Made by a program: the position numbers and the translations under genes
Source: Candidatus Zestomicrobium tamdykulense
GTDB taxonomy: Archaea > Thermoproteota > Thermoprotei_A > Sulfolobales > NBVN01
Length of the DNA: 64,000 nt
Direction: 5' to 3'
Assembly: GCA_039889305.1 (NCBI GenBank)
Contig: JAVVFV010000005.1
Coordinates: forward strand, 21,358-85,357
Shown here: in pieces, positions 1 through 64,000 of the stretch
Position numbering within the stretch: position 1 is the stretch's first letter
Layout of the letters: each line of letters starts with the position of its first letter
The notes under the pieces: generated by a model
Told to the model about the DNA's origin: nothing
The model's input: only the letters and a program-made list of their open reading frames with translations
Databases searched by the model: none

Positions 1-1
1 T

Positions 2-811
2 AACGCTATTCTCTATATGCTGAAGTCTTTAGGATATTCTTTTGTTTTCGTAGATATAGATCCTTACGGAACCCCAGCTCCGTATGTTGATGCAGGTGTT
101 TGGTCCCTCAGAAATAATGGTGTTTTAGCTATTACTGCAACCGACACAGCACCTCTAAGCGGGTCTAAGTATCTAGCAGGGTCTAGAAGATATGATGTCA
201 AGCTACTCCCTAACGATATTGGTGTTGAGGTCGGGTTACGTGTTTTGTTAGGCTACATAGCTAGGAGAGGAGCTACGCGTGATAGAGCAATAACACCGTT
301 ACTCTCCTTCTATTCAGGACACTACTACAGAATATTCGTTAAGGTTTCTAGGGGGGCTACTAAAGCTGGTGAAGTCCTCTCTAATCAGATACGTTACCTC
401 CTAATATGTGATAAGTGCGGATTCAGGACATTCACAAGTAAGGTGAGAGGAGATGAGGCGTGTTCTTTTTGCGGGAGTCCTATAAAATTTATAGGACCTT
501 TATGGGGAGGAGAACTAATTAGTAATTCGTTCCTTAAGATTCTTAAAGACATGCTAGGTGAATTTAGCTACCTACAGACACGTAATAAATTAGTTAAGTT
601 ACTAGAATTCCTCGAAAATGAAATAACAGGATTACCTGCTTACAACCTCATTACTTTAGCTAAGTTCTTGAAAACTAACATACCACCAGTTAAGACTGTC
701 CTGGATTGTCTGAAGAGAGCTGGATTTAAGGCTAGTAGAACTCACTTAGCACCTCAACTAATTAGAACAGACGCTGATCAAGAAGCCTTGCTGAAATGCG
801 TATCTCACTAA
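2..811 (+). CDS. trm1: tRNA (guanine26-N2)-dimethyltransferase Trm1, C-terminal part (5' end outside window)
   Basis: Frame is open from nt 2. FVFVDIDPYGTPAPYVDAG is a Trm1-type SAM-MTase signature. Cys cluster CDKCG...CSFCG is as in archaeal Trm1. Confidence 0.85.
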   Translation, partial: NAILYMLKSLGYSFVFVDIDPYGTPAPYVDAGVWSLRNNGVLAITATDTAPLSGSKYLAGSRRYDVKLLPNDIGVEVGLRVLLGYIARRGATRDRAITPLLSFYSGHYYRIFVKVSRGATKAGEVLSNQIRYLLICDKCGFRTFTSKVRGDEACSFCGSPIKFIGPLWGGELISNSFLKILKDMLGEFSYLQTRNKLVKLLEFLENEITGLPAYNLITLAKFLKTNIPPVKTVLDCLKRAGFKASRTHLAPQLIRTDADQEALLKCVSH

Positions 812-816
812 ACTAA

Positions 817-1188
817 TTAAGAAGAACTCTGTAGGAAATAAGTCAGTAAATTACACTTGTATGGGTTGAAGAAACCCCCAGTACCGCATCTGTATAATTC
901 CTTACACACGAAGCACGGTAACTTAATGACTGGGTTTAAACTAATCTTGAAATCTATCTCCTCCAGCTTCTCTGGTACGTACTTGAGTACGTATGTTTTC
1001 CTACCTTTATAGAGTGTTTGTTCTCTCTTTATTAGTCCTTTACGAACTAAGCTAAGAACTGCTCGCGAGCCCTCCCTATTATCAACTCCTAAAAGAGACC
1101 ATAACTCACTCTGAATAACACCGCTCTTACTCCGTTGCTTGACTACCTCAAGTATGCGTCGTTCCAGCTCTGCCTTCATTAGAGACAC
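817..1188 (-). CDS. Small winged-helix protein with C-terminal 4-Cys motif (possible TFE-beta/RPC34-like factor)
   Basis: N-terminal wHTH-like segment ILEVVKQRSKSGVIQSELWSLLGV..SRAVLSLVRKGLIKRE. C-terminal CFVCKELYRCGTGGFFNPYKC gives four Cys. Confidence 0.55.
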   Translation of the reverse strand: MSLMKAELERRILEVVKQRSKSGVIQSELWSLLGVDNREGSRAVLSLVRKGLIKREQTLYKGRKTYVLKYVPEKLEEIDFKISLNPVIKLPCFVCKELYRCGTGGFFNPYKCNLLTYFLQSSS

Positions 1189-1224
1189 CGTTTCCCCTAT
1201 CCAATAATACTTTTGTTTTGAAAG

Positions 1225-1752
1225 CTAATATAGTGAGGCCCGTATCTTCGAATATAAAGTCTTATGAATCCAGTCCCTGTTTGAGATCGAAATCAAGAAT
1301 AACTCCCATTGACTACTTAATAACTTAAGTAAGCTGTCTTTCAGTTTCCAATGGATGACAGCTAACAAAACCCTATTACTTTTTAAAACTTCGTAAATAG
1401 CTGACTTAAGCTGAGATACTGATAATTCCATGGGACCTATCTCATCTATAGCTATTAAGTCAGCGTTTTCTAACGCTTTCTTAATAGCATTAACACCTAT
1501 AGCTGTCGCAGCTGCAGTATTGACGCAGTATTTCCCGATACGTGGCCCCCCACTCACACATAACTTAGCTAACCAGTCCTCATCGCTACTCATTAAGTCA
1601 ATTATTTTGAAGCCTACCCTCTGGCCACCTCTCCGAACTTCTGGACAAATGAAGCCGCCTATCTTCAGACCATCATTTCTTAGTAATTCGATGACTCTAA
1701 GAAATACTGTAGTCTTACCAACACCTGGGGGACCACTAATAAAGAACTTCAT
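1225..1752 (-). CDS. Nucleoside-triphosphatase, THEP1/COG1618 family
   Basis: Walker A GPPGVGKTT, Walker B LIAIDEIGPME, about 175 aa as in archaeal THEP1-type NTPases. Confidence 0.8.
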   Translation of the reverse strand: MKFFISGPPGVGKTTVFLRVIELLRNDGLKIGGFICPEVRRGGQRVGFKIIDLMSSDEDWLAKLCVSGGPRIGKYCVNTAAATAIGVNAIKKALENADLIAIDEIGPMELSVSQLKSAIYEVLKSNRVLLAVIHWKLKDSLLKLLSSQWELFLISISNRDWIHKTLYSKIRASLY

Positions 1753-1756
1753 CTAC

Positions 1757-2731
1757 TTAAACCTTAATTACTTCTAGGTTCTTCTTATTAGCGAAAGCTG
1801 ATAAGCTATCTTTTATTACTTTAGCTTTCTCAGCATCATCCGTGACTACCCTGACCCCAGCTTCCGTAATCCTGGAGAACTTTAAGCATTCACTAGTCTT
1901 TATGAGTATTTCCCTCATATTATAGCTACGAGATCTCGTTACATCCACTGTTATGAGGGTTTCCTTATTCTTAATTATGTAGTCTGGTGCTGAACGCTTT
2001 ATCTCGTATATCTTGCTTTCGTCTACATTAAAAAGTTTCTTGAGGTTAGTTCTTACATGTATTGAGTCACTACTAACAAACTCTTGCTGCTCCTTAACAG
2101 ACTTACTAACAAATTCTTCTCTCAAGTCCTTCACAGATATAGACCTTATGACTTCGTCACCAAGTACTGAAGCAAGTTTCTCTGCTGTCTCTATAGTTAT
2201 GTTTCCTCCTCTCTTTTCGTATGTTTCTAGGGTTTTTCTAGATATGTTTAGGAGGGATGAGAGTGACGTTAGTGTGTGTTTTAGTTCCGTTCTCTTCCTA
2301 GAAAAGATCTCACTATCAACCTTAACAAACAGCTCTCCTCTCTTATATAGAGCTATCAAGTCTTCTTCTCTGGAGTACATGTTTTGGAAAGTCTTCAAGT
2401 TAACTAAATAGACCCCCTCCTTCTCAATAACTATATTCTCGTAAACTTCAGGAGCTTCCGAAACAACAAACGGTATAGCGTTCAATGCGAGAGAAGACTT
2501 AATTAAGTCTTGAGCTTCGTTCTTATTTACGTGCATTAGGTCTTTAATCCTGATTATGAGTGCGCCATGTTCCTTACTATTAGCAACTATGTCTATAGAT
2601 CTTTCTCGGTACTTGACCGGAAAATTAATGACTTCATACCTAAAACTAACTTTCTCTAATACGTTATTTACTCCTTCATAGAGTTTCTTAAGTACATCCT
2701 TACTTCTCGTTCTAGACTCCATTATCATCAA
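1757..2731 (-). CDS. Archaeal putative HTH-type (Cro/C1-like) transcriptional regulator
   Basis: 324 aa. Central HTH LTSLSSLLNISRKTLETYEKRGGNITIETAEKLASVLG. The architecture resembles the conserved archaeal 'putative HTH-type transcriptional regulatory protein' family. Confidence 0.65.
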   Translation of the reverse strand: MMIMESRTRSKDVLKKLYEGVNNVLEKVSFRYEVINFPVKYRERSIDIVANSKEHGALIIRIKDLMHVNKNEAQDLIKSSLALNAIPFVVSEAPEVYENIVIEKEGVYLVNLKTFQNMYSREEDLIALYKRGELFVKVDSEIFSRKRTELKHTLTSLSSLLNISRKTLETYEKRGGNITIETAEKLASVLGDEVIRSISVKDLREEFVSKSVKEQQEFVSSDSIHVRTNLKKLFNVDESKIYEIKRSAPDYIIKNKETLITVDVTRSRSYNMREILIKTSECLKFSRITEAGVRVVTDDAEKAKVIKDSLSAFANKKNLEVIKV

Positions 2732-2789
2732 TAATAATTAGGTAATACCGCAATATAAGTGTTTTACTTTCTTACCAAAAATCTATTAA

Positions 2790-3494
2790 TTAACTCTTCC
2801 TGTACTTAGCTAAAACCATGGCGTGGTCTTTATCGAATGGGTCTAGATGAACTACGTCAACTATTTTGAAGCCTTCTTGAGTCAGGGTATCTATTTCTCG
2901 CTTGTAGATTTCGTCAGGTTCTTTAGTCACGTCAATACTTCTAGACTTTATAGCTAGGTAGAGGTAGCCACCCTCTTTCAGGAAGTACTTAGCGTTTATG
3001 TTCACGATAGCTGCTTGTTCTGGTTGGGCTATGTCTGCATACAAGACATCAACTAAAGATACTGTGTGAGAGTATTTTTGCGGGAAACGTGCGTCATTCA
3101 ATAAAGGAACTATGTTTTTGCGGTCTTCACAAACCCTCAGTAAGTCTCTTATTACTCTCGGCGCGAACTCAACAGCGTACACAATTCCTTTCTCACCAAC
3201 TAGATCTGATACATGACTCGGGGTGGTTCCTGACCCAGCACCTAAGTAAAGAACCTTAACACCGCTACTTATGAATAGCCCCTCTATACCCTTCAGTAAA
3301 GCTCCTGCCAGCTTACTCCTGTAAGGATTCCATTCCCTATACTCCACACCCTCATACATGTAGAGTCTCTCACCGTAGACTCTCTTACCCGGAGCTAAGT
3401 TCTTAGTAGCTAGTTTAATACTACCGTCTTCTAACTCAACAAGATACACACCACCATACTTCTCGTGAGGCTTAATACTGATGACTTCAATCAT
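2790..3494 (-). CDS. flpA: Fibrillarin-like rRNA/tRNA 2'-O-methyltransferase
   Basis: VLYLGAGSGTTPSHVSD SAM motif, YREWNPYRSKLAGA, 234 aa. It lies directly downstream of nop5, the classical synteny. Confidence 0.95.
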   Translation of the reverse strand: MIEVISIKPHEKYGGVYLVELEDGSIKLATKNLAPGKRVYGERLYMYEGVEYREWNPYRSKLAGALLKGIEGLFISSGVKVLYLGAGSGTTPSHVSDLVGEKGIVYAVEFAPRVIRDLLRVCEDRKNIVPLLNDARFPQKYSHTVSLVDVLYADIAQPEQAAIVNINAKYFLKEGGYLYLAIKSRSIDVTKEPDEIYKREIDTLTQEGFKIVDVVHLDPFDKDHAMVLAKYRKS

Positions 3495-3500
3495 TTTCTA

Positions 3501-4754
3501 TTACCTCCTTCCTTTCCCTCTCTTACCCCTCCTGATAGGAGGTTTTTCAGGTCCTTTAACTTTCTCAGGTACTGGCTTAGCAGGAGGCTTAGCGTATAGT
3601 TCCTTAATCTCTGTGATTCTTTCCTGCAGGTCTTTTTTAAGCTTATCTGCTATGAACCTGCCGGTGAAGTAGTCAGCTTTGGCTGCTATAGCTAACTTAG
3701 TCGCGATAGCTCTTGAGATCTTGCCTCTCTGCCACTTAGGTGCGGTATGTATTTCTGGGTGCTGGAATAACACACCGTGTTTCGGGGGCCTCCCACCAGT
3801 TCTTAAAGCTCTGAAAAGTGCTTTCTCAGCTCCCAAGACTTGTATAGTGCTTGCAGGCATCTTAGCTAGGTCTTCAAGACTTCCTGCAAGTGATAGTAAC
3901 CTAGCTCCTAAAGTAGGTCCTACGAGCTCTGTTATGTTAGGAGCTGCTTCCCTCATGACCTGACTTAAGTATTCTGAAAGCTTATCTCTCAACTCATAAA
4001 GGTTTAGGATGACTCCCACGAAATCTCTTATTCTCTCAACATCTACTTCCGATAGGTCAGCACCCATACTCTTCCTCGATGCTTCGTAGATCCTGGTTGC
4101 TCTGCTCTCACTAAAGCCTAACTTCCTTAACTTCTCCAGAGATATCTCCTCCCTATCACCAAACTCGTAGATTATCGTAGCATACATCTTATGATCCTCT
4201 ATCAAGTCATCTAGCTCTGGGAAGTGAACACTATACCACTCACGCATCCTGGATGCGAATAAGTTTATAGTCTTGTCTATGTCGTCTATAGATCTGATAG
4301 CTTGAATTGCTAGTAAGTCTCTTTTAGCTGCGAAACTCCTAAGCTTAATCCTCGTTACTTGAAGCATTACCTGATTTAAGAACGATACCCATTCATCTTC
4401 AGACTTCACAACACCCTCACTAATTACTGTTTGAACCAAAGAATCACGTAATCTGCGGAGAACACTATTATCAGGTTCTACAACAGCTTTCAGCTTTAAC
4501 GACGAGACTACTCTAGCGTGTTCCTCGTCAGGAACCACCACCTCAATCTCGCCACCATACATCCTCACTAACTCCTCAACACTACTAACAAACTCCTCAG
4601 TTACCTCACCACTCTCTAACTTCAGAATACGCTCAGCTAACTCATTCACATCAATCTTACTACTTAAGCGTTTTACGAGTATACTACCTTCAGCATCAGC
4701 TATTAAAGACCCTATAAACGTATCAAGAGCTATTACCCTCATCATTAGCACCAA
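3501..4754 (-). CDS. nop5: C/D box sRNP core protein Nop5 (Nop56/58)
   Basis: Nop domain LGAEKALFRALRTGGRPPKHGVLFQHP, and a Lys/Arg-rich C-terminal tail. Confidence 0.93.
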   Translation of the reverse strand: MVLMMRVIALDTFIGSLIADAEGSILVKRLSSKIDVNELAERILKLESGEVTEEFVSSVEELVRMYGGEIEVVVPDEEHARVVSSLKLKAVVEPDNSVLRRLRDSLVQTVISEGVVKSEDEWVSFLNQVMLQVTRIKLRSFAAKRDLLAIQAIRSIDDIDKTINLFASRMREWYSVHFPELDDLIEDHKMYATIIYEFGDREEISLEKLRKLGFSESRATRIYEASRKSMGADLSEVDVERIRDFVGVILNLYELRDKLSEYLSQVMREAAPNITELVGPTLGARLLSLAGSLEDLAKMPASTIQVLGAEKALFRALRTGGRPPKHGVLFQHPEIHTAPKWQRGKISRAIATKLAIAAKADYFTGRFIADKLKKDLQERITEIKELYAKPPAKPVPEKVKGPEKPPIRRGKRGKGRR

Positions 4755-5506
4755 AGTAAAATAATCTTGCGAAATTTATATATGTGTTTAAATCTAGCGT
4801 AAAAATTAGTTATTAATCACACACTACTTGATAGAGTATGATTAGTGAGTCATACAGTTACTTTCACATCCTTATTAGTCATTATCGGTAGTAGTATTTC
4901 CAGTTTGGTACGCTACTTAATTTCTTGGTTACAGAGTTATCTTAAGATTTAGTAGGGAAAACTAGTTGTTGATGGTAAAGAACTCTGCAAGGATGGGGGA
5001 GATCGGATGAATAGATTCGAGATTACTAAGAATAATGATTACGTGGGTATGGTAATGCCTACAGTCTCAGTAACTTTCTGGTTGTTTAGTGAGGACGTGC
5101 ACTATATAGCGAGCGAATTATATGTTTACTTCTCTGAATTACTACATGTCACTTGATTATAGAACTCTTGAGGAATTCGCCAAATATATAGGGGTTCTGC
5201 AAAGTCTTGGATCACATCTCAGAAATTAATAAAGAAGTTTATTGAAGCACGTGATAAGGCATATGAAGACCCTCTAGCAATAATTAGGGAATACCTATAA
5301 TACTACTAAGGCTGGAAGACTTAACTAATTCTTAACAACCGTATCATTTATAAGACACAAAAACCACTATAGGTAAAGCTCTATATTTAGAGTGGAAGCA
5401 GACCTTAGTCATGGTTGGTTCATCAGAGTCTCCGGTTACGGTATTTTCTTGGGATTAGGAGTAAAAGCTTAAATTCTTTAAGAATATTTTAATGCGGGTT
5501 GAGGGC

Positions 5507-5710
5507 ATGCCAACACACGGTTCGATGACTAAGGCTGGTAAGGTTAGGAGTCAGACACCGAAGATAGAGAAGAAGCCTAAGAGGAATCTCCCGCCGAGAG
5601 AGAGGAATAGGCGTGAGTACTGGATTAGGAAGAGGAAGGAGGCTGGTCTCCCAGTACCTACTGTGGTACCTCCTTCTTCAGTACCTAGGAAGGGGAAGGT
5701 TTCTGCTTAG
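5507..5710 (+). CDS. rps30e: 30S ribosomal protein S30e (eS30)
   Basis: [25 protein letters not shown] signature. I prefer the internal ATG at 5507 over the track start at 5492. Confidence 0.85.
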
Positions 5711-5769
5711 TTTTTGAAGCAAGTAAAAGAATAATTACTCCTGTAAAGTTCCTTAATTGAGGTGCTGGT

Positions 5770-7086
5770 TTGGCTTCACGTGTGAGTGTAGGAGATAGAG
5801 TAAGGATTAAGAAAGGCTCTCTAGTTTATGAGGGTGTGGTTCTCCCTAAGAGTGAGTTTAGTTCTGATAAGATCTTAGTGATTAAGCTAGATAACGGGTA
5901 CAATATTGGTGTTGATGTAAGTGATGCTGAGATAGAGGTTTTGAGTGAGGGTGTTGTGAGATTTCATGAGCCTGGGCTTTCTAGCAGTATTGTTAAGGGT
6001 GACGGTAACCTTAAACTCACGTTCTTAAGTACTGGCGGAACTATTGTGAGTAAGGTTGATTATGAGACGGGTGCGGTTAGGCCAGCAATAACAGCTACTG
6101 AACTTCTTGAAGCTGTTCCTGAGTTCATTGATTACGCGTCAGAACTTGTTGTGGTAGAATATACCAGGTTATTTAGTGAGGACTTAACCCCTGCGTATTG
6201 GGCTGAGTTGAGTAGTGAGGTAGGTAAGATTATTGAGTCTGGTGCTGAGGGTGTTCTCATTGCTCACGGAACTGACACAATGACTTACACAGCTTCAGCA
6301 CTAGCTTTTGCTTTGAGGAATCTGCCTATACCAGTTGTTTTAGTAGGTTCTCAGAGGAGTAGTGATAGACCTAGTTCTGACTCAGCTCTAAATATGAAAG
6401 CTTCCTTAGCGATCTTCAAGGAAGCTCCGTTTGGTGAGGTGGTGATGTGTATGCATGGAACAATCTCAGATAATTACGTCTTAGCTCACAGGGGGGTTAA
6501 GGTAAGGAAAATGCATTCGAGTAGGAGGGACGCGTTTCAATCAATAAATGACGTACCCCTAGCTAGAATAGATTTCCCAGACATGAAGTTCAGGCTACTT
6601 AATCAGAGATTCATTGCTAAGAGTAAGAGAGAAGATTTCCGTGTTTTGAGTAGGTTTAGTGATAAGGTGGCGTTGCTGAAGTTTTATCCGGGCATGGATT
6701 GCGAGATTATTGATTTCTTCGTTGATAGGGAGTATGGTGCTATAGTTATTGAGGGGACTGGATTAGGTCATGTAAGGAATGCTTGTGTAGACAGTATTGC
6801 TAGAGCTACGGAGGAAGGAGTAATCACCGTCATAACAACACAAACAATATTTGGTAGAGTTAACATGAACGTCTACAGTACTGGTAGGAGGCTTCTTAAA
6901 GCAGGAGCTATACCAGGACACGATATCTTGAGTGAGGTTGCTTATGTGAAGCTGTCTTGGATACTCGGTAATTATCCCGGCCTTGATAAGAGAGAGTATG
7001 TTGAACTCTTCCACAAGAACTTAGCGTATGAGTATAATCCCGTGCACAAAGACTCATTATTTCCGGTGTGGTCTCATGAGTATTGA
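5770..7086 (+). CDS. gatD: Glutamyl-tRNA(Gln) amidotransferase subunit D
   Basis: Asparaginase-like domain LSTGGTI...HGTDTMTYTASAL. It precedes and overlaps gatE. Confidence 0.93.
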   Translation: MASRVSVGDRVRIKKGSLVYEGVVLPKSEFSSDKILVIKLDNGYNIGVDVSDAEIEVLSEGVVRFHEPGLSSSIVKGDGNLKLTFLSTGGTIVSKVDYETGAVRPAITATELLEAVPEFIDYASELVVVEYTRLFSEDLTPAYWAELSSEVGKIIESGAEGVLIAHGTDTMTYTASALAFALRNLPIPVVLVGSQRSSDRPSSDSALNMKASLAIFKEAPFGEVVMCMHGTISDNYVLAHRGVKVRKMHSSRRDAFQSINDVPLARIDFPDMKFRLLNQRFIAKSKREDFRVLSRFSDKVALLKFYPGMDCEIIDFFVDREYGAIVIEGTGLGHVRNACVDSIARATEEGVITVITTQTIFGRVNMNVYSTGRRLLKAGAIPGHDILSEVAYVKLSWILGNYPGLDKREYVELFHKNLAYEYNPVHKDSLFPVWSHEY

Positions 7087-8992
7087 TTACTCGTTGGTAG
7101 GTTTGAGGGTAGGTATCGAGATACATCAGCAACTAGCTACTAGAGAGAAGCTTTTCTGTTCATGTCCTACCGAGCTAGCTAGTGATGAGACTCCAAGAAA
7201 AGAAGTAAAGAGGTTCTTGAGGGTTGCTAAGAGCGAGGTTGGGGAAGTAGATCCTGCAGCTCAGTACGAGGTCATGAGAGGAAGAAGCATAATTTATGAG
7301 GTACCTGAAGGTCACGCATGTTTAGTAGAACTAGATGAGGAGCCTCCTCACGAACTGAATAGGGAGGCAATCTTAATAGCTTTAGCTATAGCTAAAGCTC
7401 TGAATTCCACACCAGTTGATGAGATAGAAGTCATGAGGAAGATTGTTGTTGATGGATCAAACACTACAGGTTTTCAGAGAACAGCTATAGTTGCTGTTGG
7501 GGGCTACCTAACAGACGAGGATGATTTAATAAGAATACAAACCATATGTCTTGAGGAAGACGCTGCAAGGAAAGTTGATGAGGGGAGGGGTTACGTTAAG
7601 TATAATCTAGACAGGCTCGGCATACCCCTCATCGAGATAGCTACAGGCCCCGATATAAAGAGTCCTGAGCAAGCCATGAGAGTTGCTTTCAAGATAGGAT
7701 TACTGTTGAGACTAAGCGGTAAGGTCAAGAGAGGGATAGGTACTATCAGGCAAGACCTAAACATATCTGTAGAGGGTGGCGTAAAAACGGAAGTGAAAGG
7801 TGTTGGGAAGCTTGAGCTAATACCTAAAGTCATAGAATACGAAGTTTCCAGACAATTAAAACTACTTGAGATAAGAGAGGAGTTGGTTAGGAGGGGGGTT
7901 CACGAGGATAATTTACCTTACCTAGTATTTGATGTAACCAATATTTTCTCTAACAGCAAAAGTAAGTTGGTTTCCTCGTCGCTGAGTAAGGGTCTCAAGA
8001 TTTACGCAACCCCTCTGAAGGGCTTCAGCGGGTTGCTAAAGAAGGAGTTAATGCCTGGGAGGAGATTCGGTACGGAGCTTTCAGATTACGCGAAAGCTTG
8101 GGGTGGTGTGGGCGGTATAATACATAGTGATGAGTTACCGTCCTACGGGATTTCAGAAGAAGAAAAGAATGCTGTCTTCAACTTTCTTTCGCTAGATAAG
8201 GAGAAAGATGCGTATGTCTTAGTAATTAGTGATGCTGAATCTGCTGAAAGAGCTCTTAAGGCTGTTGTGGATCGAGCTCGGTATTCTTTAATTGGTATAC
8301 CTAAGGAGACTCGTGCCGCAAACCCTGACGGCACTACCAAGTATATGAGACCCCAGCCAGGAGCGATGAGGATGTATCCAGAAACAGATATTAAACCAAT
8401 CCCAATTACTCGAGAACTACTTGAGGAAGCTGAGCGTCTTAAGCCACCTACACCTGAAGAACTGTTAGCAAGACTAATAAAAGAACACAAACTCACGAAA
8501 ACTCTTGCTGAACAACTAATTAGGGACCCACTAATCCACACATACCTAAACCTTGTTGAGGAATTAGGTGATAAAGTTCAACCACACATAATAGCCACGA
8601 CATTAATGATACACCTAAAGAGTCTTAAGTCGGAAGGACTCGACGTAAGCGTGGTAGATGAGCAAGTCCTGAAAACTATTCTTAGTAAGGTTGGTGAGAA
8701 CGTGTTAAGTAAGGACGCAATACCAGAAATACTTAAAGAATATTCCATCAGGAAAGGAGAGACTAGCTTAGAGGAACTCATGAAGAAATACACTGAAATA
8801 GGAGTTAAGGAGTTAGAGGAATTAGTGGATAAGATCATAAGAAACCTCAAAGAAACATTACTAATGAAGAAAGAAAAAGCTTTCAACATAGTGATGGGTG
8901 AGGTAATGAAGGAAGTAAGAGGTAAAGCTGATGGGAAGATAGTTGCGGAGACCGTGAAGAAGAGACTCAAGGACGTACTTGGTATTTATTGA
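7076..8992 (+). CDS. gatE: Glutamyl-tRNA(Gln) amidotransferase subunit E
   Basis: GLRVGIEIHQQL N-terminus typical of the GatE/GatB fold. The ATG at 7076 overlaps the gatD stop by 11 nt. The upstream 16 codons of the track ORF look spurious. Confidence 0.93.
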   Translation: MSIDYSLVGLRVGIEIHQQLATREKLFCSCPTELASDETPRKEVKRFLRVAKSEVGEVDPAAQYEVMRGRSIIYEVPEGHACLVELDEEPPHELNREAILIALAIAKALNSTPVDEIEVMRKIVVDGSNTTGFQRTAIVAVGGYLTDEDDLIRIQTICLEEDAARKVDEGRGYVKYNLDRLGIPLIEIATGPDIKSPEQAMRVAFKIGLLLRLSGKVKRGIGTIRQDLNISVEGGVKTEVKGVGKLELIPKVIEYEVSRQLKLLEIREELVRRGVHEDNLPYLVFDVTNIFSNSKSKLVSSSLSKGLKIYATPLKGFSGLLKKELMPGRRFGTELSDYAKAWGGVGGIIHSDELPSYGISEEEKNAVFNFLSLDKEKDAYVLVISDAESAERALKAVVDRARYSLIGIPKETRAANPDGTTKYMRPQPGAMRMYPETDIKPIPITRELLEEAERLKPPTPEELLARLIKEHKLTKTLAEQLIRDPLIHTYLNLVEELGDKVQPHIIATTLMIHLKSLKSEGLDVSVVDEQVLKTILSKVGENVLSKDAIPEILKEYSIRKGETSLEELMKKYTEIGVKELEELVDKIIRNLKETLLMKKEKAFNIVMGEVMKEVRGKADGKIVAETVKKRLKDVLGIY

Positions 8993-9071
8993 CTCTATCC
9001 CCGTCCTAAAGAAGCTTTCAGTTATGATGAAACCCAACTTATAAAGCACTAAATCAAGTAACATTATTGGT

Positions 9072-9173
9072 GCGGGGGTGCCCGAGCCAGGTCAAAGGGG
9101 TCGGGCTCAGGTCCTAAAATGGTGGGAACCCCGATGGCGTAGGCCTGCGTGGGTTCAAATCCCACCCCCCGCA
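9072..9173 (+). tRNA. tRNA-Leu(CAG) with 17-nt intron at 37/38 (intron 9112-9128); no encoded CCA
   Basis: Acceptor GCGGGGG/CCCCCGC. Anticodon stem TCGGG/CCCGA with loop CTCAGG|intron|C. Long variable arm. T arm GTGGG-TTCAAAT-CCCAC. Discriminator A. Confidence 0.85.
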
Positions 9174-9186
9174 CTAATCTGTCTCT

Positions 9187-10259
9187 CTAGTAGTCAAGAT
9201 ATTGCATAAATTCCCACGGCGTTACGTAGAGACAGTACTGATTCCATTCATTTGTTTTATATTCTATGAACGCATCAAATATATGACTTCCTAAAGTTTG
9301 ACGAATAATTTCGTCACTCTTCATCTCCTCTAAAGCTTCTTTAAGAGTTGTTGGTAGTTCTCTTATTCCGAGGGCTCCACGTCTTTCAGGAGTCATTTCA
9401 TAGATGTTTTCGTCAACAGGGTCTCCAGGATCAATTTTCTTTTTTATCCCATCAAGCCAGGCCATTAGAAGACATGCGAAAGCTAAGTAAGGATTGCAGG
9501 AAAGATCTACGCCTTGGTACTCCACCCGTTTTTGGTGAGCATGTTTTGGCCCCTTATAGTAAACTGGTATTCGCACTAAGGCTGATCTGTTGCGGCGAGA
9601 CCACGTGATGTAGATCGGTGCTTCAAAACCTGGCACTAACCGCTTATAAGAGTTTATTGTTGGACAACATACGGCTGTTAAGGCTCTAGCATGTTCTAAA
9701 AGTCCACCAATAAAGTATCTTCCGATTTGACTAAGTTCTGCGTACTCGTCGTTCTCATCATACATTTCGTTTTTCTCATTTCTCCATAACGATATATGGG
9801 TATGCATACCGCTCGCGTTATCGAAGTATATTGGTTTAGGCATGAAAGTTGCTATCAACTCGTATTTCTTAGCAACGTTTTTCGCTACAAACTTGAAGTA
9901 CATGACTTTATCAGCGGTCTCTACCAACGATCCAAAAGCAAAAACTATCTCAATTTGACTAGCTGCTACCTCATGATGATGTTTTTCTATTTTGAAACCA
10001 AAGTAATCCTCAAGTATCGAGGAAACCTCATTGCGATGCTTTACGGTTGTATCTTCTGGAGGTGGCCTGCAATACGCTTCTCTGTATTTAAGAACGGAAT
10101 TCCTAGAGTGATTTCTGGGCTGGCCTGAAGGTTCCAGACAAGCTTAGGTAGGTCAATTGAGGAGAATAGAAAATACTCTAATTCGGGAGCGAAGTACCCT
10201 GTATACCCTATTCCTTGAGCAGTTTCTGCAGTTTTTTCGCTACATAGCTTCTCGGGCAT
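9187..10259 (-). pseudogene. glnA: Glutamine synthetase (glnA) pseudogene: N-terminal domain missing, at least one frameshift
   Basis: C-terminal two thirds are intact (HHEVAASQIEI, ATFMPKP..ASGMHTHISLW, SYKRLVPGFEAP, NPYLAFA). The piece with APELEYFLF (10041-10259) is in another frame, with the shift near 10125-10135. Upstream there are only stop-riddled remnants. Confidence 0.8.
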
Positions 10260-10590
10260 GCCTTTTTAATGTTCTCCATTTAGTAATCCCCAGCATTCAT
10301 TTTACGAAAGGTTGTTCCCGCAACTTATATTTATGTTTTTTAAGACAATAGGACAAATCCCGTATGATTAGCTAATCAAAAGATAGGTTTAGGAAGAAGA
10401 ATAATGAACTAATTATCTAATTTTGTCGAAGTATATTCTTAGCTCTTGTCTCTGTAAGGTTGTGTCGGGTTCAGAAGCCTGGTCGACATCATTTAGTCAG
10501 GCCTTACAAGGTTCATCATTCGTGATTAGGTTCCTTACATTGCTTATAAAGTATTGAGATTTAGATAGTCTTGTTGACGTAAGACTATAT

Positions 10591-11220
10591 TTATTTGTTT
10601 ATTCTTAATGACTCTATTGTTTCTTTATTCACCATGGTTGATGCTTCCTGGTACCCTGCTTCGAAGAGCCTAATATTGAGTTCTCTAGTTCCTAGTTTGA
10701 GGACTTCGTTCAGTACTGTGTTCTTACTACTTATTATTGTTGCTTTCTCCAGGATGTAGGTCACGAACCCCAACATAACTACGTTAGCTCCTATAGTGCT
10801 GCCAAGCTTTAATGATATGTCAGATGCAGCAACTAGGTAGAAGTGCGGGGTTGTTTTCTTTATGCTACTGATTAATTCTTCTCTTGGGGGAATCTTCACA
10901 CCAGGTAATGATGGTCTGATGATCTTGTCATTAACTACCGATACTGTTTTCACGTTATGGAAGTAGGAGTATCTGGCTGCCTCAATAAGCTCCATCGATA
11001 TATGTAGGTTTACGTCGTCTTCAGGTGGTAAGGGCGCCATAATGGAATTCCCTATCCTCAAGAAAACTGTTACTGAACCTCCTCTCTGACTTAGTCCATG
11101 AATCTCTGATATTATTACTTTCAAGCCCTCATTAAGTGCTGCCTGACCCAATACTCTTGAAAGGGTTAATAATCCTTGACCACCAACTCCTGAGATCAAG
11201 GTGTTGAGCACCATACTCAC
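10591..11220 (-). CDS. iorB: Indolepyruvate:ferredoxin oxidoreductase subunit beta
   Basis: N-terminus ISGVGGQGLLT...SEIHGLSQRGG, typical of the 2-oxoacid:Fd oxidoreductase gamma-like/IorB fold. It overlaps the iorA stop by 4 nt. Confidence 0.85.
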   Translation of the reverse strand: MSMVLNTLISGVGGQGLLTLSRVLGQAALNEGLKVIISEIHGLSQRGGSVTVFLRIGNSIMAPLPPEDDVNLHISMELIEAARYSYFHNVKTVSVVNDKIIRPSLPGVKIPPREELISSIKKTTPHFYLVAASDISLKLGSTIGANVVMLGFVTYILEKATIISSKNTVLNEVLKLGTRELNIRLFEAGYQEASTMVNKETIESLRINK

Positions 11221-13112
11221 CTCCAGAACTTCTCAACCTCTTCTTTATCGTACTCTTTCTGAGGGATTATAGCTTTAGTTGGACATACCTGAGCACACGC
11301 ACCACAACCAATACATAGTTCTGGGTCGATCCACGCTTTCTTATTACTTCTAGGCATTATTGCTGGGCAGACAAACCAGTCATAACAGATACCGCAACCA
11401 ATACACTTATCTTCTAAGACTACGTAAGGAACTATCTCGACACCAGCTCTCCTAATATCTCTAATAACCTCCAGCGCGCACCTCCTCCTAGCAATTATGA
11501 CTGCCGGTTCCATATTTTCTCTGACGTAACTTAATGCCTTCTTGGTGACCTCCCTAACAGTCTTGATATCAAAGGGATCTATAACCTCAACAAACCTAAC
11601 ACCAAGTCCTGAAACCACGTTCTCTATAGGTATGTAGCGTGTTCCCTCACCGTCCTTGCTTGAAGGGGTTGGCTGATGACCTGTCATGGCAGTTATCTCA
11701 TTATCTAGTATTATTACAATTAGTGGTTTCCTATGCCATACAGCGTTCACGAGTGGTGGTAAGCCTGCATGATAGAATGTGGAATCACCTATTATAGCTA
11801 TCACGTTATCGTCTGTGGTTATGCTGAGACCATATCCAACCCCTATACTACTCCCCATCTCAATTATTATGTCCTGCATCCTGTATGGTGGGTTATACCC
11901 TAGCGAGTAACATCCTATGTCTCCTGAAGCGATGTAAGGTATTTTTTCTTGATTAACTAGTCTCCTTAACTCAAAGAATAGCGGCCTGTAGGGGCATCCT
12001 GGACAGAATGTAGGTATTCTATTAGGCACGTTAACTACGGGTTGGTTAAGTGTTTGAGGAGCTGAGTAATTAAGTCCTAAGAATTTAGCTATAGCTTTCC
12101 TGACTCTCAAATGATTTAACTCAAACTCGTAACCTACTAGGTCCTTACCTCTAACTTCTGCCTCAATCCTAGAATCATGAAGTACTGACTTAACGTTAGT
12201 CTCTACTAGTGAGTCGAGCTCCTCAATAACAAGTATCCTGTCAACCTCCTCAGCAGCTTCTATGAGTAGCTTCTTAGGTAACGGTACAGGAGTCCCTATC
12301 TTAAGAACTTTGACTTTATCCCTAATCTTGAAGTAGTCGAGTGCTTCCATCACGTAACTATACGCACCACCTGAAGCTATGATTAATTCTTTTCCATCAC
12401 CTTCAATCCTATTAAACGGGACTTCATTAACTACCTCAGAGATCGCGTCCCACTTCTCAAGTAACCTAATCTTGTTTTTCCTGGCAATAGCAGGCACAAC
12501 AACAAACCTGTCTTCTTTATTAAATTTCCCCCTAACCCTTACTTCCGGTATAGGCCCTAACTCTACAACCCCCCTACTGTGACTCACTCTAGTAGTAGTA
12601 CGCAGTATTACTGGGTGCTTAAACCTTCTGCTGAATTCAAAAACATACTTAGTCATCTTTTTTGCTTCATCAGCCTCGAAAGGCTCGAAAACAGGTATGT
12701 ATGCGTGAACCCCATACCACCTGTTGTCTTGCTCATTCTGACTACTATGCATGCTGGGATCATCAGCCGTAACAATAACCAAAGCTCCCTCGACACCTGT
12801 ATAGGCGGAACTCATTAAGGGATCTGCAGCGACATTCATGCCTACATGCTTCATAGCGGTTAACGCGTTAATGCCTGCTAAGGAAGCACCGTAAGCTGCC
12901 TCGAAAGCTACTTTCTCATTCACGCTCCACTCCGCATGGATACCGACAACATCTTTCACTGAAACCAGAGCCTCTAGAATTTCTGATGATGGTGTGCCTG
13001 GATACGCAGCAGCAAACCCTAAACCACCCTCTAAAGCTCCGCGAGCTATCGCCTCATTACCTAATAGCAAGTACCTACCACTACTTACACCCACAAGAGA
13101 CTTAAAACTCAT
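11217..13112 (-). CDS. iorA: Indolepyruvate:ferredoxin oxidoreductase subunit alpha
   Basis: 631 aa. TPP-binding region GDIGCY...GDSTFYH. Two C-terminal ferredoxin motifs, CIGCGICYDWFVCP and CIGCGACAQVCP. Confidence 0.88.
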   Translation of the reverse strand: MSFKSLVGVSSGRYLLLGNEAIARGALEGGLGFAAAYPGTPSSEILEALVSVKDVVGIHAEWSVNEKVAFEAAYGASLAGINALTAMKHVGMNVAADPLMSSAYTGVEGALVIVTADDPSMHSSQNEQDNRWYGVHAYIPVFEPFEADEAKKMTKYVFEFSRRFKHPVILRTTTRVSHSRGVVELGPIPEVRVRGKFNKEDRFVVVPAIARKNKIRLLEKWDAISEVVNEVPFNRIEGDGKELIIASGGAYSYVMEALDYFKIRDKVKVLKIGTPVPLPKKLLIEAAEEVDRILVIEELDSLVETNVKSVLHDSRIEAEVRGKDLVGYEFELNHLRVRKAIAKFLGLNYSAPQTLNQPVVNVPNRIPTFCPGCPYRPLFFELRRLVNQEKIPYIASGDIGCYSLGYNPPYRMQDIIIEMGSSIGVGYGLSITTDDNVIAIIGDSTFYHAGLPPLVNAVWHRKPLIVIILDNEITAMTGHQPTPSSKDGEGTRYIPIENVVSGLGVRFVEVIDPFDIKTVREVTKKALSYVRENMEPAVIIARRRCALEVIRDIRRAGVEIVPYVVLEDKCIGCGICYDWFVCPAIMPRSNKKAWIDPELCIGCGACAQVCPTKAIIPQKEYDKEEVEKFWR

Positions 13113-13280
13113 TGAGTTAGACCCCGTATAAAACCATATCAGAGAAAATAAGTACTACCGTGTTTAAACACTTCTTATTAATTTATATGGAAATCATGAT
13201 AAAGTCTTGAACTAGTTATATATTGTGTGAGTACTCAATAGTATAGCACAAAATACGAAATAAATGGTGTTTACGAGTAC

Positions 13281-14897
<1,617 letters not shown>

Positions 14898-16433
14898 TCA
14901 CCCCACATTACTTAAGTCACCTCTTAATTCCTTTACCCTCAAAGCAGTCTTGAGTGGTTCTTTAAGAACTTGAGGTATGTATTTAATTATGTTCGTGGGT
15001 GAGGACCTACCATCAATTAAGTAAGCTAGCTCGCCAGCAACAGCGTTAACGAATGCAGCTATAGAAGCTGCTCTAAACGGGTCTTTAGCTCTTACGAGTG
15101 ACGTAGCTACAAGACCTGTTAATACGTCACCAGTCCCCCCACAACTCATGTCTTGATGACCTACACCAGTACGTATCTTGAAGTTGCCGTCAGGCGACAT
15201 TATAATATCTACGTAGCCTTTCAGAATTAAGGTTGCCTTATAACGTTCTACTATGTTCTTGGTTATATTAATCCTGGTTTCTACAGTGTCTTCAGAAATA
15301 AGGAGGCTGGGTTCGATCCCCAAAAGCATAGCAGCCTCACCTAAGTGAGGAGTCATAATAACCTCAATCCCTGTGAAGTCCTCCCCACTAGCTAGTTTCA
15401 GAGCATCAGCATCTAAGACTAAAGGCTTCCTGACTTCGCGGATCGTGTTCAACAAAGCCTTAACAAAACCTCTAGTTTCTTCCCTGATGCCTAGACCAGG
15501 ACCCGAAACTACTACATCAGCTTTCTTCATCACCCCCATAACCTCCTTAAGAGAATCTTTGGTTAGGTAATCACCCTCGAGAGGCAGACCTATTACTTCA
15601 GGGGAGAATCTCGACTTAAGCACGTATTCTGGCGCCGCCAAATAAACTAAGTCAGCACCACCAGCCCACGCACCTAACGCAGTTAACCACGGAGCACCAA
15701 CGAACTCCTTAGAACCTGTTATAACTAAAATCTTTCCTCCATCACCTTTCTTAGCTTTCAAGTCTTTCTTCCTAAACCAGACCTCCACATCACCTGGTCC
15801 AACAACTCTTAACGTGTTGGGTGGTAAACCTATGTTTACCGTTATTAGTTTGCCGACCACGTCAGGCGCTTTAAGAAGGCCGGGCTTAGGAGCTACTAAA
15901 GTGACTGTAACATCTGCTCTAACCACATCTCCAGGCGCTTCTCCTGTGTCTGGGTTAAGTCCCGACGGAACATCTATAGCTACCTTAATCCCTCTGGAAC
16001 TATTTATTGCTTTTATTGCGTCAGCATAAATACCCTTAGGTGCTCCCTTCACACCTATCCCTAAAAGCCCGTCAACTACTACGTCGTGGTTTAGTGATGT
16101 GCCGGCTTCATACTCGTGAATTATGACGTTATGTTGATTCTCAAGAATCTTGAGATTTTCTCTCGCGTCCTCATGTCTTATAATTTTCGAGACTAGGTAG
16201 ACATGCACCTCATAATCTTCCGCAGCGAGGTGTCTGGCAGCGACGAAGGAGTCTCCCGCCTTACCACCACTACCAGCGATCACGGCTACCTTGCACGGCT
16301 TATCATTAGTCAAGTCTTTAATTACTCTCGCGACACTTGCTCCTGCATTCTCCATGAGGAGTCTCGTGCTGACGCCCCAGAAGACTGAGTTTATGTCTGC
16401 GGCTCTTACTTCATCACTACTGAGGGTTCTCAA
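14898..16433 (-). CDS. nnr: Bifunctional NAD(P)H-hydrate repair enzyme Nnr (epimerase + ADP-dependent dehydratase)
   Basis: YjeF_N part (LMENAGASV, AGSGGKAGD) fused to a carbohydrate-kinase part (GGTGDVLTG). Confidence 0.88.
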   Translation of the reverse strand: MRTLSSDEVRAADINSVFWGVSTRLLMENAGASVARVIKDLTNDKPCKVAVIAGSGGKAGDSFVAARHLAAEDYEVHVYLVSKIIRHEDARENLKILENQHNVIIHEYEAGTSLNHDVVVDGLLGIGVKGAPKGIYADAIKAINSSRGIKVAIDVPSGLNPDTGEAPGDVVRADVTVTLVAPKPGLLKAPDVVGKLITVNIGLPPNTLRVVGPGDVEVWFRKKDLKAKKGDGGKILVITGSKEFVGAPWLTALGAWAGGADLVYLAAPEYVLKSRFSPEVIGLPLEGDYLTKDSLKEVMGVMKKADVVVSGPGLGIREETRGFVKALLNTIREVRKPLVLDADALKLASGEDFTGIEVIMTPHLGEAAMLLGIEPSLLISEDTVETRINITKNIVERYKATLILKGYVDIIMSPDGNFKIRTGVGHQDMSCGGTGDVLTGLVATSLVRAKDPFRAASIAAFVNAVAGELAYLIDGRSSPTNIIKYIPQVLKEPLKTALRVKELRGDLSNVG

Positions 16434-16506
16434 TTCGCCCCTACCTAATTATTATGACTCCATGTTTTTAAGGCTATCTAAGATATGAAGAATAATAACA
16501 GGCTGA

Positions 16507-19500
16507 ATGATGTTAAGTACTAGTGTGTCTGAGTTAATGTTAATGAAGTCTTTAATGTTTTCAAGACTTAACTCAGGTCGTGACTCAATACATGCGGAGC
16601 TCTTGAGAGAGGAGATGAGTAGGTTCACTGAGTTTTTCTCGGCAGTTACTGGCGGGAAAGTATTGTGGAGTATTCAGAAGACTTGGGCTAAGAGAATCTT
16701 GTCAGGAGAATCTTTCGCTCTAATAGCTCCTACAGGAGTAGGTAAGTCCACATTACTCCAGATTTACTCCCTATACATAGCTTCCAAAAACAAGCCAGTA
16801 ATATACGTAGTACCTACTAAGTACCTAGCTAACCAAGTCTTGAGAGTTCTTAATGATCTTAACCCAGGAGATATTCAGGTACGTGATTCCGAAGCTATTA
16901 AGCTTAATGAATCTCCTTCGGGGAAGAGGATTGATGTGATCACGCACGCGCTCCTACATAGAAACAAGAAATTATTTGAGGGTTTCAGATACTACTTGGC
17001 AGTAATTGATGATTTTGATGCGTTACTTAAGTCTTCATCATTAATGAACACCATACTGAGCCTGGTAGGAATTTCTGAGGAGTCTATCAAGATAGCTCAG
17101 AAGCTTGTTCTAGCTAAGAAAGAACTACTTTACTGCAAGTATGGTGGGAACCCAGAGAAAATTGAGGAAATACTCAAGAATATTAATGAGCTGGAGTTAA
17201 GTCTCGGTAAGAGTCTTAATTACGTGAGTGTTGGTCAGATACTAATAGCTAGTGCTACCGGGAGAGGTAAGGGAGAGAGAGTAAAGGTTTTGCGCGAGTT
17301 ATTAGGTTTTGAGGTAGGTTCCATAACTGATTATTTAAGGAATATCGTGGAGGTAATTGAGCCTTTAGGTAGTGTGAGGCTAGAAGAACTAATTAAGAAG
17401 CTGCATAGAGGAACCTTATTATTTGTTAGTAAAGACATGGGAGTAGAGAAAGCTAAAGAAATTGCTGCGTATCTTGCTAATTCTGGTGTGAGAGTCTTAG
17501 TAGCTGGTAGTAGGAGAGCAATAAATAAATTAAGAGAGAATAAAGTTGACGTCTTAGTAGGTGTTTCTAGTTATTACGGCATACTGACTAGAGGTCTTGA
17601 TGAGCCGCTCCATGTATATAACACTATTTTTTACGGGATACCTAAGTTTAAGCTAGACCTAGACTCAACTCTGCTTAACCCGTTAACACTGATTAAGTTG
17701 ATTAAGGAGTTACCTGCTTACGGGTATGTCCAGCAAGAAGAAGATAAGCAGTTAGTAAATAAGGTATTGTCGTTAAGGCCTGGAGCTCTTAAAGTACTTA
17801 CTCAGGGTTTACGAGGTATCATACAGCTAGAAGGTTTCTTGAGAGACTTAAGTATAGAGGTACTTAAAGCTCGGGAGAGGCTTAGAGAAGCTATTGATGA
17901 TGCTCTAACCAAGAATTCTGGTAAGGTAGTTTTGAGTTCTTTTGTTATTAGGGAAGATGAGAAAGGGAAGGTAGCTGTTTTGATTCCTGACGTAATGACG
18001 TATCTTCAGGCTTCAGGCCGTAGTAGTAGACTTTACGGCGGTCACATGACTTTAGGTTTATCTGTGGTTCTTTATGATGACGAGGATCTTCTTAAGATCT
18101 TCCAGAGAAAACTGCGTTACGTATTAACTAGCTACGCGCCCGTTAAATTAGGTGAGGTTGACTTAGCAGAAGTTATTGAGAAACAACAACACAGTAGGTC
18201 TAGTTCTGCTAATGAGTCCGTCCTAGACAAGATTAAGTCTGTGTTAATTATTGTTGAGTCTCCTACTAAGGCTAGAACAATAGCTAAGATGTTTGGAGTG
18301 CCTGGCAAGAGGTTTATAGGGAATTACGTAGCTTACGAAACTGTCATAACTTATGATGGTGAGGTCTTCCTAGCTACTATAGCGCCTAGCATGGGGCATG
18401 TCCTTGACCTAGTTAATGATGAAGGACTTCACGGCATCTCTATATCAGGCTCTAACATATCACCAATATATACTACGATAAAGAGGTGTGCTGGTTGTGG
18501 CTACCAGTTTACTGAAGAACTCCAGACATGCCCTAGGTGTGGGTCCGTCAGACTTAGAGATAGTAGGAAAGTCTTAGAAGCACTTAAGAAGATAGCTAGG
18601 GAGGTTGATGAGGTCTACATAGCTACAGATCCTGATGATGAAGGTGAGAAAATCGCTTATGACCTGCACGCGGTGTTGAGTTCTGTGAACCCGCGGATTT
18701 ACAGAATAGAGTTCCACGAGATTACTAAACACGCGGTTCTTAAAGCTTTAAACAACCCTAGAAATATTGATTTACTCAAAGTTAGTGCTCAGATTGTTAG
18801 GAGAGTTGATGATCGGTTAGTAGGTTTTGAGCTAAGCAAGATACTTCAGGAAGACCTCGGTAAGAAGTGGTTGGGTGGTGGGAGAGTCCAGACACCTGTT
18901 CTAAGGTGGGTTGTTGAGAGATTCGTAGAACACGAGAATAGTAAGGGCTACCTACTCAGAATTTACTTACCTAACAATCTCAGAATAGACTACTTCTTGG
19001 AGGATCGTGGAGAGGCTGAAGAACTCCGTGATGAGGTTAGCAGGTCTGGTGTAGTAGTTCATGTTTTGGAGACTTTCGAGAAGGAGGTGAGTCCCCCACC
19101 ACCCTACAGCACAGACACTCTATTAACTGACGTTGTTAGGGAGTTGAGGCTCCCGCCAACACACGCTATGAGGGTAGCTCAAGATCTTTTTGAGTCTGGC
19201 TACATAACTTACCACAGAACAGATAGCACACACGTTTCTAGTCTAGGAGTAGATATCGCGAGAGAATATGTGGAGAGGTCGGGTCTTTCAGAATTGTTTG
19301 CCCCGAGAACTTGGGGTGCTGAAGGAACTCACGAGTGTATAAGACCTACTAAACCTGCTGACAGTATTGATGAGGATGAGATTTTCACTAATAAATTAAC
19401 ACATATTCATAAGAAGATATATCAAATGATATTCAGGCGTTTCATAGCTAGTCAGTTAAAACCTTCTAGGGTATTTTATGGTAAGATTAGGGTATGCTTA

Positions 19501-20010
19501 GGTAATAAGCAGGTAGAGCTTGAGATCCCTCTCAAGATTCTCAGAGAAGGGTTTACTAGGGTTTATTCGATACGGACTTACGGGGACTTGACCGGGATTG
19601 AGAGATATGTCCCGACTAAGGTGGAAGTAGTTAGTGCTTCTAAAGTCCCGTTACTTACGTCAGCAGACATCATAAGAATGATGAAGGAGTACAGGATAGG
19701 TAGGCCGAGCACTTATGCTAAAGCTGTAGAAAATAATTTGAGGCATGGTTACCTCATACTTTCGAAAAAGAAACAATACTTGATACCTACTAAAACAGGT
19801 ATTGAGGTACTCAAGTATATTCGGGAGAGATTCGATGTTTTGTCTAACGTGGAGTTTACTAGACACTTAGAGTCGCTAGTGGAGGGTGTTAAGTCAGGCA
19901 GGATATCCCTAAACGCTGCGTTAACATATTTATTGAGTGACGTCATAGTTCTTAGGACTGTTCGAGAAGCTTCCAAGACTTACACAGAGTATAATGAGGT
20001 ACTCGCCTGA
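16507..20010 (+). CDS. rgy: Reverse gyrase
   Basis: 1167 aa. Helicase-like module (QKTWAKRIL..APTGVGKS, VIDDFD) fused to a topoisomerase IA module (TOPRIM IVESPTKA, DPDDEGE, catalytic ITYHRTDS). Internal zinc ribbon CAGCG..CPRCG. The exact start is uncertain. Confidence 0.95.
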   Translation: MMLSTSVSELMLMKSLMFSRLNSGRDSIHAELLREEMSRFTEFFSAVTGGKVLWSIQKTWAKRILSGESFALIAPTGVGKSTLLQIYSLYIASKNKPVIYVVPTKYLANQVLRVLNDLNPGDIQVRDSEAIKLNESPSGKRIDVITHALLHRNKKLFEGFRYYLAVIDDFDALLKSSSLMNTILSLVGISEESIKIAQKLVLAKKELLYCKYGGNPEKIEEILKNINELELSLGKSLNYVSVGQILIASATGRGKGERVKVLRELLGFEVGSITDYLRNIVEVIEPLGSVRLEELIKKLHRGTLLFVSKDMGVEKAKEIAAYLANSGVRVLVAGSRRAINKLRENKVDVLVGVSSYYGILTRGLDEPLHVYNTIFYGIPKFKLDLDSTLLNPLTLIKLIKELPAYGYVQQEEDKQLVNKVLSLRPGALKVLTQGLRGIIQLEGFLRDLSIEVLKARERLREAIDDALTKNSGKVVLSSFVIREDEKGKVAVLIPDVMTYLQASGRSSRLYGGHMTLGLSVVLYDDEDLLKIFQRKLRYVLTSYAPVKLGEVDLAEVIEKQQHSRSSSANESVLDKIKSVLIIVESPTKARTIAKMFGVPGKRFIGNYVAYETVITYDGEVFLATIAPSMGHVLDLVNDEGLHGISISGSNISPIYTTIKRCAGCGYQFTEELQTCPRCGSVRLRDSRKVLEALKKIAREVDEVYIATDPDDEGEKIAYDLHAVLSSVNPRIYRIEFHEITKHAVLKALNNPRNIDLLKVSAQIVRRVDDRLVGFELSKILQEDLGKKWLGGGRVQTPVLRWVVERFVEHENSKGYLLRIYLPNNLRIDYFLEDRGEAEELRDEVSRSGVVVHVLETFEKEVSPPPPYSTDTLLTDVVRELRLPPTHAMRVAQDLFESGYITYHRTDSTHVSSLGVDIAREYVERSGLSELFAPRTWGAEGTHECIRPTKPADSIDEDEIFTNKLTHIHKKIYQMIFRRFIASQLKPSRVFYGKIRVCLGNKQVELEIPLKILREGFTRVYSIRTYGDLTGIERYVPTKVEVVSASKVPLLTSADIIRMMKEYRIGRPSTYAKAVENNLRHGYLILSKKKQYLIPTKTGIEVLKYIRERFDVLSNVEFTRHLESLVEGVKSGRISLNAALTYLLSDVIVLRTVREASKTYTEYNEVLA

Positions 20011-20123
20011 CTTACTAAACACCTGAAGTCAACTTAGTTATATTCTGTATGGTGAGTGAGTAATTAGTTCTAACCTTAACTTATAACTCTGTTTCAAGAT
20101 AATATTACTGAGGTGATACAGAT

Positions 20124-21293
20124 ATGTCACAAGAGAAAACTACTATTTCTGTTATTAAGGCGGATATAGGTTCTCTAGCCGGCCACCACATAGTTCATCC
20201 AGAGACTCTGGCTGTAGCGACTAAGGTTTTGGCTGAGGCGAAGTTTAAGGGTTTGATAATTGATTTCTACGTGACTAACGTTGGTGATGATCTCCAGTTA
20301 ATAATGACTCATAAGAAGGGAGTTGATGCGCCAGAAATACATGAGTTGGCTTGGAATGCGTTTAAGGAAGCTGCTAACGTTGCTAAGGATTTAGGACTCT
20401 ACGCTGCTGGTCAAGACCTACTTAGTGAGGCTTTCTCAGGTAATGTGAGGGGGTTAGGACCAGGAGTTGCTGAGATGGAGTTTGTTGAGAGGCCTTCCGA
20501 GCCCGTGGTTGTGTTTATGGCTGATAAGACTGAGCCAGGTGCCTTCAACCTACCTATGTATAGGATTTTCGCCGACCCCTTCAATACTGCTGGCTTAGTT
20601 ATTGATCCTAAGATACACGAAGGTTTTAAGTTCGAGATATTTGATGTCTTCGAGAATAAGGCCGTGATTTTATCAGCTCCTGAGGAATCTTACGATATCT
20701 TAGCACTCATAGGTACTCCAGGCAGGTTCATAGTGAGGAGGGTTTACAGGAAGCCTGATAACGAGATCGCTGCTGCAGTTAGTGTAGAGAGGCTGAGTTT
20801 AATGGCTGGTAGGTATGTTGGTAAGGACGACCCGGTAGCCGTAGTTAGGGCTCAGTCAGGATTCCCGGCAGTTGGTGAGGTGCTTGAGCCTTTCGCGTTC
20901 CCGCACTTAGTTGCTGGGTGGATGAGAGGTTCTCACCACGGCCCATTAATGCCTGTCTCTCAGAGACACGCTAAGTGTACGAGATTTGATGGCCCGCCGC
21001 GTGTCCTGGCACTCGGTTTTCAAGTCAAGAACGGGAAGCTGGTAGGTCCTGCCGACTTATTTGATGATGTAGCTTTTGATGAGTCACGTAGGATCGCGCA
21101 GCAAGTAGCTGACTATATGAGGAGACACGGACCATTCATGCCTCATAGACTAGGTCCTGAAGAAATGGAGTACACTACGCTGCCTTCAGTGCTTGAGAAG
21201 CTTAAGGATAGGTTCTTCGTGGAGAAGGCCTACGAAGTAAAGAAGCCTAAAATAACTACGTCGCTCTTGTCTGGAAAAGAAGAGAGAGACTAA
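20124..21293 (+). CDS. fbp: Fructose-1,6-bisphosphate aldolase/phosphatase (class V FBPase)
   Basis: TISVIKADIGSLAGHH N-terminus and about 389 aa, characteristic of the archaeal bifunctional FBPA/P. Confidence 0.95.
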   Translation: MSQEKTTISVIKADIGSLAGHHIVHPETLAVATKVLAEAKFKGLIIDFYVTNVGDDLQLIMTHKKGVDAPEIHELAWNAFKEAANVAKDLGLYAAGQDLLSEAFSGNVRGLGPGVAEMEFVERPSEPVVVFMADKTEPGAFNLPMYRIFADPFNTAGLVIDPKIHEGFKFEIFDVFENKAVILSAPEESYDILALIGTPGRFIVRRVYRKPDNEIAAAVSVERLSLMAGRYVGKDDPVAVVRAQSGFPAVGEVLEPFAFPHLVAGWMRGSHHGPLMPVSQRHAKCTRFDGPPRVLALGFQVKNGKLVGPADLFDDVAFDESRRIAQQVADYMRRHGPFMPHRLGPEEMEYTTLPSVLEKLKDRFFVEKAYEVKKPKITTSLLSGKEERD

Positions 21294-21363
21294 ATATATA
21301 GCTTCGGTGGATGGTAGTACGTTAGAATTAGGGGAATGTTGGGTTGGGAGTGTGAGGAAGCAG

Positions 21364-22050
21364 ATGTATGTTTTAGCTATAAACTTTAAGACTTACAAGA
21401 CTTCATACGGGTCGAGAGCTCTAAGCATAGCTAGGGAAGCAGACTCTGTAGCTAGAGAGTATAGTGACTTAGTGAGAGTGATTCTGTTGCCGCCAGCTAC
21501 TGAGATACTGAGGATAGTTAACGCTGTATCGCATAGTAGTGTTTTTGCTCAACACGTGGATCCTGTTGAGGAGGGTGCGTACACAGGCCACATAACGGCT
21601 GAGATGATTAAGGAGGCTGGAGCTACTGGAATCATGATTAATCATAGTGAGAAGAGACTTAGGTTAGATGAGATAAGCTTTGTTTTGGGTAAAGCACGTA
21701 AGTTAGGGTTAGAGACGCTTGTGTGTGCTGACACTCCTGAAGTAGCGGCAGCTATATCTGTCTTAAGTCCTCATATGCTCGCTATAGAGCCTCCTGAACT
21801 AATAGGTACTGGAATACCTGTCTCTAAAGCTAAGCCGGAAGTAGTGACAGGAACTGTTGCTAAGGTTAGGGAACTAAATAAAGAAGTTACTATACTTACT
21901 GGAGCAGGCATAACGACTGGAGATGATGTCACAGCAGCAATAAAACTAGGAACAGAAGGTGTTCTAGTAGCATCAGCAATCATGAAAGCTCAAGAACCTG
22001 GAAAAGTAATTAAGGAAATGACTGAATCAATCATGAAAGCTTTAAAATAA
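21364..22050 (+). CDS. tpiA: Triosephosphate isomerase (archaeal short type)
   Basis: LAINFKTY, INHSEKR, AIEPPELIGTG motifs. The ATG at 21364 gives about 228 aa, the typical archaeal length. Confidence 0.9.
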   Translation: MYVLAINFKTYKTSYGSRALSIAREADSVAREYSDLVRVILLPPATEILRIVNAVSHSSVFAQHVDPVEEGAYTGHITAEMIKEAGATGIMINHSEKRLRLDEISFVLGKARKLGLETLVCADTPEVAAAISVLSPHMLAIEPPELIGTGIPVSKAKPEVVTGTVAKVRELNKEVTILTGAGITTGDDVTAAIKLGTEGVLVASAIMKAQEPGKVIKEMTESIMKALK

Positions 22051-22161
22051 TGCTCTACTTAAGTCATTTTCTTTACTAATACTTCCAGAAAGACTCATAG
22101 GTTGATTTTATCAAATCTGTGTTGAGAAAGGTTTTGTTTGTGTAGGGGACCCGACCGGGTG

Positions 22162-22239
22162 TGGCGGGCCCGCCGGGATTTGAACCCGGGACCTCCGGCT
22201 TAGAAGGCCGGCGCTCTGTCCTAGCTGAGCTACGGGCCC
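22162..22239 (-). tRNA. tRNA-Arg(UCU), CCA encoded
   Basis: The reverse complement reads GGGCCCG-TA-GCTC..GAGC-G-CCGGC-CTTCTAA-GCCGG-AGGTC-CCGGG-TTCAAAT-CCCGG-CGGGCCC-G-CCA. Confidence 0.92.
22223..22239. repeat. attL core: direct repeat AGCTGAGCTACGGGCCC (nt 1-17 of tRNA-Arg)
   Basis: Identical 17-mer at 33883-33899. It extends to 21 bp with one mismatch. Confidence 0.8.
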
Positions 22240-22260
22240 GATTTTTTTACTATCCGAACA

Positions 22261-22270
22261 TTTATATATT
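22261..22270 (-). promoter_or_regulatory. Putative TATA box now serving tRNA-Arg, supplied by the integrated element
   Basis: The minus strand reads AATATATAAA, 22-31 nt upstream of tRNA nt 1 (22239). Confidence 0.4.
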
Positions 22271-22298
22271 TCTTCCTCTCCTGTTTTCTTGATGAGCC

Positions 22299-23299
22299 GT
22301 GGAGAGGTTTAGTTATAGACATGCACTTTCTAAAAGAGCTCTGAGGCTATATGAAGATTACGCAGAAGTTAGGGCTTGGTTTGATGAGCTAAAGGTTTTG
22401 AGAAGTGGGAGAACAGCCCATGACTATTTGGATATGCTTGCGGGTTTTGTTGAAAGTTCTGGAAAATATCCTAAAGATTTAGTTAGGCTATCTTCCAACG
22501 AAGTATATGAAGTTTTGAGGAGATGGGCTTTATCTGAGCTTCGCAAAGGTTCCTACACCACTGGAAGACTTTACGTTTTGTGGAATGCTGTCAAAAACTT
22601 CTTAAAATTTCATGGAATTGAAGTGAAAAATAAACCGCCTTTTAAGAGAACTGTAAAATACCTGGACAAGATCCCAACGAAAGAAGAGTTAAGGCAAATT
22701 TTAAATGCGGCTTCAAGCCTTTCAACAAAAATCGCTATTGAGTTGATGTGTTATGGAGGGTTGAGACCAGAGGATATTTGTGATTTAACCTACGCAAGCA
22801 TAAAAATGATTTTGAAAAAGGAGTAAGTCCATGTGCAGTATTTGTTCCGCAGACAAAAAGCGACAGCGTCTACGTCACTTTCATACCAGAAACAACCGTT
22901 GAGCTTATTCACCAATATTTTAAGTTTAGGGAAAGCAAGAGAGAAAAAATAGTTGCTAAAAGCCCTATAATAGCTAACCCAAGATATCAAGGAAAAGGAA
23001 TTAGGAGAAAAACACTAACAGCAAAGATAGAAAGTGCTATTTCTAAAAGCGGAATTCAATCGCAGTTAACCCTTGGAAATAAGGTTCAGAGAATTAGACC
23101 CTACAGTTTGAGGAAATATTTCAGAAGCAACTTAACGGGACACGCTCCAAGCGAGTACATTGAGGCTTGGCTCGGCCACACCTCCGGATTGGAGCACGTT
23201 TACAGCGGAACAAGAGATTTAGACCCCTCCACAATTGAAAGAATGCGTGAAGTTTACAAAAGGTGCGAACCTTTCCTTTGGCCACAGCCCAACCATTAG
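22299..23299 (+). pseudogene. Tyrosine recombinase/integrase, interrupted by a single -1 frameshift near 22800-22822
   Basis: The N-terminal ORF (22299-22826) ends after the Arg-box YGGLRPEDICDL. The continuation is open in the -1 frame from 22784 and carries LRKYFRS, AWLGH and catalytic ..HVYSG. The shift lies in the A-runs ATAAAAATGATTTTGAAAAAGG. Confidence 0.8.
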
Positions 23300-24474
23300 A
23301 CCAAAATTCTCTAGTTACTGAAGCAAAAATAGAAGCCCTAAAAAGCATAGCAAAAAGCCTACTCGGCATAGATTTGCTGGAAGTTAAAATCGCTAAAGAA
23401 AAGGATGTTGGAAGAGAATTAAGCAAGGATGAAGAATTGGAGCTTTACGAGAAGGAGCTGAAAAAGCTCAGGGAAGGAAAACACAACCCACAAAGAATAG
23501 TGCACGAAAAAGAGCTTGAAAAATACTTGGCGGAAGGATGGCAATTCGTAAGTGTACTGCCCTCACGCAAAATCCTAATTAAAAAGCACAATGAATGGGT
23601 AGAAAATAATAAACTCATTTCTTGGGCTGAAAAGTTGGGCATAAAACTAAATGCAAATGGGAAGCTTGATGAAGGGCAGCTGTTTCAATTGTTTGTTCTT
23701 GCCATTTTATGGAATAACAAACCGACTTATAGAGCTGAGATGGGGGAGAAAATATTCAGGGAGATAAAGAGCGAGTATACCCTTGATAACTTTCAAAGAG
23801 CAGCTCAAGATAACAATATGGAAAATAGGATTAGGGAGATCGCAGCTGAGATCATCCGTAATACGCAAGTCTACAAATTGTTAATGTTCATTGCCAATGA
23901 AACACTTAATGGAAAAAACATTTGGACAATGATCAAAGAAATGCTTGAATTCCCCGTTATTGGCAATGAAGAAGATGATCTGAGAAGGTTAAAAGGACTC
24001 TATAAACTCTTTAACCCTCCATGCCATGATCGCAAAGCATTCCTCACTGTGAAAACCTTCATTATTTTTAGGGAAATTCGAATACAGTTTAGAGAAGTTG
24101 GAAAATATCAGTATCACCCGGTGATTTGTTGTGTTCCTGATAGTAATGTAAGAGAAGCACTAAAAGGTCTCGGTATTCTGGGTGATGTTAAAAATGATTT
24201 AAATAGCATGATAATGGCAAGCCGACTAATGGCGGACGCATTTTGCACAGAAGAATACGAGCTATACGATCTTCCTCTATTCTTTTGGCATAAAGAAGAG
24301 GGCAAATACCCTTCAATTGGATTCAGTAGCACGCAGCCAACGAAAGGCAAATATGCTGGAGTTTGCCCAAAATGCAGGTCACCTCTGGTGTGGCGTAGAG
24401 CTAAACGCACAAACGAAATTTACAGGGGCTGCACTAACTTTCCACATTGCAGATGGAACGATAGAAGCTATTAG
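23263..24474 (+). CDS. Hypothetical protein with C-terminal topoisomerase-type C4 zinc finger; central region weakly HhH-GPD-like
   Basis: C-terminus CPKCRSPLVWRRAKRTNEIYRGCTNFPHCRW matches the zf-C4_Topoisom pattern. The central LFQLFVLAILWNNKPTY...CVPDSNVREALKGLGILG is reminiscent of EndoIII-like glycosylases. The start overlaps the integrase 3' end, so the true start is uncertain. Confidence 0.55.
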   Translation: MRTFPLATAQPLDQNSLVTEAKIEALKSIAKSLLGIDLLEVKIAKEKDVGRELSKDEELELYEKELKKLREGKHNPQRIVHEKELEKYLAEGWQFVSVLPSRKILIKKHNEWVENNKLISWAEKLGIKLNANGKLDEGQLFQLFVLAILWNNKPTYRAEMGEKIFREIKSEYTLDNFQRAAQDNNMENRIREIAAEIIRNTQVYKLLMFIANETLNGKNIWTMIKEMLEFPVIGNEEDDLRRLKGLYKLFNPPCHDRKAFLTVKTFIIFREIRIQFREVGKYQYHPVICCVPDSNVREALKGLGILGDVKNDLNSMIMASRLMADAFCTEEYELYDLPLFFWHKEEGKYPSIGFSSTQPTKGKYAGVCPKCRSPLVWRRAKRTNEIYRGCTNFPHCRWNDRSY

Positions 24475-24532
24475 AACGATCTACCTGCAAGTTCATGCTT
24501 CTGTTAGGAGACATAAAAAGAAAATGGATTTT

Positions 24533-25036
24533 CTATACACTTTGCTTGGTCTCCTTTAAAGCTTCGCTGATTTGGCGATGGAAGAAAATAAAGATGATAA
24601 TTGTTGCAGAAGCTGTGTAGCTCGCAACGAGCAGCATGTTCATCATGTTAAATGCACTTAGGACGATATAAGATGCTCCTGCAATGATGGCTGCTCCAAG
24701 GATGGAGTAGATGCTTGCGGTCTTCCAGGCTCCCCATTTACGTGCAAGCTTTAGCCAACTCTTCCATTTCAGAAAGTCTTTTAACCTCAATGGCTCTGAA
24801 AAATCAGTCTCTTCAACCGCCTTGGCCAGTTGCTCATCCATCTCTCGCTTTTGAACAGCCATAACCCTCGGTAACATAGCAATACATGCCATACCTCCCA
24901 CAACGAGAAGAATAAAGGCTAAGAGGGCTTGGCCGAGAAGGGCCAAAGCAAAAACAGAGAGCATAAGAAAACCCACAATAGCCCCTACGTAATGGATCTT
25001 ATCCCGTTTTCGATGAGCCTGCCTAATGGAAAGCAC
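24533..25036 (-). CDS. Four-TM membrane protein, unknown function
   Basis: Two hydrophobic hairpins separated by a charged loop (QKREMDEQLAKAVEETDF). GTG start. Confidence 0.55.
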   Translation of the reverse strand: MLSIRQAHRKRDKIHYVGAIVGFLMLSVFALALLGQALLAFILLVVGGMACIAMLPRVMAVQKREMDEQLAKAVEETDFSEPLRLKDFLKWKSWLKLARKWGAWKTASIYSILGAAIIAGASYIVLSAFNMMNMLLVASYTASATIIIFIFFHRQISEALKETKQSV

Positions 25037-25241
25037 TACTGCAAAGACGCATAGAACAGCCAGAAAGAGAAAGGCGGATCCATTGAATATACGCCATGTT
25101 CTTTACTTCATCTTATCTAACTATTATTGTTTTTATTAGCATTTATGGCTTAGTTTTTGGTATCTTTTTGCAGAACAACATATCCGTTACGGGCAGAGTC
25201 CAGCTAATGCGCAGCTACGTAGCAACCAGGTTCTAGGTCTA

Positions 25242-25640
25242 TCAAGAATGGCGAGTGCGCTTCTCCAGTTTGTCTCCAAGGTAGGCTCCTAGTAAGTAAC
25301 AGGGTAACGCCAAGAATGCTGAGCTATCTGCACTTAAACCGAACACATGCCTTAGGGCAATCACGGAGATCCCCCATAAAAAGAAGCCAATCCAGAAAAT
25401 GCCGCCGAGGATGAAGATAACTCGACGGGTAATCTGCCATCTTCGGGGAGAGGTCCAAACGAAACGTCGGAGAGCGTAAGTTGAACCTACGAGCAACAAC
25501 GCGATGGCTGAGAATTTGACAGCTGTTTGGAGAGGAACATGGCCAGTCATATACCCCACCCACGAAATTATGACACAGAAAGTTAGAGCGATTAGACTGT
25601 AGAACAGAATTCGAGCTTTCCAGTAATTAGGCTTTCCCAT
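25242..25640 (-). CDS. Four-TM membrane protein, unknown function
   Basis: 132 aa with four hydrophobic segments. It lies directly downstream of the Cys-rich paralog. Confidence 0.55.
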   Translation of the reverse strand: MGKPNYWKARILFYSLIALTFCVIISWVGYMTGHVPLQTAVKFSAIALLLVGSTYALRRFVWTSPRRWQITRRVIFILGGIFWIGFFLWGISVIALRHVFGLSADSSAFLALPCYLLGAYLGDKLEKRTRHS

Positions 25641-25752
25641 CTTACCCTCACCTATTGTTTAAGTAAAAAAATAAAAAGGTTATGTGCATGGTTCAGACAT
25701 AGCAACTTAAGCCCACCCTCTCAGAGGTTGCAGTAGCATGTCTAAAAGGTCG

Positions 25753-26526
25753 TTACCCGCCACAACTGAGATAGCACACTATGTCACAAAAGTACCCCCA
25801 ATAGTCCCATCCGTAAGTTAACAGGTATAAACAAGCTACCAATAAACCACCGTAAGTTACAACGCCGCCAGCAAGGCATGCCGCTACTATCAACCCATAA
25901 GCACCCCAACAAGCGATATGACAGAAAAGATTACACCAGAAGTCGTCCATCAAGACTGCGGAGCTTTTGAGGATTTCTCTATCATATTCTTGTAGTTGTT
26001 TTCCTACCAGCCTAGACAGATATTTGGCTTCTTTCTCCATAGTGTAGTAGCCTTCTGCAAGTTGCATCAGCGTTTCGTCTCCGCTCTTCTCGTAGACCTT
26101 ACCTACCTCTTTGGCGACTTTGCCTAAGACGGCGTATAGTTGCGATAAAGTAACGGAAGAATTAAACTCGACAAACTCTAGTGATACGAGTTCAGATTTG
26201 CCTGCTGGCGCATAATTCATTACTGTGAAAGAGTGATTGTAGAATTCTGAGTTTTGTGGCGTAAGCGTTGTTAATAGGGTTAGGTTATATTCACGTTGCA
26301 CTATGTAGCTTAGGCTGTAGAATTGTATGGACGTTTTTTCTGCGGCGATTTCTGTGCAAACGAAGCTGGCTGTTCTGTTAATTTCATCTGTAAGTTCGTT
26401 ATAACTCCAAAGTAAAGTTTGGGTGACTGTCACTTCGTAGGCATCATCATCTACTTCATACGTTATCAGCGTTACTGTTTTGTTTTCGTTCTGTTCTATT
26501 GTTGTGGCTGTGATATTTGATGGCAT
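25753..26526 (-). CDS. Paralog of the sequon-rich domain of 26731-28137, with an 8-Cys hydrophobic C-terminal tail
   Basis: It aligns by eye to aa 200-385 of the larger protein (TVTLITYEVDD..YEVTVTQTLLW, QFYSLSYIV, FNSSVTLSQLY..LGKVAKE). The tail is FWCNLFCHIACWG...FCDIVCYLSCGG. Confidence 0.7.
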   Translation of the reverse strand: MPSNITATTIEQNENKTVTLITYEVDDDAYEVTVTQTLLWSYNELTDEINRTASFVCTEIAAEKTSIQFYSLSYIVQREYNLTLLTTLTPQNSEFYNHSFTVMNYAPAGKSELVSLEFVEFNSSVTLSQLYAVLGKVAKEVGKVYEKSGDETLMQLAEGYYTMEKEAKYLSRLVGKQLQEYDREILKSSAVLMDDFWCNLFCHIACWGAYGLIVAACLAGGVVTYGGLLVACLYLLTYGWDYWGYFCDIVCYLSCGG

Positions 26527-26561
26527 GTTAATGTTTGGGTATACCCAAAGATGTAACTCTA

Positions 26562-26723
26562 TTAAGTTTGTGTCGTTCTCTCTCGTATCAGCATAATTAT
26601 GCCAACAATAGCCATAAGTGCAAACAGAACTAGACCTAATGTTCTTTGGAATATTAGGTTTATCAACGCTCCAGAAATACCGAGGACAACCATAGACAAA
26701 GCAAGCCCTTTTGACTTCTGCAT
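26562..26723 (-). CDS. Small two-TM membrane protein (53 aa; the track ORF extends to 26786)
   Basis: MQKSKGLALSMVVLGISGALINLIF..LGLVLFALMAIVGIIMLI. The internal ATG avoids a 56-nt overlap with the upstream gene. Confidence 0.45.
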   Translation of the reverse strand: MQKSKGLALSMVVLGISGALINLIFQRTLGLVLFALMAIVGIIMLIRERTTQT

Positions 26724-26730
26724 CTGTTGC

Positions 26731-28137
26731 TTACCCCATTGGGCAGTCAATCCAACCCATAAATTCAGCGCACATGCAACAGGCATAGACGTGAGAAGCG
26801 AGACTTATTATACACGCCGAACAAGGTATTGTTATACAACCAATGCACCACCAGATAGTAAATATGGTTGCGCATGCAACAGCACACGCAGCACATGTAG
26901 CGCATAAAGGCACGGATAGATATGTTGTAAGTATCAAGCCTACGCAGAAGAAACAATCCCATATGTTGCCGCCATCTGCCAATAGTACAGAGCACTGGAT
27001 AATTTTTTTGTCATATACTTCGAGTTTTTCTTTTACTATTTTGGACAAGTGCTTAGTTTCGTCTCCTATGATGTAGTAATTTTGTGCAAATTGTCTAAGT
27101 GTTTTATCTTCGCTTTTTCCATAGGCTTTCCCCAACTCCTTGGCAACTTTACCCAACGCGAAATAGAGCTGTGATAAAGTAACTGAAGAATTAAATTCAG
27201 CAAACTCTAATGATATTAATTCAGACTTGTGTGCAGGTACATAGTCAATGATTGTGAATGAACTATTGAATGTTATAGAATTTAATTGCGTGAGCGTTGT
27301 GTGTATGGTTAAGTTGTATTCCTCATGATGAACAATGTAGCTTAGGCTGTAGAATTGTAGGGATATGTCTTCCGCCGCTATCTCTGTTGAGATGAACTTA
27401 GCTGTTCTGTTGGTTTTAGTGCTTGCCTCGTTATAATTCCACAGCAAAGTTTGGGTGACGAGCACCTCATAAGTTGTATCATTGGCTTCGTATGTTACAA
27501 GCGTTACCGTGCGTACTTCATCCTGCTCAAGCGTTGTAACCGCAATGTTTAAGGGTGTATTAGTGCTCGGAAGTTCTTGGTCTTGAGAACAGGATTGACA
27601 AACACAAGATGAGCCACTGGTTTGATATAGAAGTATAGGCTCTATGTTCGCCGATATATGTTTGCCAACAACGTTCACCGTAACATAGTGATAAGTGGTG
27701 TATATTGGGTAGCCTGCTTTTATCCATGCGGTTATTCCGCCGAGCATGTTGTAGACTTTTGTGAAGCCGTTGCTGGCGAGGATTTGGCATGCAATTTGGC
27801 TTCTTGAACCAGCCTTACAGTAAACTATTATTGGATCGTTTATATGCTCTTGCAGTTCGCTTATTCTATCTTCAAGCTCGTAAACTGGTACAAGAACAGC
27901 GTCATATAAATGCCCGAGATTGTATTCGCTCTGGTTTCTAACATCCAAAACAAGGCTTACTGTGCCTTTCTTTATCATTTTGTAAGCTGCATCAACGCTT
28001 ACGTCCTCATAAGCTCCAGCCCAAGACGCTTCAGCAAAAGCCTCAGGCACTGCAACAAAAGCAAGCAACAACACAGCCACAAGACCAACAGCAATCAACC
28101 TCTGACCACGCATCTCCAAAACAGAATAGGCCTTCAC
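26731..28137 (-). CDS. Secreted rhodanese-domain protein fused to a sequon-rich domain and a 15-Cys hydrophobic C-terminal tail
   Basis: Signal peptide RLIAVGLVAVLLLAFVAVPEAFA. Rhodanese region LVLDVRNQSEY..IIVYCKAGSRS..GGITAW. Many N-x-S/T sequons. The tail is CATCAACAVACATIFTIWWCIGCITIPCSACII..ACCMCAEFMGWIDCPMG. Confidence 0.75.
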   Translation of the reverse strand: MKAYSVLEMRGQRLIAVGLVAVLLLAFVAVPEAFAEASWAGAYEDVSVDAAYKMIKKGTVSLVLDVRNQSEYNLGHLYDAVLVPVYELEDRISELQEHINDPIIVYCKAGSRSQIACQILASNGFTKVYNMLGGITAWIKAGYPIYTTYHYVTVNVVGKHISANIEPILLYQTSGSSCVCQSCSQDQELPSTNTPLNIAVTTLEQDEVRTVTLVTYEANDTTYEVLVTQTLLWNYNEASTKTNRTAKFISTEIAAEDISLQFYSLSYIVHHEEYNLTIHTTLTQLNSITFNSSFTIIDYVPAHKSELISLEFAEFNSSVTLSQLYFALGKVAKELGKAYGKSEDKTLRQFAQNYYIIGDETKHLSKIVKEKLEVYDKKIIQCSVLLADGGNIWDCFFCVGLILTTYLSVPLCATCAACAVACATIFTIWWCIGCITIPCSACIISLASHVYACCMCAEFMGWIDCPMG

Positions 28138-28319
28138 CTATATACCTCCCTTAAATTCTGTTTTTTAGTATATAAAACTTTTGCAACTAATAATAAAACT
28201 CAATCCCAAGGCGAAACTTGCAACGTTAAAAATTTGCAATACCGCCTGTTCTGTTAGTAACGTTTAACCGAGAGGTTTAAATATTGCTGTCTTTCTGTTT
28301 TTCTGTTTGGGGGTGTGTT

Positions 28320-28760
28320 ATGGGAACTATAAGAAGTGAATATTCTATCGAGCAGTTTGAGGCTGCCCTGCAACGTTTTGCGCATCAGATTACTGACATG
28401 ATGCAGAGGATAGACAAGATGCACGTTAGTTCAGAAAAGATGGATGTCGACTTAGAATTCAGCTACGGCGTTAAAGGCGAGGTAATGAAGATATACGTGT
28501 CTTTTTACAAGAGGGATAAGCCGGACTCATGGGGAGAGTCGCTATCCTTCACAGTAGAGCCTAAAGACTACGTTGACAGCCCCCACATAACAAAAATCCA
28601 CTATGAAGGGGCAAACGACAAGCAGTACAGCGAGAAAATCCTAACATGGCTTAAAAGCCTCCTAGGCTCAGAAAAGCCTGCAGTATCCTTCTCGTTGAAG
28701 GATTTTTCAAAGAAGGTCAACAGGCGCCTTACAGACTACAAAGCTTTTTCGAAGGGTTAA
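28320..28760 (+). CDS. Hypothetical protein
   Basis: The ORF has protein-like composition and is first of three tightly spaced plus-strand genes. I prefer the start at ATG 28320. Confidence 0.5.
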   Translation: MGTIRSEYSIEQFEAALQRFAHQITDMMQRIDKMHVSSEKMDVDLEFSYGVKGEVMKIYVSFYKRDKPDSWGESLSFTVEPKDYVDSPHITKIHYEGANDKQYSEKILTWLKSLLGSEKPAVSFSLKDFSKKVNRRLTDYKAFSKG

Positions 28761-28762
28761 TC

Positions 28763-29173
28763 ATGGAATCCCTCGTAAGAATGTTTAGGGAATCCCTCTT
28801 CAAAGCATTTTATGATTGGCTTGAGAAGAATAAGACCGTTATAGGCGAGAAATGGTATGTTTATGCCTTCAACGAGGCTAAGAGGGCTGAGGATTTAGCC
28901 GACAACGCAGTAGGCATAATCGGCGCAGCCATGTGGATGTTCAACACGATGGCCAACTGCGGCGTAATGGCAGGTGTAGGCCCAAACGGATACAGCCTAC
29001 AATATCTGGAAAACACGAAAATCGACGAAGCCTCAACAAGAAGGCTCCTAACAATGATTGTGGCTTGCCTAAACCTTCAATACCTGCCCATTGAAGAGGC
29101 CAAAAAGCAAATCCCAATAATTAGCCGTGGCAAGTTTTCTCTGAAGCTTTTTGTTGAGGATAGGAAATCATAA
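28763..29173 (+). CDS. Hypothetical protein
   Basis: The ORF starts 2 nt after the previous stop. I recognise no motif. Confidence 0.5.
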   Translation: MESLVRMFRESLFKAFYDWLEKNKTVIGEKWYVYAFNEAKRAEDLADNAVGIIGAAMWMFNTMANCGVMAGVGPNGYSLQYLENTKIDEASTRRLLTMIVACLNLQYLPIEEAKKQIPIISRGKFSLKLFVEDRKS

Positions 29174-29208
29174 ATACCAGCTTGTGACATTGGGTTTATG
29201 GTGTTGGT

Positions 29209-29397
29209 ATGCCTAAGGGACCTGAATGGCTGACGGTTAGGCTGACTCCTGAGCTGATGGAGAAAATGAACTCTTATCTTCTGGCTGTGGCAAACAGAAT
29301 GGGACGCATACCCCAAGGGTTAAAAACCAGGATAGTGCATGAAGCCCTCGAGGAATGGTTCAAAAACCACGGCAGTGACCTCGAAAGGTTCACATAA
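29209..29397 (+). CDS. Ribbon-helix-helix (CopG/Arc-like) DNA-binding protein
   Basis: LTVRLTPELMEKMNSYL..., a beta-strand followed by two helices in 62 aa. Confidence 0.6.
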   Translation: MPKGPEWLTVRLTPELMEKMNSYLLAVANRMGRIPQGLKTRIVHEALEEWFKNHGSDLERFT

Positions 29398-29444
29398 CTT
29401 TTTCTATTTGGGGTGAAGCCCGTTGCCTAACAAACTCGGCTCAA

Positions 29445-29660
29445 TTATACTTTCCGCCTGTATAGCTCGCATTTCTCCGCAAAGTAGGGTGGAAGCTGGT
29501 CTGGCAGGACAGCGTTTCTGGGACACTTGTAACGTTTAACTATTTGCCCAGTGCTTGAGTCACCGCCCACCGTTTGTTCGAGAAGGCTGCAGCTCCAGCA
29601 TCGCGTCTTCTCTATTGGAACTTTAACTATGGTTTTAACCCTTCCCATGCAACCCCTCAA
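29445..29660 (-). CDS. Small Cys-containing (zinc-binding?) protein
   Basis: CWSC ... KCPRN ... KCELY spacing. It is the last gene of the minus-strand RadA/ParB operon. Confidence 0.4.
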   Translation of the reverse strand: MRGCMGRVKTIVKVPIEKTRCWSCSLLEQTVGGDSSTGQIVKRYKCPRNAVLPDQLPPYFAEKCELYRRKV

Positions 29661-29670
29661 CTTTTACATA

Positions 29671-29829
29671 TTAGGGGTGTGAAACCCGCTTCAGCCCTTC
29701 CTTAATTATTCTGTTGTATTTCTCGATGAGGGCTGAGTAGGCCTCCAAGTCCAAAGCCATCCGCTCAAGCTTCTCAGTGAGGGCCAAAAGCCTCCCATTA
29801 ACGTCCATGGTGTTGGCCCTTTTCAGCAT
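29671..29829 (-). CDS. Small helical ORF (52 aa), below the track cutoff
   Basis: My own translation is MLKRANTMDVNGRLLALTEKLERMALDLEAYSALIEKYNRIIKEGLKRVSHP. It fills the gap between the ParB-like gene and the Zn protein. Confidence 0.3.
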   Translation of the reverse strand: MLKRANTMDVNGRLLALTEKLERMALDLEAYSALIEKYNRIIKEGLKRVSHP

Positions 29830-29945
29830 TTAGGTGTTTTTCAACAGTTTCTACTGTGAGTTTTCCCCTTTCTGTGCGCCAAACTCCAGTTTTGTCTTCC
29901 ATGCCGAAAACGTCGGTTCTAGCGATGAAAATTTGGAAAAGCCTG

Positions 29946-31016
29946 TCAGCCAATGACTGGCTCTTCAAAACCTTTTTCTCCGGCCATTTTTATGGCTTTC
30001 TGGGCTACTTCCTCCCTCTCTTTTTCAGTTAGTTTTTCCCAGAAGACAACGAAGATTGATGCTTTAATGACGTCTTTCAAGTATTTGCCTTTGTATCTTG
30101 TGTATATGTAGTCGATTAGAATCATCGGGTAATGTTCTTTCAACTCCATGACTTTTTTGAAAGGCTCTTCAGGTGGCGCTGTTGCTTTCTCGGCTTCTTC
30201 TACAAGCAGAGGCTTTGGAAGATCAACAATTTTTTCAGCTAACTCTGGTTTTTGAGCCATCGCCTCAATAACCTTTCGAGCTTCTTTTGGCTTGAGTTTT
30301 TCACGTTTAACAACTTTAACGACTTTAACTGTTTTTTCTGGAGGTAAACCTTTCTCGATGGCTGCTTTGGCGAGTTGAGCCTCCCTTGTGGTTAGCTCTT
30401 CCTTCACAATAACCTCAGCTAATGCTTTCTGTTTTTCAGGCTCTATAACTGAGCCGATGATCTCGTAATGGAGGGGTGACAGCGCTGTCATCCCTGCTAA
30501 TAGCGTTTTTGCTTCCGGCGAAACCCTAACCCTACAAAGTATGCGTTCAACTTCTCTGTGGCTTATTCCAAACTTTTCAGCCATCTGGTCTATTCTCATC
30601 TTTTTAACTTCATGCAGATGGCGGAAGTATGCTGCCTCGCGAAGCGGGTCAACCGTTCCCCTCGCCTTGTTCTTCTTATAGTTTATTTCCAGCGCTTCTT
30701 CAGGTGTGCAGTCGGTTATTATGGCTCTTATCTGAGTCCAGCCGAGCTCCCTTGCGGCTCGCCAGCGTGAGTGCCCATCTACTATTTGGTATTTGGCTTG
30801 GCTCCACGGCTGCTTAGCCTTTATTTGGGCTATTTCTTCGGGTGTCAGCCTCCTTAGGAGGATTGGGTCTATCCTGTATAGACCTCTTGACTCCAGCCTT
30901 GTCATGTCTGTGCGCAGCATCATGTCCTCTTCTCTGCCTATGGCTGTGATGTTGCCTGGCAGTGGGATTATCTGCTCGAGGGGTATGTGCTCTATGCGCT
31001 GTTCACTCTGGGACAT
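29946..31016 (-). CDS. ParB/Srx-like N-terminal domain protein with HTH
   Basis: YQIVDGHSRWRAARELGWTQIRAII (ParB box) followed by HTH RIDQMAEKFGISHREVERIL. It overlaps the radA-like stop by 14 nt. Confidence 0.8.
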   Translation of the reverse strand: MSQSEQRIEHIPLEQIIPLPGNITAIGREEDMMLRTDMTRLESRGLYRIDPILLRRLTPEEIAQIKAKQPWSQAKYQIVDGHSRWRAARELGWTQIRAIITDCTPEEALEINYKKNKARGTVDPLREAAYFRHLHEVKKMRIDQMAEKFGISHREVERILCRVRVSPEAKTLLAGMTALSPLHYEIIGSVIEPEKQKALAEVIVKEELTTREAQLAKAAIEKGLPPEKTVKVVKVVKREKLKPKEARKVIEAMAQKPELAEKIVDLPKPLLVEEAEKATAPPEEPFKKVMELKEHYPMILIDYIYTRYKGKYLKDVIKASIFVVFWEKLTEKEREEVAQKAIKMAGEKGFEEPVIG

Positions 31017-31959
31017 CCTCTACACCAGCCTTTGTTATCATGAATTCCGTTGCGGCTCGTGGGAGGTAGCTGCTGGCTATGAGTGTTGCAACTCTCCTTG
31101 TTCCGGGTCCTATGGTTAGGTAGACGCGGTTTCCAATCATGTGGCTTACAACGTGTCCTCCAACAGGCGGGTTTAGAACCTCCGGCCTAACGTCATAGAC
31201 GTATCCAACGGGCGAGGCTAGAACCTGCTCGGTGGTTATGACTGCTATTCTGTAAACGCGTGCGTAGTTGAGGAGAAGCCTCAAACACCTGTTTATCAGC
31301 TGTTGTCGGGGGGCTAGAAGCTCCCTTCCAGGATATTCGGCTCTGAAGGGCGATACGAGGCTGTCAACGATGATTAGGCGGATGTTCCTTTCCCTTATGG
31401 GCTTGTGGGCGTTTTCAAGCAGGAATATCAAGTGCTCGCTGCTGTAGACTTTTGCATAATTCACCAGGGGGCATGTTTCTTCAGGGTTTAGGCCTCGAGC
31501 CTCAGCCATTTCATAGAGGCGTTTTGAGGAGAAGCTTCCCTCAGTGTCAAAGTATAATACGTTTCCGCCTAATCCGCCCTGCTCTGGCTTAAGCTGGGCT
31601 GTAACGCAGAGCATTAGGCAAAGCTGGGTTTTTCCAGAACCATACTGCCCCACAAGCTCTGTTATGGCCTGGGTTTCTATGCCTCCGCCTAAAAGATTGT
31701 CAAGGGCCTTGCTTCCAGTTGTGCACCTCAGCCTTCTTTTTGTCATTTCCCAGTGTTCGTAGGCTGTTATGAAACTGCAGCCTAAAGCCTGCCTTGCAGC
31801 CTCCACTATCCGTTGGGCAGCCTCAAGCTTTTCATAACCAGCCTTCTCCTTAACCTCCCTAGCTGGGGTGACAGCCAAAGTTTCAACGTTTGCAAAGCCG
31901 GCGTCCCTAAGCCTTTTGGCTATGGATTTGCCCACGCCAGGAATCTGCTCTAACTCCAT
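31003..31959 (-). CDS. radA: Full-length RadA-like recombinase (HhH N-domain + RecA core)
   Basis: LEQIPGVGKSIAKRLRDAGF (HhH), TTGSKALDNLLGGGIETQAITELVGQYGSGKTQL (Walker A), LIIVDS (Walker B), PVGGHVV. The ATG at 31959 lies 2 nt after the upstream stop. Confidence 0.85.
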   Translation of the reverse strand: MELEQIPGVGKSIAKRLRDAGFANVETLAVTPAREVKEKAGYEKLEAAQRIVEAARQALGCSFITAYEHWEMTKRRLRCTTGSKALDNLLGGGIETQAITELVGQYGSGKTQLCLMLCVTAQLKPEQGGLGGNVLYFDTEGSFSSKRLYEMAEARGLNPEETCPLVNYAKVYSSEHLIFLLENAHKPIRERNIRLIIVDSLVSPFRAEYPGRELLAPRQQLINRCLRLLLNYARVYRIAVITTEQVLASPVGYVYDVRPEVLNPPVGGHVVSHMIGNRVYLTIGPGTRRVATLIASSYLPRAATEFMITKAGVEDVPE

Positions 31960-31961
31960 CT

Positions 31962-32135
31962 CTAACCCTCCTTTGAGTGCGTGTGTTGGCCCCATTCAAT
32001 GTTGGTTTCTGCTATTTTGCTCCAGCAACGCCTGCAAATCGGAAGCCTATCACCCTTATAGACTATGAACACTTCTATGTCGGTGTTTCTGCATTTACCA
32101 TTCCATGGATTCCTACAACGCTCAATCCTAGACAT
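31962..32135 (-). CDS. Small Cys-rich zinc-finger-like protein (57 aa)
   Basis: MSRIERCRNPWNGKCRN...LPICRRCW. Only the C-terminal part of the 145-aa track ORF looks protein-like. Confidence 0.4.
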   Translation of the reverse strand: MSRIERCRNPWNGKCRNTDIEVFIVYKGDRLPICRRCWSKIAETNIEWGQHTHSKEG

Positions 32136-32382
32136 GTGTTCCACATCTCCTTGCTGTTTTCCAGCCGTTACCATGCAAACCAGCTTTGGCAAACTCTCTA
32201 ACAATTTCAATCTGATGATTTTGTAGAAACTCCTCAAGAGCTTCTTTCTGGCTTTGCCAATCATACTCATGGCTTGTAAATTTGCCCCAATAATGCGGAT
32301 GCCTATGCAGAAGCTGCAGGAGTAGTTTACGCTGGAGAACCGATAAGCCCTCAAGCTCCAAGCCCAAAGCTTCGGAGAGCAT
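32128..32382 (-). CDS. Small helical protein (84 aa), first gene of the RadA/ParB operon
   Basis: Protein-like composition (LSVLQRKLLLQLLHRHPHYWGKF..). Its stop overlaps the next start by 8 nt. Confidence 0.45.
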   Translation of the reverse strand: MLSEALGLELEGLSVLQRKLLLQLLHRHPHYWGKFTSHEYDWQSQKEALEEFLQNHQIEIVREFAKAGLHGNGWKTARRCGTHV

Positions 32383-32539
32383 AGGCGCTCAGCCTCCAAC
32401 CCAAAATTAGCGGTTTATGAAAGACGCTATAAAAAGGCAACGGCGAATCGACCTTTTTGAACAGTGGAGAGAGATAAGTTAAAGTGAAGTTTTGCACCTT
32501 ATTAATGCTGTATATTTAACCCTAAGGAGAAGCCGGAAA

Positions 32540-33205
32540 TTGAGTACACTTAAAAGGCAGGAAAGGAAAGCTGTGGTGACAGGAATCTCTGCAGCTGATG
32601 CAATAGACAGATATAGATATCGCCTTTCAAAGGAGTTGGGCTCAACAAAAGTTGAAGATAAAGGGCAATATGTACTTATGCATGAAAGGGTTCGTCTTCA
32701 AAACAAAGACTTTATGGACATTGTAGTTTATACAACAGACCGCATATACATATCTGCTTCTCCTTATGTGTCTGTGGAAAAATTTAACGAAGTAGCCACC
32801 AAAATTGTTCGTATAGCACAGGAAAGCGTGAAAATATTGGAGGAACTTCGTCCTATAACATTGTCAAGGGCTAAGAACATTTTGGAGTTCACTCTAAGAT
32901 TGAATGTTGAAGATGAATTTCAAAGAATGGTGGTAGTTATATTGGCTGACACAATAAATGAAATAGTTCTTAGGGAGGAAATGAAGGCAGCGGGGATTGA
33001 AGGGCCTCCTTTAGACGAGGGCATCCCTGAGAAAATAAAAAGGCTTAAAGATAAAGGAAAATTCATTCCTGAAGAAGAAGGAGTGAAAAATATTAGGGAG
33101 TTAAGAAATGGCATAGTCCACCGCGGAGACATCCCTGATAAAACTGAAGCTGCTAAGGCTCTAGAAATCACAAAAGCCGTGCTTAAGTGGTGCTTGAAAG
33201 AATGA
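32540..33205 (+). CDS. Protein with C-terminal HEPN-like Rx4H motif
   Basis: IRELRNGIVHRG sits in a helical C-terminal region. I prefer the TTG at 32540, preceded by AGGAG and a TATATTTAA box, but the track start at 32492 is possible. Confidence 0.55.
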   Translation: MSTLKRQERKAVVTGISAADAIDRYRYRLSKELGSTKVEDKGQYVLMHERVRLQNKDFMDIVVYTTDRIYISASPYVSVEKFNEVATKIVRIAQESVKILEELRPITLSRAKNILEFTLRLNVEDEFQRMVVVILADTINEIVLREEMKAAGIEGPPLDEGIPEKIKRLKDKGKFIPEEEGVKNIRELRNGIVHRGDIPDKTEAAKALEITKAVLKWCLKE

Positions 33206-33849
33206 CTGTGGAAAAAGTAAGCAAATATGAGGTAATAGTTGGTTCAGACGAGGCTGGAAAGGGCGAATGGCTAGGTCCATTGACGGTCGCAGCAGTAGCA
33301 CTTACGCCAGAGCAGAGCTCATATTTGGTTACACAAGGTGTGATGGATAGTAAGGAATTAAAAATTGATAGAATCATGGAGTTGTCTGGCATAATCAGGA
33401 AGGAATGTTTAAGCTATCATGTCATTGCCATAACCCCGAGAAAGTTTAACATGCTATTGAGGGAAGTGAAGAAGGAGGGAAAAAGTTTAAATGATATATT
33501 GGCTTGGGGACATGCTAAAGCAATATATGAAGTTTACCGGGAGCTGCAAAACAAGAAAATTTTGGGGAGAGTAAAGCTGGTGATTGATGAGTTTGACAAA
33601 TTAAAAACTGAGGAACGCTTAGGCAGGGTTCTTAAGTTAGCAAATTTTGACATAGAACAAAGACCACACGCAGAGGAGGAAACAGCAGTTGCAGCTGCAA
33701 GTATACTTGCTCGTGCAACAAGAGAATTTTGGATTGACGATGCTTCCAAGCGTTTACATTTAGATTTAAGAAAGCTTTCGGCGTCTGAAGCGTTAACCCT
33801 TAGGGATGCGGAATATTTTGCCAAAATAAGTTTTCTACATCCTATATGA
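33202..33849 (+). CDS. Type 2 RNase H-like protein, closest by eye to the RNase HIII catalytic domain (no N-terminal TBP-like domain)
   Basis: GSDEAGKGEWLGPLTVAAV, MDSKELK, ITPRKFN..LNDILAWGHAKAI, LVIDEFD, HAEEETAVAAASILARATREF. There is an ATGA start/stop overlap with the upstream gene. Confidence 0.7.
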   Translation: MTVEKVSKYEVIVGSDEAGKGEWLGPLTVAAVALTPEQSSYLVTQGVMDSKELKIDRIMELSGIIRKECLSYHVIAITPRKFNMLLREVKKEGKSLNDILAWGHAKAIYEVYRELQNKKILGRVKLVIDEFDKLKTEERLGRVLKLANFDIEQRPHAEEETAVAAASILARATREFWIDDASKRLHLDLRKLSASEALTLRDAEYFAKISFLHPI

Positions 33850-33882
33850 ATACCTATGTTCGAATAGGATTTTTCCTATCCA

Positions 33883-33899
33883 AGCTGAGCTACGGGCCC
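33883..33899. repeat. attR core: second copy of AGCTGAGCTACGGGCCC (orphan 5' fragment of tRNA-Arg)
   Basis: Identical to 22223-22239. Confidence 0.8.
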
Positions 33900-33921
33900 C
33901 TACATGTGATATGCTTAGCAG

Positions 33922-33928
33922 TTATAAA
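33922..33928 (-). promoter_or_regulatory. Putative original tRNA-Arg TATA box, stranded outside attR
   Basis: The minus strand reads TTTATAA, 23-29 nt upstream of the orphan tRNA 5' fragment. Confidence 0.4.
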
Positions 33929-33986
33929 TGCTTTTCTATGCGATAATTCATTACTGCGTTAGCTGATCATTAACAACGCGAATTCT

Positions 33987-34259
33987 CTAGTAAACATCTA
34001 TACGTGCATTCCTCAACTCAAAATACTTCACCAGAACACCAACCTCGTTCTCACCTAAGAACCTACTAAGCACTATCTTAATCACTAAACCATCACCATA
34101 AATTCCTGGACTACCCTCAAAGAAATACACTAAATCACTACCCTTCCTATGAATCAAATCATTAATATCCTTAATTACCCTCTCAGCAACCCACTGAGTA
34201 GGAATCCCAGCGATCACGATCTCCCCCTTCCCCCTAAAAATCTGTACTGACATCCTCAT
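33987..34259 (-). CDS. Hypothetical protein (90 aa)
   Basis: The ORF has normal composition. I recognise no motif. Confidence 0.45.
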   Translation of the reverse strand: MRMSVQIFRGKGEIVIAGIPTQWVAERVIKDINDLIHRKGSDLVYFFEGSPGIYGDGLVIKIVLSRFLGENEVGVLVKYFELRNARIDVY

Positions 34260-34307
34260 TAACTATCAACCACTCACTAAACAAATCCAAAATTAATAAA
34301 AGAAACA

Positions 34308-34363
34308 CAGACCCCCCCACCCCTCTGTTTCCACTGGAAAACTAACTAATATAAAGAAATAAA
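34308..34363. repeat. Left arm of the 56-bp perfect inverted repeat (ORB-like, G-string distal to spacer)
   Basis: CAGACCCCCCCACCCCTCTGTTTCCACTGGAAAACTAACTAATATAAAGAAATAAA. Confidence 0.9.
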
Positions 34364-34494
34364 ACTTAATTTCTAAAATTCTATATAAATAGAAAATGAT
34401 ACAAAATTAACATTAAATTTAAGCTCTCATTTATGCATATTTATAGAAAGTTTTGTATAATGATCTATATATAGAGATTATAATTTTAGCAAAA

Positions 34495-34550
34495 TTTATT
34501 TCTTTATATTAGTTAGTTTTCCAGTGGAAACAGAGGGGTGGGGGGGTCTG
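34495..34550. repeat. Right arm of the 56-bp perfect inverted repeat
   Basis: Exact reverse complement of 34308-34363, checked base by base. Confidence 0.9.
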
Positions 34551-34554
34551 GTTG

Positions 34555-34830
34555 TTATGGTGGTTGTGGGTTTAAGTATTTTTGTTTGAATGCTTTTTCT
34601 AGGTCTATTGAGAGTAGGTTGGCTAGTGATGCTAACCATGCTAGGACGTCTGCTATTTCGTCTTCTTGTGCTTTTTTGTTTTTGTTTAGTATTGATTCTG
34701 CTAGTTCACCTATTTCTTCTATGAGCCACGTGAATGTTGCGTATACCCCTCTTTCACGATCTCTCTGTAGGTAGTACTTACTCATTAATTCCTGTACTTC
34801 TCTTAAGGTTATTTCTTGGTGCATTTTCAT
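34555..34830 (-). CDS. Small MazG-like nucleotide pyrophosphohydrolase
   Basis: FTWLIEEIGELAESI...EDEIADVLAWLASLANLLSIDLEKAF, the typical MazG four-helix motif, in 91 aa. Confidence 0.75.
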   Translation of the reverse strand: MKMHQEITLREVQELMSKYYLQRDRERGVYATFTWLIEEIGELAESILNKNKKAQEDEIADVLAWLASLANLLSIDLEKAFKQKYLNPQPP

Positions 34831-34882
34831 TCACTTTCATGAGTTTTTTGCTTAAAGGTTTATTATTTAGTTTAGTATTCTT

Positions 34883-35074
34883 ATGTTGGTGTTGGTGGTG
34901 TCGAGTAAGAAAAAGAAGAAGACTTCAATAATGTCTGGTGCTGGGTTGGTCAGGTTCTTTGAGGAGGTTGAGGCTAAAGTGAATATTTCTCCTTACCAGT
35001 TAATCTTTATTGCTATATTCTTTGCTGTAGCTGTTTTAGTGCTTGGTTACTTAGCACCAGTCCTGGTTCCTTAA
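34883..35074 (+). CDS. secG: Preprotein translocase subunit Sec61-beta (archaeal SecG)
   Basis: Basic N-terminus, SGAGLVRFFEE motif and a single C-terminal TM. The true start is probably one of the downstream GTG/ATG codons. Confidence 0.72.
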   Translation: MLVLVVSSKKKKKTSIMSGAGLVRFFEEVEAKVNISPYQLIFIAIFFAVAVLVLGYLAPVLVP

Positions 35075-35214
35075 GAGCTTACGGATTCGATGTTTAGTTG
35101 TTTTAGAGTGGGAAAAAGTGGGATGGAAAGGAAACAGTGGGGTTACGCAAGACTGCCTCACCAGAAATACTATAAAACTTCTCGCCTATATTATTATGAA
35201 CTACGTGATGATGA

Positions 35215-35970
35215 ATGAGTAATACCTTCGAAGAAGTCTCAAGTCTTGGTAAGAGGGTTTCCTACGGCAGAGTCAGTATAGGGAGTAATTATCTGGAATT
35301 CGAGAATATCAAGATAATACTGCAAGAACATAGTGGCTTGCTTAAGTACTTACGTGAGGGGAAATCTCGCACAGAGAAATACGTAGCGTACTCGCCGGAC
35401 ACACACCTACTAATAAACCCTGTAGAACCGACCAACCTTCCCAAACCCTTAACCGACTTTATCTTGCTAGAGTTTACTGAACCAATTATCATAGCACCAT
35501 CATCAACAGTAATAATGTACTCGACATTCCCTATCGAGATAGGGGTTTTCGTAGTCAATAAAAAGAACGCAGAACTCTTAGATGTCTTTAGCTTAGTTAA
35601 TCAGAAGTACACACTGTATGGAACACCGAGAAGTGGTGTTGTGTGTAGGTACTGGCGAACCAGAATCTCCACAGAATTACCTGAAGTAGATTTGTTGAGG
35701 GAAGGGATCATGAAGCTCAAGATATCTAATAATTCTGAGTATTGGGTAACCGTAAGTAACCTAGTCCTAAACGTGAATAACATGACCATATACTACGACG
35801 ATAAGCACGTCTCAACATCAGCTCAAGCACTCATCTACTCACAAACGTTTGCTGAGACTTTCTTCGTGGATGAACCCTTAAGAGAAAGGATGAGTAAGTC
35901 CTTAACTACGAGAGCACAAAAACGCTTACCCGTAATTAAGGAGAAGTTTGTTATGGAGTGGGGGCTCTGA
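35215..35970 (+). CDS. Conserved hypothetical protein
   Basis: A 251-aa ORF with normal composition. I cannot assign a family confidently. Confidence 0.55.
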   Translation: MSNTFEEVSSLGKRVSYGRVSIGSNYLEFENIKIILQEHSGLLKYLREGKSRTEKYVAYSPDTHLLINPVEPTNLPKPLTDFILLEFTEPIIIAPSSTVIMYSTFPIEIGVFVVNKKNAELLDVFSLVNQKYTLYGTPRSGVVCRYWRTRISTELPEVDLLREGIMKLKISNNSEYWVTVSNLVLNVNNMTIYYDDKHVSTSAQALIYSQTFAETFFVDEPLRERMSKSLTTRAQKRLPVIKEKFVMEWGL

Positions 35971-36806
35971 TGAGCTTCATAGACACTATTATTTACGGGG
36001 AAGTAACCCTACGCAGTATCTTGGTATTCTTAATCTTAATGTCTGTTACTGTCGTTATAGCTAAGTTAATTACGTTAACTCTTAAGAGAGTACTCATAGA
36101 TAAGTTAAAGAAGAACTTACTTGACGTGATCTTGAAGATCGTCTACTACACCATAATAATTGCTGTCTTCATAGGCTTAACACCACTACTAGGTATCAAC
36201 TTATCTGGACTTCTCTTAGCAGGAGGTATTACCGGAATAATAATAGGGTTTGCCCTCCAGAACATAGTAGCTAATCTAGTCTCAGGTATTTTCCTAGCTA
36301 TAGAGAGACCCGTGAGAATAGGTGACGGCATCTCAGTAGGTAGTGTAGTAGGAGTGGTTGAAGACATGAATATCTTCTCCATCATAATAAGAACCTACGA
36401 CGGATTCTTCGTCAGAGTACCTAACTCAACAGTCTTCACATCAAACATAACTAACTATACTGCACACGTTGCTAGGAGGTTTGAGTACGTCGTAGGCATA
36501 AGCTACAGTGATGACGCACAGAAAGCAATAGAAGTAATCAAGAAAGTAATTGAGGAGCACCCACTAGCACTCAAGAAACCAGAACCACAAGTCTTCGTTG
36601 ATAACTTAGGCGAGAGCTCAGTCAACATAGTGATTCGTGTGTGGGCCCCATCACAAGAATGGTACTCAGTAAAAATGGACTTACTATGGGAAATAAAAAG
36701 AAAGCTTGAGGAAAACGGCATAAGCATACCGTTCCCGCAAAGAGTAATCTGGTTCGCTAATAACTTACGACTAAAGAACCAAGACACTAATGAGACTCTT
36801 AAGTAG
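35958..36806 (+). CDS. Small-conductance mechanosensitive channel (MscS family)
   Basis: Three N-terminal TMs, then GFALQNIVANLVSGIFLAIERPVRIGD..V.G.VEDM....T.IRT.DG, the core MscS signature. Confidence 0.85.
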   Translation: MGALMSFIDTIIYGEVTLRSILVFLILMSVTVVIAKLITLTLKRVLIDKLKKNLLDVILKIVYYTIIIAVFIGLTPLLGINLSGLLLAGGITGIIIGFALQNIVANLVSGIFLAIERPVRIGDGISVGSVVGVVEDMNIFSIIIRTYDGFFVRVPNSTVFTSNITNYTAHVARRFEYVVGISYSDDAQKAIEVIKKVIEEHPLALKKPEPQVFVDNLGESSVNIVIRVWAPSQEWYSVKMDLLWEIKRKLEENGISIPFPQRVIWFANNLRLKNQDTNETLK

Positions 36807-37138
36807 TGGGTGAGTACTTGATATACCAGACTACCAGAGAAAAAATAATGAAGTTATTAATTAATACAGAAACACCCTTAACTGCTGAGGAAATAATAAG
36901 TGTGTTAGGTCTTAAAGCAACTCCTAAGGAGGTATACGAGCACTTGGAACACATAGCAAAAAGTGTTAGGAGAATCTACAATAATACGCGTATCTTAGTT
37001 ATGGTACCACCTGCATGCAGGTCTTGCGGTTACGTGTTTAAAGACCTTGAGAAACCTAAAAAACCTAGTAAGTGTCCGAAATGCGGGTCTGAGAAAATAA
37101 AACCACCAGCATTCAAGATAGTGAGGATTCAGGATTAA
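36806..37138 (+). CDS. HTH domain fused to C-terminal zinc ribbon (COG3357-like regulator)
   Basis: wHTH-like N-terminus, with CRSCG...CPKCG at the C-terminus. Confidence 0.65.
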   Translation: MGEYLIYQTTREKIMKLLINTETPLTAEEIISVLGLKATPKEVYEHLEHIAKSVRRIYNNTRILVMVPPACRSCGYVFKDLEKPKKPSKCPKCGSEKIKPPAFKIVRIQD

Positions 37139-37263
37139 ACAAGATCTCAAGAAACTAATTAAGCTGCAGTAAGAAATATAACTCTGAAGTTAGGTATCGT
37201 GAAATACTTCAAGTATCTATTTATGAGGGTCTTCACGTAGTTTTCTATGGGGTTGAGTATTAA

Positions 37264-38640
37264 TTGAGTGATGCATTAACTCTGCTTGCTCTTTCCCTTA
37301 CTACTCTAGCTGTTATTCTGGTACTACACGCTTTCAGGAGGTTCAGACCACTAACCAATACCTTCCTAGCTCTCTACATAGTCTTCATGATTTCCTTCAT
37401 ACTTCACGCACCATTCACGCAAACTCCTTTAGGGCTGACCGGACTAAAATACAGCGACATAGTTCACGGCGTGTTCTCCGTAAGATTCTCGACGAATTTA
37501 GTAAGCGATAAGGGGAAATTGCTTGAGTACTGGTTCAGTCCTAAGTCTTTCGAAGACTTAGTAAGCAGAACTAGATTATGTCCTGTTCCTTACTTGGATT
37601 ACAGGTTCGAGTACCCGCCACTAATAGGTTTTTTCTGGTTCCTAACTACTTGCGCGTCTTTCAGTATTTCAGATAAGTTAGCCATAACTATTAATCAATT
37701 CTTTGATTTTTCGTCGTCTCTGAATTACGTGTTTCAGTCACTAATACTGTTCTTTTTCATGGTTTTATGTTTCTATTATATAAAGAAAATCGTCTCGTAT
37801 CAGGGTCTAGGTATGTGGAGAGCTATCTTTTTTCTATTTTTCCTATCAACAATACTATACAGTACTTACAACTGGGACTTAATAGCTTCAGGTCTTGCAG
37901 TAGGTTCAATATATTACTTCATGAAAAAGGACTACAGAGTCTCCGGACTCTTATTAGGACTCTCCATAGCCAGTAAGATATTGACTGGCGGACTCCTAAT
38001 ACCTCAGATAACATACTTACTGAAGGATATAGTGAAGGGTAAGCAAACCCTAAAAAACCTAATACTGTACGTGGTTTTCTTCTTGGTAGGGGGGCTAACC
38101 CCCTTCATCCTAATGTACGTTATGTCTGTTGAGGGGTTCTTCGCGTTCATAAACCACCACGCGAGCTGGTATTGTGAGAACTGTGTTTACGCCTTGCTAA
38201 TCCCAGATATCTTCAGCCCACTACATAGGTACTTCTACGTGTTCTTTGGGTTAACGGCGCTTACGGTAATAGCTATACAAGCATTCAGAAACTCAAGAGA
38301 TTTGATCTCGCTAGCTTACGCTTCAGTAGGTTTTACGGTATCACTAAACTACGTATTCACACCGCAAATGACCCTGATGATATCCCCAATCGCTGTCTTA
38401 GCACTTAATAAGAAAGAACTACAGAAATACTTAGTCGCGGATACTGCGAATTTCTTCCTAATAATAGCGTTTTTTGAGGACTCAACACTTAGATCAGTAA
38501 TATCGAGAATCATACCAATAAAGACAGGATTCAACCCATGGACGATAGACTCACCCACACAGTGGTTAGCAATGATTAGGAACATACTAATATTAGTAAC
38601 GATAGTAGAGTCGATGATTAAGCATAAAACGAAGAACTGA
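37264..38640 (+). CDS. Polytopic membrane protein, possibly a GT-C type glycosyltransferase
   Basis: 458 aa with more than 10 hydrophobic segments. The functional guess rests on architecture only. Confidence 0.5.
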   Translation: MSDALTLLALSLTTLAVILVLHAFRRFRPLTNTFLALYIVFMISFILHAPFTQTPLGLTGLKYSDIVHGVFSVRFSTNLVSDKGKLLEYWFSPKSFEDLVSRTRLCPVPYLDYRFEYPPLIGFFWFLTTCASFSISDKLAITINQFFDFSSSLNYVFQSLILFFFMVLCFYYIKKIVSYQGLGMWRAIFFLFFLSTILYSTYNWDLIASGLAVGSIYYFMKKDYRVSGLLLGLSIASKILTGGLLIPQITYLLKDIVKGKQTLKNLILYVVFFLVGGLTPFILMYVMSVEGFFAFINHHASWYCENCVYALLIPDIFSPLHRYFYVFFGLTALTVIAIQAFRNSRDLISLAYASVGFTVSLNYVFTPQMTLMISPIAVLALNKKELQKYLVADTANFFLIIAFFEDSTLRSVISRIIPIKTGFNPWTIDSPTQWLAMIRNILILVTIVESMIKHKTKN

Positions 38641-38780
38641 GGTTACTTCCTCCTGATAATGACTTAACTAATTCAGTACCTGCATGCTCGTGTTTCAATA
38701 TCTAAATCTTCGAATCCCTACACATAGGATTTATTCAGAATTACTTATAAGATTTGTGTTCTTAGTGTATTGGTGGTTGT

Positions 38781-39089
38781 GTGGGGAGGAGAAGTAGGAA
38801 AAAATATAAGGTGTTTAGGCCTCCGCAAAAAACTCTGCCGAAGGTTTTTCAGTGTCCTGCATGCGGCTCCATGACCATAATAATAGATGTTGAGACATAC
38901 GTTAACGACGCTGGTGAGGAGAAGAAGAAAGCTCTGATTAAGTGCATGAATCCTAGGTGTGGGTTGAGAGCTGAGTTAGTAGAGTTGCCTTCTATTTTTG
39001 AGGCTGTTGACGCGTATTCTAGGTTCCTAGAACTCTTCGGTAGTGACGAGATGAAGACTTGGTTTGAGAAGGGGGAAATTATTGAGTGA
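38781..39089 (+). CDS. elf1: Transcription elongation factor Elf1 homolog
   Basis: MGRRSRKKYK basic N-terminus and zinc ribbon CPACG...CMNPRCG, as in crenarchaeal Elf1. Confidence 0.72.
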   Translation: MGRRSRKKYKVFRPPQKTLPKVFQCPACGSMTIIIDVETYVNDAGEEKKKALIKCMNPRCGLRAELVELPSIFEAVDAYSRFLELFGSDEMKTWFEKGEIIE

Positions 39090-39834
39090 ACGTAAGTTCT
39101 GGGTTGACTCGTATCTCAGGAGTAAGCTTAGTTCGGGAGAGAAAATACACTTCACTTTGCTGGATCCTGACAAAATAAGTAACTTAAGCAAGGTTGATAA
39201 GGTAGCTGAGTTAATTGTTTCGGAAGGTACTGACGCTTTCTTAGTGGGTGGCTCGATAGGGATTTCCGAAAGAGACGTGGATGAGTTAGTAGTTAGTTTG
39301 AAGAAGTGGGGTTTGCCGGTAATACTGTTTCCAGGCAACGTGTCAGGAATCTCTAGATACGCTGACGCAATACTCTTCATGTCGCTCCTGAACTCAGACG
39401 ACCCATACTTCATAATAGGAGCTCAAGTTCTTGGAGCACCGATCGTAGCTAAGTACGGGCTGGAAGCTCTTCCTACAGGGTACGTGATAGTCGGGTACGG
39501 TGGTGCGGCGGGTTACGTGGGGAGAGCGAGACCGGTCCCCTACGACAAGCCGGAGTTGGGTGCAGCGTATGTTTTAGCTGCTAGGTTTTTAGGTATGAGG
39601 TACGTGTATCTTGAGGCAGGTTCAGGAGCTCCAGAACCTATACCACCAAAATTCATTAGGAAAGCTTCAGCGGTTAAGGGAGATACCGTGTTGATAGTTG
39701 GTGGCGGAATAAGAACATACGAACACGCTAAAGAAGTGATTAACTCAGGTGCCGATATAGTAGTGACTGGTACTGTAGTTGAGGAAAATGCAGAGAAAGC
39801 CAGAGAAATCATAAGAGCTATCAAGAAGAAATAG
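39064..39834 (+). CDS. Geranylgeranylglyceryl phosphate synthase (PcrB family)
   Basis: HFTLLDPDK, AFLVGGS, ILFPGN, LLNSDDPYFIIGAQ, YLEAGSGA and IVGGGIR motifs. The start may lie downstream of 39064. Confidence 0.85.
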   Translation: MRRGKLLSERKFWVDSYLRSKLSSGEKIHFTLLDPDKISNLSKVDKVAELIVSEGTDAFLVGGSIGISERDVDELVVSLKKWGLPVILFPGNVSGISRYADAILFMSLLNSDDPYFIIGAQVLGAPIVAKYGLEALPTGYVIVGYGGAAGYVGRARPVPYDKPELGAAYVLAARFLGMRYVYLEAGSGAPEPIPPKFIRKASAVKGDTVLIVGGGIRTYEHAKEVINSGADIVVTGTVVEENAEKAREIIRAIKKK

Positions 39835-39844
39835 TTTCCTACAA

Positions 39845-41383
39845 TTAAATCATTCTAAGAGAAATTATCACTCCATACTTCCTCTCAATATTTGCTAGCC
39901 TCCTCTTCAGCTTCCTAGTTGATCTAGCTTCCTCTTTAGGTACTACTACCGTGACTATGCTGCCGTCAAACGTTACCTCAGCTGATGGGAGGAGCGATAG
40001 TATTGCTTTCCTAACCATAGCTTCGAAATCACTCCCTAATGCTTGCTTAACCGGAACCACAACTGTTTGCTCGCCGAAAGTATACATCTCATACTCGAGT
40101 TGACCACTCAGAAAATCTCTAACCTCAACTACTGGCCTAGCAAGATCTGCTTCCTTAAGACCTGTAGGTAACTTAACACTCATGCTGACATCATACACCT
40201 TACGTACCTCACCCTCCTCTAAGAAAAGCACAGTATCAATGACTGAGGGTATCATACCTAGATCTATCCTCCCAATAAATCTCTGTAGAGCGTCAATAGG
40301 TGACGTTGCGTGAATTACCCCAATCATGCCTATCCCAGCAAGCCTTAGATCAACATATAGCTTGAAGTCATTATCTGTCCGCAGCTCATCAAAGACCGTG
40401 TAATCAGGCCTTGATAAGAGGAGTATGTCGTGTAGTTCGTCGGATGTTGCGTATGTTTTAGAGTACTGAGTAACTTCAGGAGGTAAGTGCATATCCCTAG
40501 GAGACTCAATAGTCTTAACTACCTTATTCTTCCTTCTGTAGTAGTCTGCGAGAGCTTGCGCGAAGGTTGTTTTACCCATCCCCGGAGCACCAGCTATCAA
40601 TATGCCTTCAGCTCTTTCTTCAAGTCTCTTCATCAGTTTCTCCGGAAGGACATAATCCTCTAGCTTAGGCCTCACAAGGGGCTTCACCGCAGTTATTTCC
40701 CAACCATCACTCATGGGGGGTCTCGCTATTATTATTCTGTAGAGGTTTAGCTGTATTATCATTGAGTTTGGTCTCTCAATCTCTACGATAGCTTCAGGGT
40801 CTGTGCGAGCTACCTCAAGAATCTCGTCAGCTATTGCTTCTATTTCCTCCCTACTTAAGGGGTTCTCAGAAAATTGAACGAGTCTCCACTTGCCAGGTCT
40901 TCCCTGCTTAGCGTAGGGTGGCGCTCCCTCCTTCAAATGCACAGACATGGTTTTGTCGTCGAAGAACTTCTCAAGCGTTGTTAAGCGGCTTCTAGGGGGC
41001 TCCACGTAAAGAACCTTCACTCCAAGAGCCTCACTAGCTAGTTGCTGGGTTTTCGAGGAAGTTATTAGGGTTGCGCCAGTATCTAAAGCATACCATCTAA
41101 CTAAAGCATCTATGTCTTCAGCTTTCCTACCAGCAGAAACAACCTCGACAGGCACTCCCCTAGAACTGCAAGCAGTCCTAACAAACCTCATTTCATCAAG
41201 TCCTAGTATACCTAATGACCTATTGCTCTTAGCTAGAGACTCGAAATAATCTATGAGTTCTCTCAGAATAACTAAAGTACCTTTAATCTTACCCTCAACA
41301 ACAATCGTTTTAAGTACTCCGTTAGTTATCACGCTAGCATCAGGTACGTAAGTCTCTACTCCAATCTCTCTCACATCACACAC
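39845..41383 (-). CDS. PIN-domain / P-loop ATPase / KH-domain protein (COG1855 'PilT-family' ATPase)
   Basis: N-terminal PIN-like region (YVPDASVI), Walker A GAPGMGKTT, and a C-terminal KH-like segment. Confidence 0.78.
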   Translation of the reverse strand: MCDVREIGVETYVPDASVITNGVLKTIVVEGKIKGTLVILRELIDYFESLAKSNRSLGILGLDEMRFVRTACSSRGVPVEVVSAGRKAEDIDALVRWYALDTGATLITSSKTQQLASEALGVKVLYVEPPRSRLTTLEKFFDDKTMSVHLKEGAPPYAKQGRPGKWRLVQFSENPLSREEIEAIADEILEVARTDPEAIVEIERPNSMIIQLNLYRIIIARPPMSDGWEITAVKPLVRPKLEDYVLPEKLMKRLEERAEGILIAGAPGMGKTTFAQALADYYRRKNKVVKTIESPRDMHLPPEVTQYSKTYATSDELHDILLLSRPDYTVFDELRTDNDFKLYVDLRLAGIGMIGVIHATSPIDALQRFIGRIDLGMIPSVIDTVLFLEEGEVRKVYDVSMSVKLPTGLKEADLARPVVEVRDFLSGQLEYEMYTFGEQTVVVPVKQALGSDFEAMVRKAILSLLPSAEVTFDGSIVTVVVPKEEARSTRKLKRRLANIERKYGVIISLRMI

Positions 41384-41557
41384 CTGTTCCTAAGTATTTA
41401 TGACTAAAAACAATTATAACTAATTACCTAAAACATTACATTACAGTTGAAAACCCTTCCCTAACGTATGAAGGGAATTAGGGTGCGTAGTTAGGAAGTG
41501 TTCGGAGCCTAGTAACATGATTAATAAGGGATTACGTAGTGTTTTTTAGGGGTTTGA

Positions 41558-41857
41558 ATGTCAATTAGTGAGATAGAGGAGGAAGCTAGAAAGATTGTTG
41601 AGGAAGCTGGGAAGAAAGCAGAAGAGATCTTGAGTAGAGCTAGGAAGGAGGCCGCAGAACTTAAGTCAAAACCTCTAGTAAATCTTCTAAAACCTGAGGA
41701 GAGGGAGAGAATAATGAGAGAATTTGAGTTAAGGATTAAGGAAATCGAGTCTAGAGCAGAAGAGCGGAAACAATCAATTCTTAAGTCTTTTGCTGAGAAG
41801 AAGAAAGACTTAGTTAGAGAGATAGTAGATGTAGTTATAGGTTTAAGGGAGCTGTGA
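41558..41857 (+). CDS. atpH: A-type ATP synthase subunit H
   Basis: A 99-aa charged helical protein. It is the first gene of the operon and overlaps atpI by 4 nt. Confidence 0.75.
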   Translation: MSISEIEEEARKIVEEAGKKAEEILSRARKEAAELKSKPLVNLLKPEERERIMREFELRIKEIESRAEERKQSILKSFAEKKKDLVREIVDVVIGLREL

Positions 41858-43887
41858 TGGCCCTCATAGTATCGGTTCCTGAAAGACTTTACTATATTAG
41901 GTTGCTGATTCCTAAAGACCTAAGTAATAAAGTTACTAACCTGCTTCAAAGTCTGGGTGTCATGCACGTAGAAACTTCGGGAGAACTAAGTGAGGAAGAT
42001 AAGGAGAAGCTTAAAAACTACGCAGAAAAAGTTCGGGTTTTTTCAAACCTGGTAGACGTTGTTGAGAGCTACTATGAATTTACTGTAGTAGATCTTAAAA
42101 GAGAAGTAAGTCTTGAGGACCTAGATAAAGTTGTAAATGAACTTTACCTCAAACTAAGTAGGGTGCGTCAAGAAATCGAGAATCTAATTAATAACAAGAA
42201 AAAACTGTCAGATGAGATTAGTAGGTGTTTAAAGCAGGTTAAAGCACTTGAAGTAATCAAGCGTGTAGTCGGCGAGAATCTAAGGGTTTTTGAGCTCTCG
42301 TTCACTGGTGAGGCTCTCTTCTCTATCGTTGCTTTAGGCAAGACACAAGATATGGAACCACTTATTACGTCAATACCTAAAGACGTGGTAATTAAGTGGG
42401 GCTTTGTAGGGGACGAAACAGTAGTTTTCATAGTTGGTGTTTCGAGTGCCTGGAGAGAAGTTCAGGAGCTACTTAGTAAGACTAGAGCAGAAATTATTGA
42501 GTTCCCTAAGCAAGACTCCTCAATATCTGACTACTTGAGTTACTTAAGCAAACATATTGAGGGGCTTAGAGCTGCTCTAGAAAGAACAGGTAAAGAACTA
42601 GAGATAATCTTAAGTGATAACCTAGAGTTGCTTGCTCTGGCTAAGGTAATCAGCGACTTAGTTAAGTCTAGACTCGATTTCCTTCTTAGTGCTGCTAGTG
42701 GTGCGTACTTACTAGCTGTGGAAGGGTGGGTTCCTGAAGAATCCCTCAAAACCCTAGAAGGTAGATTAGGTAGTGAGGTAGGTACTTACTTAGTAGTTAA
42801 GGTCTCAACAGACAAGAAACCACCCTCAAAACTAAAAAACCCGAAACCGCTCAAACCTTTTGAACTCTTAACAAAGTTTTACGGTCTGCCCTCACCTGGT
42901 GAGTGGGATCCTACCCCAATCCTCACATACTCCTTCCTAGTGTTTTTTGGGTTGATGATGGCTGACGCCGTCTACGGCCTAATACTCCTCCTGATAATTA
43001 AGTACGTCTTGGATAGGAGCAGATTTATAGATAATCCTTACTCGCCCGGCTATATCTCACTGAAGAAGATGTTGCTGATGTTGAGTCTTTCAGCCACTAT
43101 TTTCGGTGTTTTATCGAATACCTTCGCGGGATACTCAATATGTTTTGATGGGGGACGCGTGACGTTAGTCATTGCTAGCGAGGCAGGTAGTGGACTAATT
43201 AACATACCAGCCCTAATTAACTTGTCAGACCCTATGTTCTTCCTGATTCTAGCACTAATTATTGGTCTCATACACATAAACTTAGGACATGCTCTCTCAG
43301 TAATTATAGGTGTTAAGGCGAGGGATTTAGGTAGGGTCTTGAGTGGTGTTGGCTTAATAATTTCCGAGATTTTTGGCATACCATACGTGTTGCACGAATT
43401 CCTTCGCTATGACTTACTTCCCCTGAGTAGTGGGGCATATACCTACATGTTATACACGTCACTTATTGGGGTACTAGTAATGATTGTAGGGACTGTTAAG
43501 TCTTTAGGTGGTATTGGTCTCTTCATGTGGATATTCAACATTACCGGCTTGCTAGGTGATGTTCTCTCGTACTCCAGGATAGCTGGGCTAGGCATAGCTA
43601 CTTACGTAATGGCTGTTAATTTTAATAGATTGTCTTTCAGTGTTTACGAGTATTTCTCGGGTCTAGCGCCTCTAGTAGGTGCTGTCTTAGGGTTAGTAAT
43701 GATGATAGTTATCGCTGTGTTTATGAACACGTTTAACCTGGTTTTCGGAGCTATAGGAGGGTTCGTTCACTCTATGAGGTTATGTTTTGTTGAATTCCTT
43801 CCTAAATGGTATGATGGGAACGGTAGAGAATTCACGCCGTTTACTTTAAAGATAGAGAAACACGTTGCCTTAGGTAAGTCAATCTAG
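41854..43887 (+). CDS. atpI: A-type ATP synthase subunit I (a)
   Basis: 677 aa with a soluble N-terminal half and a polytopic C-terminal half containing LSYSRIAGLG (essential Arg). Confidence 0.9.
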   Translation: MMALIVSVPERLYYIRLLIPKDLSNKVTNLLQSLGVMHVETSGELSEEDKEKLKNYAEKVRVFSNLVDVVESYYEFTVVDLKREVSLEDLDKVVNELYLKLSRVRQEIENLINNKKKLSDEISRCLKQVKALEVIKRVVGENLRVFELSFTGEALFSIVALGKTQDMEPLITSIPKDVVIKWGFVGDETVVFIVGVSSAWREVQELLSKTRAEIIEFPKQDSSISDYLSYLSKHIEGLRAALERTGKELEIILSDNLELLALAKVISDLVKSRLDFLLSAASGAYLLAVEGWVPEESLKTLEGRLGSEVGTYLVVKVSTDKKPPSKLKNPKPLKPFELLTKFYGLPSPGEWDPTPILTYSFLVFFGLMMADAVYGLILLLIIKYVLDRSRFIDNPYSPGYISLKKMLLMLSLSATIFGVLSNTFAGYSICFDGGRVTLVIASEAGSGLINIPALINLSDPMFFLILALIIGLIHINLGHALSVIIGVKARDLGRVLSGVGLIISEIFGIPYVLHEFLRYDLLPLSSGAYTYMLYTSLIGVLVMIVGTVKSLGGIGLFMWIFNITGLLGDVLSYSRIAGLGIATYVMAVNFNRLSFSVYEYFSGLAPLVGAVLGLVMMIVIAVFMNTFNLVFGAIGGFVHSMRLCFVEFLPKWYDGNGREFTPFTLKIEKHVALGKSI

Positions 43888-43952
43888 CTTACTCTACAGA
43901 GTTGCTGGCTAAATCTTTGTGATCGAAACTTAAAAACTTTTCATAAAATTTA

Positions 43953-44447
43953 ATGGGGGCATATGAGATGTCCTTAAGTCCTCAAGTAGTAGCGTCTTTC
44001 GGGCTTGCTTTAGGGGTTGTGGGTGGTGTTGTAGGGTCTTCAGTAGGTATAGGTAAGGCTGCTTCAGCAGGTCTTTCAGTAATATCTGAAGACCCAGGTA
44101 GTTTTAAGCAGGTCCTCATACTCTCTTCTCTGCCGATGACCCAAACATTCTATGGATTCATATTTGCTTTGTTAGGTCTTACTTCTGTTCTGCCAGGAAT
44201 TCCTGAAGTGACTTGGCTTAAGGCAGGTGCGTTCTTAGGTATAGGTGCTTTCGTAATGGTTGCTGAGTTATTCTCTGCCTGGTATCAAGGAGTAATATGT
44301 ATGTCTGGCATAGTTGAGTTGCCTAAGGCTGGGGGGAGAATGCTGGTCCCCTCACTGATACTTGCTGCTTACGTTGAGATGCTTGGTATATTGGGAATGG
44401 TTCTTGGGTATCTACTAACAACGTTAGTTGCTGGCTTACCAATCTAG
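43953..44447 (+). CDS. atpK: A-type ATP synthase proteolipid subunit K (c), duplicated 4-TM form
   Basis: Two hairpins. Hairpin 2 carries the carboxylate (AAYVEMLGILG). The equivalent position in hairpin 1 is Met (LPMTQTFYG). Confidence 0.85.
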   Translation: MGAYEMSLSPQVVASFGLALGVVGGVVGSSVGIGKAASAGLSVISEDPGSFKQVLILSSLPMTQTFYGFIFALLGLTSVLPGIPEVTWLKAGAFLGIGAFVMVAELFSAWYQGVICMSGIVELPKAGGRMLVPSLILAAYVEMLGILGMVLGYLLTTLVAGLPI

Positions 44448-44473
44448 GTCTTAAACTTGTAGAGGATGCGGAC

Positions 44474-45070
44474 ATGAGCTTAGAAGCGCTACGTGCGGAG
44501 ATTCTGAAGAAAGCCAGAGCTAAAGCAGACGCCATAATAAAGAGTGCTGAAGAAGAAGCTAAGAAGATACTAGATGAGGCTATGAGAGACTACTCAAGGA
44601 GATATGAGTTAGTAAGAGAAGCTGAGTTAAGAGAGTTGAGAGACGAACTCTCAAAGAAATTAAGTGAGAAAAACTTAGAAGTAAGCACGAGACTCCTCAA
44701 CCTGAAAAACGAGTTAATCAAGGAATTGATAGAGGAGGTCTTAAACAAGATTAAAGAAGTGAATGATGCGGAAAGAAGAAACTCTCTTAAAAAGTTAATT
44801 ACTGAATGCCTTAATGAGCTACACACAGAGCAGAAGATAAACGTAGGTGTTGTTGAGAGAGATGCCTCATTAATTAAGGACGTGTTGAGAGAGCTAGGTA
44901 TTGAGGATAGGATCAAGGAAATAAAGATACTCCCTCCCGAGAGAGTAGGTGGTGTGTTGGTGGAGTTAGAAAATGGGTCTTTTACCCTAGATAACACCTA
45001 CACTACCAGACTTGAAAGACTGCTTTCTATCATTTACAAAAAACTAAACGATGAAGTTTTTGGGGGTTAG
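44474..45070 (+). CDS. atpE: A-type ATP synthase subunit E
   Basis: 198 aa with a long charged N-terminal helix and a globular C-terminus. Operon position supports the call. Confidence 0.85.
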   Translation: MSLEALRAEILKKARAKADAIIKSAEEEAKKILDEAMRDYSRRYELVREAELRELRDELSKKLSEKNLEVSTRLLNLKNELIKELIEEVLNKIKEVNDAERRNSLKKLITECLNELHTEQKINVGVVERDASLIKDVLRELGIEDRIKEIKILPPERVGGVLVELENGSFTLDNTYTTRLERLLSIIYKKLNDEVFGG

Positions 45071-46043
45071 CTTAGTGACTGTCTCCGATGAGATCTTTTT
45101 TAACTACATCAAGATACGTACCCACAGAACCTTACATCCAGAAAACATAAAGAGAATTAATGAGTTAGTAACCTACACATTCCCTGGTTTACTATCTGCT
45201 TTACAGGAGTTTGAGATCAGCTCATGTCTTGGTAGGGAGTTAAGAAGCGATTTACCCTTATCTCGAATAATCATATACTCTAAGTTGCTGAAGTGCTGGG
45301 AAAATGATTTAAGGAACGTGATACGCTTAATTAAGCCTTCCGAGAACGTAGTGAACGTGATAGACCTCTACATAAGTAAGTACGTAATTAATGACTTAAC
45401 AGGCATTATTAGTGCTGGACTAAAAGAAACCACGTATTTAGATACATCAGTAGCAGAATCTCTTAAGACAGCTAAGGAAGTAAGTGAAATTATTTCAGTG
45501 ATGAGTAAGAAAGGATTTATGAATGAAGTAATATCCACGATTCTCGGGGAATATAGGAGAATGAAGATCAGCGAGCTAGACGTAGGTAAGCTCTCCAGAA
45601 AATTAAGTACTTCTTACTTCAGGAGTCTCGAGAATACTTTAAGGAAACTAAACGTTTCTTCTTACGGGCTTAGATGTGTGGAGTTTCTTAAAGAATTTGA
45701 GGAAGCTAAACCTCTCTTAAGGAAGACTTTATTGAAGAAAAGAGATTTAAGGACTGTTGCTACTATGCTGACACAGAAGCAGAGAGAAGTCATACTTAGA
45801 GCTTCTAAGAACACGCACGACTTCGAGTACGTGCTGTCTATCTTACCAACACATTCTTGCCATAACATGCTTAAGTCGCTTCCAGTCTCTGCCGACACAT
45901 TACTCGATTACTTACTTCTCAAGGAAATTGAGTTTTCTTTTCTTTCTTACGTAATATACTTAATTAATTCCGGGTACTCACTAGACCTAATTAAGGAAGA
46001 AGTAAGGAGGTGGTTAGAATTTTATGAGTCGATTACCAAGTAA
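45051..46043 (+). CDS. atpC: A-type ATP synthase subunit C
   Basis: 330-aa helical protein between atpE and atpF. Confidence 0.8.
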   Translation: MKFLGVSLVTVSDEIFFNYIKIRTHRTLHPENIKRINELVTYTFPGLLSALQEFEISSCLGRELRSDLPLSRIIIYSKLLKCWENDLRNVIRLIKPSENVVNVIDLYISKYVINDLTGIISAGLKETTYLDTSVAESLKTAKEVSEIISVMSKKGFMNEVISTILGEYRRMKISELDVGKLSRKLSTSYFRSLENTLRKLNVSSYGLRCVEFLKEFEEAKPLLRKTLLKKRDLRTVATMLTQKQREVILRASKNTHDFEYVLSILPTHSCHNMLKSLPVSADTLLDYLLLKEIEFSFLSYVIYLINSGYSLDLIKEEVRRWLEFYESITK

Positions 46044-46377
46044 GAAAGACATAGTAGTGATTGGTGATTTAGGATTCATTAATGGCTTCAAGTTAGCCGG
46101 TATTAAGAGATTCATTGAGGTTCCTGAGACTGGAGACGTCGCCGAACTTAAAAAGATGTTGGGTGAGTCTCTAGCTAGACTTTACGAAGATCCTTCTGTT
46201 GGTATCGTAATAATACAGTACAGGTTTAAAGATTTAGTAGTTGATAAGATACAGAAGGTTGGGAGGGAATCCCTAGTAGTTTTTGTTCCTAGTTCTAAAG
46301 AAGTTTCTGGGATAGATGTGAGAGATTATTACTTACGTATGATTAAGTCTTATTTAGGTATTAGCATTGAGGTGTGA
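46024..46377 (+). CDS. atpF: A-type ATP synthase subunit F
   Basis: 117 aa, IVVIGD..INGFKLAGI motif. Confidence 0.85.
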   Translation: MSRLPSKKDIVVIGDLGFINGFKLAGIKRFIEVPETGDVAELKKMLGESLARLYEDPSVGIVIIQYRFKDLVVDKIQKVGRESLVVFVPSSKEVSGIDVRDYYLRMIKSYLGISIEV

Positions 46378-48147
46378 GTGTTGGTTAAAGGCAAGATATT
46401 GAGGATCTCGGGCCCCTTAATAATAGCTGAAGGTATGGAGGGTTCGATGGTTTACGAGGTAGTCTTAGTAGGTGAGGAGAAACTCATAGGTGAGGTCATT
46501 GGGTTGCAAGGTGATAAAGCATTCATACAAGTGTATGAGGATACTTCAGGACTGCGTGTTGGGGAGCCTGTTAAGGGTACTGGAGGCTTACTCTCAGCGG
46601 AGTTAGGTCCAGGTCTTATCGGGAAAGTATATGACGGGCTTCAGAGACCTCTATCAGTTATTGGTGAGCTTTACGGAGCTTTCGTGAGTAGGGGGGTTAA
46701 ATTACCTGCTTTACCAAGAGGCGTCAAATGGTTCTTCACTAGATCAGGCGTTAAGGTAGGTGATAAGATAGAGGGCGGCAGCATATTAGGGTATGTGCAA
46801 GAAACTCCCATACTGCTACATAAAATCATGGTGCCTCCAGGAATCTCAGGCGTGTTGAAGGAGCTAGCTCCTGAGGGCGACTATACTATCGAGGAAACTA
46901 TAGCTGTAATTGATGTTGGTGGGGGGAGAAAAGAAGAAGTAAGGCTGATGAATAAGTGGCCTATACGTAAGCCAAGACCTTACAAAACCAGACTAGAGCC
47001 TGTTGAACCACTCATAACCGGGACTAGAGTACTGGATATGATGTTCCCGATAGCTAGGGGAGGTAAGGCAGCGGTACCAGGAGGTTTCGGGAGCGGTAAG
47101 ACCGTACTTATGCATACCTTAACTAAGTGGAGCAGAACTCACGTTAACATATTCGTGGGGTGTGGTGAGAGAGGTAATGAGATGGCTGACGCACTACATA
47201 GTTTCAGAAAACTCACTGATCCGGCTTCTGGCAGGCCTCTCTCAGAAAAAGCTATATTCATAGCCAACACGTCTAACATGCCTGTAGCTGCTAGGGAAAC
47301 TAGCGTCTTTCTGGGAGTAACCATAGGTGAGTATTTCAGGGATATGGGGTACGATGTACTCATGGTTGCTGACTCAACATCTAGGTGGGCTGAAGCAATG
47401 AGGGAAATAAGTGCTAGGCTTGAGGAAATGCCTGGTGATGAGGGCTTCCCCGCCTACCTAGGTTCAAGGCTCGCAGAATTCTACGAGAGGTCCGGCAGAG
47501 TAGTTGCTTTAGGTAATCCAGAGAGGGTTGGATCACTAACAATCTTAGGAGCTGTATCTCCTCCAGGAGCAGACTTCAGCGAACCGGTCACCACCAACAC
47601 ACTCAGATATATTGGAGCTCTACTAGCTCTCGACGTATCACTAGCTAACAGGAGGCACTTCCCAGCGATTAATTGGTTACTTAGTTATTCTCAGTACGTT
47701 GAGACAGTAGCTAGGTGGTGGGAACGTGATTTCAAGAACTGGCTGAAACTACGTTACGAAGCTCTGCGAATCCTCCAGAGAGAGTCTGAGTTGATGGAGC
47801 TAGTTAGGTTGGTAGGTCCTGAAGCTCTTCCAGACCCTGATAAGCTACTCCTAGATGTAGCTAAGATGATTAGGGAAGACTTCCTACAACAAAGCGCATA
47901 CCACCCAATAGATGCTTACAGTTCCCCAGAGAAGACAGTCCTCATGCTAGACATTATAATTAAGTTCTATGAGGAAGCCTCAAGAACTTTAAGTGAGGGC
48001 GTGCCTCTCGCCAAGATTAGGGAAGCTCCTATAATCTCACGCATAGCTAGGATGAAGGAAGTACGTAACGAGGAATTCAGGAAGATTTACGAAGACATAG
48101 TTAAGGACATAAATGATTATTTCAGGAAGCTTCGAGCGGGTGGGTGA
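46378..48147 (+). CDS. atpA: A-type ATP synthase catalytic subunit A
   Basis: Walker [11 protein letters not shown], and the non-homologous region typical of A subunits. GTG start. Confidence 0.95.
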
Positions 48148-49555
48148 AGTGGTTCTTAGCTTAAGTGTTAAAGAAGTTAGGAGAGCGTTGAGTGCTAGAG
48201 GGTCTCTACTACTCGTTAAGTCTGTTGAGGGGATTAAGTATGGTGAGGTAGTTGAGGTAGTCCTACCTAACAGTGAGTCTAGAGTAGGTCAAGTCATAGA
48301 TGTAGGTAAGGACGTAAGCATTATTCAGGTCTTTGGCGGTGTTAGCGAGATAAACGTAGACTCAATAAGGGTCAGGTTTAAGGGAGAGACCCTGAAAATC
48401 CCTGTATCTCTAGACATGTTTGGGAGGATTTTCGACGGCTTAGGAAACCCGATTGACGGAGGTCCTAAAATAATCCCTGAGGACTGGTTAGACATTAATG
48501 GAGCCCCGTTAAATCCTGCAATGAGGGAACCACCCTCAGAATTTATAGAGACCGGGATTTCAGCTATAGATGCTCTCTTCTCTATAGTGAGGGGGCAGAA
48601 ACTACCAATATTTAGTGGGGCAGGATTACCACATAACAGAATAGCTGCTCAGATAGTTAGGCAAGCCACCGTGAGAGGTAAGGAAGAGAGGTTCGCTGTA
48701 GTTTTCGCAGCTATAGGGGTGACTTACGAGGAAGCTTACTTCTTCATAGAATCACTCAAGAAAGCTAAGAACGTGGAGAACGTGATCTCATTCATTAACA
48801 CAGCTTCCTCACCAGTGATAGAGAGGATAGCTGTTCCTCGAGTAGCTCTAACAACAGCAGAATTTCTTGCTTGGAAACACGACATACATGTTTTAGTAAT
48901 AATGAGTGACATGACTAACTATGCTGAAGCGTTGCGTGAGCTTTCTGCGGCCAGGGAGGAAGTTCCTGGTAGGAGGGGTTATCCTGGCTACATGTACACG
49001 GACTTAGCAACCATATATGAGAGAGCTGGTAAAGTAGCAGGTAAGAAAGGATCCGTTACTCAGATGCCTATACTGACGATGCCTGACGACGACATAACGC
49101 ACCCAATACCTGACTTAACAGGCTACATAACTGAGGGTCAGATAGTTCTTTCGAGAGACATGTTTAGGAAGGGCTTATACCCACCTGTTGATGTCTTGCT
49201 GTCTCTCTCTAGATTGATGAAAGACGGTATAGGTCCGGGGAAAACTAGAGAAGATCATTATCAAGTCTTCATGCAGATGATAGCTGCCTATACGGAGGGT
49301 CAATACTTGAGAGAACTCTCAGCCATAATAGGAGCTGAGTCTCTTAGTGAGAGAGACAGGAAATACTTAAACTTTGCTGACTTATTTGAGAGGAGATTTA
49401 TTAATCAAGGAGAGAACGAACGAAGAGATATTGAAACAACACTTGATTTAGGTTGGGAAGTTCTTTCCGTCTTGCCTGAAGAGGAGTTAAAATTGATAAG
49501 TGTTGAGAACATACGGAAATACCACCCCAAATACAGGTCTGTAAGTCTTCGGTGA
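48113..49555 (+). CDS. atpB: A-type ATP synthase subunit B
   Basis: Conserved B-subunit core ([35 protein letters not shown]). The real start is probably the GTG at 48140 or 48149. Confidence 0.93.
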
Positions 49556-49561
49556 GAGTTA

Positions 49562-50197
49562 GTGTCACAGCAGATGCTTAGACTAGCTAGGCCCACCAAA
49601 ATAGAGTTTATACGACTCAGACGTAGGTTAGCAACTGCTAGGAGGCTTCACCGAGTACTTAGAGATAGGTTATTAATTCTAACGCAAGAACTAGTAGCTC
49701 TGTATAAGGAGGTAATAGAGCATAGACTAAAGATTCATGAAGAAATAGTGAAGTGTGAGAAGGAATTAATAAGAGCTTCGTCCTATGTAATGCCCTGGAC
49801 TTTCGAGGAATTCTCGAATATCAGGGTAAAGTCTTTCAGCGTTGTTGTTGGTTCAAGAATAGTTGCAGGAGTCAAATTACCGCTACTTGAGTATGAAGTT
49901 ATTGAGGGTCTTTACGATCCCTCAACATACCCAATCACGCTCGAGGAAGTAAGTAAGTGTTATGAGGACTTAGTAAAAAGAATAATTAGGTTGGCTGAAA
50001 CAGAAATATCTTTACTCGAGGTTGGTAGGGAGGTTCAGAAGGTTAAGAGGAAAGTCAACGCTCTAGAAAACCTAATAATACCTAGACTTAGAGCCACCAT
50101 AAAGTACCTGAGAATGAAGTTTGAGGAGAGGGAGAGAGAAGACAAGATTAGGAGGAAGCGCATTAAGCAGGTCTTATCACGTAGGACACGTATATAA
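49562..50197 (+). CDS. atpD: A-type ATP synthase subunit D
   Basis: 211-aa coiled-coil protein, PTK.E..RL.RRL..A.R N-terminus. Confidence 0.88.
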   Translation: MSQQMLRLARPTKIEFIRLRRRLATARRLHRVLRDRLLILTQELVALYKEVIEHRLKIHEEIVKCEKELIRASSYVMPWTFEEFSNIRVKSFSVVVGSRIVAGVKLPLLEYEVIEGLYDPSTYPITLEEVSKCYEDLVKRIIRLAETEISLLEVGREVQKVKRKVNALENLIIPRLRATIKYLRMKFEEREREDKIRRKRIKQVLSRRTRI

Positions 50198-50243
50198 GTT
50201 TTGTTGCGATGTAGACGTTTGGTAGGAGCTCTCATAAAGTCTT

Positions 50244-50696
50244 GTGGGGTTTATACGCGTGAGTGAGGACAGAATTCTTGAGTATCTGTTGGAGAGGGAA
50301 TTAAGAGTTGTGAATAGTTATGTGGCGGTAAAAAGAAAAACACTTACAGAGCTCCTTAAGGAAGACTACCCACACGTCCTTACTTTAAGTGGTGATGTAC
50401 ATATGTTTCGCAAATCTGAGTTGATGCTCGCGAAAGAGGTGATGGGGGAGGATGCCGAGAAACTTATGTTACCAATATATGTGGAGTTAATCCCGGCTCA
50501 AACAATCACTACAGGCGTTGTAAGAGAGGAGACGGCTACGAAGCTGATTTCAGCTCTTTTAGGAATTAATTACTCTACTCCTCTCTATGTTTATCCTGTC
50601 CAGCTAGCAGAGTTAAGGAGAAAAATAGGAACCTTGATTCAGTATGTTGTTAGTCCTGAGGTGTTGAAGGAAATCAGAGATAATGAGGAGATCTAG
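50244..50696 (+). CDS. Conserved archaeal protein, probably UPF0216/DUF61 family
   Basis: The pattern KRKTLTELLKEDYPHVLTLSGDVHMFRKSELMLA...LPIYVEL resembles my recollection of DUF61 proteins. Confidence 0.5.
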   Translation: MGFIRVSEDRILEYLLERELRVVNSYVAVKRKTLTELLKEDYPHVLTLSGDVHMFRKSELMLAKEVMGEDAEKLMLPIYVELIPAQTITTGVVREETATKLISALLGINYSTPLYVYPVQLAELRRKIGTLIQYVVSPEVLKEIRDNEEI

Positions 50697-50735
50697 ATAC
50701 TCAACTTAGGAGGGAATCTCCATCAGAATAATCTC

Positions 50736-51152
50736 TTACTCTTTTACTTGCTGGGATTTTATTACGGCATAAGTTATTGAGGACTTAGGTATTACTAATC
50801 CTTTATCGCCTGCCCTAACACCTATTTCGTACCTAGATATCTTGGATAAGATCCCTGAAACAACAGAACCATCAATCAAGTGAAGCTCCAGCTCAACACC
50901 TATTAGCTCGGCATCAATTACTGTATCATTTAGTTGTTCAGTACTAAAGCCGTGGAGATCGGAAGGCTCTACAGTAGCTGTTAAGATAGCGTGCCTGAAG
51001 AGAACATATACCTTATCTTTCGATACTACGCCTATCTCGTACCTGGAAACCTCGTCAATAATTCCCCTAATAGGTTCTGAGGCTCCGAGAACCCTGAACT
51101 CTACTTCCCTTCCATTGAATCTTGCGTCAATTATGTTCTCTCTTAACGGCAT
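50736..51152 (-). CDS. Protein with two tandem Sm/Hfq-like repeats
   Basis: Internal duplication: GREVEFRVLG..IRGIIDEVSRYEIGVVSKDKVYVLFRHAI versus GVELELHLIDGSVVSGILSKISRYEIGVRAGDKGLVIPKSSI. Confidence 0.5.
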   Translation of the reverse strand: MPLRENIIDARFNGREVEFRVLGASEPIRGIIDEVSRYEIGVVSKDKVYVLFRHAILTATVEPSDLHGFSTEQLNDTVIDAELIGVELELHLIDGSVVSGILSKISRYEIGVRAGDKGLVIPKSSITYAVIKSQQVKE

Positions 51153-51187
51153 CTAAACACCTTGAGGATTTATTCACAGCAAAGTTT

Positions 51188-52621
51188 TTAAGTATATTGA
51201 AGCTCTGCGTAAGGATATTCCTTCATAACGAAGGAAGTGAGCCAAGTCATGAAATCCTTGTTTTTCTTGAGGTCTTCAGGAATACCTGCGAATTCGCTAA
51301 TGACGTTTAAGAAGGTTAAGTCTTTAGCTGTGAGCTCCTTACTACCGAGAGAGTTTAGTAGTTCTTGCGCGTGCTTGTATTTCCTCTTAATTATTGCTTT
51401 AGGTAAGCCGTCTCTCGCTACCCAAACAGCTAATGTTTTGTCTGAAGAACTGTGTTTCGCTATAAAGTTTAGGAGTCCCTTACATATTTTTGGGGGTCCT
51501 GCCCTAACCTCATAGGGGGATAAGTAACCTCTGTGAGCTAGGTCTAAAGCTATGAAGGCTTGGTCTACTTCATTACTCCAGAAGTCGTAATCTACTACGT
51601 AGAATCCGTAATTTCCTAATAAACTAGCTGCTCTCCTACCAACTCTCTTGAGTTCCCCCCATAAAACGTCTGGAGGTAAGTTTTTAGGGACTGAATACCT
51701 GAGTAAAAGAACTATTCTCTCACTCTCCTCAAGAAACCTAGTCAACTCATCGAGAGGTCTTACTTGCGGTTCGTGGAAGAATAGTTTTCTTGAAGGCTTA
51801 GTAATGAATGTGTTGGAAGCTATTACGGCTATTTTTAAAGCTCTCTCGGAGACTGCGGAAGCAGCGTTTCTTCTCGGGTCGACCGGGTCTGGCACTATCA
51901 AGGCATCATCTTTAAATATTTTCCTAAGTTCCCTAGGTGTTAGAGACTCGTGCGTTGTTTCTTCATCAATTATTACTACCTCGCCTTCACGCCATCCACT
52001 CATAGCTTTAAGAGCTTCAATGAATGAGCCATACTTTATTATGATTAGTTCGGTGAGGTATCCTGAAAAACCCTCAACCCTTACTTCTGCCCCGTAAATA
52101 CCTATACTCTTCATAAATTTCTTTAGTAGTCTTACTTCATCTCTCATGTAGTCACTCAGTCTGGAATTCACGTATCTAGTGTGGAAGGGGGTTCTATCAA
52201 CAGCGGTTGTTATTTCTTCGGGGTTTTTAGCCCAGTAAGCTGGCACGATATCTATCTCGAAGCCTTCTGTTCGTAGTGTTATGTATGGGTGTGAAGCGTA
52301 CTTAAGCTGGAGCTGATACCTACTCAACTCACTCTCTAGTAAGGGTTTTATGATATGTTCCTCAATCCACTCATTACTTAAGTCTTCCTTTCTTACGAGT
52401 ATGAAGATATCGAGATCTATATCGCCTCTGATTGAAGTTCCCTTAGCGAATGAACCCTCTAAAGAAATCATGAAGTCGTAACTTATGTTCAGAGAAGACT
52501 CTACTAATTCTTTTATTTTCTCGAATAATTCGAAACCTTTCCTTACTTCTTCTTCTGTTGGTCTTAATTCTTTCTTAACTTCCTCAAGTAGCTTGCTTAG
52601 GTCCTCACTCAACTCAACCAT
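51188..52621 (-). CDS. cca: CCA-adding enzyme (class I tRNA nucleotidyltransferase)
   Basis: GSFAKGTSIRGDIDLDIFIL nucleotidyltransferase motif, 477 aa. Confidence 0.9.
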   Translation of the reverse strand: MVELSEDLSKLLEEVKKELRPTEEEVRKGFELFEKIKELVESSLNISYDFMISLEGSFAKGTSIRGDIDLDIFILVRKEDLSNEWIEEHIIKPLLESELSRYQLQLKYASHPYITLRTEGFEIDIVPAYWAKNPEEITTAVDRTPFHTRYVNSRLSDYMRDEVRLLKKFMKSIGIYGAEVRVEGFSGYLTELIIIKYGSFIEALKAMSGWREGEVVIIDEETTHESLTPRELRKIFKDDALIVPDPVDPRRNAASAVSERALKIAVIASNTFITKPSRKLFFHEPQVRPLDELTRFLEESERIVLLLRYSVPKNLPPDVLWGELKRVGRRAASLLGNYGFYVVDYDFWSNEVDQAFIALDLAHRGYLSPYEVRAGPPKICKGLLNFIAKHSSSDKTLAVWVARDGLPKAIIKRKYKHAQELLNSLGSKELTAKDLTFLNVISEFAGIPEDLKKNKDFMTWLTSFVMKEYPYAELQYT

Positions 52622-53180
52622 CCTTTAAATCAATTACGGTGATATCCATGTATACGGGTCCTTCAGGTCTTAAAATACTCCTCTTTAGCTTCACTTTACT
52701 TACTTGTGTGAGCCCGAATAAGGTGTTCTCGTATGTCGAAACCACGTTCTTAAGACATACTGGATCGTAAGAACCTTTCACTCTACCAACAGTTATGTGT
52801 GGTACGAATTCTTCCCTGTCAGGTTCTGCGAATCTTCTTAAACATTCTTCTAGTCTGCTTCTTACGGACCTCAATTTATCGAAGCCTTCAGTGATTCCTA
52901 CCCACAGCACTCTAGGTCTGCTTATGGAGGGGAACGCACCCACACCCTCAATCCTCATCTGGAATTTAGTGAATTCGCTAGCACGTGCTACACACTCACT
53001 TATTTGAGGAACGTAGTTCTCATGAACCTCACCAATAAATCTTAGGGTTAGGTGAATGTTTTCGTCTTCAACTCCTTTAATCCCTTTCTCTTTAGAGCAG
53101 GACACTACAGCATCTCTAAACTTAATTATATCTCTTAAAACATCACTGTTTTCTATCTCGACAGCAACGAAAAGCCTCAC
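52614..53180 (-). CDS. thpR: RNA 2',3'-cyclic phosphodiesterase / 2'-5' RNA ligase (LigT/ThpR)
   Basis: Two H-x-T-x motifs, HLTLRF and HITVGR. I chose the GTG at 53180 because the longer track ORF runs through tRNA-Pro. Confidence 0.8.
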   Translation of the reverse strand: MRLFVAVEIENSDVLRDIIKFRDAVVSCSKEKGIKGVEDENIHLTLRFIGEVHENYVPQISECVARASEFTKFQMRIEGVGAFPSISRPRVLWVGITEGFDKLRSVRSRLEECLRRFAEPDREEFVPHITVGRVKGSYDPVCLKNVVSTYENTLFGLTQVSKVKLKRSILRPEGPVYMDITVIDLKDG

Positions 53181-53216
53181 CAAGCTTCTCAACCAATTTT
53201 TAATCAAGCTTAAACA

Positions 53217-53223
53217 TTTAAAA
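53217..53223 (+). promoter_or_regulatory. Putative TATA box of tRNA-Pro
   Basis: TTTAAAA, 26-32 nt upstream of tRNA nt 1. Confidence 0.4.
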
Positions 53224-53248
53224 GATAACTTAAACAAAATCTTTGGTA

Positions 53249-53354
53249 GGGGGCCGTCGTCTAGCTTGGATAGGATGCCAGCCTGGGGAAGTCTCCCCGA
53301 GGAATACCTCCGGATCGCTGGTGGTCCGGGGTTCAAATCCCCGCGGCCCCACCA
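53249..53354 (+). tRNA. tRNA-Pro(GGG) with 28-nt intron at 37/38 (53288-53315); CCA encoded
   Basis: Acceptor GGGGCCG/CGGCCCC. Anticodon stem CCAGC/GCTGG with loop CTGGGG|intron|C. Intron CCCC pairs with the anticodon GGGG (helix of a bulge-helix-bulge). T arm CGGGG-TTCAAAT-CCCCG. Ends A-CCA. Confidence 0.85.
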
Positions 53355-53433
53355 AACAGTATTACCTAATCATTATTTCGGAGGACTGGAGCTTTCTTCA
53401 TAGATCGTTAGTTCGTATCAGAAATAGTAGTAG

Positions 53434-53643
53434 TTAGTAAGACCTAACACTAAAAAGAAACTTGTTTTTTCTGGGGTCAGGTATTTTTTCTACTTTACCC
53501 TCCTTGATGAGTTTTACTAAGACTCTTCTTAATTCTAAATCCAGAAATTCTTCTTTCTTTTCCTCACGCAAATACTTACGTAACTCTTCAAAAGTAGTTG
53601 ACTTAAGAGTCTTCAACGCGTCGATTACTGCTTCCTCAAGCAA
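53434..53643 (-). CDS. Small winged-helix-like protein (69 aa)
   Basis: FEELRKYLREEKKEEFLDLELRRVLVKLIKEGKVEK. It overlaps the upstream aminotransferase stop. Confidence 0.4.
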   Translation of the reverse strand: MLEEAVIDALKTLKSTTFEELRKYLREEKKEEFLDLELRRVLVKLIKEGKVEKIPDPRKNKFLFSVRSY

Positions 53644-55027
53644 TACTGTGTTCCCTCATGACCTCCTTAAGGACTTCCTCCATTATGTTCATAGATCTCT
53701 CCATTATTTCCTGCGATATGATTAGGGGTGGAGCTATCCTTATGGTTGAGAATCCAGCACCTATTACCGCAATACCTCTCTTGAAGCACTTGATTAGGAA
53801 AGACTCTAGTTCTTTCTTAGCGTACTCTTTAGTTTTTCTGTTCCTGACTAATTCTATACCTATCATTAATCCCTTCCCCCTCACATCACCAACTATTTCG
53901 TACTGATCCATCCATTCCTTAGCTCTCCTCATCACGTAGTTACCTACCTTCTCAGCATTCTCAAGAAGCTTCTCGCTCTCAATTATCTTTATGACTTCTG
54001 TCGCTGCTTTCAGAGCTACGGGGTTGCCTCCGAAGGTGCTTGCGTGAGATCCTGGGGGTAGATTCATTACTTCTTCTCTCCCACCCACTACACCTAACGG
54101 TATGCCTGAAGCTACTGCCTTAGCCATGGTTATTAGGTCTGGGTCAACACCCCAATTTTCTATTGCGAACCACTTACCGGTTCTCCCAAACCCGCTCTGA
54201 ACCTCGTCAGCAACTAGGAGTATTCCATTATTTCTTGTTAGCTTCCTGAGCTTAGGGAAGAAATCGTCAGGCGGTACTACGTAGCCTCCCTCACCCTGTA
54301 TAGGTTCTACAAACACAGCAGCAATTTCTGTAGGGTCTACCATCCTTCTAAATATCCACTCTTCTATGAATCCTATTACCGCGTCACCGCACTCATCAGG
54401 ATCTACGTGGAATGGACACCTGTATGGGTATGGGTAGGGAATATGAATGATTGCGGGGAGTAGTGGCTGGAAGCCTTTTCTTTGTGCTGGTTTGCTGGCT
54501 GTTAGAGACATAGCTCCATGTGTTCTTCCGTGGAACGAACCTATAAACGCCATCATGTAGGGTCTCTTACCTCCAGCACTACCCTTACTAATCTTCATCG
54601 CTGCTTCAATAGCTTCAGCACCGCTATTACCGAAGAAGAATTTCTTCTTACCGGGGATAGGGATTACCCTAGATAGGTTTTCAGAATACTCAACTACTTC
54701 CTCGTAGTAGAAGTCCGTAAGAGAATAATGTATTAATTTCCTGACTTGCTCCTCAACAACCTTAACTATCCTAGGGTGGCTGTGCCCGACATTCATGACA
54801 GCAATACCTGAATTAAGATCCACGAATAAGTTGCCATCAAAATCCTCAATCACTACCCCGTAACCGCTCTTAGCAACTAGAGGATACCACCTAACGAATG
54901 ACTGCATTAATAACTCATGATCTTTTTCGACAATCTCCCTAGATTTGGGTCCCGGCGGCTCTACAACTATTTTAGGTAGACTCTTAGGGTCGTACTTCTC
55001 GTAGTAATAGAACTCTATTTTACTCAC
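53636..55027 (-). CDS. Class III PLP-dependent aminotransferase (4-aminobutyrate/acetylornithine type)
   Basis: GNSGAEAIEAAMK, ADEVQSGFGRTGKWFA, and MAKAVASG with the PLP Lys. Confidence 0.88.
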   Translation of the reverse strand: MSKIEFYYYEKYDPKSLPKIVVEPPGPKSREIVEKDHELLMQSFVRWYPLVAKSGYGVVIEDFDGNLFVDLNSGIAVMNVGHSHPRIVKVVEEQVRKLIHYSLTDFYYEEVVEYSENLSRVIPIPGKKKFFFGNSGAEAIEAAMKISKGSAGGKRPYMMAFIGSFHGRTHGAMSLTASKPAQRKGFQPLLPAIIHIPYPYPYRCPFHVDPDECGDAVIGFIEEWIFRRMVDPTEIAAVFVEPIQGEGGYVVPPDDFFPKLRKLTRNNGILLVADEVQSGFGRTGKWFAIENWGVDPDLITMAKAVASGIPLGVVGGREEVMNLPPGSHASTFGGNPVALKAATEVIKIIESEKLLENAEKVGNYVMRRAKEWMDQYEIVGDVRGKGLMIGIELVRNRKTKEYAKKELESFLIKCFKRGIAVIGAGFSTIRIAPPLIISQEIMERSMNIMEEVLKEVMREHSIA

Positions 55028-55151
55028 CGATAGTATTATTCACGCAAGTATAAAAAATTTTGCTACTACGTGAAATATTTTCACTAAGAAAAATTCAATC
55101 CATTATAGTTGCATCAAACACTAACCTCCAGGATAGGTAAGCAAACGGTAG

Positions 55152-55225
55152 AGCCGCCGGCGGGATTCGAACCCGCGACCCCCGGCTTACGAGGCCGGTG
55201 CTCTACCCGGCTGAGCTACGGCGGC
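55152..55225 (-). tRNA. tRNA-Thr(CGU), no intron, no encoded CCA
   Basis: The reverse complement reads GCCGCCG-TA-GCTC..GAGC-A-CCGGC-CTCGTAA-GCCGG-GGGTC-GCGGG-TTCGAAT-CCCGC-CGGCGGC-T. Confidence 0.9.
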
Positions 55226-55255
55226 TCCTACTAGTATTCTTAGTGTTGGAGTTTT

Positions 55256-55960
55256 TTAGGTTTTATTGTTTTTCTCTTCTGTTTCCTTCAATTCTTTCCT
55301 TACTTGTTCTTGGAGTTCCTTAATTTTCTTTGCTTGTTCTACAGCTTTCTCTATCCACTCCCTACTAGCTTCTATTCCTTTCTTCGCGAAGTATGTTATT
55401 GCTTCACTCCTGCTCTTGAATATCCCTGCATCAACTAATTCATCAATTATTCCTAAGTCTTTATCTCTCATCCTAATAGTAACTACTTGAGTTGTTTTCG
55501 TGAGTGTTGAGGTGATTGTTTCCTCAATTGATTCTATGGCTTTCTCAACATCCTTCATAACTTCCTCAATAGAGGACTCAACACCCCTAAAAACTTCCCT
55601 AAGTATGTTGCGCGGTCCTACACCAACGTATACTTCGAAGAATCTCTTACCTCGTTCCCTCAACTTCTTATTAATTGAGTCAACCTTACTCATTACTTCT
55701 TCAAGACTATCTCTGAAGTAATCTAGAGACTCTTTAATCTCTTCATCACTAAGCTTATACTCCCTAGCTAACTCACTCAACCTACTCAACGAGCTCTTAA
55801 TATCTCTTAATATGTTAACCATTCCTTCAGACCAGTTCTTGAATGCTCTGTAATACTCACCATTCTCATACAACTCCTCAACTTCCTTAGTAAGTACTTC
55901 AACACGAGACTTAATCTCCCTAACTAACTTTTCTATTTCTTTCCTGAATTCTTCACTCAC
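55256..55960 (-). CDS. Coiled-coil protein with C-terminal ribbon-helix-helix domain
   Basis: VVTIRMRDKDLGIIDELVDAGIFKSRSEAITYFAKKG is CopG-like. The N-terminal 150 aa are Glu/Lys-rich helical. Confidence 0.55.
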   Translation of the reverse strand: MSEEFRKEIEKLVREIKSRVEVLTKEVEELYENGEYYRAFKNWSEGMVNILRDIKSSLSRLSELAREYKLSDEEIKESLDYFRDSLEEVMSKVDSINKKLRERGKRFFEVYVGVGPRNILREVFRGVESSIEEVMKDVEKAIESIEETITSTLTKTTQVVTIRMRDKDLGIIDELVDAGIFKSRSEAITYFAKKGIEASREWIEKAVEQAKKIKELQEQVRKELKETEEKNNKT

Positions 55961-56202
55961 GATCTCACCAAAAATACATAAATACGGAGTTTATAAGTAT
56001 TTTGGAATACTAAATTACATAAATACAGTAATACAGAATAACGAGAAGACATCAAATACTCAAGACTAAGAAAACAATTACTAAAATTGCAAAACCTTTG
56101 ATAAAACACACTTACTGAGTTATTGGTTCTGAGTGAGTGATTATCATTAACTACGTTAATTATGAATTAATAACTCACTAGTGAGTAGTTTATGAGGGAG
56201 CT

Positions 56203-56469
56203 ATGAGGGTCTACGTGACATTCCTTGGTAGAGCTAGTGACTTAGTTGAGGGTAGAAAGGTTTATGAAGTTGAGTTAAGCGAGGGCTCCACACTCGCTGA
56301 CCTGCTGAGAGTTATTAGAGACAAGATTAGTAGGAGGGTTGGTGAAGGAATTCTTGAAGGGAGGCTCTTCCTCTACATATCTGTTAACGGGGTCGGGGTC
56401 TTAAGCCTGAATCACGTCCTCAAAGACGGTGATAGTGTTACGTTCTTAACTCCGGAGATGGGTGGTTAA
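56203..56469 (+). CDS. MoaD/ThiS-family ubiquitin-like small protein with C-terminal Gly-Gly
   Basis: 88 aa, ending DGDSVTFLTPEMGG. Confidence 0.72.
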   Translation: MRVYVTFLGRASDLVEGRKVYEVELSEGSTLADLLRVIRDKISRRVGEGILEGRLFLYISVNGVGVLSLNHVLKDGDSVTFLTPEMGG

Positions 56470-56479
56470 TCAAGCTGAT

Positions 56480-56947
56480 TCAGTCTGTTCTTACGATTTT
56501 TACAAGTCCTGCTACCTCTAGAAACAGGGCTATGGTGGACTTAAGCAGAGTTAAGGAACCTTTCGAGTATCTATGATTGTTTAAGACTAAGTAGTCTGAA
56601 GTTATTACGACTGGCACGTTACCTTCAGAATCTAAGAAACCCATCAAGACGAGCTTCTCATACTTCCTAATCAATTCTATCAACTTACTTAGGAGTTCCC
56701 CATCAATGCTTGATGAATCGATTGCTGCAGGATCTGCTTCGAGAATCTTACCTAGCCTCACGTTAGCTAGCTTCTCAGCGATGTCGTTGATCATGGTAAC
56801 CTCCTTCTCACAAGCCTCAATAACTGGAATACCTAAACACCAATCCATTAATGAAGAAACTTCTCTGATAATACCGTCAACGACTTCCTTACTAAACCTA
56901 GCCAACTTCAAGTCAGTTAACTCGCTCTTAAGTAAGTCTTTAAGCAC
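56480..56947 (-). CDS. Probable GINS subunit Gins15 (Gins51)
   Basis: 155-aa helical protein immediately downstream of priS and pcna, the arrangement described for Sulfolobus Gins15. The sequence itself gives only weak support. Confidence 0.5.
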   Translation of the reverse strand: MLKDLLKSELTDLKLARFSKEVVDGIIREVSSLMDWCLGIPVIEACEKEVTMINDIAEKLANVRLGKILEADPAAIDSSSIDGELLSKLIELIRKYEKLVLMGFLDSEGNVPVVITSDYLVLNNHRYSKGSLTLLKSTIALFLEVAGLVKIVRTD

Positions 56948-57053
56948 TAAAGCACCCTACTAAGAATAGGTTAGCTACCAAAATAAAGATTATGCTGGAG
57001 CATGTTTAGGAAGTTATTTCTCTTAATTTTAGCGTTGTTTGGGTTAAGTAAGA

Positions 57054-58073
57054 TTAAATAATTTCTGCCACGTTATTTAGTGCTAGATAGACAGCAACCC
57101 ACCCAGGAACGACAACCCTCCTACCACTAACTAGTTTTAAGGAGTAATCAAGTATTTTCAGTTCTTCTTTTGATGAGTACCTCGGCTTTATTTCAGTATC
57201 TTTCTTGAAGGGTGATAAGTGTGGGCTGACGCTGAAACTTACTAATTCTGATTCACTACTCAGTAGAGTGACTTTGAAGCCTGTCTTGCCGTTCAGAGTA
57301 TTAATTACTCTAGCAAGCTTAGTGAGGTCTGGAGTAACTAACTCATCTATTTCTACTTTAGCACTCCTTAAAGCTTCTTCAAAGCTTAGGGTCGGGTCTG
57401 TCTCCATAAGCTTGAGTACTCTTGTGTATAATGCTGTGAACTTGAGAGATCTTGCTCTCCTACTTCTAGCACTAATCTTTTCTATATTCTTAAGCTTAAT
57501 GAAGTCTACTACTTCCCTCCTATGTCTCGAACTCAGTCTCAGCCAGTCCTCATCTCTTGGTCTGACGATAGTGTGGAAGCCTCTATGACCTGTGAAGTAC
57601 GTCCTGATCTCACTCATGCTGAAGCCGAAGAAGCGCGTCAAGATATCAAGTAGTTTTAGCTGTTCTTGCTTACCAACCTCCACACACTCCTGACTTACTA
57701 CGGTTAGTGTGGCTTCAGGTACTAAATGATACTCTAGCGTGCTGCACTCAGGTATGTGGTCAACGTCTATGTCGAAAAACAACTCAGCGAATATGTATCC
57801 CTTATCTTCTATTTTCTGTGCTGCAGGATCACTATACAGAGCTACGGAGTAGTATGAGTTCTTGGGAGTCTCCCTAACTAGGAATTCCTTAAACTCAGCT
57901 ACGTTCTGGAATGATAAGTGCCTAACGAAGCTACCGTTGAGAGTCTGGAAGGCGAACTCTCTAAGTATTAAGTCTTCAGGTAGTAGGAACTCGTTCAGCG
58001 ATATATAGTACTCCCTGAGTAGCTTCTGGAGCCGACTGTGCTCGTTCTTCTCACTCCGTTCTCGGCGCGACAT
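57054..58073 (-). CDS. priS: DNA primase small (catalytic) subunit PriS
   Basis: ELFFDIDVDH catalytic Asp motif and FTGHRGFH motif. Confidence 0.88.
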   Translation of the reverse strand: MSRRERSEKNEHSRLQKLLREYYISLNEFLLPEDLILREFAFQTLNGSFVRHLSFQNVAEFKEFLVRETPKNSYYSVALYSDPAAQKIEDKGYIFAELFFDIDVDHIPECSTLEYHLVPEATLTVVSQECVEVGKQEQLKLLDILTRFFGFSMSEIRTYFTGHRGFHTIVRPRDEDWLRLSSRHRREVVDFIKLKNIEKISARSRRARSLKFTALYTRVLKLMETDPTLSFEEALRSAKVEIDELVTPDLTKLARVINTLNGKTGFKVTLLSSESELVSFSVSPHLSPFKKDTEIKPRYSSKEELKILDYSLKLVSGRRVVVPGWVAVYLALNNVAEII

Positions 58074-58806
58074 AGTAACTCAACTTACTCCTTGAAGGGA
58101 ACCTCAGCTCAAGACATATGGGTAGGTCATTATCTACCATGACAACCACTTCATCACTTGACTTGATAGGTTTCTTCATGTACGATAAGTAGTCAATACT
58201 GTAAGATACCTCAAACCCCGGATGCTTCACGTCAGCCTCCCTGAGAACACCTCTCTCGAGACTCAACACTACCTCAGCCTCACCTAGGTCGCCAACAGAC
58301 TTAAGCACCAGCGTAGACTCATCACCACTTACTCTGAGTACGTCACCCATTTTCTCGATGCTTGCTAGTGCTTCGTGGAGCATGTCACTGCCGAGCACAT
58401 ACTTATTCTGATACTCTAGTTCTAGGCTCGGGATTTCCTCGTGCACTATCTCAAGCCTGAGAGGCATCTTGAACATCCTCGTCACTATGCCGTCAGAGAA
58501 TTCTATTCTTATGCTGTCTTCCGAGAAAGACATCGAGAGTTTATCAGCTTTCCCAGCACTCTTAAGTATCTTGCTTAAGTCCTCCATACTTAAGTAAATT
58601 GTTTTCTCGGTTGCTAACTCGTAAGACTCGAAAGCTTCTTTAGGGATATAGAACTCTATCATGGCGGTTCTTGAGGGGTCTATTGCTCTTATGTAGAGAG
58701 CGTCTGGCTTAAGCATGAAGACTCCTGACTCACTAAACTTGCCAGTAGCTTCTATTACGTGAGACCACACTCTAGCGTCAGGAGCCGTGAAACTCAAATC
58801 TAACAC
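58051..58806 (-). CDS. pcn: DNA polymerase sliding clamp (PCNA)
   Basis: DARVWSHVIEATGKFSESGVFMLKPDALYIRAIDPSRTAMIEF is typical PCNA. The GTG at 58806 gives about 251 aa. It overlaps priS by 23 nt. Confidence 0.88.
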   Translation of the reverse strand: MLDLSFTAPDARVWSHVIEATGKFSESGVFMLKPDALYIRAIDPSRTAMIEFYIPKEAFESYELATEKTIYLSMEDLSKILKSAGKADKLSMSFSEDSIRIEFSDGIVTRMFKMPLRLEIVHEEIPSLELEYQNKYVLGSDMLHEALASIEKMGDVLRVSGDESTLVLKSVGDLGEAEVVLSLERGVLREADVKHPGFEVSYSIDYLSYMKKPIKSSDEVVVMVDNDLPICLELRFPSRSKLSYYVAPRTE

Positions 58807-58869
58807 CAGAAATAATGATGCCACAAACAAATAAAAATTAGAATTAAGCATTAAAGGTTAGGTGATGGG

Positions 58870-59445
58870 ATGAGGTTAAAAAATATTAGTAGGTTGAGGC
58901 TTGTTCCAGGAGATGAGGTCTGCGTCGTTGAGGAGTTCCTGCCTGGTAGAGGGACTTACGAGGTGGAGGGTAGGGTAAGGTCTGCTGTTATAGGGTATCC
59001 TGTGGTTAATCTAGACTCAAGAGTAGTTGAGGTTAAGTGTGTCAATAATAAGGTTCGCTTACCAGCTGTGGGTGTTGTTGTTTACGGTTTAGTTACTTCT
59101 ATGAAGGAAGACTACGCGTTAATTAAGATCTTCAGTGACTCTAAGTGTGTTAAGTACTCTACTCCATTTACTGGGATCCTCCACGTTTCTCAAATACATG
59201 ACAAATACGTGAAGAGTATCCATGATTTCGTTAAGCCTGGAGACCTGCTTAAAGCACGAGTAGTTTCGGAGAACCCGCCCTACCACCTCAGCATTAAAGA
59301 ACGCCAACTAGGTGTTGCTGTTGCGTACTGTAGTGTCTGCGGGGTTGAGTTAATTAAGCAGGGCAACGTACTCACTTGCCCTAACTGTAAGTCTGTTGAG
59401 AGTAGGAAGATATCTTCCGAGTACGGGTTTCTCAAATGTGTTTAA
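58870..59445 (+). CDS. csl4: Exosome complex RNA-binding subunit Csl4
   Basis: VPGDEVCVVEEFLPG N-domain, S1 domain (GILHVSQIHDKYV..PGDLLKARV), and zinc ribbon CSVCG..CPNC. Confidence 0.85.
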   Translation: MRLKNISRLRLVPGDEVCVVEEFLPGRGTYEVEGRVRSAVIGYPVVNLDSRVVEVKCVNNKVRLPAVGVVVYGLVTSMKEDYALIKIFSDSKCVKYSTPFTGILHVSQIHDKYVKSIHDFVKPGDLLKARVVSENPPYHLSIKERQLGVAVAYCSVCGVELIKQGNVLTCPNCKSVESRKISSEYGFLKCV

Positions 59446-59476
59446 GTGAATTACGATTCTGAGGAAGAAGTAAATT

Positions 59477-59707
59477 ATGTGTCCACACACAGCTAAGATC
59501 TCACTACAATGTTCTTCTATGAGTGAGTGCTTAGAATTAGCTGAAGCCATAACTAGGATCAGGGGGTTAAGAGCCCCTTTAATTAAGCATAGGATAAAGA
59601 AGACTTCTGTTGAGGTCACTATAGTAGGTAGTTTGACGGAAATAGCTCTGACTAAGAGATTAATAATCAAGACATATGAGCAAGTTAAGAAGAAAACTAA
59701 TGACTAA
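59477..59707 (+). CDS. Small protein, possibly KEOPS subunit Pcc1
   Basis: 76 aa, located between csl4 and rpoL. The assignment rests on size and neighbourhood only. Confidence 0.35.
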   Translation: MCPHTAKISLQCSSMSECLELAEAITRIRGLRAPLIKHRIKKTSVEVTIVGSLTEIALTKRLIIKTYEQVKKKTND

Positions 59708-59767
59708 ATACTTAATTAAAACTTTATTAGGTTTGCGTGGAAGGTGGTTTATAGAGGGATGAAGTGA

Positions 59768-60052
59768 GTGAATGTGAAGATACGTAGATACGCTGATAAG
59801 GAATTAGTTTTAGAGATTGAGGGAGAAGACCATACTTTAGCTAACCTCCTAGCTAAGTCTGCTTTAAGTAATCCGCACACGAAACTAGCTACCTACGTTA
59901 TTGAGCACCCCCTAATAGGTACCCCGATCCTCAGGATAGTTACTGACGGTACTGATCCACTCCAGGTTCTTAAAGAAGTAGTGAGTAGTGCTAGGGAGGA
60001 TACTGAGCAAGTACTTAAAGTAGTCAGTAAAGCTTTAGGTGTGGAAGAGTAG
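59768..60052 (+). CDS. rpoL: DNA-directed RNA polymerase subunit L (Rpo11)
   Basis: LEIEGEDHTLANLL signature, 94 aa. Confidence 0.88.
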   Translation: MNVKIRRYADKELVLEIEGEDHTLANLLAKSALSNPHTKLATYVIEHPLIGTPILRIVTDGTDPLQVLKEVVSSAREDTEQVLKVVSKALGVEE

Positions 60053-60079
60053 AGAATTCTCTCCTGCAGCGCTAACGGT

Positions 60080-60373
60080 GTGATATTGAAGAAAGAAGCT
60101 AGAGTGTTAGTGTATGAGCTTATGAGGTGTCGTGACGGCAAAGAATACGTAGCTTACTTGATAATGAGGGGGGCTTTCTCCGTAGAACATGTTGGTTTGC
60201 TTGAGGGCGGTTCAGACTCACTAACTAGGTTTATTTCTGGATCCAGTATTGGTAGGAGTGTTAGAGTCGTGACACGCGTTGAGGAATTAGGGAAGACTAG
60301 CTCAGGAGGTTTAGTAGAATATATCGAATTCATTAAGAAGTTTTTCATGGAAGTATATAAGCTAATGTGTTGA
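60080..60373 (+). CDS. Hypothetical protein (97 aa)
   Basis: ORF only. I recognise no motif. Confidence 0.35.
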   Translation: MILKKEARVLVYELMRCRDGKEYVAYLIMRGAFSVEHVGLLEGGSDSLTRFISGSSIGRSVRVVTRVEELGKTSSGGLVEYIEFIKKFFMEVYKLMC

Positions 60374-60404
60374 ATAATCCTAATAGCTGGGAGAGGTAAA
60401 AACT

Positions 60405-60749
60405 ATGTCGTATTTTTGCCCTAAGTGTGGATCCTTGATGACTTCCAAGAAAGAGAGCGGTAAGACGGTGTTGGTGTGCCCTAGATGCGGTTATAGGAAG
60501 GAATCATCACCGCAAGACAAGAAACCAACACTCTCTAAGAAGATAACTCATAGTGAGAAAGAGAAGCTGTATGTTATATCGTCAGAAGACACCATGAAAT
60601 CAATACCTAGGGTTAAAGGCGTTAAATGTCCTAAGTGCGGTAATGATGAAGCATTCTACTACGTGATGCAGACTAGAAGAGCTGACGAGCCACCGACAAG
60701 ATTTTATAAGTGTACTAAGTGTGGGCATACCTGGAGAGAATACGAGTAA
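60405..60749 (+). CDS. tfs: Transcription factor S (TFS; RPB9/TFIIS-like)
   Basis: N-terminal ribbon CPKCG..CPRCG, and C-terminal ribbon CPKCG..QTRRADEP..CTKCG. Confidence 0.88.
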   Translation: MSYFCPKCGSLMTSKKESGKTVLVCPRCGYRKESSPQDKKPTLSKKITHSEKEKLYVISSEDTMKSIPRVKGVKCPKCGNDEAFYYVMQTRRADEPPTRFYKCTKCGHTWREYE

Positions 60750-60801
60750 ATAACACTACTTGGTGAGGGTGGTGATTACTTTTTCGTCGGTGCTCTAGAT
60801 T

Positions 60802-61446
60802 ATGAGGAGGATATCTAGGAAGTGGTTAGGGATTGTTGTTTCTGGGGTGCCGGACTTCAAGATACCTAAGGAGGAGTTAGAACAATACGTGACTCCTGCT
60901 GACATAGTTGCTGATTTAGTGTGGTCTGCTTTCATGGCTGGCGATATTGAGGGTCGCGTGGTGCATGACTTAGGGTGTGGTACGGGTAGGTTAGCACTAG
61001 CTTCATCCATGCTTAACTCTAAATACGTAGTATGTAGTGACGTGGATGAGGATGCGCTCAGTATTGCTAGTGAGGTCTTGATGGAAGGCTCACCCATACC
61101 GTACGATTTAGTTTTAGCAGACTTGAGGGAAGCACCACCTTTCCGAAGCAGTGATTGCGTGGTCGTGATGAACCCGCCTTTCGGTGTTAAGTCTAGGGGT
61201 GCGGACATAGACTTCCTCAAGACAGCCTTAACTACTTGCAGTACTGTGTACTCTATACATAAATTGAGTGAAGGTTTTCGTGAGGTGTTGGAGGAAGTTA
61301 TGAGGAGTCTTAACTCAAGATGCGATGTGTTGAAGATTATTAAATTCCCTTTGAGAGCTTCTTTAAGTAAGCATAGGAAGAAAGTAGTGCTTATTGACTC
61401 GGTAATTGTTAGGGCGTCACGCAATATAAAAGACCCCTTAACTTAA
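60802..61446 (+). CDS. SAM-dependent methyltransferase (COG2263/METTL5-like predicted RNA methylase)
   Basis: DLGCGTGRL (motif I), DVDEDAL, and MNPPFG (motif IV). Confidence 0.78.
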   Translation: MRRISRKWLGIVVSGVPDFKIPKEELEQYVTPADIVADLVWSAFMAGDIEGRVVHDLGCGTGRLALASSMLNSKYVVCSDVDEDALSIASEVLMEGSPIPYDLVLADLREAPPFRSSDCVVVMNPPFGVKSRGADIDFLKTALTTCSTVYSIHKLSEGFREVLEEVMRSLNSRCDVLKIIKFPLRASLSKHRKKVVLIDSVIVRASRNIKDPLT

Positions 61447-61582
61447 GTCTAGTAGATGATGTGTTTGCCGAGTACTGAGAGATGATGTTGGGACAAAAAC
61501 TGAGTCTTTCTGAAGTTCTCCTAACTTCATACTTAGTTTAGGGTTTTACTGTTTTTAAATCCGATACATTAAATATTCTTAT

Positions 61583-62974
61583 ATGGTGTTGGGTGTGGTT
61601 TGGTCTACTCTGAAGGTACTACGTGAGAACCCTGACTTGATGAGGGATGTGTTGAGGAAGAGGTTTATGGATGTTTCTTTAGTTGATAAGTTTATGGAGC
61701 TAGATAAGGAGTGGAGGAAGACTCAGACAGAGCTTAATAAGTTGAGGCATAAGCACAACTTAATAAGTTCTAAGATTGCTAACCTACCTCAAGAGGAGAG
61801 AGAGGCTGCTTTAGCTGAAGCTAGGGAATTACTCAACAAAATATCTGAGATGGAGAAGAAGCTTGACGAGATAGAGAAGGAGAGGAACTTAGTACTTGAT
61901 AGGATGCCTTCACTGCTTCATGAGTCGGTTCCCGTAGGCCCTGACGAGAGCTATAATGTTGTGGTGCGTGTCTGGGGTAAAGCTAAGGTTCAGCAAGAGC
62001 ACTTGAATGACTTCCTTAAGGAGACTGAGGGTAAGGGTGTTAGAATGGATTACGAAGTAGTTAATAAGGAGTTTATGGGTCATGCTGATATCCTAGAGTA
62101 CGTGCTCAGGCTTGGTGACACAATTAAGGCTGGGGAGGTTGCTGGGTCTAGGTTTTACTACTTATTTGATGATATTGTGTGGCTTGACCTAGCTCTACTT
62201 TCTTACGCTATGGACTACTTAACCAGTAAGGGTTTCGTCCTGGTTCTGCCTCCCTACATGCTTAGAGGGAAGTATATGGAGGCGGTGGAGGAATTCACAG
62301 CGTTTAAAGACGCTTTATACAAGATTAATGGTGAGGATCTCTACTTAATAGCTACTGCTGAGCACCCATTAGCAGCTCTACACGCTGGTGAAGTAATACC
62401 TGAGGAGGAGTTACCCAGACTCTACGTAGGTGTTAGTCCCTGCTTCAGGAAGGAAGCTGGGGCTGCTAGCAGAGATATTAAAGGGATATTCAGAGTTCAT
62501 CAATTCCATAAGGTTGAGCAGTTTGCTTACACGATGCCTGAGCAGTCTTGGGAGGTATTCAATCTCTTAATACAGAATGCTGAGGAACTCTATAAAGGTC
62601 TTGAAATACCTTACAGGGTAGTCAACATAGCTTCCGGAGAACTCAACTTAAGAGCAGCAATGAAGTATGATCTAGAAGCTTGGTATCCTGCTCAAGGTAA
62701 GTTCAGAGAGTTAGTGAGTTGTAGTAACGTTCTTGACTGGCAAGCATACAGGCTAAACATAAAGTACATGAAGAGGAAAGGAATGATTAGAGATTACCTA
62801 CACATGCTTAACTCAACAGCTATAGCAAGCACGAGAACAATAACAGCTATCTTAGAAAATCACCAAAACGATGACGGCACCGTCACGATACCGAAGACTC
62901 TTAGGAAGTACCTGGAGGTCTTCACTAAAGCACCTAAGGATTACATACACCCAGCAAGAAAAGAAAAACAGTGA
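61583..62974 (+). CDS. serS: Seryl-tRNA synthetase
   Basis: N-terminal coiled coil, and class II motifs FRKEAG, GIFRVHQFHKVEQF and NSTAIA. Confidence 0.93.
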   Translation: MVLGVVWSTLKVLRENPDLMRDVLRKRFMDVSLVDKFMELDKEWRKTQTELNKLRHKHNLISSKIANLPQEEREAALAEARELLNKISEMEKKLDEIEKERNLVLDRMPSLLHESVPVGPDESYNVVVRVWGKAKVQQEHLNDFLKETEGKGVRMDYEVVNKEFMGHADILEYVLRLGDTIKAGEVAGSRFYYLFDDIVWLDLALLSYAMDYLTSKGFVLVLPPYMLRGKYMEAVEEFTAFKDALYKINGEDLYLIATAEHPLAALHAGEVIPEEELPRLYVGVSPCFRKEAGAASRDIKGIFRVHQFHKVEQFAYTMPEQSWEVFNLLIQNAEELYKGLEIPYRVVNIASGELNLRAAMKYDLEAWYPAQGKFRELVSCSNVLDWQAYRLNIKYMKRKGMIRDYLHMLNSTAIASTRTITAILENHQNDDGTVTIPKTLRKYLEVFTKAPKDYIHPARKEKQ

Positions 62975-62975
62975 G

Positions 62976-63299
62976 TTATTCTTCCTCACTACTCAAGGCT
63001 AACTTCCTGTACATGTTCAGCATAGCTTTATCTTTGTCTTCCTCCTTAATATGTATTGCTTTGTTGTAGAGTTCTTTCAGTTCCTCATCGCTTGCGTAGT
63101 CTAGTGGTGATTTCTCGTAGTTTGCTTTGCTCCACCTAACGTACAGAGAATCCAGTATTTCCTGAACTCTCTGGTCTGAGTAGAAAGCTATTTTCTTCCA
63201 CACGTCGTCTGTCTCGTCAATCATGTAGGTTAGTTCTTTTATCATTTTATCTCTCTTCACCATAATACGCCACCCACTCTTTATATTGTTTGAAGACAA
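62976..63299 (-). CDS. Hypothetical protein (107 aa)
   Basis: ORF with protein-like composition. Confidence 0.45.
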   Translation of the reverse strand: MSSNNIKSGWRIMVKRDKMIKELTYMIDETDDVWKKIAFYSDQRVQEILDSLYVRWSKANYEKSPLDYASDEELKELYNKAIHIKEEDKDKAMLNMYRKLALSSEEE

Positions 63300-63306
63300 T
63301 TAAATA

Positions 63307-64000
63307 ATGATGAGTGAAAACATTTATAAGAAGGTAATTGAGTATCTTAAAACAAATCCTGGAGCCATGCCTAGAGAGATAGCTGACGCTCTAGGAGTCT
63401 CTATAGGTATGGTTAGGATAGCTCTTCTTAGGTTGAGAGAGTTGGGGTACGTAGTTAGGTCTGGTAAGGGGGGTTACGTAGTTAAGTCGAGTAGTGGAGA
63501 CCTAGAAACACGTAAGTACGCTGATATCGACGCTTACGAGAAACCGCGAAAGCAGGTCAGGGAGGAAGTCAGTACGCAGGTTGAGAGAGACTTAAGCACT
63601 CTGAAGGAGTACCTTAACACAGAAATCAGTAGGTTGAGGAGTGAGGTTGGTGAGTTAAGGAAGATTGTTGAATCTTTGAGTGATAGGGTCAGTAAGGTTG
63701 AGGCTGAGTTCACGCTCCTCATGAAGTCTCTCAAGCCTGAGAAGAAAGCTAAGGAAGAAGTTAGTGAGGTTGGTGGGGACGTGATAATGAGGGTTGATGT
63801 AGCTAGGAACCGCGGAATCTCAGTAGATTCTCTTGTTAGGTCAGGTAACTACGTGATAGTAAGTAATTACGTAGTTTTGCAGTCTTTCATGGATGAATTC
63901 AAGAAGAGATTCCCTATCTCACTGAGAGATGTTAGGAACCTGACAAGTGAGGAGAGAGAATTACTGAATGCTATGGTGTCTGAGGGTTTGGCGTATCTGC
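63307..64000 (+). CDS. Winged-helix + coiled-coil protein, 3' end outside window (absent from the ORF track)
   Basis: My own translation is open from ATG 63307 to the window end: MMSENIYKKVIEYLKTNPGAMPREIADALGVSIGMVRIALLRLRELGYVVRSG..., followed by a heptad-like region. The minus-strand track ORF 63534-63734 is antisense to it. Confidence 0.6.
   Translation, partial: MMSENIYKKVIEYLKTNPGAMPREIADALGVSIGMVRIALLRLRELGYVVRSGKGGYVVKSSSGDLETRKYADIDAYEKPRKQVREEVSTQVERDLSTLKEYLNTEISRLRSEVGELRKIVESLSDRVSKVEAEFTLLMKSLKPEKKAKEEVSEVGGDVIMRVDVARNRGISVDSLVRSGNYVIVSNYVVLQSFMDEFKKRFPISLRDVRNLTSEERELLNAMVSEGLAYL

Follow-up and report, generated by a model that had tools for sequence, protein, structure and literature searches.

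We found that positions 22240-33899 of the window (the whole 64-kb stretch of DNA that was analysed) very probably represent a cryptic element that was site-specifically integrated into the sole tRNA-Arg(UCU) gene of its host, a Zestosphaera-like hot-spring archaeon of the Desulfurococcaceae, and that is now decaying. Integration would have joined an attP upstream of the integrase gene (int) with the first 11-17 nucleotides of the tRNA gene, leaving a spacer of the element in front of the tRNA. The element is bounded by att repeats and carries an integrase, and it showed no hallmarks of virions, conjugation or transposases (Table 1).

Table 1 Features of the integrated element and its borders (positions of the window)
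Feature	Position	Strand	Remarks
tRNA-Arg(TCT), intact	22162..22239	-	ARAGORN and Rfam RF00005 (72.5 bits); far end 22162/22165 by ARAGORN/Rfam calls; nt 1 (22239) abuts the element
attL identity block	22223..22239		tRNA nt 1-17; extends to 22216 with 2 mismatches
Element left arm (tRNA-int spacer)	22240..22298		59 bp; holds CTATCCGAA (22250-22258) and quasi-palindromic TATA box TTTATATAT (22261-22269)
Tyrosine integrase pseudogene	22299..23589	+	431-aa family; GTG start at 22299, 59 nt after the repeat; natural stop codon gone
N-terminally truncated cargo gene	23590..24474	+	helical domain of unknown fold plus Topo-I-type C4 zinc ribbon (PF01396)
Membrane/secreted gene cluster	24533..28137	-	167-aa and 132-aa membrane proteins; 257-aa, 74-aa and 468-aa proteins
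Small ORF	28284-28760	+	no family match
Small ORF	28763-29173	+	no family match
Small ORF	29445-29660	-	no family match
ParB-like protein	29946-31016	-	Pfam, NCBIfam
RadA, full length	31003-31995	-	Pfam, NCBIfam
Cys-rich ORF	31962-32399	-	145 aa
237-aa protein and overlapping 220-aa protein	32492..33849	+	237 aa: no family match; 220 aa: RNase HII/HIII-like
Element right arm	33859..33882		palindrome TTCGAATAGGA-TTTT-TCCTATCC; candidate Int-binding site; also prolongs the tRNA D-arm mimic
attR identity block	33883..33899		17-nt orphan copy of tRNA nt 1-17
Stranded native tRNA-Arg promoter	33900..33940	-	TATA box TTATAAAT (33922-33929), -30 to -23 in tRNA sense

The exact 17-bp repeat AGCTGAGCTACGGGCCC has just two copies in the window, 22223-22239 and 33883-33899, where the original prediction had placed it, and none of the dinucleotide-preserving shuffles (0/100) gave two matches. 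It did continue beyond 17 bp as predicted, but over 24 nt with 2 mismatches (22216-22239 versus 33876-33899) instead of 21 bp with one mismatch. The insertion bounded by the repeat was 11,660 bp, including one repeat copy. The predicted empty site was found in the same-genus genome G001, in which tRNA-Arg(TCT) runs directly into the sequence that starts at 33900 here; the flanks were 88% and 83% identical, and the junction fell exactly between GGGCCC and C(C/T)ACATGTG. The att block corresponds to the 5' end of the tRNA gene, whose body and native promoter lie on opposite flanks, which agrees with a crossover in the 5' acceptor/D-arm part of the gene, where the prediction had put it. The right-arm motif also precedes attR at three related loci (L026, L032 and L061) and is present in the remnant L038, and these arm repeats may be Int-binding sites.

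Composition changed at the repeats, as expected of foreign DNA. The tetranucleotide L1 distance of the element was 0.353, against 0.110±0.038 for 172 genome windows; no sub-block fell below the 98.6th percentile, and the flanks were unremarkable on both sides. The clear discontinuity comes from tetranucleotide composition and not from G+C. The richness in G+C that had been noted by eye was real for the central part (28.3-32.4 kb, 0.456-0.483, 97th percentile or above), but the element as a whole reached 0.431 against 0.413 for the genome (92nd percentile), and both of its ends were at 0.39-0.40, no higher than the genome mean. The cargo DNA was found in none of the 40 relatives examined, and int in none of the 52 host-family genomes examined.

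A tyrosine integrase beside the left repeat had been predicted, and its ORF does start 59 nt from the att core, with two in-frame stops in between, but the gene is not intact. Three-frame translations, the intact homologues P0001-P0009 and a DNA alignment (A2, columns 676 and 1147) located two 1-nt deletions, one at about 22807 after an A5 run, which results in an in-frame stop at 22824-22826, and the other at about 23277 in a T run (T3), which results in a stop at 23297-23299. Both frameshifts lie in short homopolymers, a pattern that some sequencing errors produce. A further deletion, which took away the stop codon of int and ~27 codons of the next gene, joins the 3' end of int to that gene in frame. 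Compared with four related loci, the ORF thus shows both 1-nt losses and lacks its stop codon. The read-through protein still matched PF00589 (Pfam, E 9.2e-13), and the motifs GLRPED, KSDSVYV, RPYSLRKYF and LGHTSGLEHVY, which contain the catalytic R...K...R...H...Y residues, were present in the window and in the homologues; the intact 431-aa homologues were 64-89% identical. Other copies in the family were pseudogenised too (P0010, P0024, L061 and L038). Because int carries two frameshifts and a fusion deletion, the element is most likely immobile and locked in place. The original prediction had left it open whether the element was cryptic or defective, and since the integrase is a pseudogene, defective was the right branch of that choice.

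The insertion also exchanged the DNA in front of the tRNA. This tRNA-Arg(TCT) gene is single copy in the assembly (G000) and decodes the commonest arginine codon (AGA, 48% of Arg codons), so it must be expressed. The TATA-like box predicted inside the element is there: AATATATAAA lies on the plus strand at 22261-22270, 22-31 nt upstream of tRNA nt 1, so that the box occupies -31 to -22 and is preceded by GGAAGAAA on its upstream side. It was further predicted that the element has to supply the tRNA promoter, and this gains support in that the element's box is the sole TATA box between tRNA and int and would thus probably serve the tRNA. By a crude 8-mer scan applied alike to all tRNA genes of the genome, its centre at -28.5 was inside the distribution for these genes (median centre -31.5, IQR -34.5 to -28.5), and it is spaced much like the displaced native box, which lies at -30 to -23. 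The native promoter is contiguous with the tRNA at the empty site of G001 and travels with the tRNA in G003. The position of tRNA-Arg and its promoter varies among congeners. The first ~28 nt of the spacer were nearly invariant in 22 related loci, in which the int coding DNA was only 74% identical. The spacer could thus be a bidirectional promoter that serves the tRNA on the minus strand and int on the plus strand, as well as a candidate Int-binding site.

Taken as a sequence of events, a tyrosine recombinase would have crossed an attP immediately upstream of int with the first 11-17 nt of tRNA-Arg(UCU). Because the gene was crossed at its 5' end, the left flank retained the tRNA body and the native promoter was moved 11.7 kb to attR. 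The conserved 59-bp int-proximal spacer of the element would then have come to precede the tRNA, and its quasi-palindromic TATA box, flanked on each side by a purine-rich BRE-like stretch, may drive divergent transcription of int and the tRNA. Subsequently int would have decayed by the two frameshifting 1-nt deletions and the fusion to its truncated neighbour.

The same geometry was found across the integrase family. Homologues were located in MAGs of Bathyarchaeia, Methanomethylicia and Hadarchaeota, and at 44 of 46 homologue-bearing loci nt 1 of a divergent tRNA gene sits 49-73 nt upstream of int. A tRNA was called at 40 of the loci, one more has an intron-containing tRNA, three are cut by the contig end inside the tRNA, and at the two exceptions (L025 and L053) int adjoins only a tRNA 5' fragment. 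The target tRNAs include tRNA-Arg, -Lys, -Pro, -His and others, although anticodon calls are uncertain for the intron-containing ones. A nearly invariant block, CTATCCGAACATTTATATA, lies between tRNA and int, so attP is upstream of int and not inside it, and all of int lies on one side of att here and in 44 related loci. Elements of 2.2, 3.6, 3.6 and 11.7 kb were delimited by an attR with the same palindromic arm, and a fifth (L068, 4.9 kb, tRNA-Pro subfamily) by the att repeat alone. In L026 attL and attR share no more than 11 identical nt, so that the crossover falls within tRNA nt 1-11. No free circular attP form was recovered for any family member; L053 merely resembles one, and no contig had a terminal overlap.

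The integrase is a member of a separate, widespread and apparently undescribed family of Xer-like, non-suicidal enzymes of ~431 aa with a ~100-aa C-terminal extension. PF00589 was the only domain in the window read-through and, by precomputed annotation, in the homologues, and remoter members also had PF02899 or PF13495. The AF2 model of a homologue was matched best by archaeal XerA (5hxy, 4a8e), and the best Foldseek matches comprised XerA, integron integrase and lambda Int with probability 1.00. The family had no relatives in IMG/VR, among phage records or among PLSDB plasmids; in 72,556 plasmid records, tblastn with P0002 yielded just three weak Rhizobium matches (22.6% identity, E ~1e-3). 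Comparison with SSV-type and pNOB8-type families had been suggested, and it excluded the former, leaving a separate Xer-like family that is not demonstrably pNOB8. A suicidal integrase of SSV-type or pTN3-like kind is ruled out by an att outside the int ORF, an unsplit int and the lack of PF16795. Identity with the XerA chromosome-dimer resolvase is ruled out by a score of 63.6 bits with NF040815 (NCBIfam), far below the XerA equivalog cut-off of 220 bits.

The closest precedent for the target is nevertheless the pTN3-like suicidal integrases of Thermococcales (pTN3, TKV4; SSV superfamily). According to a 2021 review, use of the tRNA 5' half as a target is unique to them in archaea (PMC8371274), and the intact tRNA is rebuilt, parted from its own promoter and then expressed from the integrase promoter (PMC8371274; PMC5495485). 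The two systems share an attB in the 5' part of the tRNA gene and a rebuilt tRNA separated from its own promoter. However, in pTN3 attP is inside the int ORF, which is split on integration, the identity block of 41-43 bp reaches the anticodon, and the domain is PF16795 (Phage_integr_3); here attP is upstream, int stays whole on integration, the block is 11-17 bp (within tRNA nt 1-17), PF00589 is combined with a Xer-like core-binding domain and the C-terminal extension, and plasmid records showed no BLAST-level similarity. The family resembles pNOB8-type/XerA-like integrases (Supfam25-02, the XerA/XerC/pNOB8 family; Badel et al. 2021) in its two-domain Xer-like fold, with XerA as the best match in both structure and sequence, and in a gene that is not partitioned on integration, with att outside the ORF. 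It differs in targeting the tRNA 5' end rather than the 3' part or a dif site, in its C-terminal extension and in its low XerA score; membership of the pNOB8 family is defined by SiLiX clustering at no less than 30% identity over 60% of length (PMC8371274). The cryptic integrated elements of Thaumarchaeota, including CalSub-E1, are likewise att-bounded, integrase-bearing, inserted in tRNA genes and devoid of virus or conjugation hallmarks; their att sites are short (median 17 bp; Krupovic et al. 2019, PMC6563490), and CalSub-E1 is a precedent for integration at a tRNA 5' end (PMC6563490), but it has primpol/S3H replication genes, none of which was seen in the present element. Bacterial elements are also cited as reversing the usual orientation of the tRNA target (Zhao & Williams 2002, cited in PMC6563490; Williams 2002); by these citations they share the rare use of the tRNA 5' side and upstream sequence supplied by the element, and differ in being bacterial with unrelated integrase lineages.

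The roughly 20 accessory ORFs predicted between the repeats came down to about 14-16 credible genes. The truncated zinc-ribbon protein has standalone homologues with ~27 extra N-terminal residues, and its AF2 model (pLDDT 78) had no Foldseek match among solved structures at E <= 0.001. The 468-aa protein is a paralogue of the 74-aa protein, with a rhodanese domain (PF00581, E 2.4e-18) and a Cys-rich hydrophobic tail. The module of ParB, RadA and the Cys-rich ORF (29946..32399) had 0.48 G+C (99.6th percentile); its RadA was 44% identical to the host's own RadA on contig C9 and 60-70% identical to its best relatives. The 220-aa protein matched PF01351 (E 2.5e-23) and TIGR00716 (E 8e-27, below the cut-off). 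As predicted, genes for replication initiation, capsids or conjugation were not detected: Pfam, PHROGs, NCBIfam and PADLOC gave no match to Rep, primase-polymerase, MCM, Orc1, capsid, portal, terminase or VirB4/TraG-type proteins. Because the cargo is without recognisable replication, virion or conjugation functions, the element fits cryptic integrated elements. The cargo was shared with 0/94 other int-homologue loci (L025-L118), so there is no conserved backbone beyond int and att.

It is rather unlikely that the element is instead an integrated plasmid or virus with replication or morphogenesis genes too divergent to recognise. The ParB-like and RadA genes do suggest DNA maintenance and, with the zinc-ribbon protein, whose fold is confidently predicted but unmatched, and several ORFs without family match, would be the candidates for such genes. 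But the four databases gave no match to these functions, the integrase family has no relative among viral, phage and plasmid records, the cargo is unshared, and the sister elements, at 2.2-3.6 kb, fall short of the size of a replicon. That the element is still mobile, its frameshifts being homopolymer assembly or sequencing errors or being bypassed by ribosomal or transcriptional slippage, would suit single-base losses in an A5 and a T3 run and att repeats that are still perfect over 17 bp; we consider it very unlikely, since int has three independent lesions, of which the deletion of the stop codon and ~27 codons is not a homopolymer artefact, neither frameshift site has the form of a slippery heptamer (X XXY YYZ), the host genes on the flanks (1167, 389 and 247 aa) are undamaged, and family copies elsewhere have decayed as well. 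An origin as a native variable island, with a terminal repeat that arose by chance or from a duplicated tRNA fragment, could appeal to the variable position of tRNA-Arg and its promoter among congeners. It is extremely improbable and effectively refuted by the empty site, which matches the repeat to the base, by the foreign composition and by the family geometry, with an integrase abutting attL and conserved arm sequences recurring at the ends of elements with unrelated cargo.

The preferred reading therefore remains a decayed integrated element, and the biology of the window on its own is modest, as the element is a dead cryptic island. For the family, we slightly favour the view that it is a previously undescribed, multi-phylum archaeal lineage of non-suicidal Xer-like integrases that specialise in the initial 11-17 nt of tRNA genes (GGGCCCGTAGC... 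or GGGGCCGTGGG...), with attP in the int promoter, so that each integration would swap the tRNA promoter for a conserved bidirectional promoter of the element. As the target is common to several tRNA genes per genome and recurs beside members of the family in several phyla of archaea, one and the same cassette is proposed to carry unrelated cargo among Bathyarchaeia, Methanomethylicia, Hadarchaeota and Thermoproteota. This locus and its ~45 relatives would then be a second archaeal solution to the use of tRNA 5' ends, mechanistically unlike pTN3 and marked by an attP in the int promoter, an unsplit gene and an identity block of 11-17 bp, in lineages (Bathyarchaeia and others) whose mobilome is almost uncharacterised. 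With one protein and roughly 60 bp of DNA, the family is a compact testable system that could help to show how the acceptor/D-arm end of a tRNA gene is read by an integrase and how one archaeal TATA box can serve two divergent genes. The locus would also illustrate how an integration cassette passes between classes and between phyla, after which the host, once int has decayed, may be left permanently dependent on foreign promoter DNA for an essential tRNA.

The window contains exactly two copies of the 17-mer AGCTGAGCTACGGGCCC, at 22223-22239 and 33883-33899, and two matches were reached in none of 100 dinucleotide-preserving shuffles, which confirmed the perfect direct repeat of the original prediction. 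The similarity stretches to 24 nt with two mismatches when 22216-22239 is compared with 33876-33899. ARAGORN and Rfam agreed that an intact minus-strand tRNA-Arg(TCT) ends at 22239, so the left repeat copy is nt 1-17 of this tRNA. An empty site in a relative had been anticipated, and both flanks of the element were compared with 40 related genomes. One of them, G001, belongs to the same genus, and there the flanks were neighbours on a single contig, with 88% identity on the left and 83% on the right. In the alignment, CCACATGTGATATGCTTAGC..., which is homologous to the window from 33900 on, came immediately after tRNA-Arg(TCT). This arrangement is an empty site, and the insertion borders lie exactly at the repeat. 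The element measures 11,660 bp in all, of which 11,643 bp form the unique part, and the flanking genes encode an archaeal FBP aldolase/phosphatase and a triosephosphate isomerase (TIM).

The composition of the insertion was also analyzed. By tetranucleotide frequencies it lay at an L1 distance of 0.353 from the genome, versus 0.110 ± 0.038 for 172 same-size windows tiled over the genome, and only one of these (on contig C33 of the host assembly, G+C 0.525) was more deviant. None of five sub-blocks fell below the 98.6th percentile and the flanks on both sides were ordinary, which was the predicted compositional break. G+C was 0.431 in the element and 0.413 in the genome; the claim that the element is richer in G+C than its flanks held for 28.3-32.4 kb but not for the two ends, which were at or below average, and G+C alone is a weak signal of foreignness. 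The empty site and the tetranucleotide break support the interpretation that this is an element integrated in the 5' end of tRNA-Arg, and it is almost certainly an integrated element. Nested or tandem integration was rejected, because a second att-like core or arm motif is absent inside the element and elsewhere in the genome.

The target locus itself varied among the relatives. A block of about 230 bp with tRNA-Arg(TCT) and its native promoter (22060-22239 plus 33900-33990) was found between the TIM gene and a 90-aa ORF only in G001 and in the window's own assembly. The same intergenic region of the congeners G002 (L004) and G007 (L007) had no tRNA block, with an identical tRNA located elsewhere, and in the relative G003 38 nt of the same native promoter accompany tRNA-Arg. 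The tRNA-Arg gene itself has thus been relocated within the genus. About 410 bp from attR, the right repeat copy, there is also a long inverted repeat of about 243 bp (34308-34550) with a 79% match to its own reverse complement.

A tyrosine integrase gene (int) had been predicted just inside the left repeat, and its GTG start at 22299 indeed lies 59 nt in from the repeat, but the ORF is broken by two 1-nt losses and a fusion deletion. The ORF, which matched Phage_integrase, includes the first catalytic Arg but then meets a stop at 22824-22826, and the remaining catalytic domain (K, RPYSLRKYF, LGH...Y) lies in another frame that continues to 23297-23299. The read-through protein matched PF00589 with an E of 9e-13, and the homologues found with it had 64-89% identity and about 431 aa, which exceeds the combined length of the two pieces by about 100 aa. 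DNA alignment of int with three related loci located one missing base after an A5 run at about 22807 and another in a T run at about 23277. The C-terminal 100 aa of the integrase are the first 109 codons of the ORF 23263-24474, where the natural stop after ...ILIKKH is absent. The zinc-ribbon protein encoded downstream has standalone homologues that are about 27 residues longer at the N-terminus, which means that a deletion truncated this neighbour and joined it to the int 3' end.

The host genes next to the element are intact while int has three independent lesions, which favours real decay over assembly error, and we regard the lesions with good confidence as real. A programmed frameshift was rejected, since the site lacks a slippery heptamer, int has another frameshift and the fusion deletion besides, and the homologues are single ORFs. 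An SSV-type integrase split by integration, with int(N) reading through attR, was rejected as well: two in-frame stops lie upstream of the start, and the right-end ORF is the RNase HII-like gene, which stops 34 nt before attR. As for the class of the enzyme, it is a two-domain Xer-like recombinase whose best PDB sequence match was Pyrococcus XerA 4a8e, and the AF2 model of the intact homologue P0002 (pLDDT 72.5) best matched XerA 5hxy and 4a8e. The NCBIfam XerA score was 63.6 bits versus a cut-off of 220, so the integrase is not XerA, and it is not of the SSV/pTN3 type, since it is without PF16795 and not split by integration.

Searches found no int homologue in 52 genomes of the host family and no relative in IMG/VR or phage records, and plasmid records gave three weak Rhizobium integrase matches only. 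The relatives came from MAGs labelled Bathyarchaeia, Methanomethylicia, Hadarchaeota and Nitrososphaerales, and from metagenome contigs. We surveyed 46 loci (window included) with at least 42% identity and usable upstream sequence. ARAGORN located an opposite-strand tRNA gene with nt 1 at 49-73 nt upstream of the int start in 40 loci; one more locus had an evident intron-containing tRNA upstream of int, in three the contig end falls inside the tRNA, and two (L025 and L053) had a tRNA 5' fragment of 11-16 nt only. The tRNA 5' geometry is very likely family-wide. Confident targets were Arg(TCT, GCG, CCG), Lys(TTT), Pro(GGG) and His(GTG) among others, and the other calls, such as Arg(CCT), Ile, Val, Ser, Cys and Ala, are uncertain because they came from intron-mode ARAGORN. 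The breadth of targets is explained by the 16-nt tRNA 5' sequence, which ten further tRNA genes of the window's genome share with at most one mismatch. At L025:9900-10001 (ERZ27245617 k141_69498), only 11 nt of tRNA 5' sequence (ACTACGGGCCC) precede an intact int homologue; this site is inside an apparent coding sequence and may be an off-target or secondary-site integration.

Across 22 loci, the first ~28 nt of the spacer beside the tRNA (consensus gA-TTTTtcCTATCCGAA-CATTTATATA) were nearly invariant, while the int coding DNA of the same loci had 74% identity only. attR was located for five elements, that of the window (11,660 bp) and those of L026 (2,241 bp), L032 and L061 (both 3.6 kb) and L068 (4.9 kb). 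A palindrome, TTCG(G/A)ATAGGA-TTTT-TCC(T/C)ATCC, precedes attR in all of these but L068, followed by [AT]GCTG(A/G)GCTACGGGCCC, and TTTTTCCTATCC is a direct repeat on either side of the att core. From these alignments, attP would be the palindrome, then a tRNA-like 5' stretch of about 24 nt, then GATTTTTCCTATCCGAAC with the TATA box in front of int; the arm repeats (CTATCCGAA/TCCTATCC) are candidate Int-binding sites. In L026 the attL/attR identity is limited to GCTACGGGCCC and the flanking mismatch segregates as expected, so both strand exchanges took place within tRNA nt 1-11, which narrows the predicted crossover in the tRNA 5' part. An intact int homologue without tRNA body was seen at L053:880-995 (Ga0123519_10020968), where the upstream sequence reads ATACGGGCC-TATTTTAATAAATTCAA-ACTGAGCTACGGGCCC-GTTTTAATCTATCCGAA; this order of arm repeat, core and arm repeat resembles the predicted attP. 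Terminal overlap, as expected of a free attP circle, was found in none of 21 contigs tested, and the L053 contig showed none.

At the empty site GAAAAGC-ATTTATAA precedes the tRNA with a TATA box at -30 to -23, and this native box is now at 33922-33929, beside the orphan 17-mer. The present tRNA upstream sequence is GGAAGAAA-TATATAAA, whose 10-nt box at -31 to -22 is the sole TATA-like element in the 59 bp separating tRNA from int, and no minus-strand element gene is able to read through into the tRNA. In a crude scan of the genome's 37 tRNA genes for the most A+T-rich 8-mer, the median centre was -31.5 (IQR -34.5 to -28.5) and the 8-mer often followed purine-rich sequence; the element box, centred at -28.5, was within this range. 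A sigma-70/terminator scan of the spacer used bacterial models and is uninformative for an archaeal host. The tRNA-Arg(TCT) gene is the only copy in the 94%-complete assembly and AGA makes up 48% of Arg codons (530 long ORFs), so the tRNA must be expressed. In line with the prediction that the element has to supply the tRNA promoter, its TATA box probably drives the tRNA. About 30 nt separate this quasi-palindromic box from the start of int, and the simplest reading would be a bidirectional promoter for tRNA and int. The stranded native promoter (33900-33940, minus strand) is now directed into the right end of the element and could give an antisense transcript, starting with a 17-nt tRNA fragment, against the RNase HII-like gene (33187-33849).

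Cargo features of the element
Feature	Position	Strand	Description
Zinc-ribbon protein, truncated	23590-24474	+	Helical domain and Topo-I-type zinc ribbon
Membrane/secreted protein cluster		-	Includes the tandem paralogues
Tandem paralogues	25753-26526, 26731-28137	-	Common 94-nt stretch, 77% identity
Three orphan ORFs			
RadA, full-length	31003-31995	-	HhH and Rad51 domains; NF003301, 313 bits
ParB-like gene			Overlaps radA; block at 0.48 G+C
237-aa orphan and 220-aa RNase HII/HIII-like protein	32492-33849	+	Orphan overlaps the start of the RNase gene

The 10.3 kb of cargo DNA had no match in the 40 relatives except a weak radA cross-match, and when 14 cargo proteins were compared by tblastn with 94 other int-homologue loci (L025-L118), nothing came up beyond one weak ParB match. 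No cargo of the element is shared with these loci, which means that the int-att cassette is the conserved unit and the remainder is variable freight. Very small sister elements lie at L026:3364-5604 (2.2 kb), where int is accompanied by a 74-aa ORF and a PIN-domain protein, and at L061:9944-13537 (3.6 kb), where an ArsR-like HTH protein and ferredoxin-like ORFs accompany a degraded int; both have the same att arms at their borders. The smallest content among sister elements is int plus a PIN toxin pair.

Among the cargo proteins, the zinc-ribbon protein belongs to a rare family: of 1.84 billion representative proteins, only about a dozen were related to its core domain, which has a conserved CCVPDS...YELYDLPLFF motif. 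Its AF2 model (pLDDT 78) matched solved structures of zinc ribbons only, which left an HhH-GPD glycosylase fold unsupported. Besides its rhodanese domain, the longer paralogue has a signal-like N-terminus and a Cys-rich hydrophobic tail, and the paralogues had no family match other than rhodanese. RadA shares only 44% identity with the host RadA (contig C9), and its best relatives, a Jordarchaeales MAG among them, have 60-70%. The RNase HII/HIII-like protein matched TIGR00716 with an E of 8e-27, below the cut-off. Exact look-ups of this protein and ParB gave no identical record. PADLOC gave no meaningful defence-system match for the cargo, and none for the RNase protein or the overlapping orphan. 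As predicted, Pfam, PHROGs, NCBIfam and PADLOC found no Rep, primase-polymerase, MCM/Orc1, capsid, terminase or conjugation signature, and the element can be classed as a "cryptic integrated element" in the sense of Krupovic et al. 2019 (PMC6563490).

The tRNA 5' target and its promoter consequence are in common with pTN3, and for pTN3-like elements the same promoter consequence has been described (PMC8371274, section 18). However, the pTN3 attP is 41-43 bp and lies inside int (PMC5495485), whereas in the present family int is unsplit by integration. In a 2021 review, targeting of the tRNA 5' half by pTN3-like integrases is described as "unique in archaea" (PMC8371274), and CalSub-E1 is a single thaumarchaeal case (Krupovic et al. 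2019, PMC6563490). No description of this integrase family was found in the open-access literature. The window's element is most likely a dead, cryptic island, and its family is a new variant of tRNA-targeting integration, with a 5'-end target, a non-suicidal integrase and an attP within a conserved predicted promoter.

Follow-up and report, generated by a model that had tools for sequence, protein, structure and literature searches.

What is the function of five consecutive minus-strand genes that, within the 64,000-nucleotide stretch of Candidatus Zestomicrobium tamdykulense DNA analysed here (the window), encode two Cys-rich proteins sharing a domain and three small membrane proteins? An earlier sequence-only reading had placed five such genes at 24533-28137 and proposed a candidate toxin/immunity cassette; all five open reading frames are present on the minus strand at those coordinates, and the largest product has a deposited counterpart of 100% identity in 'Desulfurococcaceae archaeon TW002'. 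Their features are as follows.

26731..28137, minus strand: main gene, a predicted secreted precursor of 468 aa with signal peptide, rhodanese, linker, mid domain and type-A Cys-rich tail
28033..28137, minus strand: signal peptide region, aa 1-35 (sequence and Kyte-Doolittle scan; AF2 helix 6-28)
27718..27996, minus strand: rhodanese domain, aa 48-140 (Pfam and Foldseek)
26974..27555, minus strand: mid domain, aa 195-388 (AF2), with the junction at Asp388
26734..26973, minus strand: type-A variable tail, aa 389-468, 80 aa, predicted effector module
26562..26723, minus strand: small 2-TM protein, 53 aa from an internal Met (the ORF reaches 26786 as 74 aa), candidate type-A immunity protein
25753..26526, minus strand: orphan cassette, 257-aa ORF, with mid domain aa 1-194 (25945-26526) and type-B tail aa 195-257 (25756-25944)
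25242..25640, minus strand: 132-aa multi-pass membrane protein, candidate type-B immunity protein
24533..25036, minus strand: 167-aa multi-pass membrane protein, the second to accompany the type-B cassette, its role less clear

The sequence-only reading had divided the 468-aa protein into a signal peptide, a single rhodanese with an intact CKAGSRS loop, a domain of about 190 aa rich in N-x-S/T sequons and a hydrophobic Cys-rich tail of about 88 aa, and this division is borne out throughout. The signal peptide is of the Sec type (h-region aa 14-32, AFA|E cleavage-type motif) and contains no twin-arginine motif. Pfam Rhodanese (PF00581) covers aa 48-140 with E=2.4e-18, NCBIfam PspE models match at about 1e-10 to 1e-13, and the model of the domain finds solved rhodaneses in Foldseek at E about 1e-8. 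The active-site loop, starting at C107, is intact, and its residues are kept among homologs (Cys107 in 116 of 118, Arg112 in 118, Ser113 in 119). In the AF2 model (mean pLDDT 80.5, head >90), the mid domain is a long antiparallel beta-sheet with two long helices and a final strand that ends in the junction motif ...S-V-L-L-A-D388. It is modelled at pLDDT >90 and has no structural match at E<=1e-3 (Foldseek, PDB and BFVD) and no sequence match in Pfam or PDB; 214 representatives carry it among 1.84 billion proteins. It holds five sequons in aa 195-388, four of them retained in 87-103 of about 120 homologs. The tail has 15 Cys within aa 381-468; the 80 aa past Asp388 are hydrophobic and contain 14 Cys and not a single Lys or Arg, and their AF2 model is of low confidence (pLDDT <50).

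The second Cys-rich protein had been described as a paralog of the sequon-rich domain with a different, 8-Cys tail, and so it is: the 257-aa ORF shares 54% identity with aa 194-388 of the 468-aa protein, lacks both signal peptide and rhodanese, and ends in a 63-aa tail with 8 Cys that differs from type A (AF2 mean pLDDT 89.6; tail modelled as two helices at 60-78). The membrane proteins needed some revision. The small one does have two hydrophobic segments in a Kyte-Doolittle scan; its 74-aa ORF and the 468-aa gene overlap at the 3' end of the latter, and the protein probably starts at the internal Met, giving 53 aa rather than 74, because a conserved homolog in another locus (L001) starts there. 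The 132-aa and 167-aa proteins are multi-pass as proposed, and the four TM segments ascribed to each are plausible, a crude Kyte-Doolittle scan giving three hydrophobic segments in either. For the 132-aa protein no family was found in Pfam, PADLOC or PHROG. Neither sequence nor fold comparison detected a toxin, pore-former or immunity family.

We retrieved about 260 family proteins from Bathyarchaeia, Asgard archaea and Thermoproteota, with more than 228 homologs of the 468-aa protein. Members share the Sec signal peptide, the intact rhodanese, the confidently modelled mid domain and an Asp-ended junction (Asp in 219 of 227). Past that residue they diverge: among 260 mid-domain proteins, clustering the tails at 40% identity gives at least 71 groups. 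The survey of homologs and their neighbourhoods thus found conserved N-terminal domains with variable tails, and not the conserved core genes with invariant tails that the sequence-only reading had named as the outcome against its own proposal. Heads and tails are also uncoupled: for pairs with 80-100% mid-domain identity the tails can be aligned in only 49%, and for pairs with at least 60% tail identity the mid-domain identity spans 31 to 98%. What the tails have in common is composition. Cys-rich tails number 207 of 215, an even number of cysteines is seen in 82 of 95, and tails contain 15.2% Cys and 0.5% Lys+Arg (6.8% Lys+Arg in heads). Consecutive cysteines are preferentially spaced at i+4 (28% vs 9.6% at random) and i+8 (12.8% vs 4.9%); a test for simple hairpin-symmetric Cys placement in the two window tails was not significant.

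Tail class co-varies with the membrane protein encoded downstream. Same-tail module pairs shared the downstream-protein class in 87 of 265 cases, whereas 2000 shuffles gave 17.9 on average and at most 48; shared ancestry among loci inflates this statistic. The type-A tail class recurs in L002, where 2-TM homologs lie directly 3' of the tail gene; a related subclass with the same ends (A'; L003, L116, L128) has a different partner downstream, a 4-TM protein of 118-123 aa. All examined loci with a type-B tail (L084, L085, L088, L117, L129, L139, L140, L141, L142) have a homolog of the 132-aa protein (72-92% identity) after it, and this includes the orphan type-B copies in L139, L140 and L142. 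The 3' part of the 167-aa gene recurs downstream of the 132-aa homolog in L084 (92% nucleotide identity) and L088 (79%), and a homolog is absent from L085.

At the DNA level, mosaics show that cassettes are swapped by recombination. The window head is 95-100% identical to the head of a Bathyarchaeota locus with a different tail. Between the window and L001, nucleotide identity is 88-100% (mostly 93-100%) over a stretch that begins shortly before the start codon and ends near gene nucleotide 820, and 65-76% between there and the junction. The tails do not align, L001 has an additional 153-aa 4-TM gene, and identity resumes at 90-100% exactly at the small 2-TM gene, which L001 keeps (93%) without a type-A tail. 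Similarly, window positions 25242-26538 (the 257-aa ORF and the 132-aa gene) are about 90% identical to L084, where the matching sequence belongs to a full-length rhodanese gene as its 3' portion, while the heads of the two loci are only 73% identical. The main genes of L004, L009, L092, L094, L105-L111, L117, L139 and L141 have 5'-truncated fragments of mid domain plus tail on their downstream side, and immunity-like genes without their tail occur in L001 and L143. The polymorphic-toxin-like organisation suspected from one locus is supported by the homolog survey, in the co-variation of tail and membrane protein as well as in the orphan cassettes and mosaics.

With a rough probability of 60%, we take the cluster to be a polymorphic effector/immunity locus of a new archaeal system, one that resembles Rhs, CdiA and MafB loci as well as bacteriocin-immunity pairs. 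The 468-aa protein would be exported by Sec and N-glycosylated, with the conserved head (rhodanese plus the new beta-sheet/helix domain) serving as carrier or pro-domain. Everything past Asp388 would be an exchangeable effector, a helical, hydrophobic, Lys/Arg-free module whose paired cysteines may run along one helix face and form inter-helix disulfide staples, and which may insert into and damage the membrane of neighbours without the matching protector. Sec export would probably leave such a tail stuck in the membrane of the producing cell, so that a delivery route (contact, vesicles or cleavage) has to be assumed. Pore-forming colicins and the ionophore CdiA-CT of E. coli EC93 typically have small multi-pass membrane proteins as their immunity partners. 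The downstream membrane proteins may likewise be cognate immunity proteins that neutralise the tail inside the membrane: tail A would be matched by the 53/74-aa protein, and tail B by the 132-aa protein and perhaps also the 167-aa one. The 257-aa ORF would then be a displaced orphan cassette, an old 3' end with its immunity gene, moved downstream when a new tail-plus-immunity cassette recombined into the main gene with the mid domain as homology arm. Placement in islands agrees with this reading: the cluster adjoins a tRNA-Arg and a broken integrase, and relatives in L085 and L143 are likewise flanked by integrases. More speculatively, the ever-present extracellular rhodanese could provide sulfane sulfur or oxidising equivalents to pair the tail cysteines in anoxic sulfidic habitats. 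As for tail processing, which we consider possible, one relative carries a Hint autoprocessing domain, and Hint is among the processing proteases of polymorphic toxins (PMC3482391). Many relatives have extracellular-type domains after the Cys-rich module (PKD, CBM/MAM-like, PPC or a beta-rich domain of about 130 aa), so it is not in every case a terminal peptide that could simply be released. Nor is it always found at the extreme C-terminus, the usual position in polymorphic toxins.

These additional domains bear on the strongest alternative, self/non-self recognition or kin discrimination, in which tail and cognate membrane protein would form an allele-specific complex of no intrinsic toxicity, an identity tag used in contact between cells, in vesicle uptake or in fusion. 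A recognition locus would equally be expected to show this hypervariability, the swapped cassettes and the co-variation of tail and partner, the long relatives carry extracellular domains of binding type (PKD, CBM/MAM-like, beta-sandwich), and VARTIG (PMC8416519) offers a precedent for an archaeal hypervariable module of unknown role. Yet the variation falls in the most hydrophobic segment, which looks membrane-embedded, and not in an exposed domain, partner genes kept without a tail (L001, L143) fit protection from an external agent better, and orphan cassettes without signal peptide are typical of toxin loci; we consider this explanation rather unlikely.

Less probable still is a surface-anchored sulfurtransferase whose rhodanese performs sulfur or thiosulfate chemistry outside the cell, with the tail as membrane anchor or sulfur relay, the downstream proteins as accessory subunits, and variation due to drift or to evasion of viruses for which the complex is a receptor. 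The strictly conserved active site agrees with it, as do the sulfidic habitats of the host lineages, the closely related secreted rhodanese modules of Asgard archaea and Bathyarchaeia (L024, L026), which occur by themselves or joined to other extracellular domains, and the membrane-bound rhodanese YgaP of E. coli (rhodanese-domain structures 2mrm, 5hbo). However, an anchor or relay should be conserved, whereas one head carries at least 71 unrelated tail classes, which have no Lys/Arg topology signals and match no DsbD/CcdA-type family; truncated orphan cassettes and recombination mosaics lack a rationale in a metabolic complex, and the distribution is patchy, multi-copy and island-associated.

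Finally, cargo of an integrated mobile element, serving element maintenance (addiction or superinfection exclusion) and not cell-cell competition, is improbable: the cluster does lie between a tRNA-Arg with a broken, split integrase and a ParB-like gene, integrase genes flank relatives in L085 and L143, and identity across classes is very high, but IMG/VR viral contigs gave rhodanese-only matches and no relative, there was no PHROG match, several loci (L001, L084) are surrounded by housekeeping genes and lack neighbouring element genes, synteny close to RadA in L140 and L142 points to a chromosomal hot spot, and a large secreted protein is unlike an intracellular addiction module.

How does an effector/immunity locus of this kind compare with known systems? 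For the rhodanese, the closest parallel is periplasmic PspE of E. coli, likewise an extracytoplasmic single-domain rhodanese with one catalytic Cys, although a free 104-aa protein without a substrate fusion. PspE can drive disulfide formation in E. coli, replacing DsbA (Chng et al. 2012, as cited in PMC5403849), a precedent for the foldase role that is purely inferred for the rhodanese of this family. The VARTIG module of Thermococcales resembles the family as a large secreted protein with a recombination-hypervariable C-terminal part followed by variable downstream genes, and conflict or self/non-self discrimination has been proposed as its role; it differs in lineage and in having Ig domains, the C-terminal one hypervariable, and is not known to have a rhodanese or a Cys-rich hydrophobic tail (PMC8416519).

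Halocin C8 of Natrinema, invoked by the sequence-only reading, holds as an analogy only. Its precursor ProC8 is also a larger secreted protein whose C-terminal segment, about 60-110 aa long, is hydrophobic and rich in Cys, and an archaeal conflict context is plausible. A search for homology found none: neither TIGR04449 (halocin_C8_dom) nor PF22862 (Hac8_like_N; HalI domain) matched significantly, the best hit being one non-window tail class at E=0.52. In the present family the signal peptide is of the Sec and not the Tat type, and the neighbourhood is not of the halR/halT type. ProC8 carries its immunity function in its own N-terminal portion, whereas in our loci the tail class is matched by distinct membrane proteins encoded downstream.

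Pore-forming colicins (with Cai/Cei-type immunity) and EC93 CdiA-CT (with CdiI) pair a hydrophobic helical effector with an adjacent small protector of 2-4 TM segments and allele-by-allele specificity. The archaeal loci show the same pairing of a hydrophobic, predicted helical effector with an adjacent 2-4 TM candidate protector, presumably also specific allele by allele, with no sequence or fold relation detected. To our knowledge, the high, even-parity Cys content and complete lack of Lys/Arg have no counterpart among these toxins.

The family also resembles Rhs, CdiA/CdiI and MafB (Zhang et al. 2012, PMC3482391): a conserved N-terminal part, a hypervariable C-terminal module past a junction motif, a cognate small gene immediately downstream that co-varies with the tail, 5'-truncated orphan tail-plus-immunity cassettes downstream, module replacement by recombination, and horizontal spread. 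Classical systems of this type are reported to be rare in archaea, and the word 'Rhodanese' does not occur in that survey. Unlike them, the present family has no T5SS, T6SS, T7SS, RHS or filamentous-haemagglutinin trafficking domains but only a Sec signal peptide; its head combines a rhodanese with a domain without structural match, its variable modules are Cys-rich hydrophobic helices and not enzymes, and its hosts are Bathyarchaeia, Asgard archaea and Thermoproteota. If our preferred reading is correct, the organisation of bacterial toxin-immunity weapons recurs here in a previously undescribed archaeal family.

Five consecutive genes of the window, in which a sequence-only reading had seen the organisation of a polymorphic toxin or bacteriocin-immunity locus, indeed have the architecture of such a locus, and their relatives display hypervariable tails on a constant head, co-variation of the tails with downstream genes, orphan cassettes and recombination mosaics. 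Together, these observations support the presence in archaea of a polymorphic effector/immunity system, the effector and immunity functions themselves being putative. All five ORFs are present exactly as had been described:

26731-28137, minus strand: 468-aa protein with signal peptide, rhodanese, mid domain (aa 195-388) and, after Asp388, a type-A tail
26562-26723, minus strand: small 2-TM protein, most likely 53 aa
25753-26526, minus strand: 257-aa ORF, mid domain and type-B tail
25242-25640, minus strand: 132-aa membrane protein
24533-25036, minus strand: 167-aa membrane protein

The product of the largest gene matches, at 100% identity, an entry deposited for Desulfurococcaceae archaeon TW002 as 'rhodanese-like domain-containing protein'. 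Its signal peptide is of the Sec type (hydrophobic core aa 14-32, ending in AFA before E), and Tat export is unlikely, because the twin-arginine motif is absent. The rhodanese was also correctly recognised (Pfam match aa 48-140, E=2.4e-18): both the fold and the catalytic C-x-x-G-x-R-[ST] loop that define PF00581 are present, the latter intact as C107-KAGSRS, and enzyme activity is predicted. The following region, aa 195-388, contains five N-x-S/T sequons, and the protein's hydrophobic last 80 residues include 14 Cys but not a single Lys or Arg. The 257-aa ORF, lacking both signal peptide and rhodanese, is a paralog (54% identity to aa 194-388) that ends, as had been noted, in a different tail, of 63 aa with 8 Cys. 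A 94-nt direct repeat reported by a repeat finder (26291-26384 and 27323-27416, 77% identity) is the paralogous mid-domain coding sequence of these two genes. The three small ORFs encode hydrophobic multi-pass proteins. The 2-TM protein was found where expected; its ORF extends over 74 aa, but translation most likely starts at an internal Met (53 aa) because the closest homolog starts there. Searches of the five proteins against PADLOC and PHROGs gave no significant family and one sub-threshold match each.

The proposal came with a test set beforehand, namely that tails should vary among homologs while N-terminal domains stay constant, and the survey of relatives gave a clear answer: at least 71 tail clusters, defined at 40% identity, are carried by one head. 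Clustering without composition correction had lumped nearly all tails together and was discarded in favour of this stricter procedure. The 468-aa protein has more than 228 relatives; about 260 family proteins were retrieved, and a search with the mid domain found 214 representatives (50% identity) among 1.84 billion cluster representatives. Their named sources are Bathyarchaeia, Promethearchaeota/Thorarchaeota (Asgard), Sulfolobales, other Thermoproteota and Nezhaarchaeota; the viral contigs searched yielded only rhodanese-level matches. The 80-aa type-A tail by itself, used as a query, gave no match, the word index of the search offering no candidates. As in polymorphic toxins, the boundary between constant and variable parts is marked by a conserved motif, here ...S-S-A-[IV]-L-x-D, which closes the mid domain and whose Asp is present in 219 of 227 proteins; the Cys-rich module begins directly past this junction in 207 of 215. 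Of the pairs whose mid domains are 80-100% identical, only 49% have tails that can be aligned; of those at 65-80%, only 10% do. Conversely, pairs sharing at least 60% tail identity have mid domains anywhere from 31% to 98% identical.

Cys makes up 15.2% of the tails, Gly 10% and Ala 11%; Lys and Arg together account for only 0.5%, compared with 6.8% in the heads, and this lack of basic residues sets the tails apart from ordinary stop-transfer anchors. Nor do they resemble PGF-CTERM/archaeosortase-type sorting signals or DsbD/CcdA-type membrane domains of thiol relays: no NCBIfam or Pfam model for either matches, and the tails are not conserved. The number of Cys residues is even in 82 of 95 tails, and the spacing of consecutive Cys peaks at i+4 (28% vs 9.6% random) and i+8 (12.8% vs 4.9% random); the tail cysteines therefore lie on one face of α-helices. 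An AlphaFold2 (AF2) model of tail B consists of two helices (pLDDT 60-78). It seems plausible that the tails form helical bundles or hairpins stapled by disulfides. Mirror-symmetric Cys placement, as expected of a hairpin, reached significance in just 12 of 95 tails, the two window tails not among them, and we limit the claim to helical periodicity and even parity. Many longer relatives continue past the Cys-rich module with extracellular-type domains (PKD, CBM/MAM-like, PPC and a β-rich domain of ~130 aa); P0025, P0087, P0098, P0101, P0117, P0176 and P0180 are such long members. The ~130-aa domain, present in one or two copies in several of them, ends in ...GYDSG.SV.L.[IL]D.V.V.P, and one relative, P0025, has a Hint autoprocessing domain.

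In the constant part of the protein, 116 of 118 aligned members retain the catalytic Cys107, within a conserved CKAGSRS loop, and AF2 models the head with pLDDT >90. In this model the rhodanese is followed by a β-hairpin, a Cys-containing linker and then the mid domain, built of a long antiparallel sheet and two long helices and ending in a last strand. Foldseek with the full-length model returned only rhodaneses, solved structures at 0.8-1.6 Å rmsd being among the top matches, whereas the mid domain, searched as a mid+tail model, had no match at E<=1e-3 in PDB or BFVD. The weak top fold matches of that model (START, Osh4, coproporphyrinogen oxidase, porins) were not used, their TM-scores being about 0.2. 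At the sequence level, the mid domain matched nothing in Pfam (E<=10) or PDB, and a profile search of PDB sequences produced only de novo designed helical proteins. The signal peptide and rhodanese also occur outside the family, as a stand-alone secreted protein of 153 aa in Promethearchaeum syntrophicum MK-D1 (L024, 9986-10447) and, in a Bathyarchaeota genome (L026, 10016-11119), as part of a 367-aa protein with a different C-terminal region of ~230 aa that by eye has the appearance of a β-helix plus dockerin-like repeats. The signal peptide and rhodanese are 43-53% identical in these cases. Because closely related modules stand alone or on another C-terminal region, the module seems to be an extracellular building block of general use, which the family has recruited.

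Tail classes go together with particular downstream genes. Type-B tails (DFWC...CGG) have a homolog of the 132-aa protein behind them in L084, L085, L088, L117, L129, L139, L140, L141 and L142, relatives' loci in several of which the tail is only an orphan fragment; L143 has the 132-aa homolog alone, beside an integrase fragment. Type-A tails precede 2-TM homologs (the window and L002), A' tails, with type-A ends and a different core, precede a distinct 4-TM protein of 118-123 aa (L003, L116, L128), and type-C tails precede a 4/5-TM protein of 151-153 aa (L001, L004). Thus the adjacent gene co-varies with the tail, as immunity genes of polymorphic toxins do, and its immunity role is putative. 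Among same-tail pairs, 87 of 265 share the class of the downstream protein (53 non-identical modules), compared with 17.9 on average and at most 48 in shuffles, a statistic inflated by shared ancestry among loci; for this reason we give more weight to the mosaics. A 132-aa homolog on the contig of P0007, a protein with a different tail, was considered as a counter-example and dropped, since the homolog follows an orphan type-B fragment. Two further arrangements were observed. In L017, a protein encoded beside the main gene (the protein at 11789-12493, minus strand) has an N-terminal segment resembling an ArsR-like HTH fused to a membrane domain related to the 132-aa family; similar HTH-plus-membrane proteins are encoded at L063 6045-6884 and L130 566-1609, and all three may be tail-sensing regulators. 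In L002, from a Sulfolobales MAG, the type-A main gene is followed at 11304-12273 by three tandem 2-TM paralogs, one internally duplicated (126 aa), which resemble an immunity-gene array.

Cassette swapping is visible in the DNA. In a comparison with L001, from a Bathyarchaeota MAG, a stretch that begins shortly before the start codon and extends about 820 nt into the gene is 88-100% identical (mostly 93-100%) to the window; beyond it, as far as the junction, identity falls to 65-76%. The tails cannot be aligned, L001 has an additional 153-aa 4-TM gene, and where the small 2-TM gene starts the two sequences are again 90-100% identical. Because identity resumes at this gene, past the unalignable tails, L001 retains a homolog of the 2-TM protein (93% nt identity) in the absence of a type-A tail. 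A second mosaic involves L084, from a Thermoprotei MAG. The segment 25242-26538 comprises the 257-aa ORF and the 132-aa gene. Its counterpart in L084, at 90% identity, consists of the 3′ part of a full-length rhodanese gene together with the 132-aa homolog that follows; identity is 92% in the 3′ part of the 167-aa gene and only 73% between the heads. Since the same sequence is the 3′ end of a full-length gene in L084, the 257-aa ORF is, judging from this alignment, a displaced former 3′ end, that is, an orphan cassette. The window is not alone in having a downstream orphan tail with its putative immunity gene, 5′-truncated orphans also lying downstream of the main genes in L004, L009, L092, L094, L105-L111, L117, L139 and L141. 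Over the first ~820 nt of the main gene and the region upstream, L001 (9986-11109) and the Desulfurococcaceae window (27029-28152) are 95-100% identical. Given the Bathyarchaeota label of the former, one of two things follows: the sequence moved between classes very recently, or L001 was misbinned.

On one side of the cluster lie a tRNA gene and a split integrase gene (22162-23299), and on the other a ParB-like gene and then RadA. The former side contains:

within 22162-24474, minus strand: tRNA-Arg(TCT)
22299-22826 and 23108-23299: tyrosine-integrase gene broken into two ORFs, beyond the tRNA
within 22162-24474: 403-aa protein with a topoisomerase-type C4 zinc ribbon, after the integrase ORFs

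This region gives the appearance of an integrated element whose decayed end adjoins the cassette cluster. A 24-nt copy of the tRNA-Arg 5′ end (33876-33899, 22/24 identical) is found at a distance of 11.66 kb from the intact tRNA. Neither Rfam nor ARAGORN calls this copy, which is a fragment rather than a full gene. An element spanning 22240-33899, with its att site at 33876-33899, was not adopted, because RadA and RNase HII separate the two tRNA-Arg copies. Within 29946-31995, the ParB-like gene and the end of radA overlap; the latter is a genuine radA (Pfam Rad51, E=6e-67). Orphan tail-B cassettes also follow radA, a few kb downstream, in two metagenomic loci (L140 701-6393, L142 1028-6393), which suggests that the radA neighbourhood is a conserved chromosomal hot spot. 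Relatives are found both near integrases (L085, L143) and among housekeeping genes (L001, L084). Overall, the locus behaves like a variable island or hot spot and not like a component of a single defined element.

How might such a system work? The variable tail would act as a membrane-damaging effector, which the downstream membrane proteins may neutralise inside the membrane; neutralisation of this kind is a known pattern for pore-forming colicins and the ionophore CdiA-CT. The conserved mid domain could serve as a homology arm for cassette exchange and perhaps as a shield for the hydrophobic tail. The rhodanese might perform Cys chemistry on the tail, on the reasoning that a persulfide and a thiol can give a disulfide. 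A precedent is periplasmic PspE, which can replace DsbA (Chng et al. 2012, as cited in PMC5403849). A far more ambitious reading, which we consider rather unlikely as a whole, would see here a major and so far unrecognised system of interference competition among anaerobic archaea (Bathyarchaeia, Asgard, Thermoproteota), with disulfide-stapled, Lys/Arg-free helical membrane toxins as a new effector class. The attached extracellular rhodanese would be a built-in foldase, using sulfane sulfur (thiosulfate/polysulfide) as the oxidant to pair tail cysteines where oxygen-dependent disulfide machinery is unavailable, and the structurally unmatched mid domain would shield the tail until delivery.

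The significance of the cluster lies in archaeal biology. Almost nothing is known about competition among Bathyarchaeia, Asgard archaea and anaerobic Thermoproteota, and the family represents a concrete, widespread candidate system of such competition with a testable architecture. It also illustrates clearly, for archaea, how recombination displaces orphan cassettes. Its tail classes, at least 71 in number, constitute a large natural library of small Cys-rich candidate membrane-active peptides, each with a candidate protector, while the mid domain is a confidently predicted domain without a structural match. The strictly conserved fusion to an extracellular rhodanese may be a sign of a sulfur-based route of oxidative folding in anoxic habitats.

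Among known systems, halocin C8, invoked as a precedent, can serve as an analogy only, since its defining models were not detected. Neither window tail matches halocin_C8_dom (TIGR04449) even at E<=10; one tail class from outside the window reaches E=0.52 (11.3 bits, cutoff 24), and the model is not among the 25 NCBIfam families listed, of 30 found, for 103 members (E<=0.01). The HalI immunity domain (PF22862, Hac8_like_N) likewise has no Pfam match to the mid domain at E<=10 or among the 103 members. These searches thus found no homology to halocin C8. Classical polymorphic toxin systems are reported to be scarce in archaea (PMC3482391), and the word 'rhodanese' is absent from that survey (Zhang et al. 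2012, PMC3482391). No rhodanese-headed polymorphic system turned up in full-text literature searches; the family could be listed in Makarova et al. 2019 (mBio), which treats archaeal polymorphic toxins and halocins. Pfam and NCBIfam detect no homology to known toxin domains in the family. Nor do they find a trafficking or secretion domain, giving nothing besides the rhodanese; in place of the T5SS, T6SS, T7SS, RHS/TcdB-type or PVC trafficking domains of polymorphic toxins, there is only a Sec-type signal peptide. The immunity of halocin C8 resides within its precursor, whereas here the immunity-like genes are separate, and the organisation of the cluster matches that of bacterial polymorphic toxin loci (PMC3482391).

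Follow-up and report, generated by a model that had tools for sequence, protein, structure and literature searches.

Genes and features of the locus

Four minus-strand genes lie at 29946-32382 of the window (the whole 64,000-nucleotide stretch of DNA analysed here) and encode an 84-aa protein, a 57-aa protein, a RadA and a ParB-like protein. The list of open reading frames agrees with the preliminary description of the locus, which had called these four genes, a ParB of 356 aa and a 14-nt overlap between radA and parB (31003-31016); the frames of the 84-aa and 57-aa proteins overlap by 8 nt. The longest radA frame is listed in Table 1 together with the other features; M13 at 31959, with GGAGG 8 nt 5′ of it, is the likelier start and gives a product of 318 aa.

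Table 1. Coordinates of the features of the integrated element (positions in the window)
Feature	Position	Strand	Basis
attL, att core at the 5′ end of tRNA-Arg(UCU)	22216..22239	.	direct repeat and empty site
Tyrosine integrase gene, one frameshift near an A5 run at about 22805-22826	22299..23299	+	Pfam Phage_integrase on the N-terminal piece; three-frame translation
Backbone operon (158 aa, 136 aa, 62-aa RHH), travels with the A-type module	28284..29397	+	collinearity with G112
71-aa Cys-rich protein, downstream of the primase remnant, kept in the G112 element	29445..29660	-	homologous 68-aa ORF in L114/L116
AEP primase-polymerase remnant, first 49 codons, 479 nt deleted relative to L040	29822..29968	-	tblastn and blastn against L040
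ParB-like gene, 356 aa	29946..31016	-	ParB/Srx N-domain, HTH and helical C-domain
RadA-like gene	31003..31995	-	longest ORF, 330 aa
RadA C-terminal part, about residues 158-330, putative A-lineage origin (Walker B, L1, TTEQ, extended L2)	31003..31520	-	identity to P0001, L034/L040 nucleotide matches, C-half tree
Putative crossover interval within the LYFDTEGSFSS codons	31505..31557	-	B-type and A-type nucleotide matches overlap here
RadA N-terminal part, putative B-lineage origin (HhH domain, FxxA motif, Walker A GQYGSGKT, DTEG)	31521..31959	-	identity to P0003, L005 nucleotide match, N-half tree
57-aa Cys-rich C4 zinc-ribbon protein (CxNPWNGxC...PICxxCW), B-module partner	31962..32135	-	upstream of B-type RadA at other loci
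84-aa helical protein, B-module partner	32128..32382	-	homologues upstream of the zinc ribbon
B-type module promoter/leader, TATA-like TTTTTATAG near 32426-32434	32383..32488	-	L005 nucleotide match reaches 32488; sequence reading
attR, att core copy (tRNA 5′ fragment)	33876..33899	.	direct repeat and empty site

The integrated element and its decay

The four genes are part of an element of 11,660 bp (22240-33899) inserted in tRNA-Arg(UCU), a gene spanning 22162..22239 on the minus strand. An exact 17-nt direct repeat occurs at 22223-22239 and 33883-33899, and a genome of the same genus (G001) carries the exact empty site, in which window position 22239 is joined to 33900; because the flanks overlap by 24 nt in this empty site, the att core measures 24 nt. 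Direct att repeats, of which one lies within a tRNA gene, and an unoccupied site in a related genome, by which tRNA-integrating elements of tyrosine recombinases are recognized, are thus present, and the exact site in G001 verifies that the genes had been rightly placed on a mobile element. The element as a whole had no megablast match among GenBank phages.

In three-frame translation the catalytic C-terminal part of the integrase resumes in another frame, and the frameshift, falling within an A5 run, is possibly a sequencing error. Damage is also visible downstream of parB. When searched by tblastn with the AEP primase-polymerase of L040 (Pfam AEP-TOTE, 56.6 bits), the window matches residues 1-49 only, at 80% identity, and blastn finds in it no counterpart of L040 positions 2733-3211. 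The primase is intact in G112 (211 aa), a genome whose contig C25 (L116) is collinear with window positions 28295-29647 at 88% nucleotide identity. The element is decaying, its primase having undergone a 479-nt deletion and its integrase being frameshifted, and it is therefore probably immobilised.

A second, full-length RadA

The element RadA scores 225.8 bits against Pfam Rad51 and 25.6 bits (E=1.8e-5) against HHH_5, just below the cut-off of 27. Its alignment with the RadA of P. furiosus (1pzn; 250 bits, residues 13-327) runs from end to end and takes in Walker A GQYGSGKT, DTEG, Walker B LIIVDS, FRAEYPGR, RQQ and PVGGH. Residues 13-70 align with the N-domain of 1pzn and place SFITA at the FxxA position, while GQYGSGKT, DTEG and LIIVDS align to both 1pzn and S. 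solfataricus 2bke, so that Walker A, the catalytic Glu and Walker B are intact. The complete architecture read earlier from the sequence (HhH N-domain, RecA core, PVGGH) is borne out by the Rad51 match and the 1pzn alignment. Among NCBIfam models the protein exceeds the cut-off of NF003301 (313 bits against 259) and stays below that of TIGR02236 (297 against 361), the canonical RadA of the host reaching 472 and 452 bits, respectively; pure A-type proteins, members of one of the two mobile-element lineages described below, obtain 253 bits with NF003301, just under its cut-off. Scores against RadB models (101 and 72 bits) are far under their cut-offs.

Comparison with canonical archaeal RadA (1pzn, 2bke, NF003301) reveals the same full length and domain order (HhH N-domain, FxxA, RecA core), and Walker A and B, the catalytic Glu, the L1 Arg residues and the GGH of L2 are common to both. 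The element protein differs in being borne by a mobile element, in falling in a separate clade and in being encoded by a putative A/B mosaic gene; in its C-half, TNQ becomes TEQ, SHFR becomes SPFR, and L2 is 5 residues longer, a length kept within clade A, where L1 and L2 are strongly conserved. On these grounds, the RadA fold is likely active. For all four genes dN/dS against the nearest relatives is 0.03-0.16 (0.13 for ParB against L040), a value that covers whole lineages and not the time since crossover, and hence is no proof that the hybrid works.

The RadB and aRadC short paralogues consist of the RecA core only, whereas the N-terminal domain is present in the element RadA. Small conserved operons that combine a RadA-family gene with tiny helical proteins, in some cases within integrated elements, have been described (NitGar-E5, PMC6563490), as has the inactivated iRadA of the PolB2-arCOG07300 operon (Makarova et al. 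2014, PMC4104785). The element RadA shares this setting with iRadA, RadB and aRadC, but their ATPase motifs are disrupted and/or their N-domain is missing, and it has both intact. Membership in the PolB2-iRadA operon was rejected, since Walker A and B are intact and the element of the window has no PolB or PolB2. Phage recombinases (T4 UvsX, RecA/Sak4-type) resemble it as RecA-fold recombinases located on a mobile element beside its own replication genes, and PHROG 97 (‘UvsX-like recombinase’) matches its core with 59 bits. The element RadA is, however, of the archaeal type with an N-terminal HhH domain and resides in archaeal integrative elements; instead of the UvsY/SSB-type mediators of UvsX, A-type RadA has an obligate ParB-like partner.

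A canonical radA is present on contig C9 of the host, a hot-spring archaeon (Zestosphaera sp.), so the element copy, 43% identical to it at the protein level, is not the only one in the genome. The element type is absent from 30 of 30 relatives, and phylogeny, proposed earlier as a check, places it in mobile-element clades and not with vertical orthologues. The element RadA is thus a second, non-vertical, full-length RadA of horizontal origin.

A putative mosaic of two lineages

Comparison of its two halves indicates that the element radA joins parts of two distinct RadA lineages of mobile elements, A and B. Residues 14-157 are 94% identical to the B-lineage protein P0003 and 39% to the A-lineage protein P0001; for residues 158-330 the relation is reversed, with 97% identity to P0001 and 38% to P0003. 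The same switch is seen in the nucleotide sequence, where the B-type locus L005 matches window positions 32488-31505 at 85% identity and the A-type loci L034 and L040 match from 31557 downstream at 86-88%. In separate trees of the halves, which like the other RadA trees are quick trees with long branches, the N-half falls in clade B (support 100) and the C-half in clade A (support 99). The alignment switches between ACTGAGGG and AAGC, where the parent types share only about 8-14 nt, and the crossover is accordingly mapped, in-frame, to the DTEG codons. It would have replaced the A-type regulator and the N-half of RadA by B-type parts.

Two earlier readings change in this light. GQYGSGKT was correctly read but is nothing peculiar, being simply the B-lineage form of Walker A (the A lineage has GPYESGKT). 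The four genes are arranged as in the operon proposed, but not as a single ancestral one: the tiny genes and the N-part of RadA appear to be of type B, its C-part and ParB of type A. A first tree had joined A and B in one clade (support 99); this proved an artefact of including the chimera, as they are not sisters once it is left out, and the placing of A in these quick, long-branched trees is provisional.

The A module and its ParB partner

In 24 of the 24 A-type loci with readable downstream sequence, a member of the same ParB family lies directly downstream of RadA. The start and stop of the two genes overlap by 14 nt in the window, L034 and L006b, and by 4 nt in L030/31. The RadA-ParB pairing, for which a neighbourhood survey had been suggested, is therefore a conserved unit and not a chance adjacency; no description of it was found in the literature. 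The partner clears the cut-offs of ParB_N (30.1 bits, cut-off 26.3), HTH_ParB (25.9, cut-off 22.6) and NCBIfam TIGR00180 (65.9, cut-off 58.45), which confirms the ParB/Srx domain and HTH first assigned to it, and its nearest relatives among solved structures are Noc (7nfu, 72 bits) and ParB. Its CTP motifs are altered, GERRxRAA reading DGHSRWRAA and ENLQR reading NYKKNKARG, so that of GERR only the last Arg is kept.

Likeness to ParABS cassettes and to the Noc/ParB CTPases (7nfu, 6t1f, 6sdk) lies in the ParB/Srx N-domain with HTH and in the coupling of this gene downstream of an NTPase gene. The element pair differs in that GERR and ENLQR are not conserved, that no parS array was found and that the NTPase is RadA, not ParA, throughout the loci surveyed, as expected from the remark in the preliminary description that the layout is not the standard one of ParA/ParB. 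The search for centromere, origin or parS-like repeats near four A-type modules returned only weak two-copy repeats, and such a search is weak evidence.

At most loci a small RHH or AbrB gene, translationally coupled, precedes the A-type RadA (RadA-A). Directly 3′ of parB stands an AEP primase-polymerase in L040, L105 and G112, followed in L040 by an SF2-helicase-like gene, called from sequence motifs only. RadA-A, which is very divergent, would thus share the A module with a small regulator of the RHH/AbrB kind and a ParB/Srx-HTH protein, to which the closest relatives add the primase-polymerase. In pRN-type crenarchaeal plasmids, CopG-Rep operons consist of an RHH regulator followed by a primase-polymerase replicase. 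The A module likewise has a small RHH gene leading an operon with an AEP primase-polymerase, but RadA and ParB are interposed, and the small primase stands alone as a domain with no helicase fused to it.

The B module and its tiny proteins

Gene order and homology suggest that the B module groups RadA-B, which branches beside canonical Bathyarchaeia RadA, with the 84-aa helical protein, the 57-aa zinc ribbon and a small DNA-binding protein. The zinc ribbon lies directly upstream of B-type RadA in L005, L007-L010, L012/13, L036 and L037, and homologues of the 84-aa protein precede it in L005, L007-L010, L036, L037 and L006. As a general partner of Bathyarchaeia radA the zinc ribbon was rejected, since the chromosomal, cdc6-linked radA (P0096) has no such gene upstream. 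The 57-aa family (30 protein clusters, all without annotation) has four invariant Cys, and the 84-aa family (53 clusters, all hypothetical) is predicted by AF2 to be helical, in keeping with the Cys-rich and helical characters first ascribed to them. The models reach pLDDT 73 and 72, respectively, and have no PDB match at E<1; searches of both proteins against Pfam, PHROGs, NCBIfam and PADLOC returned nothing.

Possible functions

Genomic context, read at the sequence level, favours a role in replication and recombination. There is about an even chance, in our estimate, that the window contains the replication and recombination core of an integrative element of archaea, inserted in tRNA-Arg of a Zestosphaera genome and represented here by a hybrid of uncertain activity. 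In an intact A module, ParB would mark a site on the element, at which RadA-A, an ATP-dependent ssDNA filament former, would make or stabilise a D-loop or an opened duplex. Synthesis would then be primed by the primase-polymerase, and the operon would be autoregulated by the RHH protein. The excised element would in this way be replicated and repaired in dependence on recombination, as with phage UvsX or RecA-like proteins. Counted against this reading are the defective look of the element, the presence of a primase after ParB in some A-type loci only, which leaves RadA and ParB as the sole invariant core, the lack of origin-like or parS-like repeats near the A modules searched, and the order of an NTPase gene and a strictly linked ParB/HTH gene, which is exactly the look of a partition cassette.

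A non-canonical partition system, with ParB on a centromere-like site, RadA-A replacing ParA as the motor and the RHH protein autoregulating the operon, is unlikely in our view, even if translational coupling, strict linkage at all 24 loci, the upstream RHH or AbrB gene and the kinship of ParB with Noc and the ParB/RepB/Spo0J model TIGR00180 speak for it. Partition NTPases have been replaced before by unrelated filament formers, ParM and TubZ, which lends the idea a precedent. RadA-A has nevertheless kept the ssDNA loops L1 and L2 and an N-terminal DNA-binding domain, needless for a partition motor, while in ParB the motifs for binding and hydrolysing CTP have been altered (GERR to GHSR, ENLQR to YKKNK). 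To this are added the lack of parS-like repeat arrays near the A modules, the primase directly after ParB in the closest relatives, and carriers that include integrating elements, for which partition is less important. Somewhat more credit, though still tentative, may be given to a broader proposal in which RadA-A and ParB form a new two-protein DNA machine, the ParB/Srx site-binder loading or regulating a RecA-family filament; this could be either a new class of partition system or an origin-independent, site-directed replication initiator with a minimal primase-polymerase. The repressor-like RHH/AbrB gene coupled upstream of RadA-A at most loci recalls SSV1, whose RHH regulator F55 enters a complex with the RadA of the host and, after UV, dissociates (cited in PMC10123103). 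The module could similarly be a damage sensor for element induction, RadA on ssDNA releasing or inactivating the RHH/AbrB repressor or ParB. This is improbable: it leaves the obligate ParB and the primase unexplained, a diverged copy for sensing alone seems costly when host RadA is at the disposal of every element, and in the window the RHH gene is replaced by two B-type genes.

Very improbable, finally, is a defence or anti-defence cargo that takes no part in replicating the element; it might, for instance, act as a decoy for, or inhibit, host recombination or competing elements. Defence-type neighbours do occur (BREX PglZ/BrxL and AbiEii in L012, a STAND-like ATPase with HEPN in L036, BrxC/D in L007), but at B-type loci only and varying from locus to locus, whereas ParB is invariant at A-type loci and followed by the primase in the closest relatives. 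PADLOC gave no meaningful match, the single weak one being of RadA to mad8 (24.5 bits), and RadA has the ATPase and DNA-binding motifs expected of a working recombinase. The hybrid gene itself may be a relic without function, or the assembly may have joined into a chimera two elements that share the tRNA-Arg site in different cells of the population. This is a less probable yet serious prospect, given the decay of integrase and primase and the occurrence of the exact 318-aa hybrid product on this one contig only, with no independent assembly holding the same product. It is opposed by a reading frame intact across the junction with all motifs kept, by the intact ParB and tiny genes, and by the brevity of the shared stretch at the crossover, about 8-14 identical nt, too short for a k-mer misjoin by usual assemblers.

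RadA lineages on archaeal mobile elements

Recombinases on mobile elements are well known in phages and hardly documented in archaea. The preliminary description held a full-length RadA in an integrated element to be unusual; the full-length copy stands, the rarity does not, since full-length RadA on archaeal mobile elements is no one-off and forms at least two sizeable clades. Their neighbours include integrases, a provirus tail-tube gene, PolB plus Cas1, BREX and helicases; among the carriers, L006b and the window's own element have an integrase. Full-length, apparently active RadA genes thus form mobile-element lineages of their own, which are spread across elements of Bathyarchaeia type and have reached a crenarchaeon. 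RadA-A, locked to its ParB-like partner, would constitute a two-protein system with a candidate role in replication initiation or DNA segregation, and the hybrid gene suggests modular exchange, in which diverged recombinase genes are swapped inside the coding sequence at a conserved motif.

Should RadA-A and ParB indeed form a new two-protein DNA machine, a corollary would be that full-length RadA genes are stored on mobile elements, where they recombine with one another and possibly with host radA; this could explain part of the additional RadA ‘paralogues’ described for Asgard archaea (bioRxiv 10.1101/2025.05.23.655837). Unrecognised mobile copies could also pass for ancient paralogues in RadA/Rad51/Dmc1 phylogenies. 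In IMG/VR, no A-type RadA was found, and B-type genes occur in three contigs.

A RadA-ParB operon inside an integrated element

Reading of the open reading frames places four closely packed genes, all intact, on the minus strand of the window at 29946-32382. The encoded RadA matches solved RadA structures along its whole length (250 bits against 1pzn) and in the 1pzn alignment retains Walker A (GQYGSGKT), DTEG, Walker B, the L1 arginines and the PVGGH of L2, while the ParB scores above the cut-offs of Pfam ParB_N, Pfam HTH_ParB and NCBIfam TIGR00180. The preliminary description of a RadA, a ParB-like protein and two tiny genes was thus accurate in its reading frames, overlaps, domain matches and motifs. 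The true start of radA is likely M13 at 31959, given a GGAGG 8 nt upstream, a position 2 nt past the zinc-ribbon stop and the same start in the public annotation. Relative to nearest relatives, dN/dS of the four genes is 0.03-0.16, a value that covers whole lineages and not just the time since the crossover described below.

Features of the element in the window
Feature	Position	Strand	Evidence or remark
tRNA-Arg(UCU)	22162-22239		tRNA search
Tyrosine integrase	22299-23299		one frameshift, ~22805-22826
Primase gene remnant	29822-29968		49 codons left
ParB-like ORF, 356 aa	29946-31016	-	14-nt overlap with radA
RadA-like ORF	31003-31995	-	Pfam Rad51 225.8 bits; N-terminal HhH match
57-aa Cys-rich ORF	31962-32135	-	8-nt overlap with 84-aa ORF
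84-aa ORF	32128-32382	-	helical (AF2 model)
RNase H gene, divergent	33187-33849		Pfam RNase_HII 83 bits
Repeat of first 17 nt of tRNA-Arg(UCU)	33883-33899		

The proposed mobility of this region is borne out by the tRNA-end repeat and by an empty site in a same-genus genome, where TIM-tRNA is joined exactly to the right flank; the 24-nt overlap is the att core and defines the insertion as 22240-33899 (11,660 bp). The same proposal had hinged on this not being the sole, vertically branching radA of its genome, and a second, canonical radA is indeed present on contig C9 (Rad51 319 bits, NF003301 472 bits). It is 43% identical to the window RadA, and nothing more than 46% identical to the latter occurs in any of 30 relatives, nine of them same-genus. 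By the names given to proteins that cluster with host proteins at ≥90% identity, the host is a Zestosphaera sp. (Desulfurococcaceae).

The window copy shows signs of decay. Its primase gene lacks 479 nt relative to A-type locus L040, and its A-type regulator has been swapped for the B-type 84-aa and 57-aa genes. The single frameshift that splits the integrase falls within or beside an A5 run; it may mark a genuine pseudogene or stem from a sequencing error in the homopolymer. Besides the element's RNase H gene, the contig carries, beyond the window, the host's canonical RNase HII gene (151 bits; G000:C23:15077-15655), and the source genome has a second ParB_N-domain gene on another contig (L003, G000:C41:14153-14383; open frame 257 aa, 35 bits).

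A mosaic recombinase gene

Two RadA families are visible in the alignment, B with the signatures ELEQIPGVGK..., GQYGSGKTQ, SHFR and VTNQ, and A with EEPL.KLKSL..., GPYESGKTE, SPFRAEYPGRELLAPRQQ, TTEQ and a longer conserved L2. Residues 14-157 of the window RadA are 94% identical to the B-type P0003 vs 39% to the A-type P0001, and residues 158-330 are 97% identical to P0001 vs 38% to P0003. At the nucleotide level, the B-type locus L005 matches 32488-31505 at 85% (promoter, both tiny genes and the 5′ half of radA), while the A-type loci L034 and L040 match 31557-29829 at 86-88% (3′ half of radA, parB and start of the primase gene). The crossover falls inside the LYFDTEGSFSS codons, where only ~8-14 identical nt are common to both parent types. 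Judged from these comparisons, the gene, known from one assembled contig, is a mosaic of a B-type N-half and an A-type C-half. The preliminary description had suggested placing the protein in a phylogeny against the host's own copy; it groups outside the latter, with its halves in two lineages (quick-tree support 100 for the N-half in B, 99 for the C-half in A). The single A + B clade of a first whole-protein tree was an artefact of including the chimera, without which B adjoins the clade holding the canonical cdc6-linked Bathyarchaeia radA and A forms a separate long branch.

The parental modules and their neighbourhoods

A-type loci were collected from 27 metagenomic sequences at ≥50% identity, one species genome and one further locus, five of them ending ~200 nt or less past radA. 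A survey of neighbourhoods for the RadA-ParB pair found a same-family ParB directly after radA in all 24 loci with readable downstream sequence. The gene upstream usually encodes a ~55-aa RHH protein; at some loci an AbrB-like protein or an acidic one of 103-108 aa takes its place. The closest relatives, L040, L105 (a Bathyarchaeia MAG) and G112 (a genome of the same phylum as the host), have a stand-alone AEP primase-polymerase of 211-216 aa after ParB, and next in L040 comes a gene whose motifs suggest an SF2 helicase. The G112 contig is collinear with 28295-31557, including the 71-aa Cys-rich gene and a plus-strand operon that ends in the 62-aa RHH protein, with 88% nt identity over 28295-29647. 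Of 401 genomes sampled from the phylum, just 3 carry a ParB of this rare family. In several A-type modules a LAGLIDADG homing-endonuclease gene is inserted right behind parB: L030 (4849-5295), L060 (1447-1893) and L045 (2448-3104).

The B module runs in the order 84-aa helical protein, 57-aa C4 zinc ribbon with the invariant motif CxNPWNGxC...PICxxCW...EW, and RadA-B, which a basic protein of ~90-100 aa usually follows. The families of the 84-aa and 57-aa proteins (53 and 30 clusters, respectively) are small, unannotated and mostly found in Bathyarchaeia MAGs, and their AF2 models (pLDDT 72 and 73) have no PDB match. Some zinc-ribbon homologues (P0381, P0382, P0385) are annotated 'ribosomal protein L40E' by JGI, and small zinc-ribbon proteins of archaeal ribosomes come up in Foldseek as weak, non-significant matches.

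At 50-70% identity, some 60 protein clusters are nearer to the window RadA than any canonical RadA is, and these relatives sit on mobile elements. Large tyrosine integrases lie a few kb away on L006 and L008-L012, L011/L035 is a provirus with a tail-tube gene, also in IMG/VR, and BREX and Abi genes occur in L012. Beside the B-type module of L007 (508-7060), two TGT-family genes, a DUF5591 gene and a BrxC/BrxD-like ATPase may form a mobile-element-borne cluster for 7-deazaguanine modification of DNA. In L005 (GCA_038884015.1 JAVZKZ010000016.1, 10226-15783), a PolB (DNA_pol_B_2, protein-primed type) and Cas1, 1-6 kb from the B-type module, look casposon-like; the record's Jordarchaeales label is doubtful. 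The 119-kb contig L006 (JGI Ga0315312_1000131, 1-11400) carries two modules 6.4 kb apart, one with an 84-aa-like protein, zinc ribbon, RadA of the Bathyarchaeia-canonical-like clade, 108-aa protein and DEAD helicase, the other with RHH, A-type RadA, ParB and a 448-aa integrase; this second module adjoins a ribosomal-protein operon. In five same-family and same-order genomes (G013, G015, G016, G028, G029), the open frame of canonical radA spans 497-864 aa and its RadA match falls into two pieces; inteins are probably present downstream of the Walker A region.

Proposed function

The module pairs a RecA-family ATPase, in which every recombinase motif is present and the ssDNA-binding loops are conserved, with a ParB/Srx-HTH protein that is strictly linked to it and translationally coupled. 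A small repressor is often encoded upstream and, in the closest relatives, a primase-polymerase downstream, and the modules lie on integrative elements. We give an even chance to a role in replicating the excised element and repairing it by recombination, in which ParB would recognize a site, RadA-A would open or invade strands and the primase-polymerase would start synthesis. The main rival, a partition system with RadA in place of ParA, fits the gene order and the RadA-ParB linkage, but the RadA L1/L2 loops are conserved, the GERR and ENLQR motifs of ParB are altered, no repeat arrays were found near four A-type modules and a primase adjoins; we consider it improbable. A damage-sensor role, by analogy with SSV1 F55-RadA (PMC10123103), is less likely, as is a defence or anti-defence role, for which PADLOC gave no match of substance.

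These readings of the module aside, it is possible, if rather doubtful, that the hybrid RadA of the window is inert or an artefact. Its exact product is absent from any independent assembly; the short stretch shared by the parents at the crossover nevertheless argues against k-mer misassembly as the source of the junction.

Relation to known systems

A search of an open-access subset of the literature turned up no account of a RadA-ParB operon, of the [84 aa][zinc ribbon][RadA] module or of full-length RadA forming clades on mobile elements. The window module resembles a known kind, the RecA-family recombinase modules encoded by mobile elements, and the RadA-ParB pair has a real chance of representing a new mechanism. 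Inactivated RadA homologues occur in PolB2 operons, among them one from an integrated element of a thaumarchaeon (PMC4104785, PMC6563490), and some Asgard MAGs are described as having a second clade of RadA, with no link drawn to mobile elements (10.1101/2025.05.23.655837). The literature search also showed that some haloarchaeal virus genomes carry an annotated RadA.

Follow-up and report, generated by a model that had tools for sequence, protein, structure and literature searches.

An RnlA-like HEPN gene coupled to an RNase HIII catalytic core at the end of an integrated archaeal element

The closest described systems to the gene pair reported here belong to the RNase LS family, which is listed as bacterial (PMC3710099). 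Its member RnlA depends on RNase H: RNase HI binds the TBP-like NRD domain of RnlA, and RnlA needs this enzyme for its activity (PMC5308261). The TBP-like domains of RnlA most resemble the N-domain of RNase H3 (PMC8266594), a domain that specifically recognises RNA/DNA hybrids (PMC4132731), and some bacterial relatives of RnlA/RNase LS are fused to a type 1 RNase H (PMC3710099, Anantharaman et al. 2013). Why RnlA needs RNase HI has so far been left unexplained (PMC5308261, PMC8266594). RNase HIII, for its part, was long held to be almost absent from archaea (PMC3597702).

Here we describe two adjacent archaeal genes, A and B; their coordinates are positions within the window, i.e. the whole 64,000-nt stretch of DNA that was analysed. 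An earlier note, made from the letters alone, had read the pair as a HEPN protein coupled to an RNase HIII-like nuclease, and all sequence strings that it quoted were found in the window. Its claim that HEPN and type 2 RNase H had no described pairing overstated the novelty, as the precedent of RnlA/LsoA had been overlooked (PMC3710099, PMC5308261). Our search of the literature found no paper describing a HEPN/RNase HIII pair. The pairing of an RnlA-like HEPN gene with a short RNase HIII echoes the link of RnlA to RNase HI in E. coli.

Gene A: a TBP-like domain followed by a HEPN domain

The longest open reading frame of gene A runs from 32492 to 33205 and gives 237 aa counted from the first TTG. 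Because the homologues all begin at the equivalent of a TTG at 32540 (MS.LKR.ERKA...), this codon was taken as the start over the TTG at 32492. Gene A so defined (32540–33205, forward strand) encodes a 221-aa protein which, judging by homologue alignment, an AF2 model and Foldseek, is RnlA-like and consists of a TBP-like N-domain and a HEPN domain.

HEPN RNases carry an Rx4-6H motif that opens the last core helix, usually with N, H or D after the arginine. Residues 186–197 of gene A, IRELRNGIVHRG, hold such a motif, R189-N-G-I-V-H194 (RNxxxH; 33104–33121, forward strand). R189, N190 and H194 are invariant in 38/38 homologues, and the motif is also kept in the distant A relatives P0177, P0200 and P0214. 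The AF2 model (pLDDT 93.8) places a HEPN bundle after the TBP-like domain, with helices at residues 105–218 (pLDDT >90) making up an all-helical C-terminal domain (32840–33202, forward strand). Foldseek matched A to the HEPN toxins 8xeh/8xdj (prob 0.92–0.97; 8xeh, 0.97) and to 2hsb (prob 0.99, TMt 0.67). Pfam HEPN_RiboL-PSP gave 15.5 bits for A, under its 28.4 cut-off; weak matches to this family were seen in 26/38 members of the A family, the best at 6e-5 and likewise under curated cut-offs. The HEPN motif noticed earlier is thus present, and the check for a HEPN fold that had been proposed with it returned a HEPN bundle. By sequence and structural model, membership of the C-terminal domain in the HEPN fold, with an intact motif, is confirmed, and the conserved residues predict that it is a catalytically competent endoribonuclease.

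Residues 1–100 (32540–32839, forward strand) are modelled as a beta-alpha-beta-beta-beta-alpha unit of TBP-like fold. In a whole-chain Foldseek search of the PDB, the best matches of A were RnlA, an RnlA NRD-HEPN fragment and LsoA (prob 0.7–0.97), and in BFVD an ‘RNaseLS-like protein’ came first, followed by viral TBP-like proteins. Foldseek matches that bear on the TBP-like domain include LsoA (0.95), RnlA (0.82) and viral TBP-like proteins (prob 1.0). Searched alone, the N-domain matched TBP-like folds, TBP among them, at TM-scores of only ~0.5. The RNase H3 N-domain was absent among its best 50 Foldseek matches, so fold-level support is for a ‘TBP-like’ domain generally and not for RNase H3 specifically. 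Comparison of the N-domain with that of archaeal RNase HIII by hhalign gave Prob 85% and E=6e-6 in the expected register (reversed control, P=0.08); significance was reached only with larger alignments, an earlier run with small ones having been marginal (E=0.035). A has no match to Pfam PF11858 or to the RnlA Pfam families, and a profile of the A family found nothing among PDB sequences even at E<=10. The best reading of these data is that A is a miniature RnlA-type protein, with a HEPN domain and one TBP-like domain of the type by which RNase HIII grips RNA:DNA hybrids. No RnlB-type antitoxin gene lies next to A; apart from gene B, of RNase HIII type, no neighbour is conserved.

Gene B: an RNase HIII catalytic core

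Gene B (33202–33849, forward strand) encodes 215 aa that Pfam, TIGR models, the tree and the PDB match identify as an RNase HIII catalytic domain lacking the TBP-like N-domain. It matches Pfam RNase_HII (PF01351) with E=2.5e-23 (83.4 bits, cut-off 25.8). Against the RNase HIII model TIGR00716 it scores 93 bits (93.4) over profile positions 82–252 of 284, compared with <=59 bits for the RNase HII models (TIGR00729, 59 bits); the NCBIfam rnhC equivalog cut-off of 161.2 bits is not reached. The best PDB relative is RNase H3 of Thermovibrio ammonificans (4py5, 2e-17), with which B shares GKGE, M. jannaschii HII having GRG.

The active site of RNase HIII is DEDE, and that of RNase HII is DEDD. In B the four positions are D16, E17, D129 and E158, all invariant in 92 homologues. 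By the invariant columns and the alignment to 4py5, the site opens with D16 and E17, encoded at 33247–33252 (forward strand), and D129 and E158 follow downstream. Both the homologue search and the tree nest B within archaeal full-length RNase HIII sequences (57–63% identity), which carry the N-domain, some with a match to PF11858. In B itself, 12 residues stand ahead of GSDEAGKGE, and the TBP-like substrate-binding domain (DUF3378) is missing from the polypeptide, the rnhC profile match starting at 82/284. Both the closer likeness to RNase HIII than to HII and the missing N-domain had been pointed out before, and both hold. B as an ordinary housekeeping RNase HII ortholog was rejected on its lower HII scores, DEDE, GKG and HIII-clade placement. 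On this sequence evidence, we regard B as a bona fide enzyme of the RNase HIII clade whose N-domain has been lost in this lineage.

Linkage and mobility of the pair

The stop codon of A (TGA, 33203–33205) and the start codon of B (ATG, 33202–33204) overlap as ATGA (33202–33205, forward strand). The translational coupling read from this overlap is confirmed at the sequence level and is conserved: the same 4-nt overlap recurs in 22 related loci as the commonest spacing, followed by a 3-nt gap (n=13). A and B are adjacent in the same order and on the same strand in >55 loci, mostly overlapping by 4 nt or separated by a few. The arrangement persists down to ~20–25% A identity: the distant A relatives P0200, P0214 and P0190 (profile E 1e-9 to 1e-24) are each followed by an RNase_HII-family gene, and two of these junctions are 4-nt overlaps. 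The pairwise distances within A track those within B (r=0.92, 43 pairs), B being the more conserved and more slowly evolving partner. The two genes are obligately linked and co-diverge. Chance adjacency of unrelated genes is effectively refuted by the shared order and strand in so many loci, its persistence among distant relatives and the correlated distances, and we assign it a negligible probability.

Wherever the locus could be assessed, a short, N-domain-less B had A directly upstream on the same strand (48/48), so that the co-occurrence across genomes, put forward as a check by the earlier note, was found. The short B sequences form one clade in the tree, and the 48/48 count goes back to one ancestral loss of the N-domain, not to many independent events. 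In 9 loci A accompanies a full-length RNase HIII; in 21 others the full-length gene is present but A is not. Simple gene fission of RNase HIII was considered and rejected, as in at least nine loci the RNase HIII partner of A is full-length and has retained an N-domain; A is therefore not merely a detached domain of B. That the N-terminal segment of A might replace the missing RNase HIII domain had been offered as speculation. Sequence and model now lend it support through the TBP-like fold, the hhalign match and the restriction of N-domain-less B to loci with A. No third conserved gene was found at the pair loci, which share only antisense shadow ORFs and, in 6 loci, an IS-type transposase. 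One genome, Borrarchaeum, has A without B.

A compact, mobile and translationally coupled two-gene unit whose first product resembles the RnlA/LsoA toxins could also be a classical type II toxin-antitoxin module, A being a HEPN toxin that B, a downstream gene like rnlB, neutralises by binding, with RNase H chemistry secondary. The inhibition of RnlA by E. coli RnlB does require RNase HI (PMC5308261). Yet an invariant DEDE would be surprising if B were just an inhibitor, B shows stronger conservation than A and has relatives that are widely stand-alone enzymes, B has no DNA-binding or labile-antitoxin features, and A stands without B in Borrarchaeum. We consider this explanation improbable, and prefer to see B as an active nuclease partner of A.

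The pair occupies the far end of an integrated element of ~11.6 kb at a tRNA gene. An intact tRNA-Arg(TCT) (22162–22239, reverse strand; tRNA call) forms the left-hand attachment site. Near it is a truncated tyrosine recombinase gene (22299–22826, forward strand) with a XerA/phage-integrase-like N-terminal part, matching PF00589 (3e-5) at profile positions 4–51 of 172 and NF040815 at positions 12–140 of 263. The right-hand direct repeat is a 24-nt copy (22/24) of the tRNA-Arg 5′ end (33876–33899, reverse strand), 27 nt past the B stop. The tRNA gene, the integrase remnant and the repeat bear out the placement of the pair at the cargo end of such an element. At the DNA level, homology to the closest loci breaks off precisely where the two-gene unit ends. 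Copies from Desulfurococcaceae and Bathyarchaeota BA2, which belong to different archaeal classes, are 83–86% identical, and the hosts of the pair include Thermoprotei, Bathyarchaeia, Nitrososphaerales, Hadarchaeota and Asgard archaea. A-B is thus a discrete cassette that passes from one archaeal phylum to another. Its distribution is very patchy: a pattern scan found it in 6/185,579 species genomes, a lower bound, and 82 clusters were found among 1.84 billion representatives. Transposases, integrases and R-M genes recur near the pair loci; the neighbourhoods are mixed, and many consist of ordinary metabolic genes. No homologues of A were found in IMG/VR, the GenBank phage collection or PLSDB plasmids.

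These data bear on a second alternative, in which A serves the RNase HIII of the carrier cell as an accessory subunit, the complex removes primers or R-loops, the HEPN domain trims RNA flaps and mobility is incidental. Such a housekeeping role would fit the fully conserved active site and slower evolution of B, the frequency of full-length RNase HIII without A in related archaea, the several neighbourhoods that are purely metabolic and the lack of defence-database matches (see below); the eukaryotic RNase H2 is a precedent for accessory subunits on a type 2 RNase H (PMC2615623). It agrees poorly with the very patchy distribution, with a context that is not conserved and homology that breaks exactly at the cassette ends, with the high identity between copies from different classes and with the location of the pair inside an integrated element in the window. 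We therefore hold it unlikely, though less so than the toxin-antitoxin module.

Proposed function and comparison with known systems

In the reading that we favour and consider fairly probable, A and B assemble into a complex of two nucleases, with A contributing hybrid binding in trans. Translational coupling would have the two proteins made in fixed proportion, and they would associate as two subunits of one RNA-degrading machine at RNA:DNA hybrids. The TBP-like domain of A would provide B with hybrid binding, B would cut the RNA strand inside the hybrid, and the HEPN domain of A, probably dimeric like other HEPN RNases, would cut single-stranded RNA attached to the hybrid or near it. Complex formation, a TBP-like function in trans, these substrates and a role in defence are what we infer for the pair. 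The cassette most likely would serve its carrier element or the host in conflict, for example by destroying the replication or transcription intermediates or the transcripts of invaders, by analogy with the toxin RnlA, which depends on RNase HI to be active. That the pair acts in defence or as a toxin is plausible but unproven. In PADLOC-DB 2.0, neither A nor B nor any of three homologues had a match at E<=1; PHROGs returned nothing for A and, for B, only a weak PHROG of unknown function. More tentatively, the pair could be an unrecognised archaeal immune or addiction module in which the RNase HIII-derived TBP-like domain senses RNA:DNA hybrids, for instance virus or plasmid replication or transcription intermediates, and RNase H and HEPN cleavage form the response.

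An RnlA-like TBP-HEPN protein is hard-wired to RNase H in >55 loci, and the hybrid-binding domain would have passed from the RNase H to its HEPN partner. Together, the hard-wiring and the domain shift provide independent comparative evidence that such HEPN RNases may act on or next to RNA:DNA hybrids with RNase H. If the more tentative reading as an immune or addiction module is true, the cassette would be a hard-wired counterpart of the RnlA-RNase HI partnership that evolved independently, and the first case in which a type 2 RNase H has given up its substrate-binding domain to a second nuclease subunit. A-B also offers a small, thermostable two-protein system for biochemical and structural tests of the hybrid idea. 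RNase HIII is extended to many archaeal lineages, in full-length and split forms, and a candidate mobile conflict module joins the poorly charted defence repertoire of archaea.

Among known type 2 enzymes, canonical RNase HIII of Bacillus, Aquifex and Thermovibrio (2d0a, 3vn5, 4py5) has the catalytic domain, DEDE and GKG (not GRG) in common with B. It differs in that B has no N-terminal TBP-like domain and falls under the rnhC cut-off (93 vs 161 bits), whereas a putatively homologous domain sits on the upstream A, fused to HEPN. Eukaryotic RNase H2, with its catalytic A and accessory B and C subunits, likewise has a type 2 catalytic subunit that relies on accessory subunits from other genes, but these are unrelated to gene A and have no nuclease domain, and the complex is a housekeeping one.

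The bacterial RNase LS-family fusions with a caulimovirus-type RNase H or a TBP-like domain (PMC3710099) resemble A-B in joining HEPN to RNase H, to an RNase HIII-like TBP domain, or to both. They are single polypeptides with a type 1 RNase H, whereas A-B is encoded by two coupled genes, and its RNase H partner is a type 2 (HIII) enzyme that has lost its own TBP-like domain.

RnlA and LsoA, the best whole-chain structural matches of A, also have TBP-like domain(s) ahead of a HEPN domain with Rx4-6H. RnlA is tied to RNase H physically and functionally, through its NRD domain (PMC5308261); for A the tie is one of gene linkage. A has one TBP-like domain in place of two (221 vs 357 aa), and its sequence cannot be matched to RnlA in Pfam or the PDB. 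Its partner is an RNase HIII catalytic core and not RnlB, a type 2 RNase H is encoded together with A while RnlA uses the type 1 RNase HI of the host, and A comes from archaea, the RNase LS family having been listed as bacterial (PMC3710099). RnlA/LsoA are mobile, operon-encoded and used against phages; A-B is likewise a mobile operon, for which we propose a role in conflict.

Domain composition of genes A and B

Gene A, the HEPN-motif gene, extends on the + strand from TTG 32540 to the TGA stop at 33203-33205 (221 aa); its longest open reading frame opens at TTG 32492, and the start was set by homologues, all of which have an equivalent start (MS.LKR.ERKA). Gene B (ATG 33202 to 33849, +, 215 aa) starts within an ATGA overlap with the gene A stop. 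The overlapping ORFs described in the earlier note were thus confirmed, and all the motifs it had quoted were found in them.

Gene B matches Pfam RNase_HII (2.5e-23), and its top score is to the RNase HIII equivalog TIGR00716 (93 bits, versus ≤59 bits for RNase HII models), which upholds the proposed affinity to RNase HIII. The curated cut-off (161 bits) is not reached, since the match is confined to profile positions 82-252 of 284, the N-terminal domain being missing, as had been claimed. Among solved structures, the best sequence match is Thermovibrio ammonificans RNase H3 (4py5, 2e-17), which has GKGE in common with gene B where RNase HII has GRG. The DEDE residues (D16, E17, D129 and E158) are invariant across 92 homologues. 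A homologue search with gene B revealed many archaeal proteins of 279–317 aa (57–63% identity) with an extra N-terminal domain of ~75 aa, which Pfam identifies in some of them as the RNase HIII N-domain PF11858. Judging by sequence, gene B therefore belongs to an archaeal RNase HIII clade and is shortened at its N-terminus. In 2013, RNase HIII was known from one archaeal species only (PMC3597702).

Homologues of gene A are few: just 37 close ones turned up, all lacking Pfam annotation, and 82 clusters were all that an exhaustive profile search recovered among 1.84 billion representative proteins. Invariant residues in the alignment are R189, N190 and H194 (RNGIVH) and, in a preceding helix, D137 and E141. 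Pfam HEPN matches were sub-threshold only (HEPN_RiboL-PSP in 26 of 38 members, best 6e-5). The AlphaFold2 model built from the family alignment (pLDDT 93.8) consists of a beta-alpha-beta-beta-beta-alpha domain (residues 8-96) and a helical bundle (residues 105-218). Its best whole-chain PDB matches are E. coli RnlA, an RnlA NRD-HEPN fragment and LsoA (prob 0.7–0.97), the last, like RnlA, an RNase LS toxin; searched separately, the N-domain resembles TBP-like folds and the C-domain HEPN toxins, so the postulated HEPN fold is borne out in the model. Among viral predicted structures, an ‘RNaseLS-like protein’ ranked first, followed by giant-virus TBP-like proteins.

Modelled alone (pLDDT 93.3), the N-domain matched TBP-like folds, LsoA (0.95), RnlA (0.82) and TBP; RNase H3 chains were absent from its top 50 structural matches. 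Profile-profile comparison of 100 A N-domains with 51 archaeal RNase HIII N-domains aligned 53 columns in the expected register (Prob 85%, E=6e-6), with the blocks YV..H.RI and DVIVYTTD.IYIS of A facing YE.FRIK and LVVGYTSGKIV of RNase HIII; the reversed-sequence control gave P=0.08. From the sequence, structural and profile-profile evidence, gene A is therefore predicted to be a fusion of an RNase HIII-type TBP-like domain to HEPN, a one-TBP ‘mini-RnlA’.

Linkage and descent of the pair

B lies directly downstream of A in 8 of the 9 loci found via gene A. In the ninth, from Candidatus Borrarchaeum weybense (L004:9995-10657), A stands alone: this full-length homologue (55% identity, RNDIVH intact) is flanked by histidine-kinase genes on one side and a convergent gene on the other, and no RNase HIII gene lies within 10 kb of it. 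Metagenome contigs were then scanned with the gene B alignment and the best 80 loci taken. Among these, A is directly upstream on the same strand in 48/48 loci with a short (N-domain-less) B and enough upstream DNA, once four misclassified long forms were corrected; this is the co-occurrence that the earlier note had asked to be analysed. Of the loci with full-length RNase HIII, 9 have A and 21 lack it. The two genes mostly overlap by 4 nt (22 loci) or are separated by 3 nt (13 loci), and no third conserved gene was found around the pair. Short B is a single clade in a neighbour-joining tree of catalytic domains, with the A-associated long forms scattered outside it. Association with A therefore predates the loss of the B N-domain, which was lost once, in a lineage already possessing A.

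Very distant A relatives (P0200, P0214 and P0190) are likewise followed by an RNase_HII-family gene (290–391 aa, with a 4-nt overlap in two); that after P0190 encodes an unusually long protein of 391 aa (L094:876-2051). P0222, the most distant relative and similar to the HEPN part of A only, has no such gene following. Its neighbour, in divergent orientation, is an RNase III gene (L093:3208-4627), with CARF-like and HepT-like genes nearby, another neighbourhood of HEPN and a second RNase.

Pairwise distances of A and B are correlated (r=0.92, 43 pairs). A pure toxin-antitoxin pair is disfavoured, because the catalytic site of B is invariant, B diverges more slowly than A (0.39 vs 0.50) and solo A exists.

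In four loci the pair is adjoined by a further A-like gene, a divergent paralogue (E 1e-25 to 1e-32 with the A profile), convergent downstream or tandem upstream: L016:4678-5346(-), L017:1743-2516(-), L048:4714-5385(-) and L046:533-1366(+). None has an RNase H partner of its own, and they could be HEPN heterodimer partners. In Bathyarchaeota BA2 (L008:814-1478) the reading frame of gene A is broken in two near position 1104, owing to a frameshift (pseudogene) or to misassembly; B is intact.

Integrated element and distribution of the cassette

A tRNA-Arg(TCT) gene (22162-22239, -) adjoins a truncated XerA-like integrase gene (22299-22826, N-terminal half only), and a direct repeat of the tRNA 5′ end (22/24 match) lies at 33876-33899, 27 nt past B. 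Together they delimit an integrated element of ~11.6 kb (22162-33899) with the pair at its far end, where the earlier note had placed it. A TATA-like sequence beyond the repeat suggests that the original tRNA promoter was left behind at the right end.

Two genes of the element, one ParB-like (29946-31016, -) and the other a full-length RadA (31003-31995, -; 313 bits against the NF003301 cut-off of 259), overlap and form an operon unusual as element cargo; GC content of the RadA region is 51% versus ~42% elsewhere. A 94-nt direct repeat (26291-26384 and 27323-27416, 77% identity) is common to adjacent minus-strand ORFs 25753-26526 and 26731-28137; the second has a rhodanese domain, and the two ORFs may share a paralogous segment. 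Just beyond the right end lie a small MazG-like nucleotide pyrophosphohydrolase gene (34555-34830, -) and then DUF432 and MscS genes. Elsewhere in the window, at 9072-9173 (+), Rfam but not ARAGORN calls a tRNA (46 bits, 102 nt), probably an archaeal one with an intron.

The closest loci resemble the window at the DNA level (L011/L012, 83%; Bathyarchaeota BA2, 78%) over 32522-33847 only, exactly the two genes. Directly downstream of the pair in L011 and L012, two hot-spring metagenome contigs, we found an 83%-identical N-terminal segment (L011:1730-3034(-), L012:4436-4750) of a 403-aa element protein with a C-terminal topoisomerase-type zinc ribbon (23263-24474), which suggests carriage of the cassette by related elements. 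Among the carriers are Desulfurococcaceae, Bathyarchaeia, Nitrososphaerales, Hadarchaeota, other Thermoprotei, Njordarchaeota and Borrarchaeum; a pattern scan, giving a lower bound, matched at least 6 of 185,579 species genomes. No copies were present in IMG/VR, GenBank phages or PLSDB plasmids, and PADLOC matched neither gene. Neighbourhoods are heterogeneous, with metabolic genes frequent; the commonest recurrent families are DNA methylases, BglII-type endonuclease, GmrSD, IS240/rve transposases and integrases. Since the cassette is mobile and patchily distributed, we favour a conflict role (defence or element maintenance) over a housekeeping one.

Proposed mechanism and relation to RnlA–RNase H systems

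The most economical mechanism would be an A:B complex, in which the TBP-like domain of A would supply hybrid binding, B would nick the RNA inside the hybrid and the HEPN domain would cut adjoining single-stranded RNA; we infer complex formation, action in trans and the substrates alike. The RNase H3 N-domain specifically recognises RNA/DNA hybrids, sandwiching the substrate against the catalytic domain (PMC4132731). It is this N-domain that the TBP-like domains of RnlA resemble most, and RnlA requires one of them to bind its substrate (PMC8266594). The TBP-like NRD domain of RnlA is bound by E. coli RNase HI, without which RnlA is neither active nor inhibited by the antitoxin RnlB (PMC5308261). 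In bacteria, Anantharaman et al. found HEPN domains of the RNase LS family joined to either a type 1 RNase H or an RNase HIII-like TBP domain, and predicted RNA in DNA-RNA duplexes as the target (PMC3710099).

The novelty claimed for the pair holds in part: our literature search found no paper pairing HEPN with RNase HIII, while the RnlA/RNase H theme is already established. The cassette offers an independent, testable handle on the RnlA–RNase H puzzle and documents a type 2 RNase H whose substrate-binding domain appears to have been handed to a partner nuclease. Compared with the bacterial RNase LS-family fusions, its RNase H is type 2 (HIII) rather than type 1, its activities reside on separate, translationally coupled polypeptides, and in the main clade the predicted hybrid-binding domain is on the HEPN subunit only. 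The archaeal cassette is thus a new arrangement of parts known from RnlA/RNase H systems.
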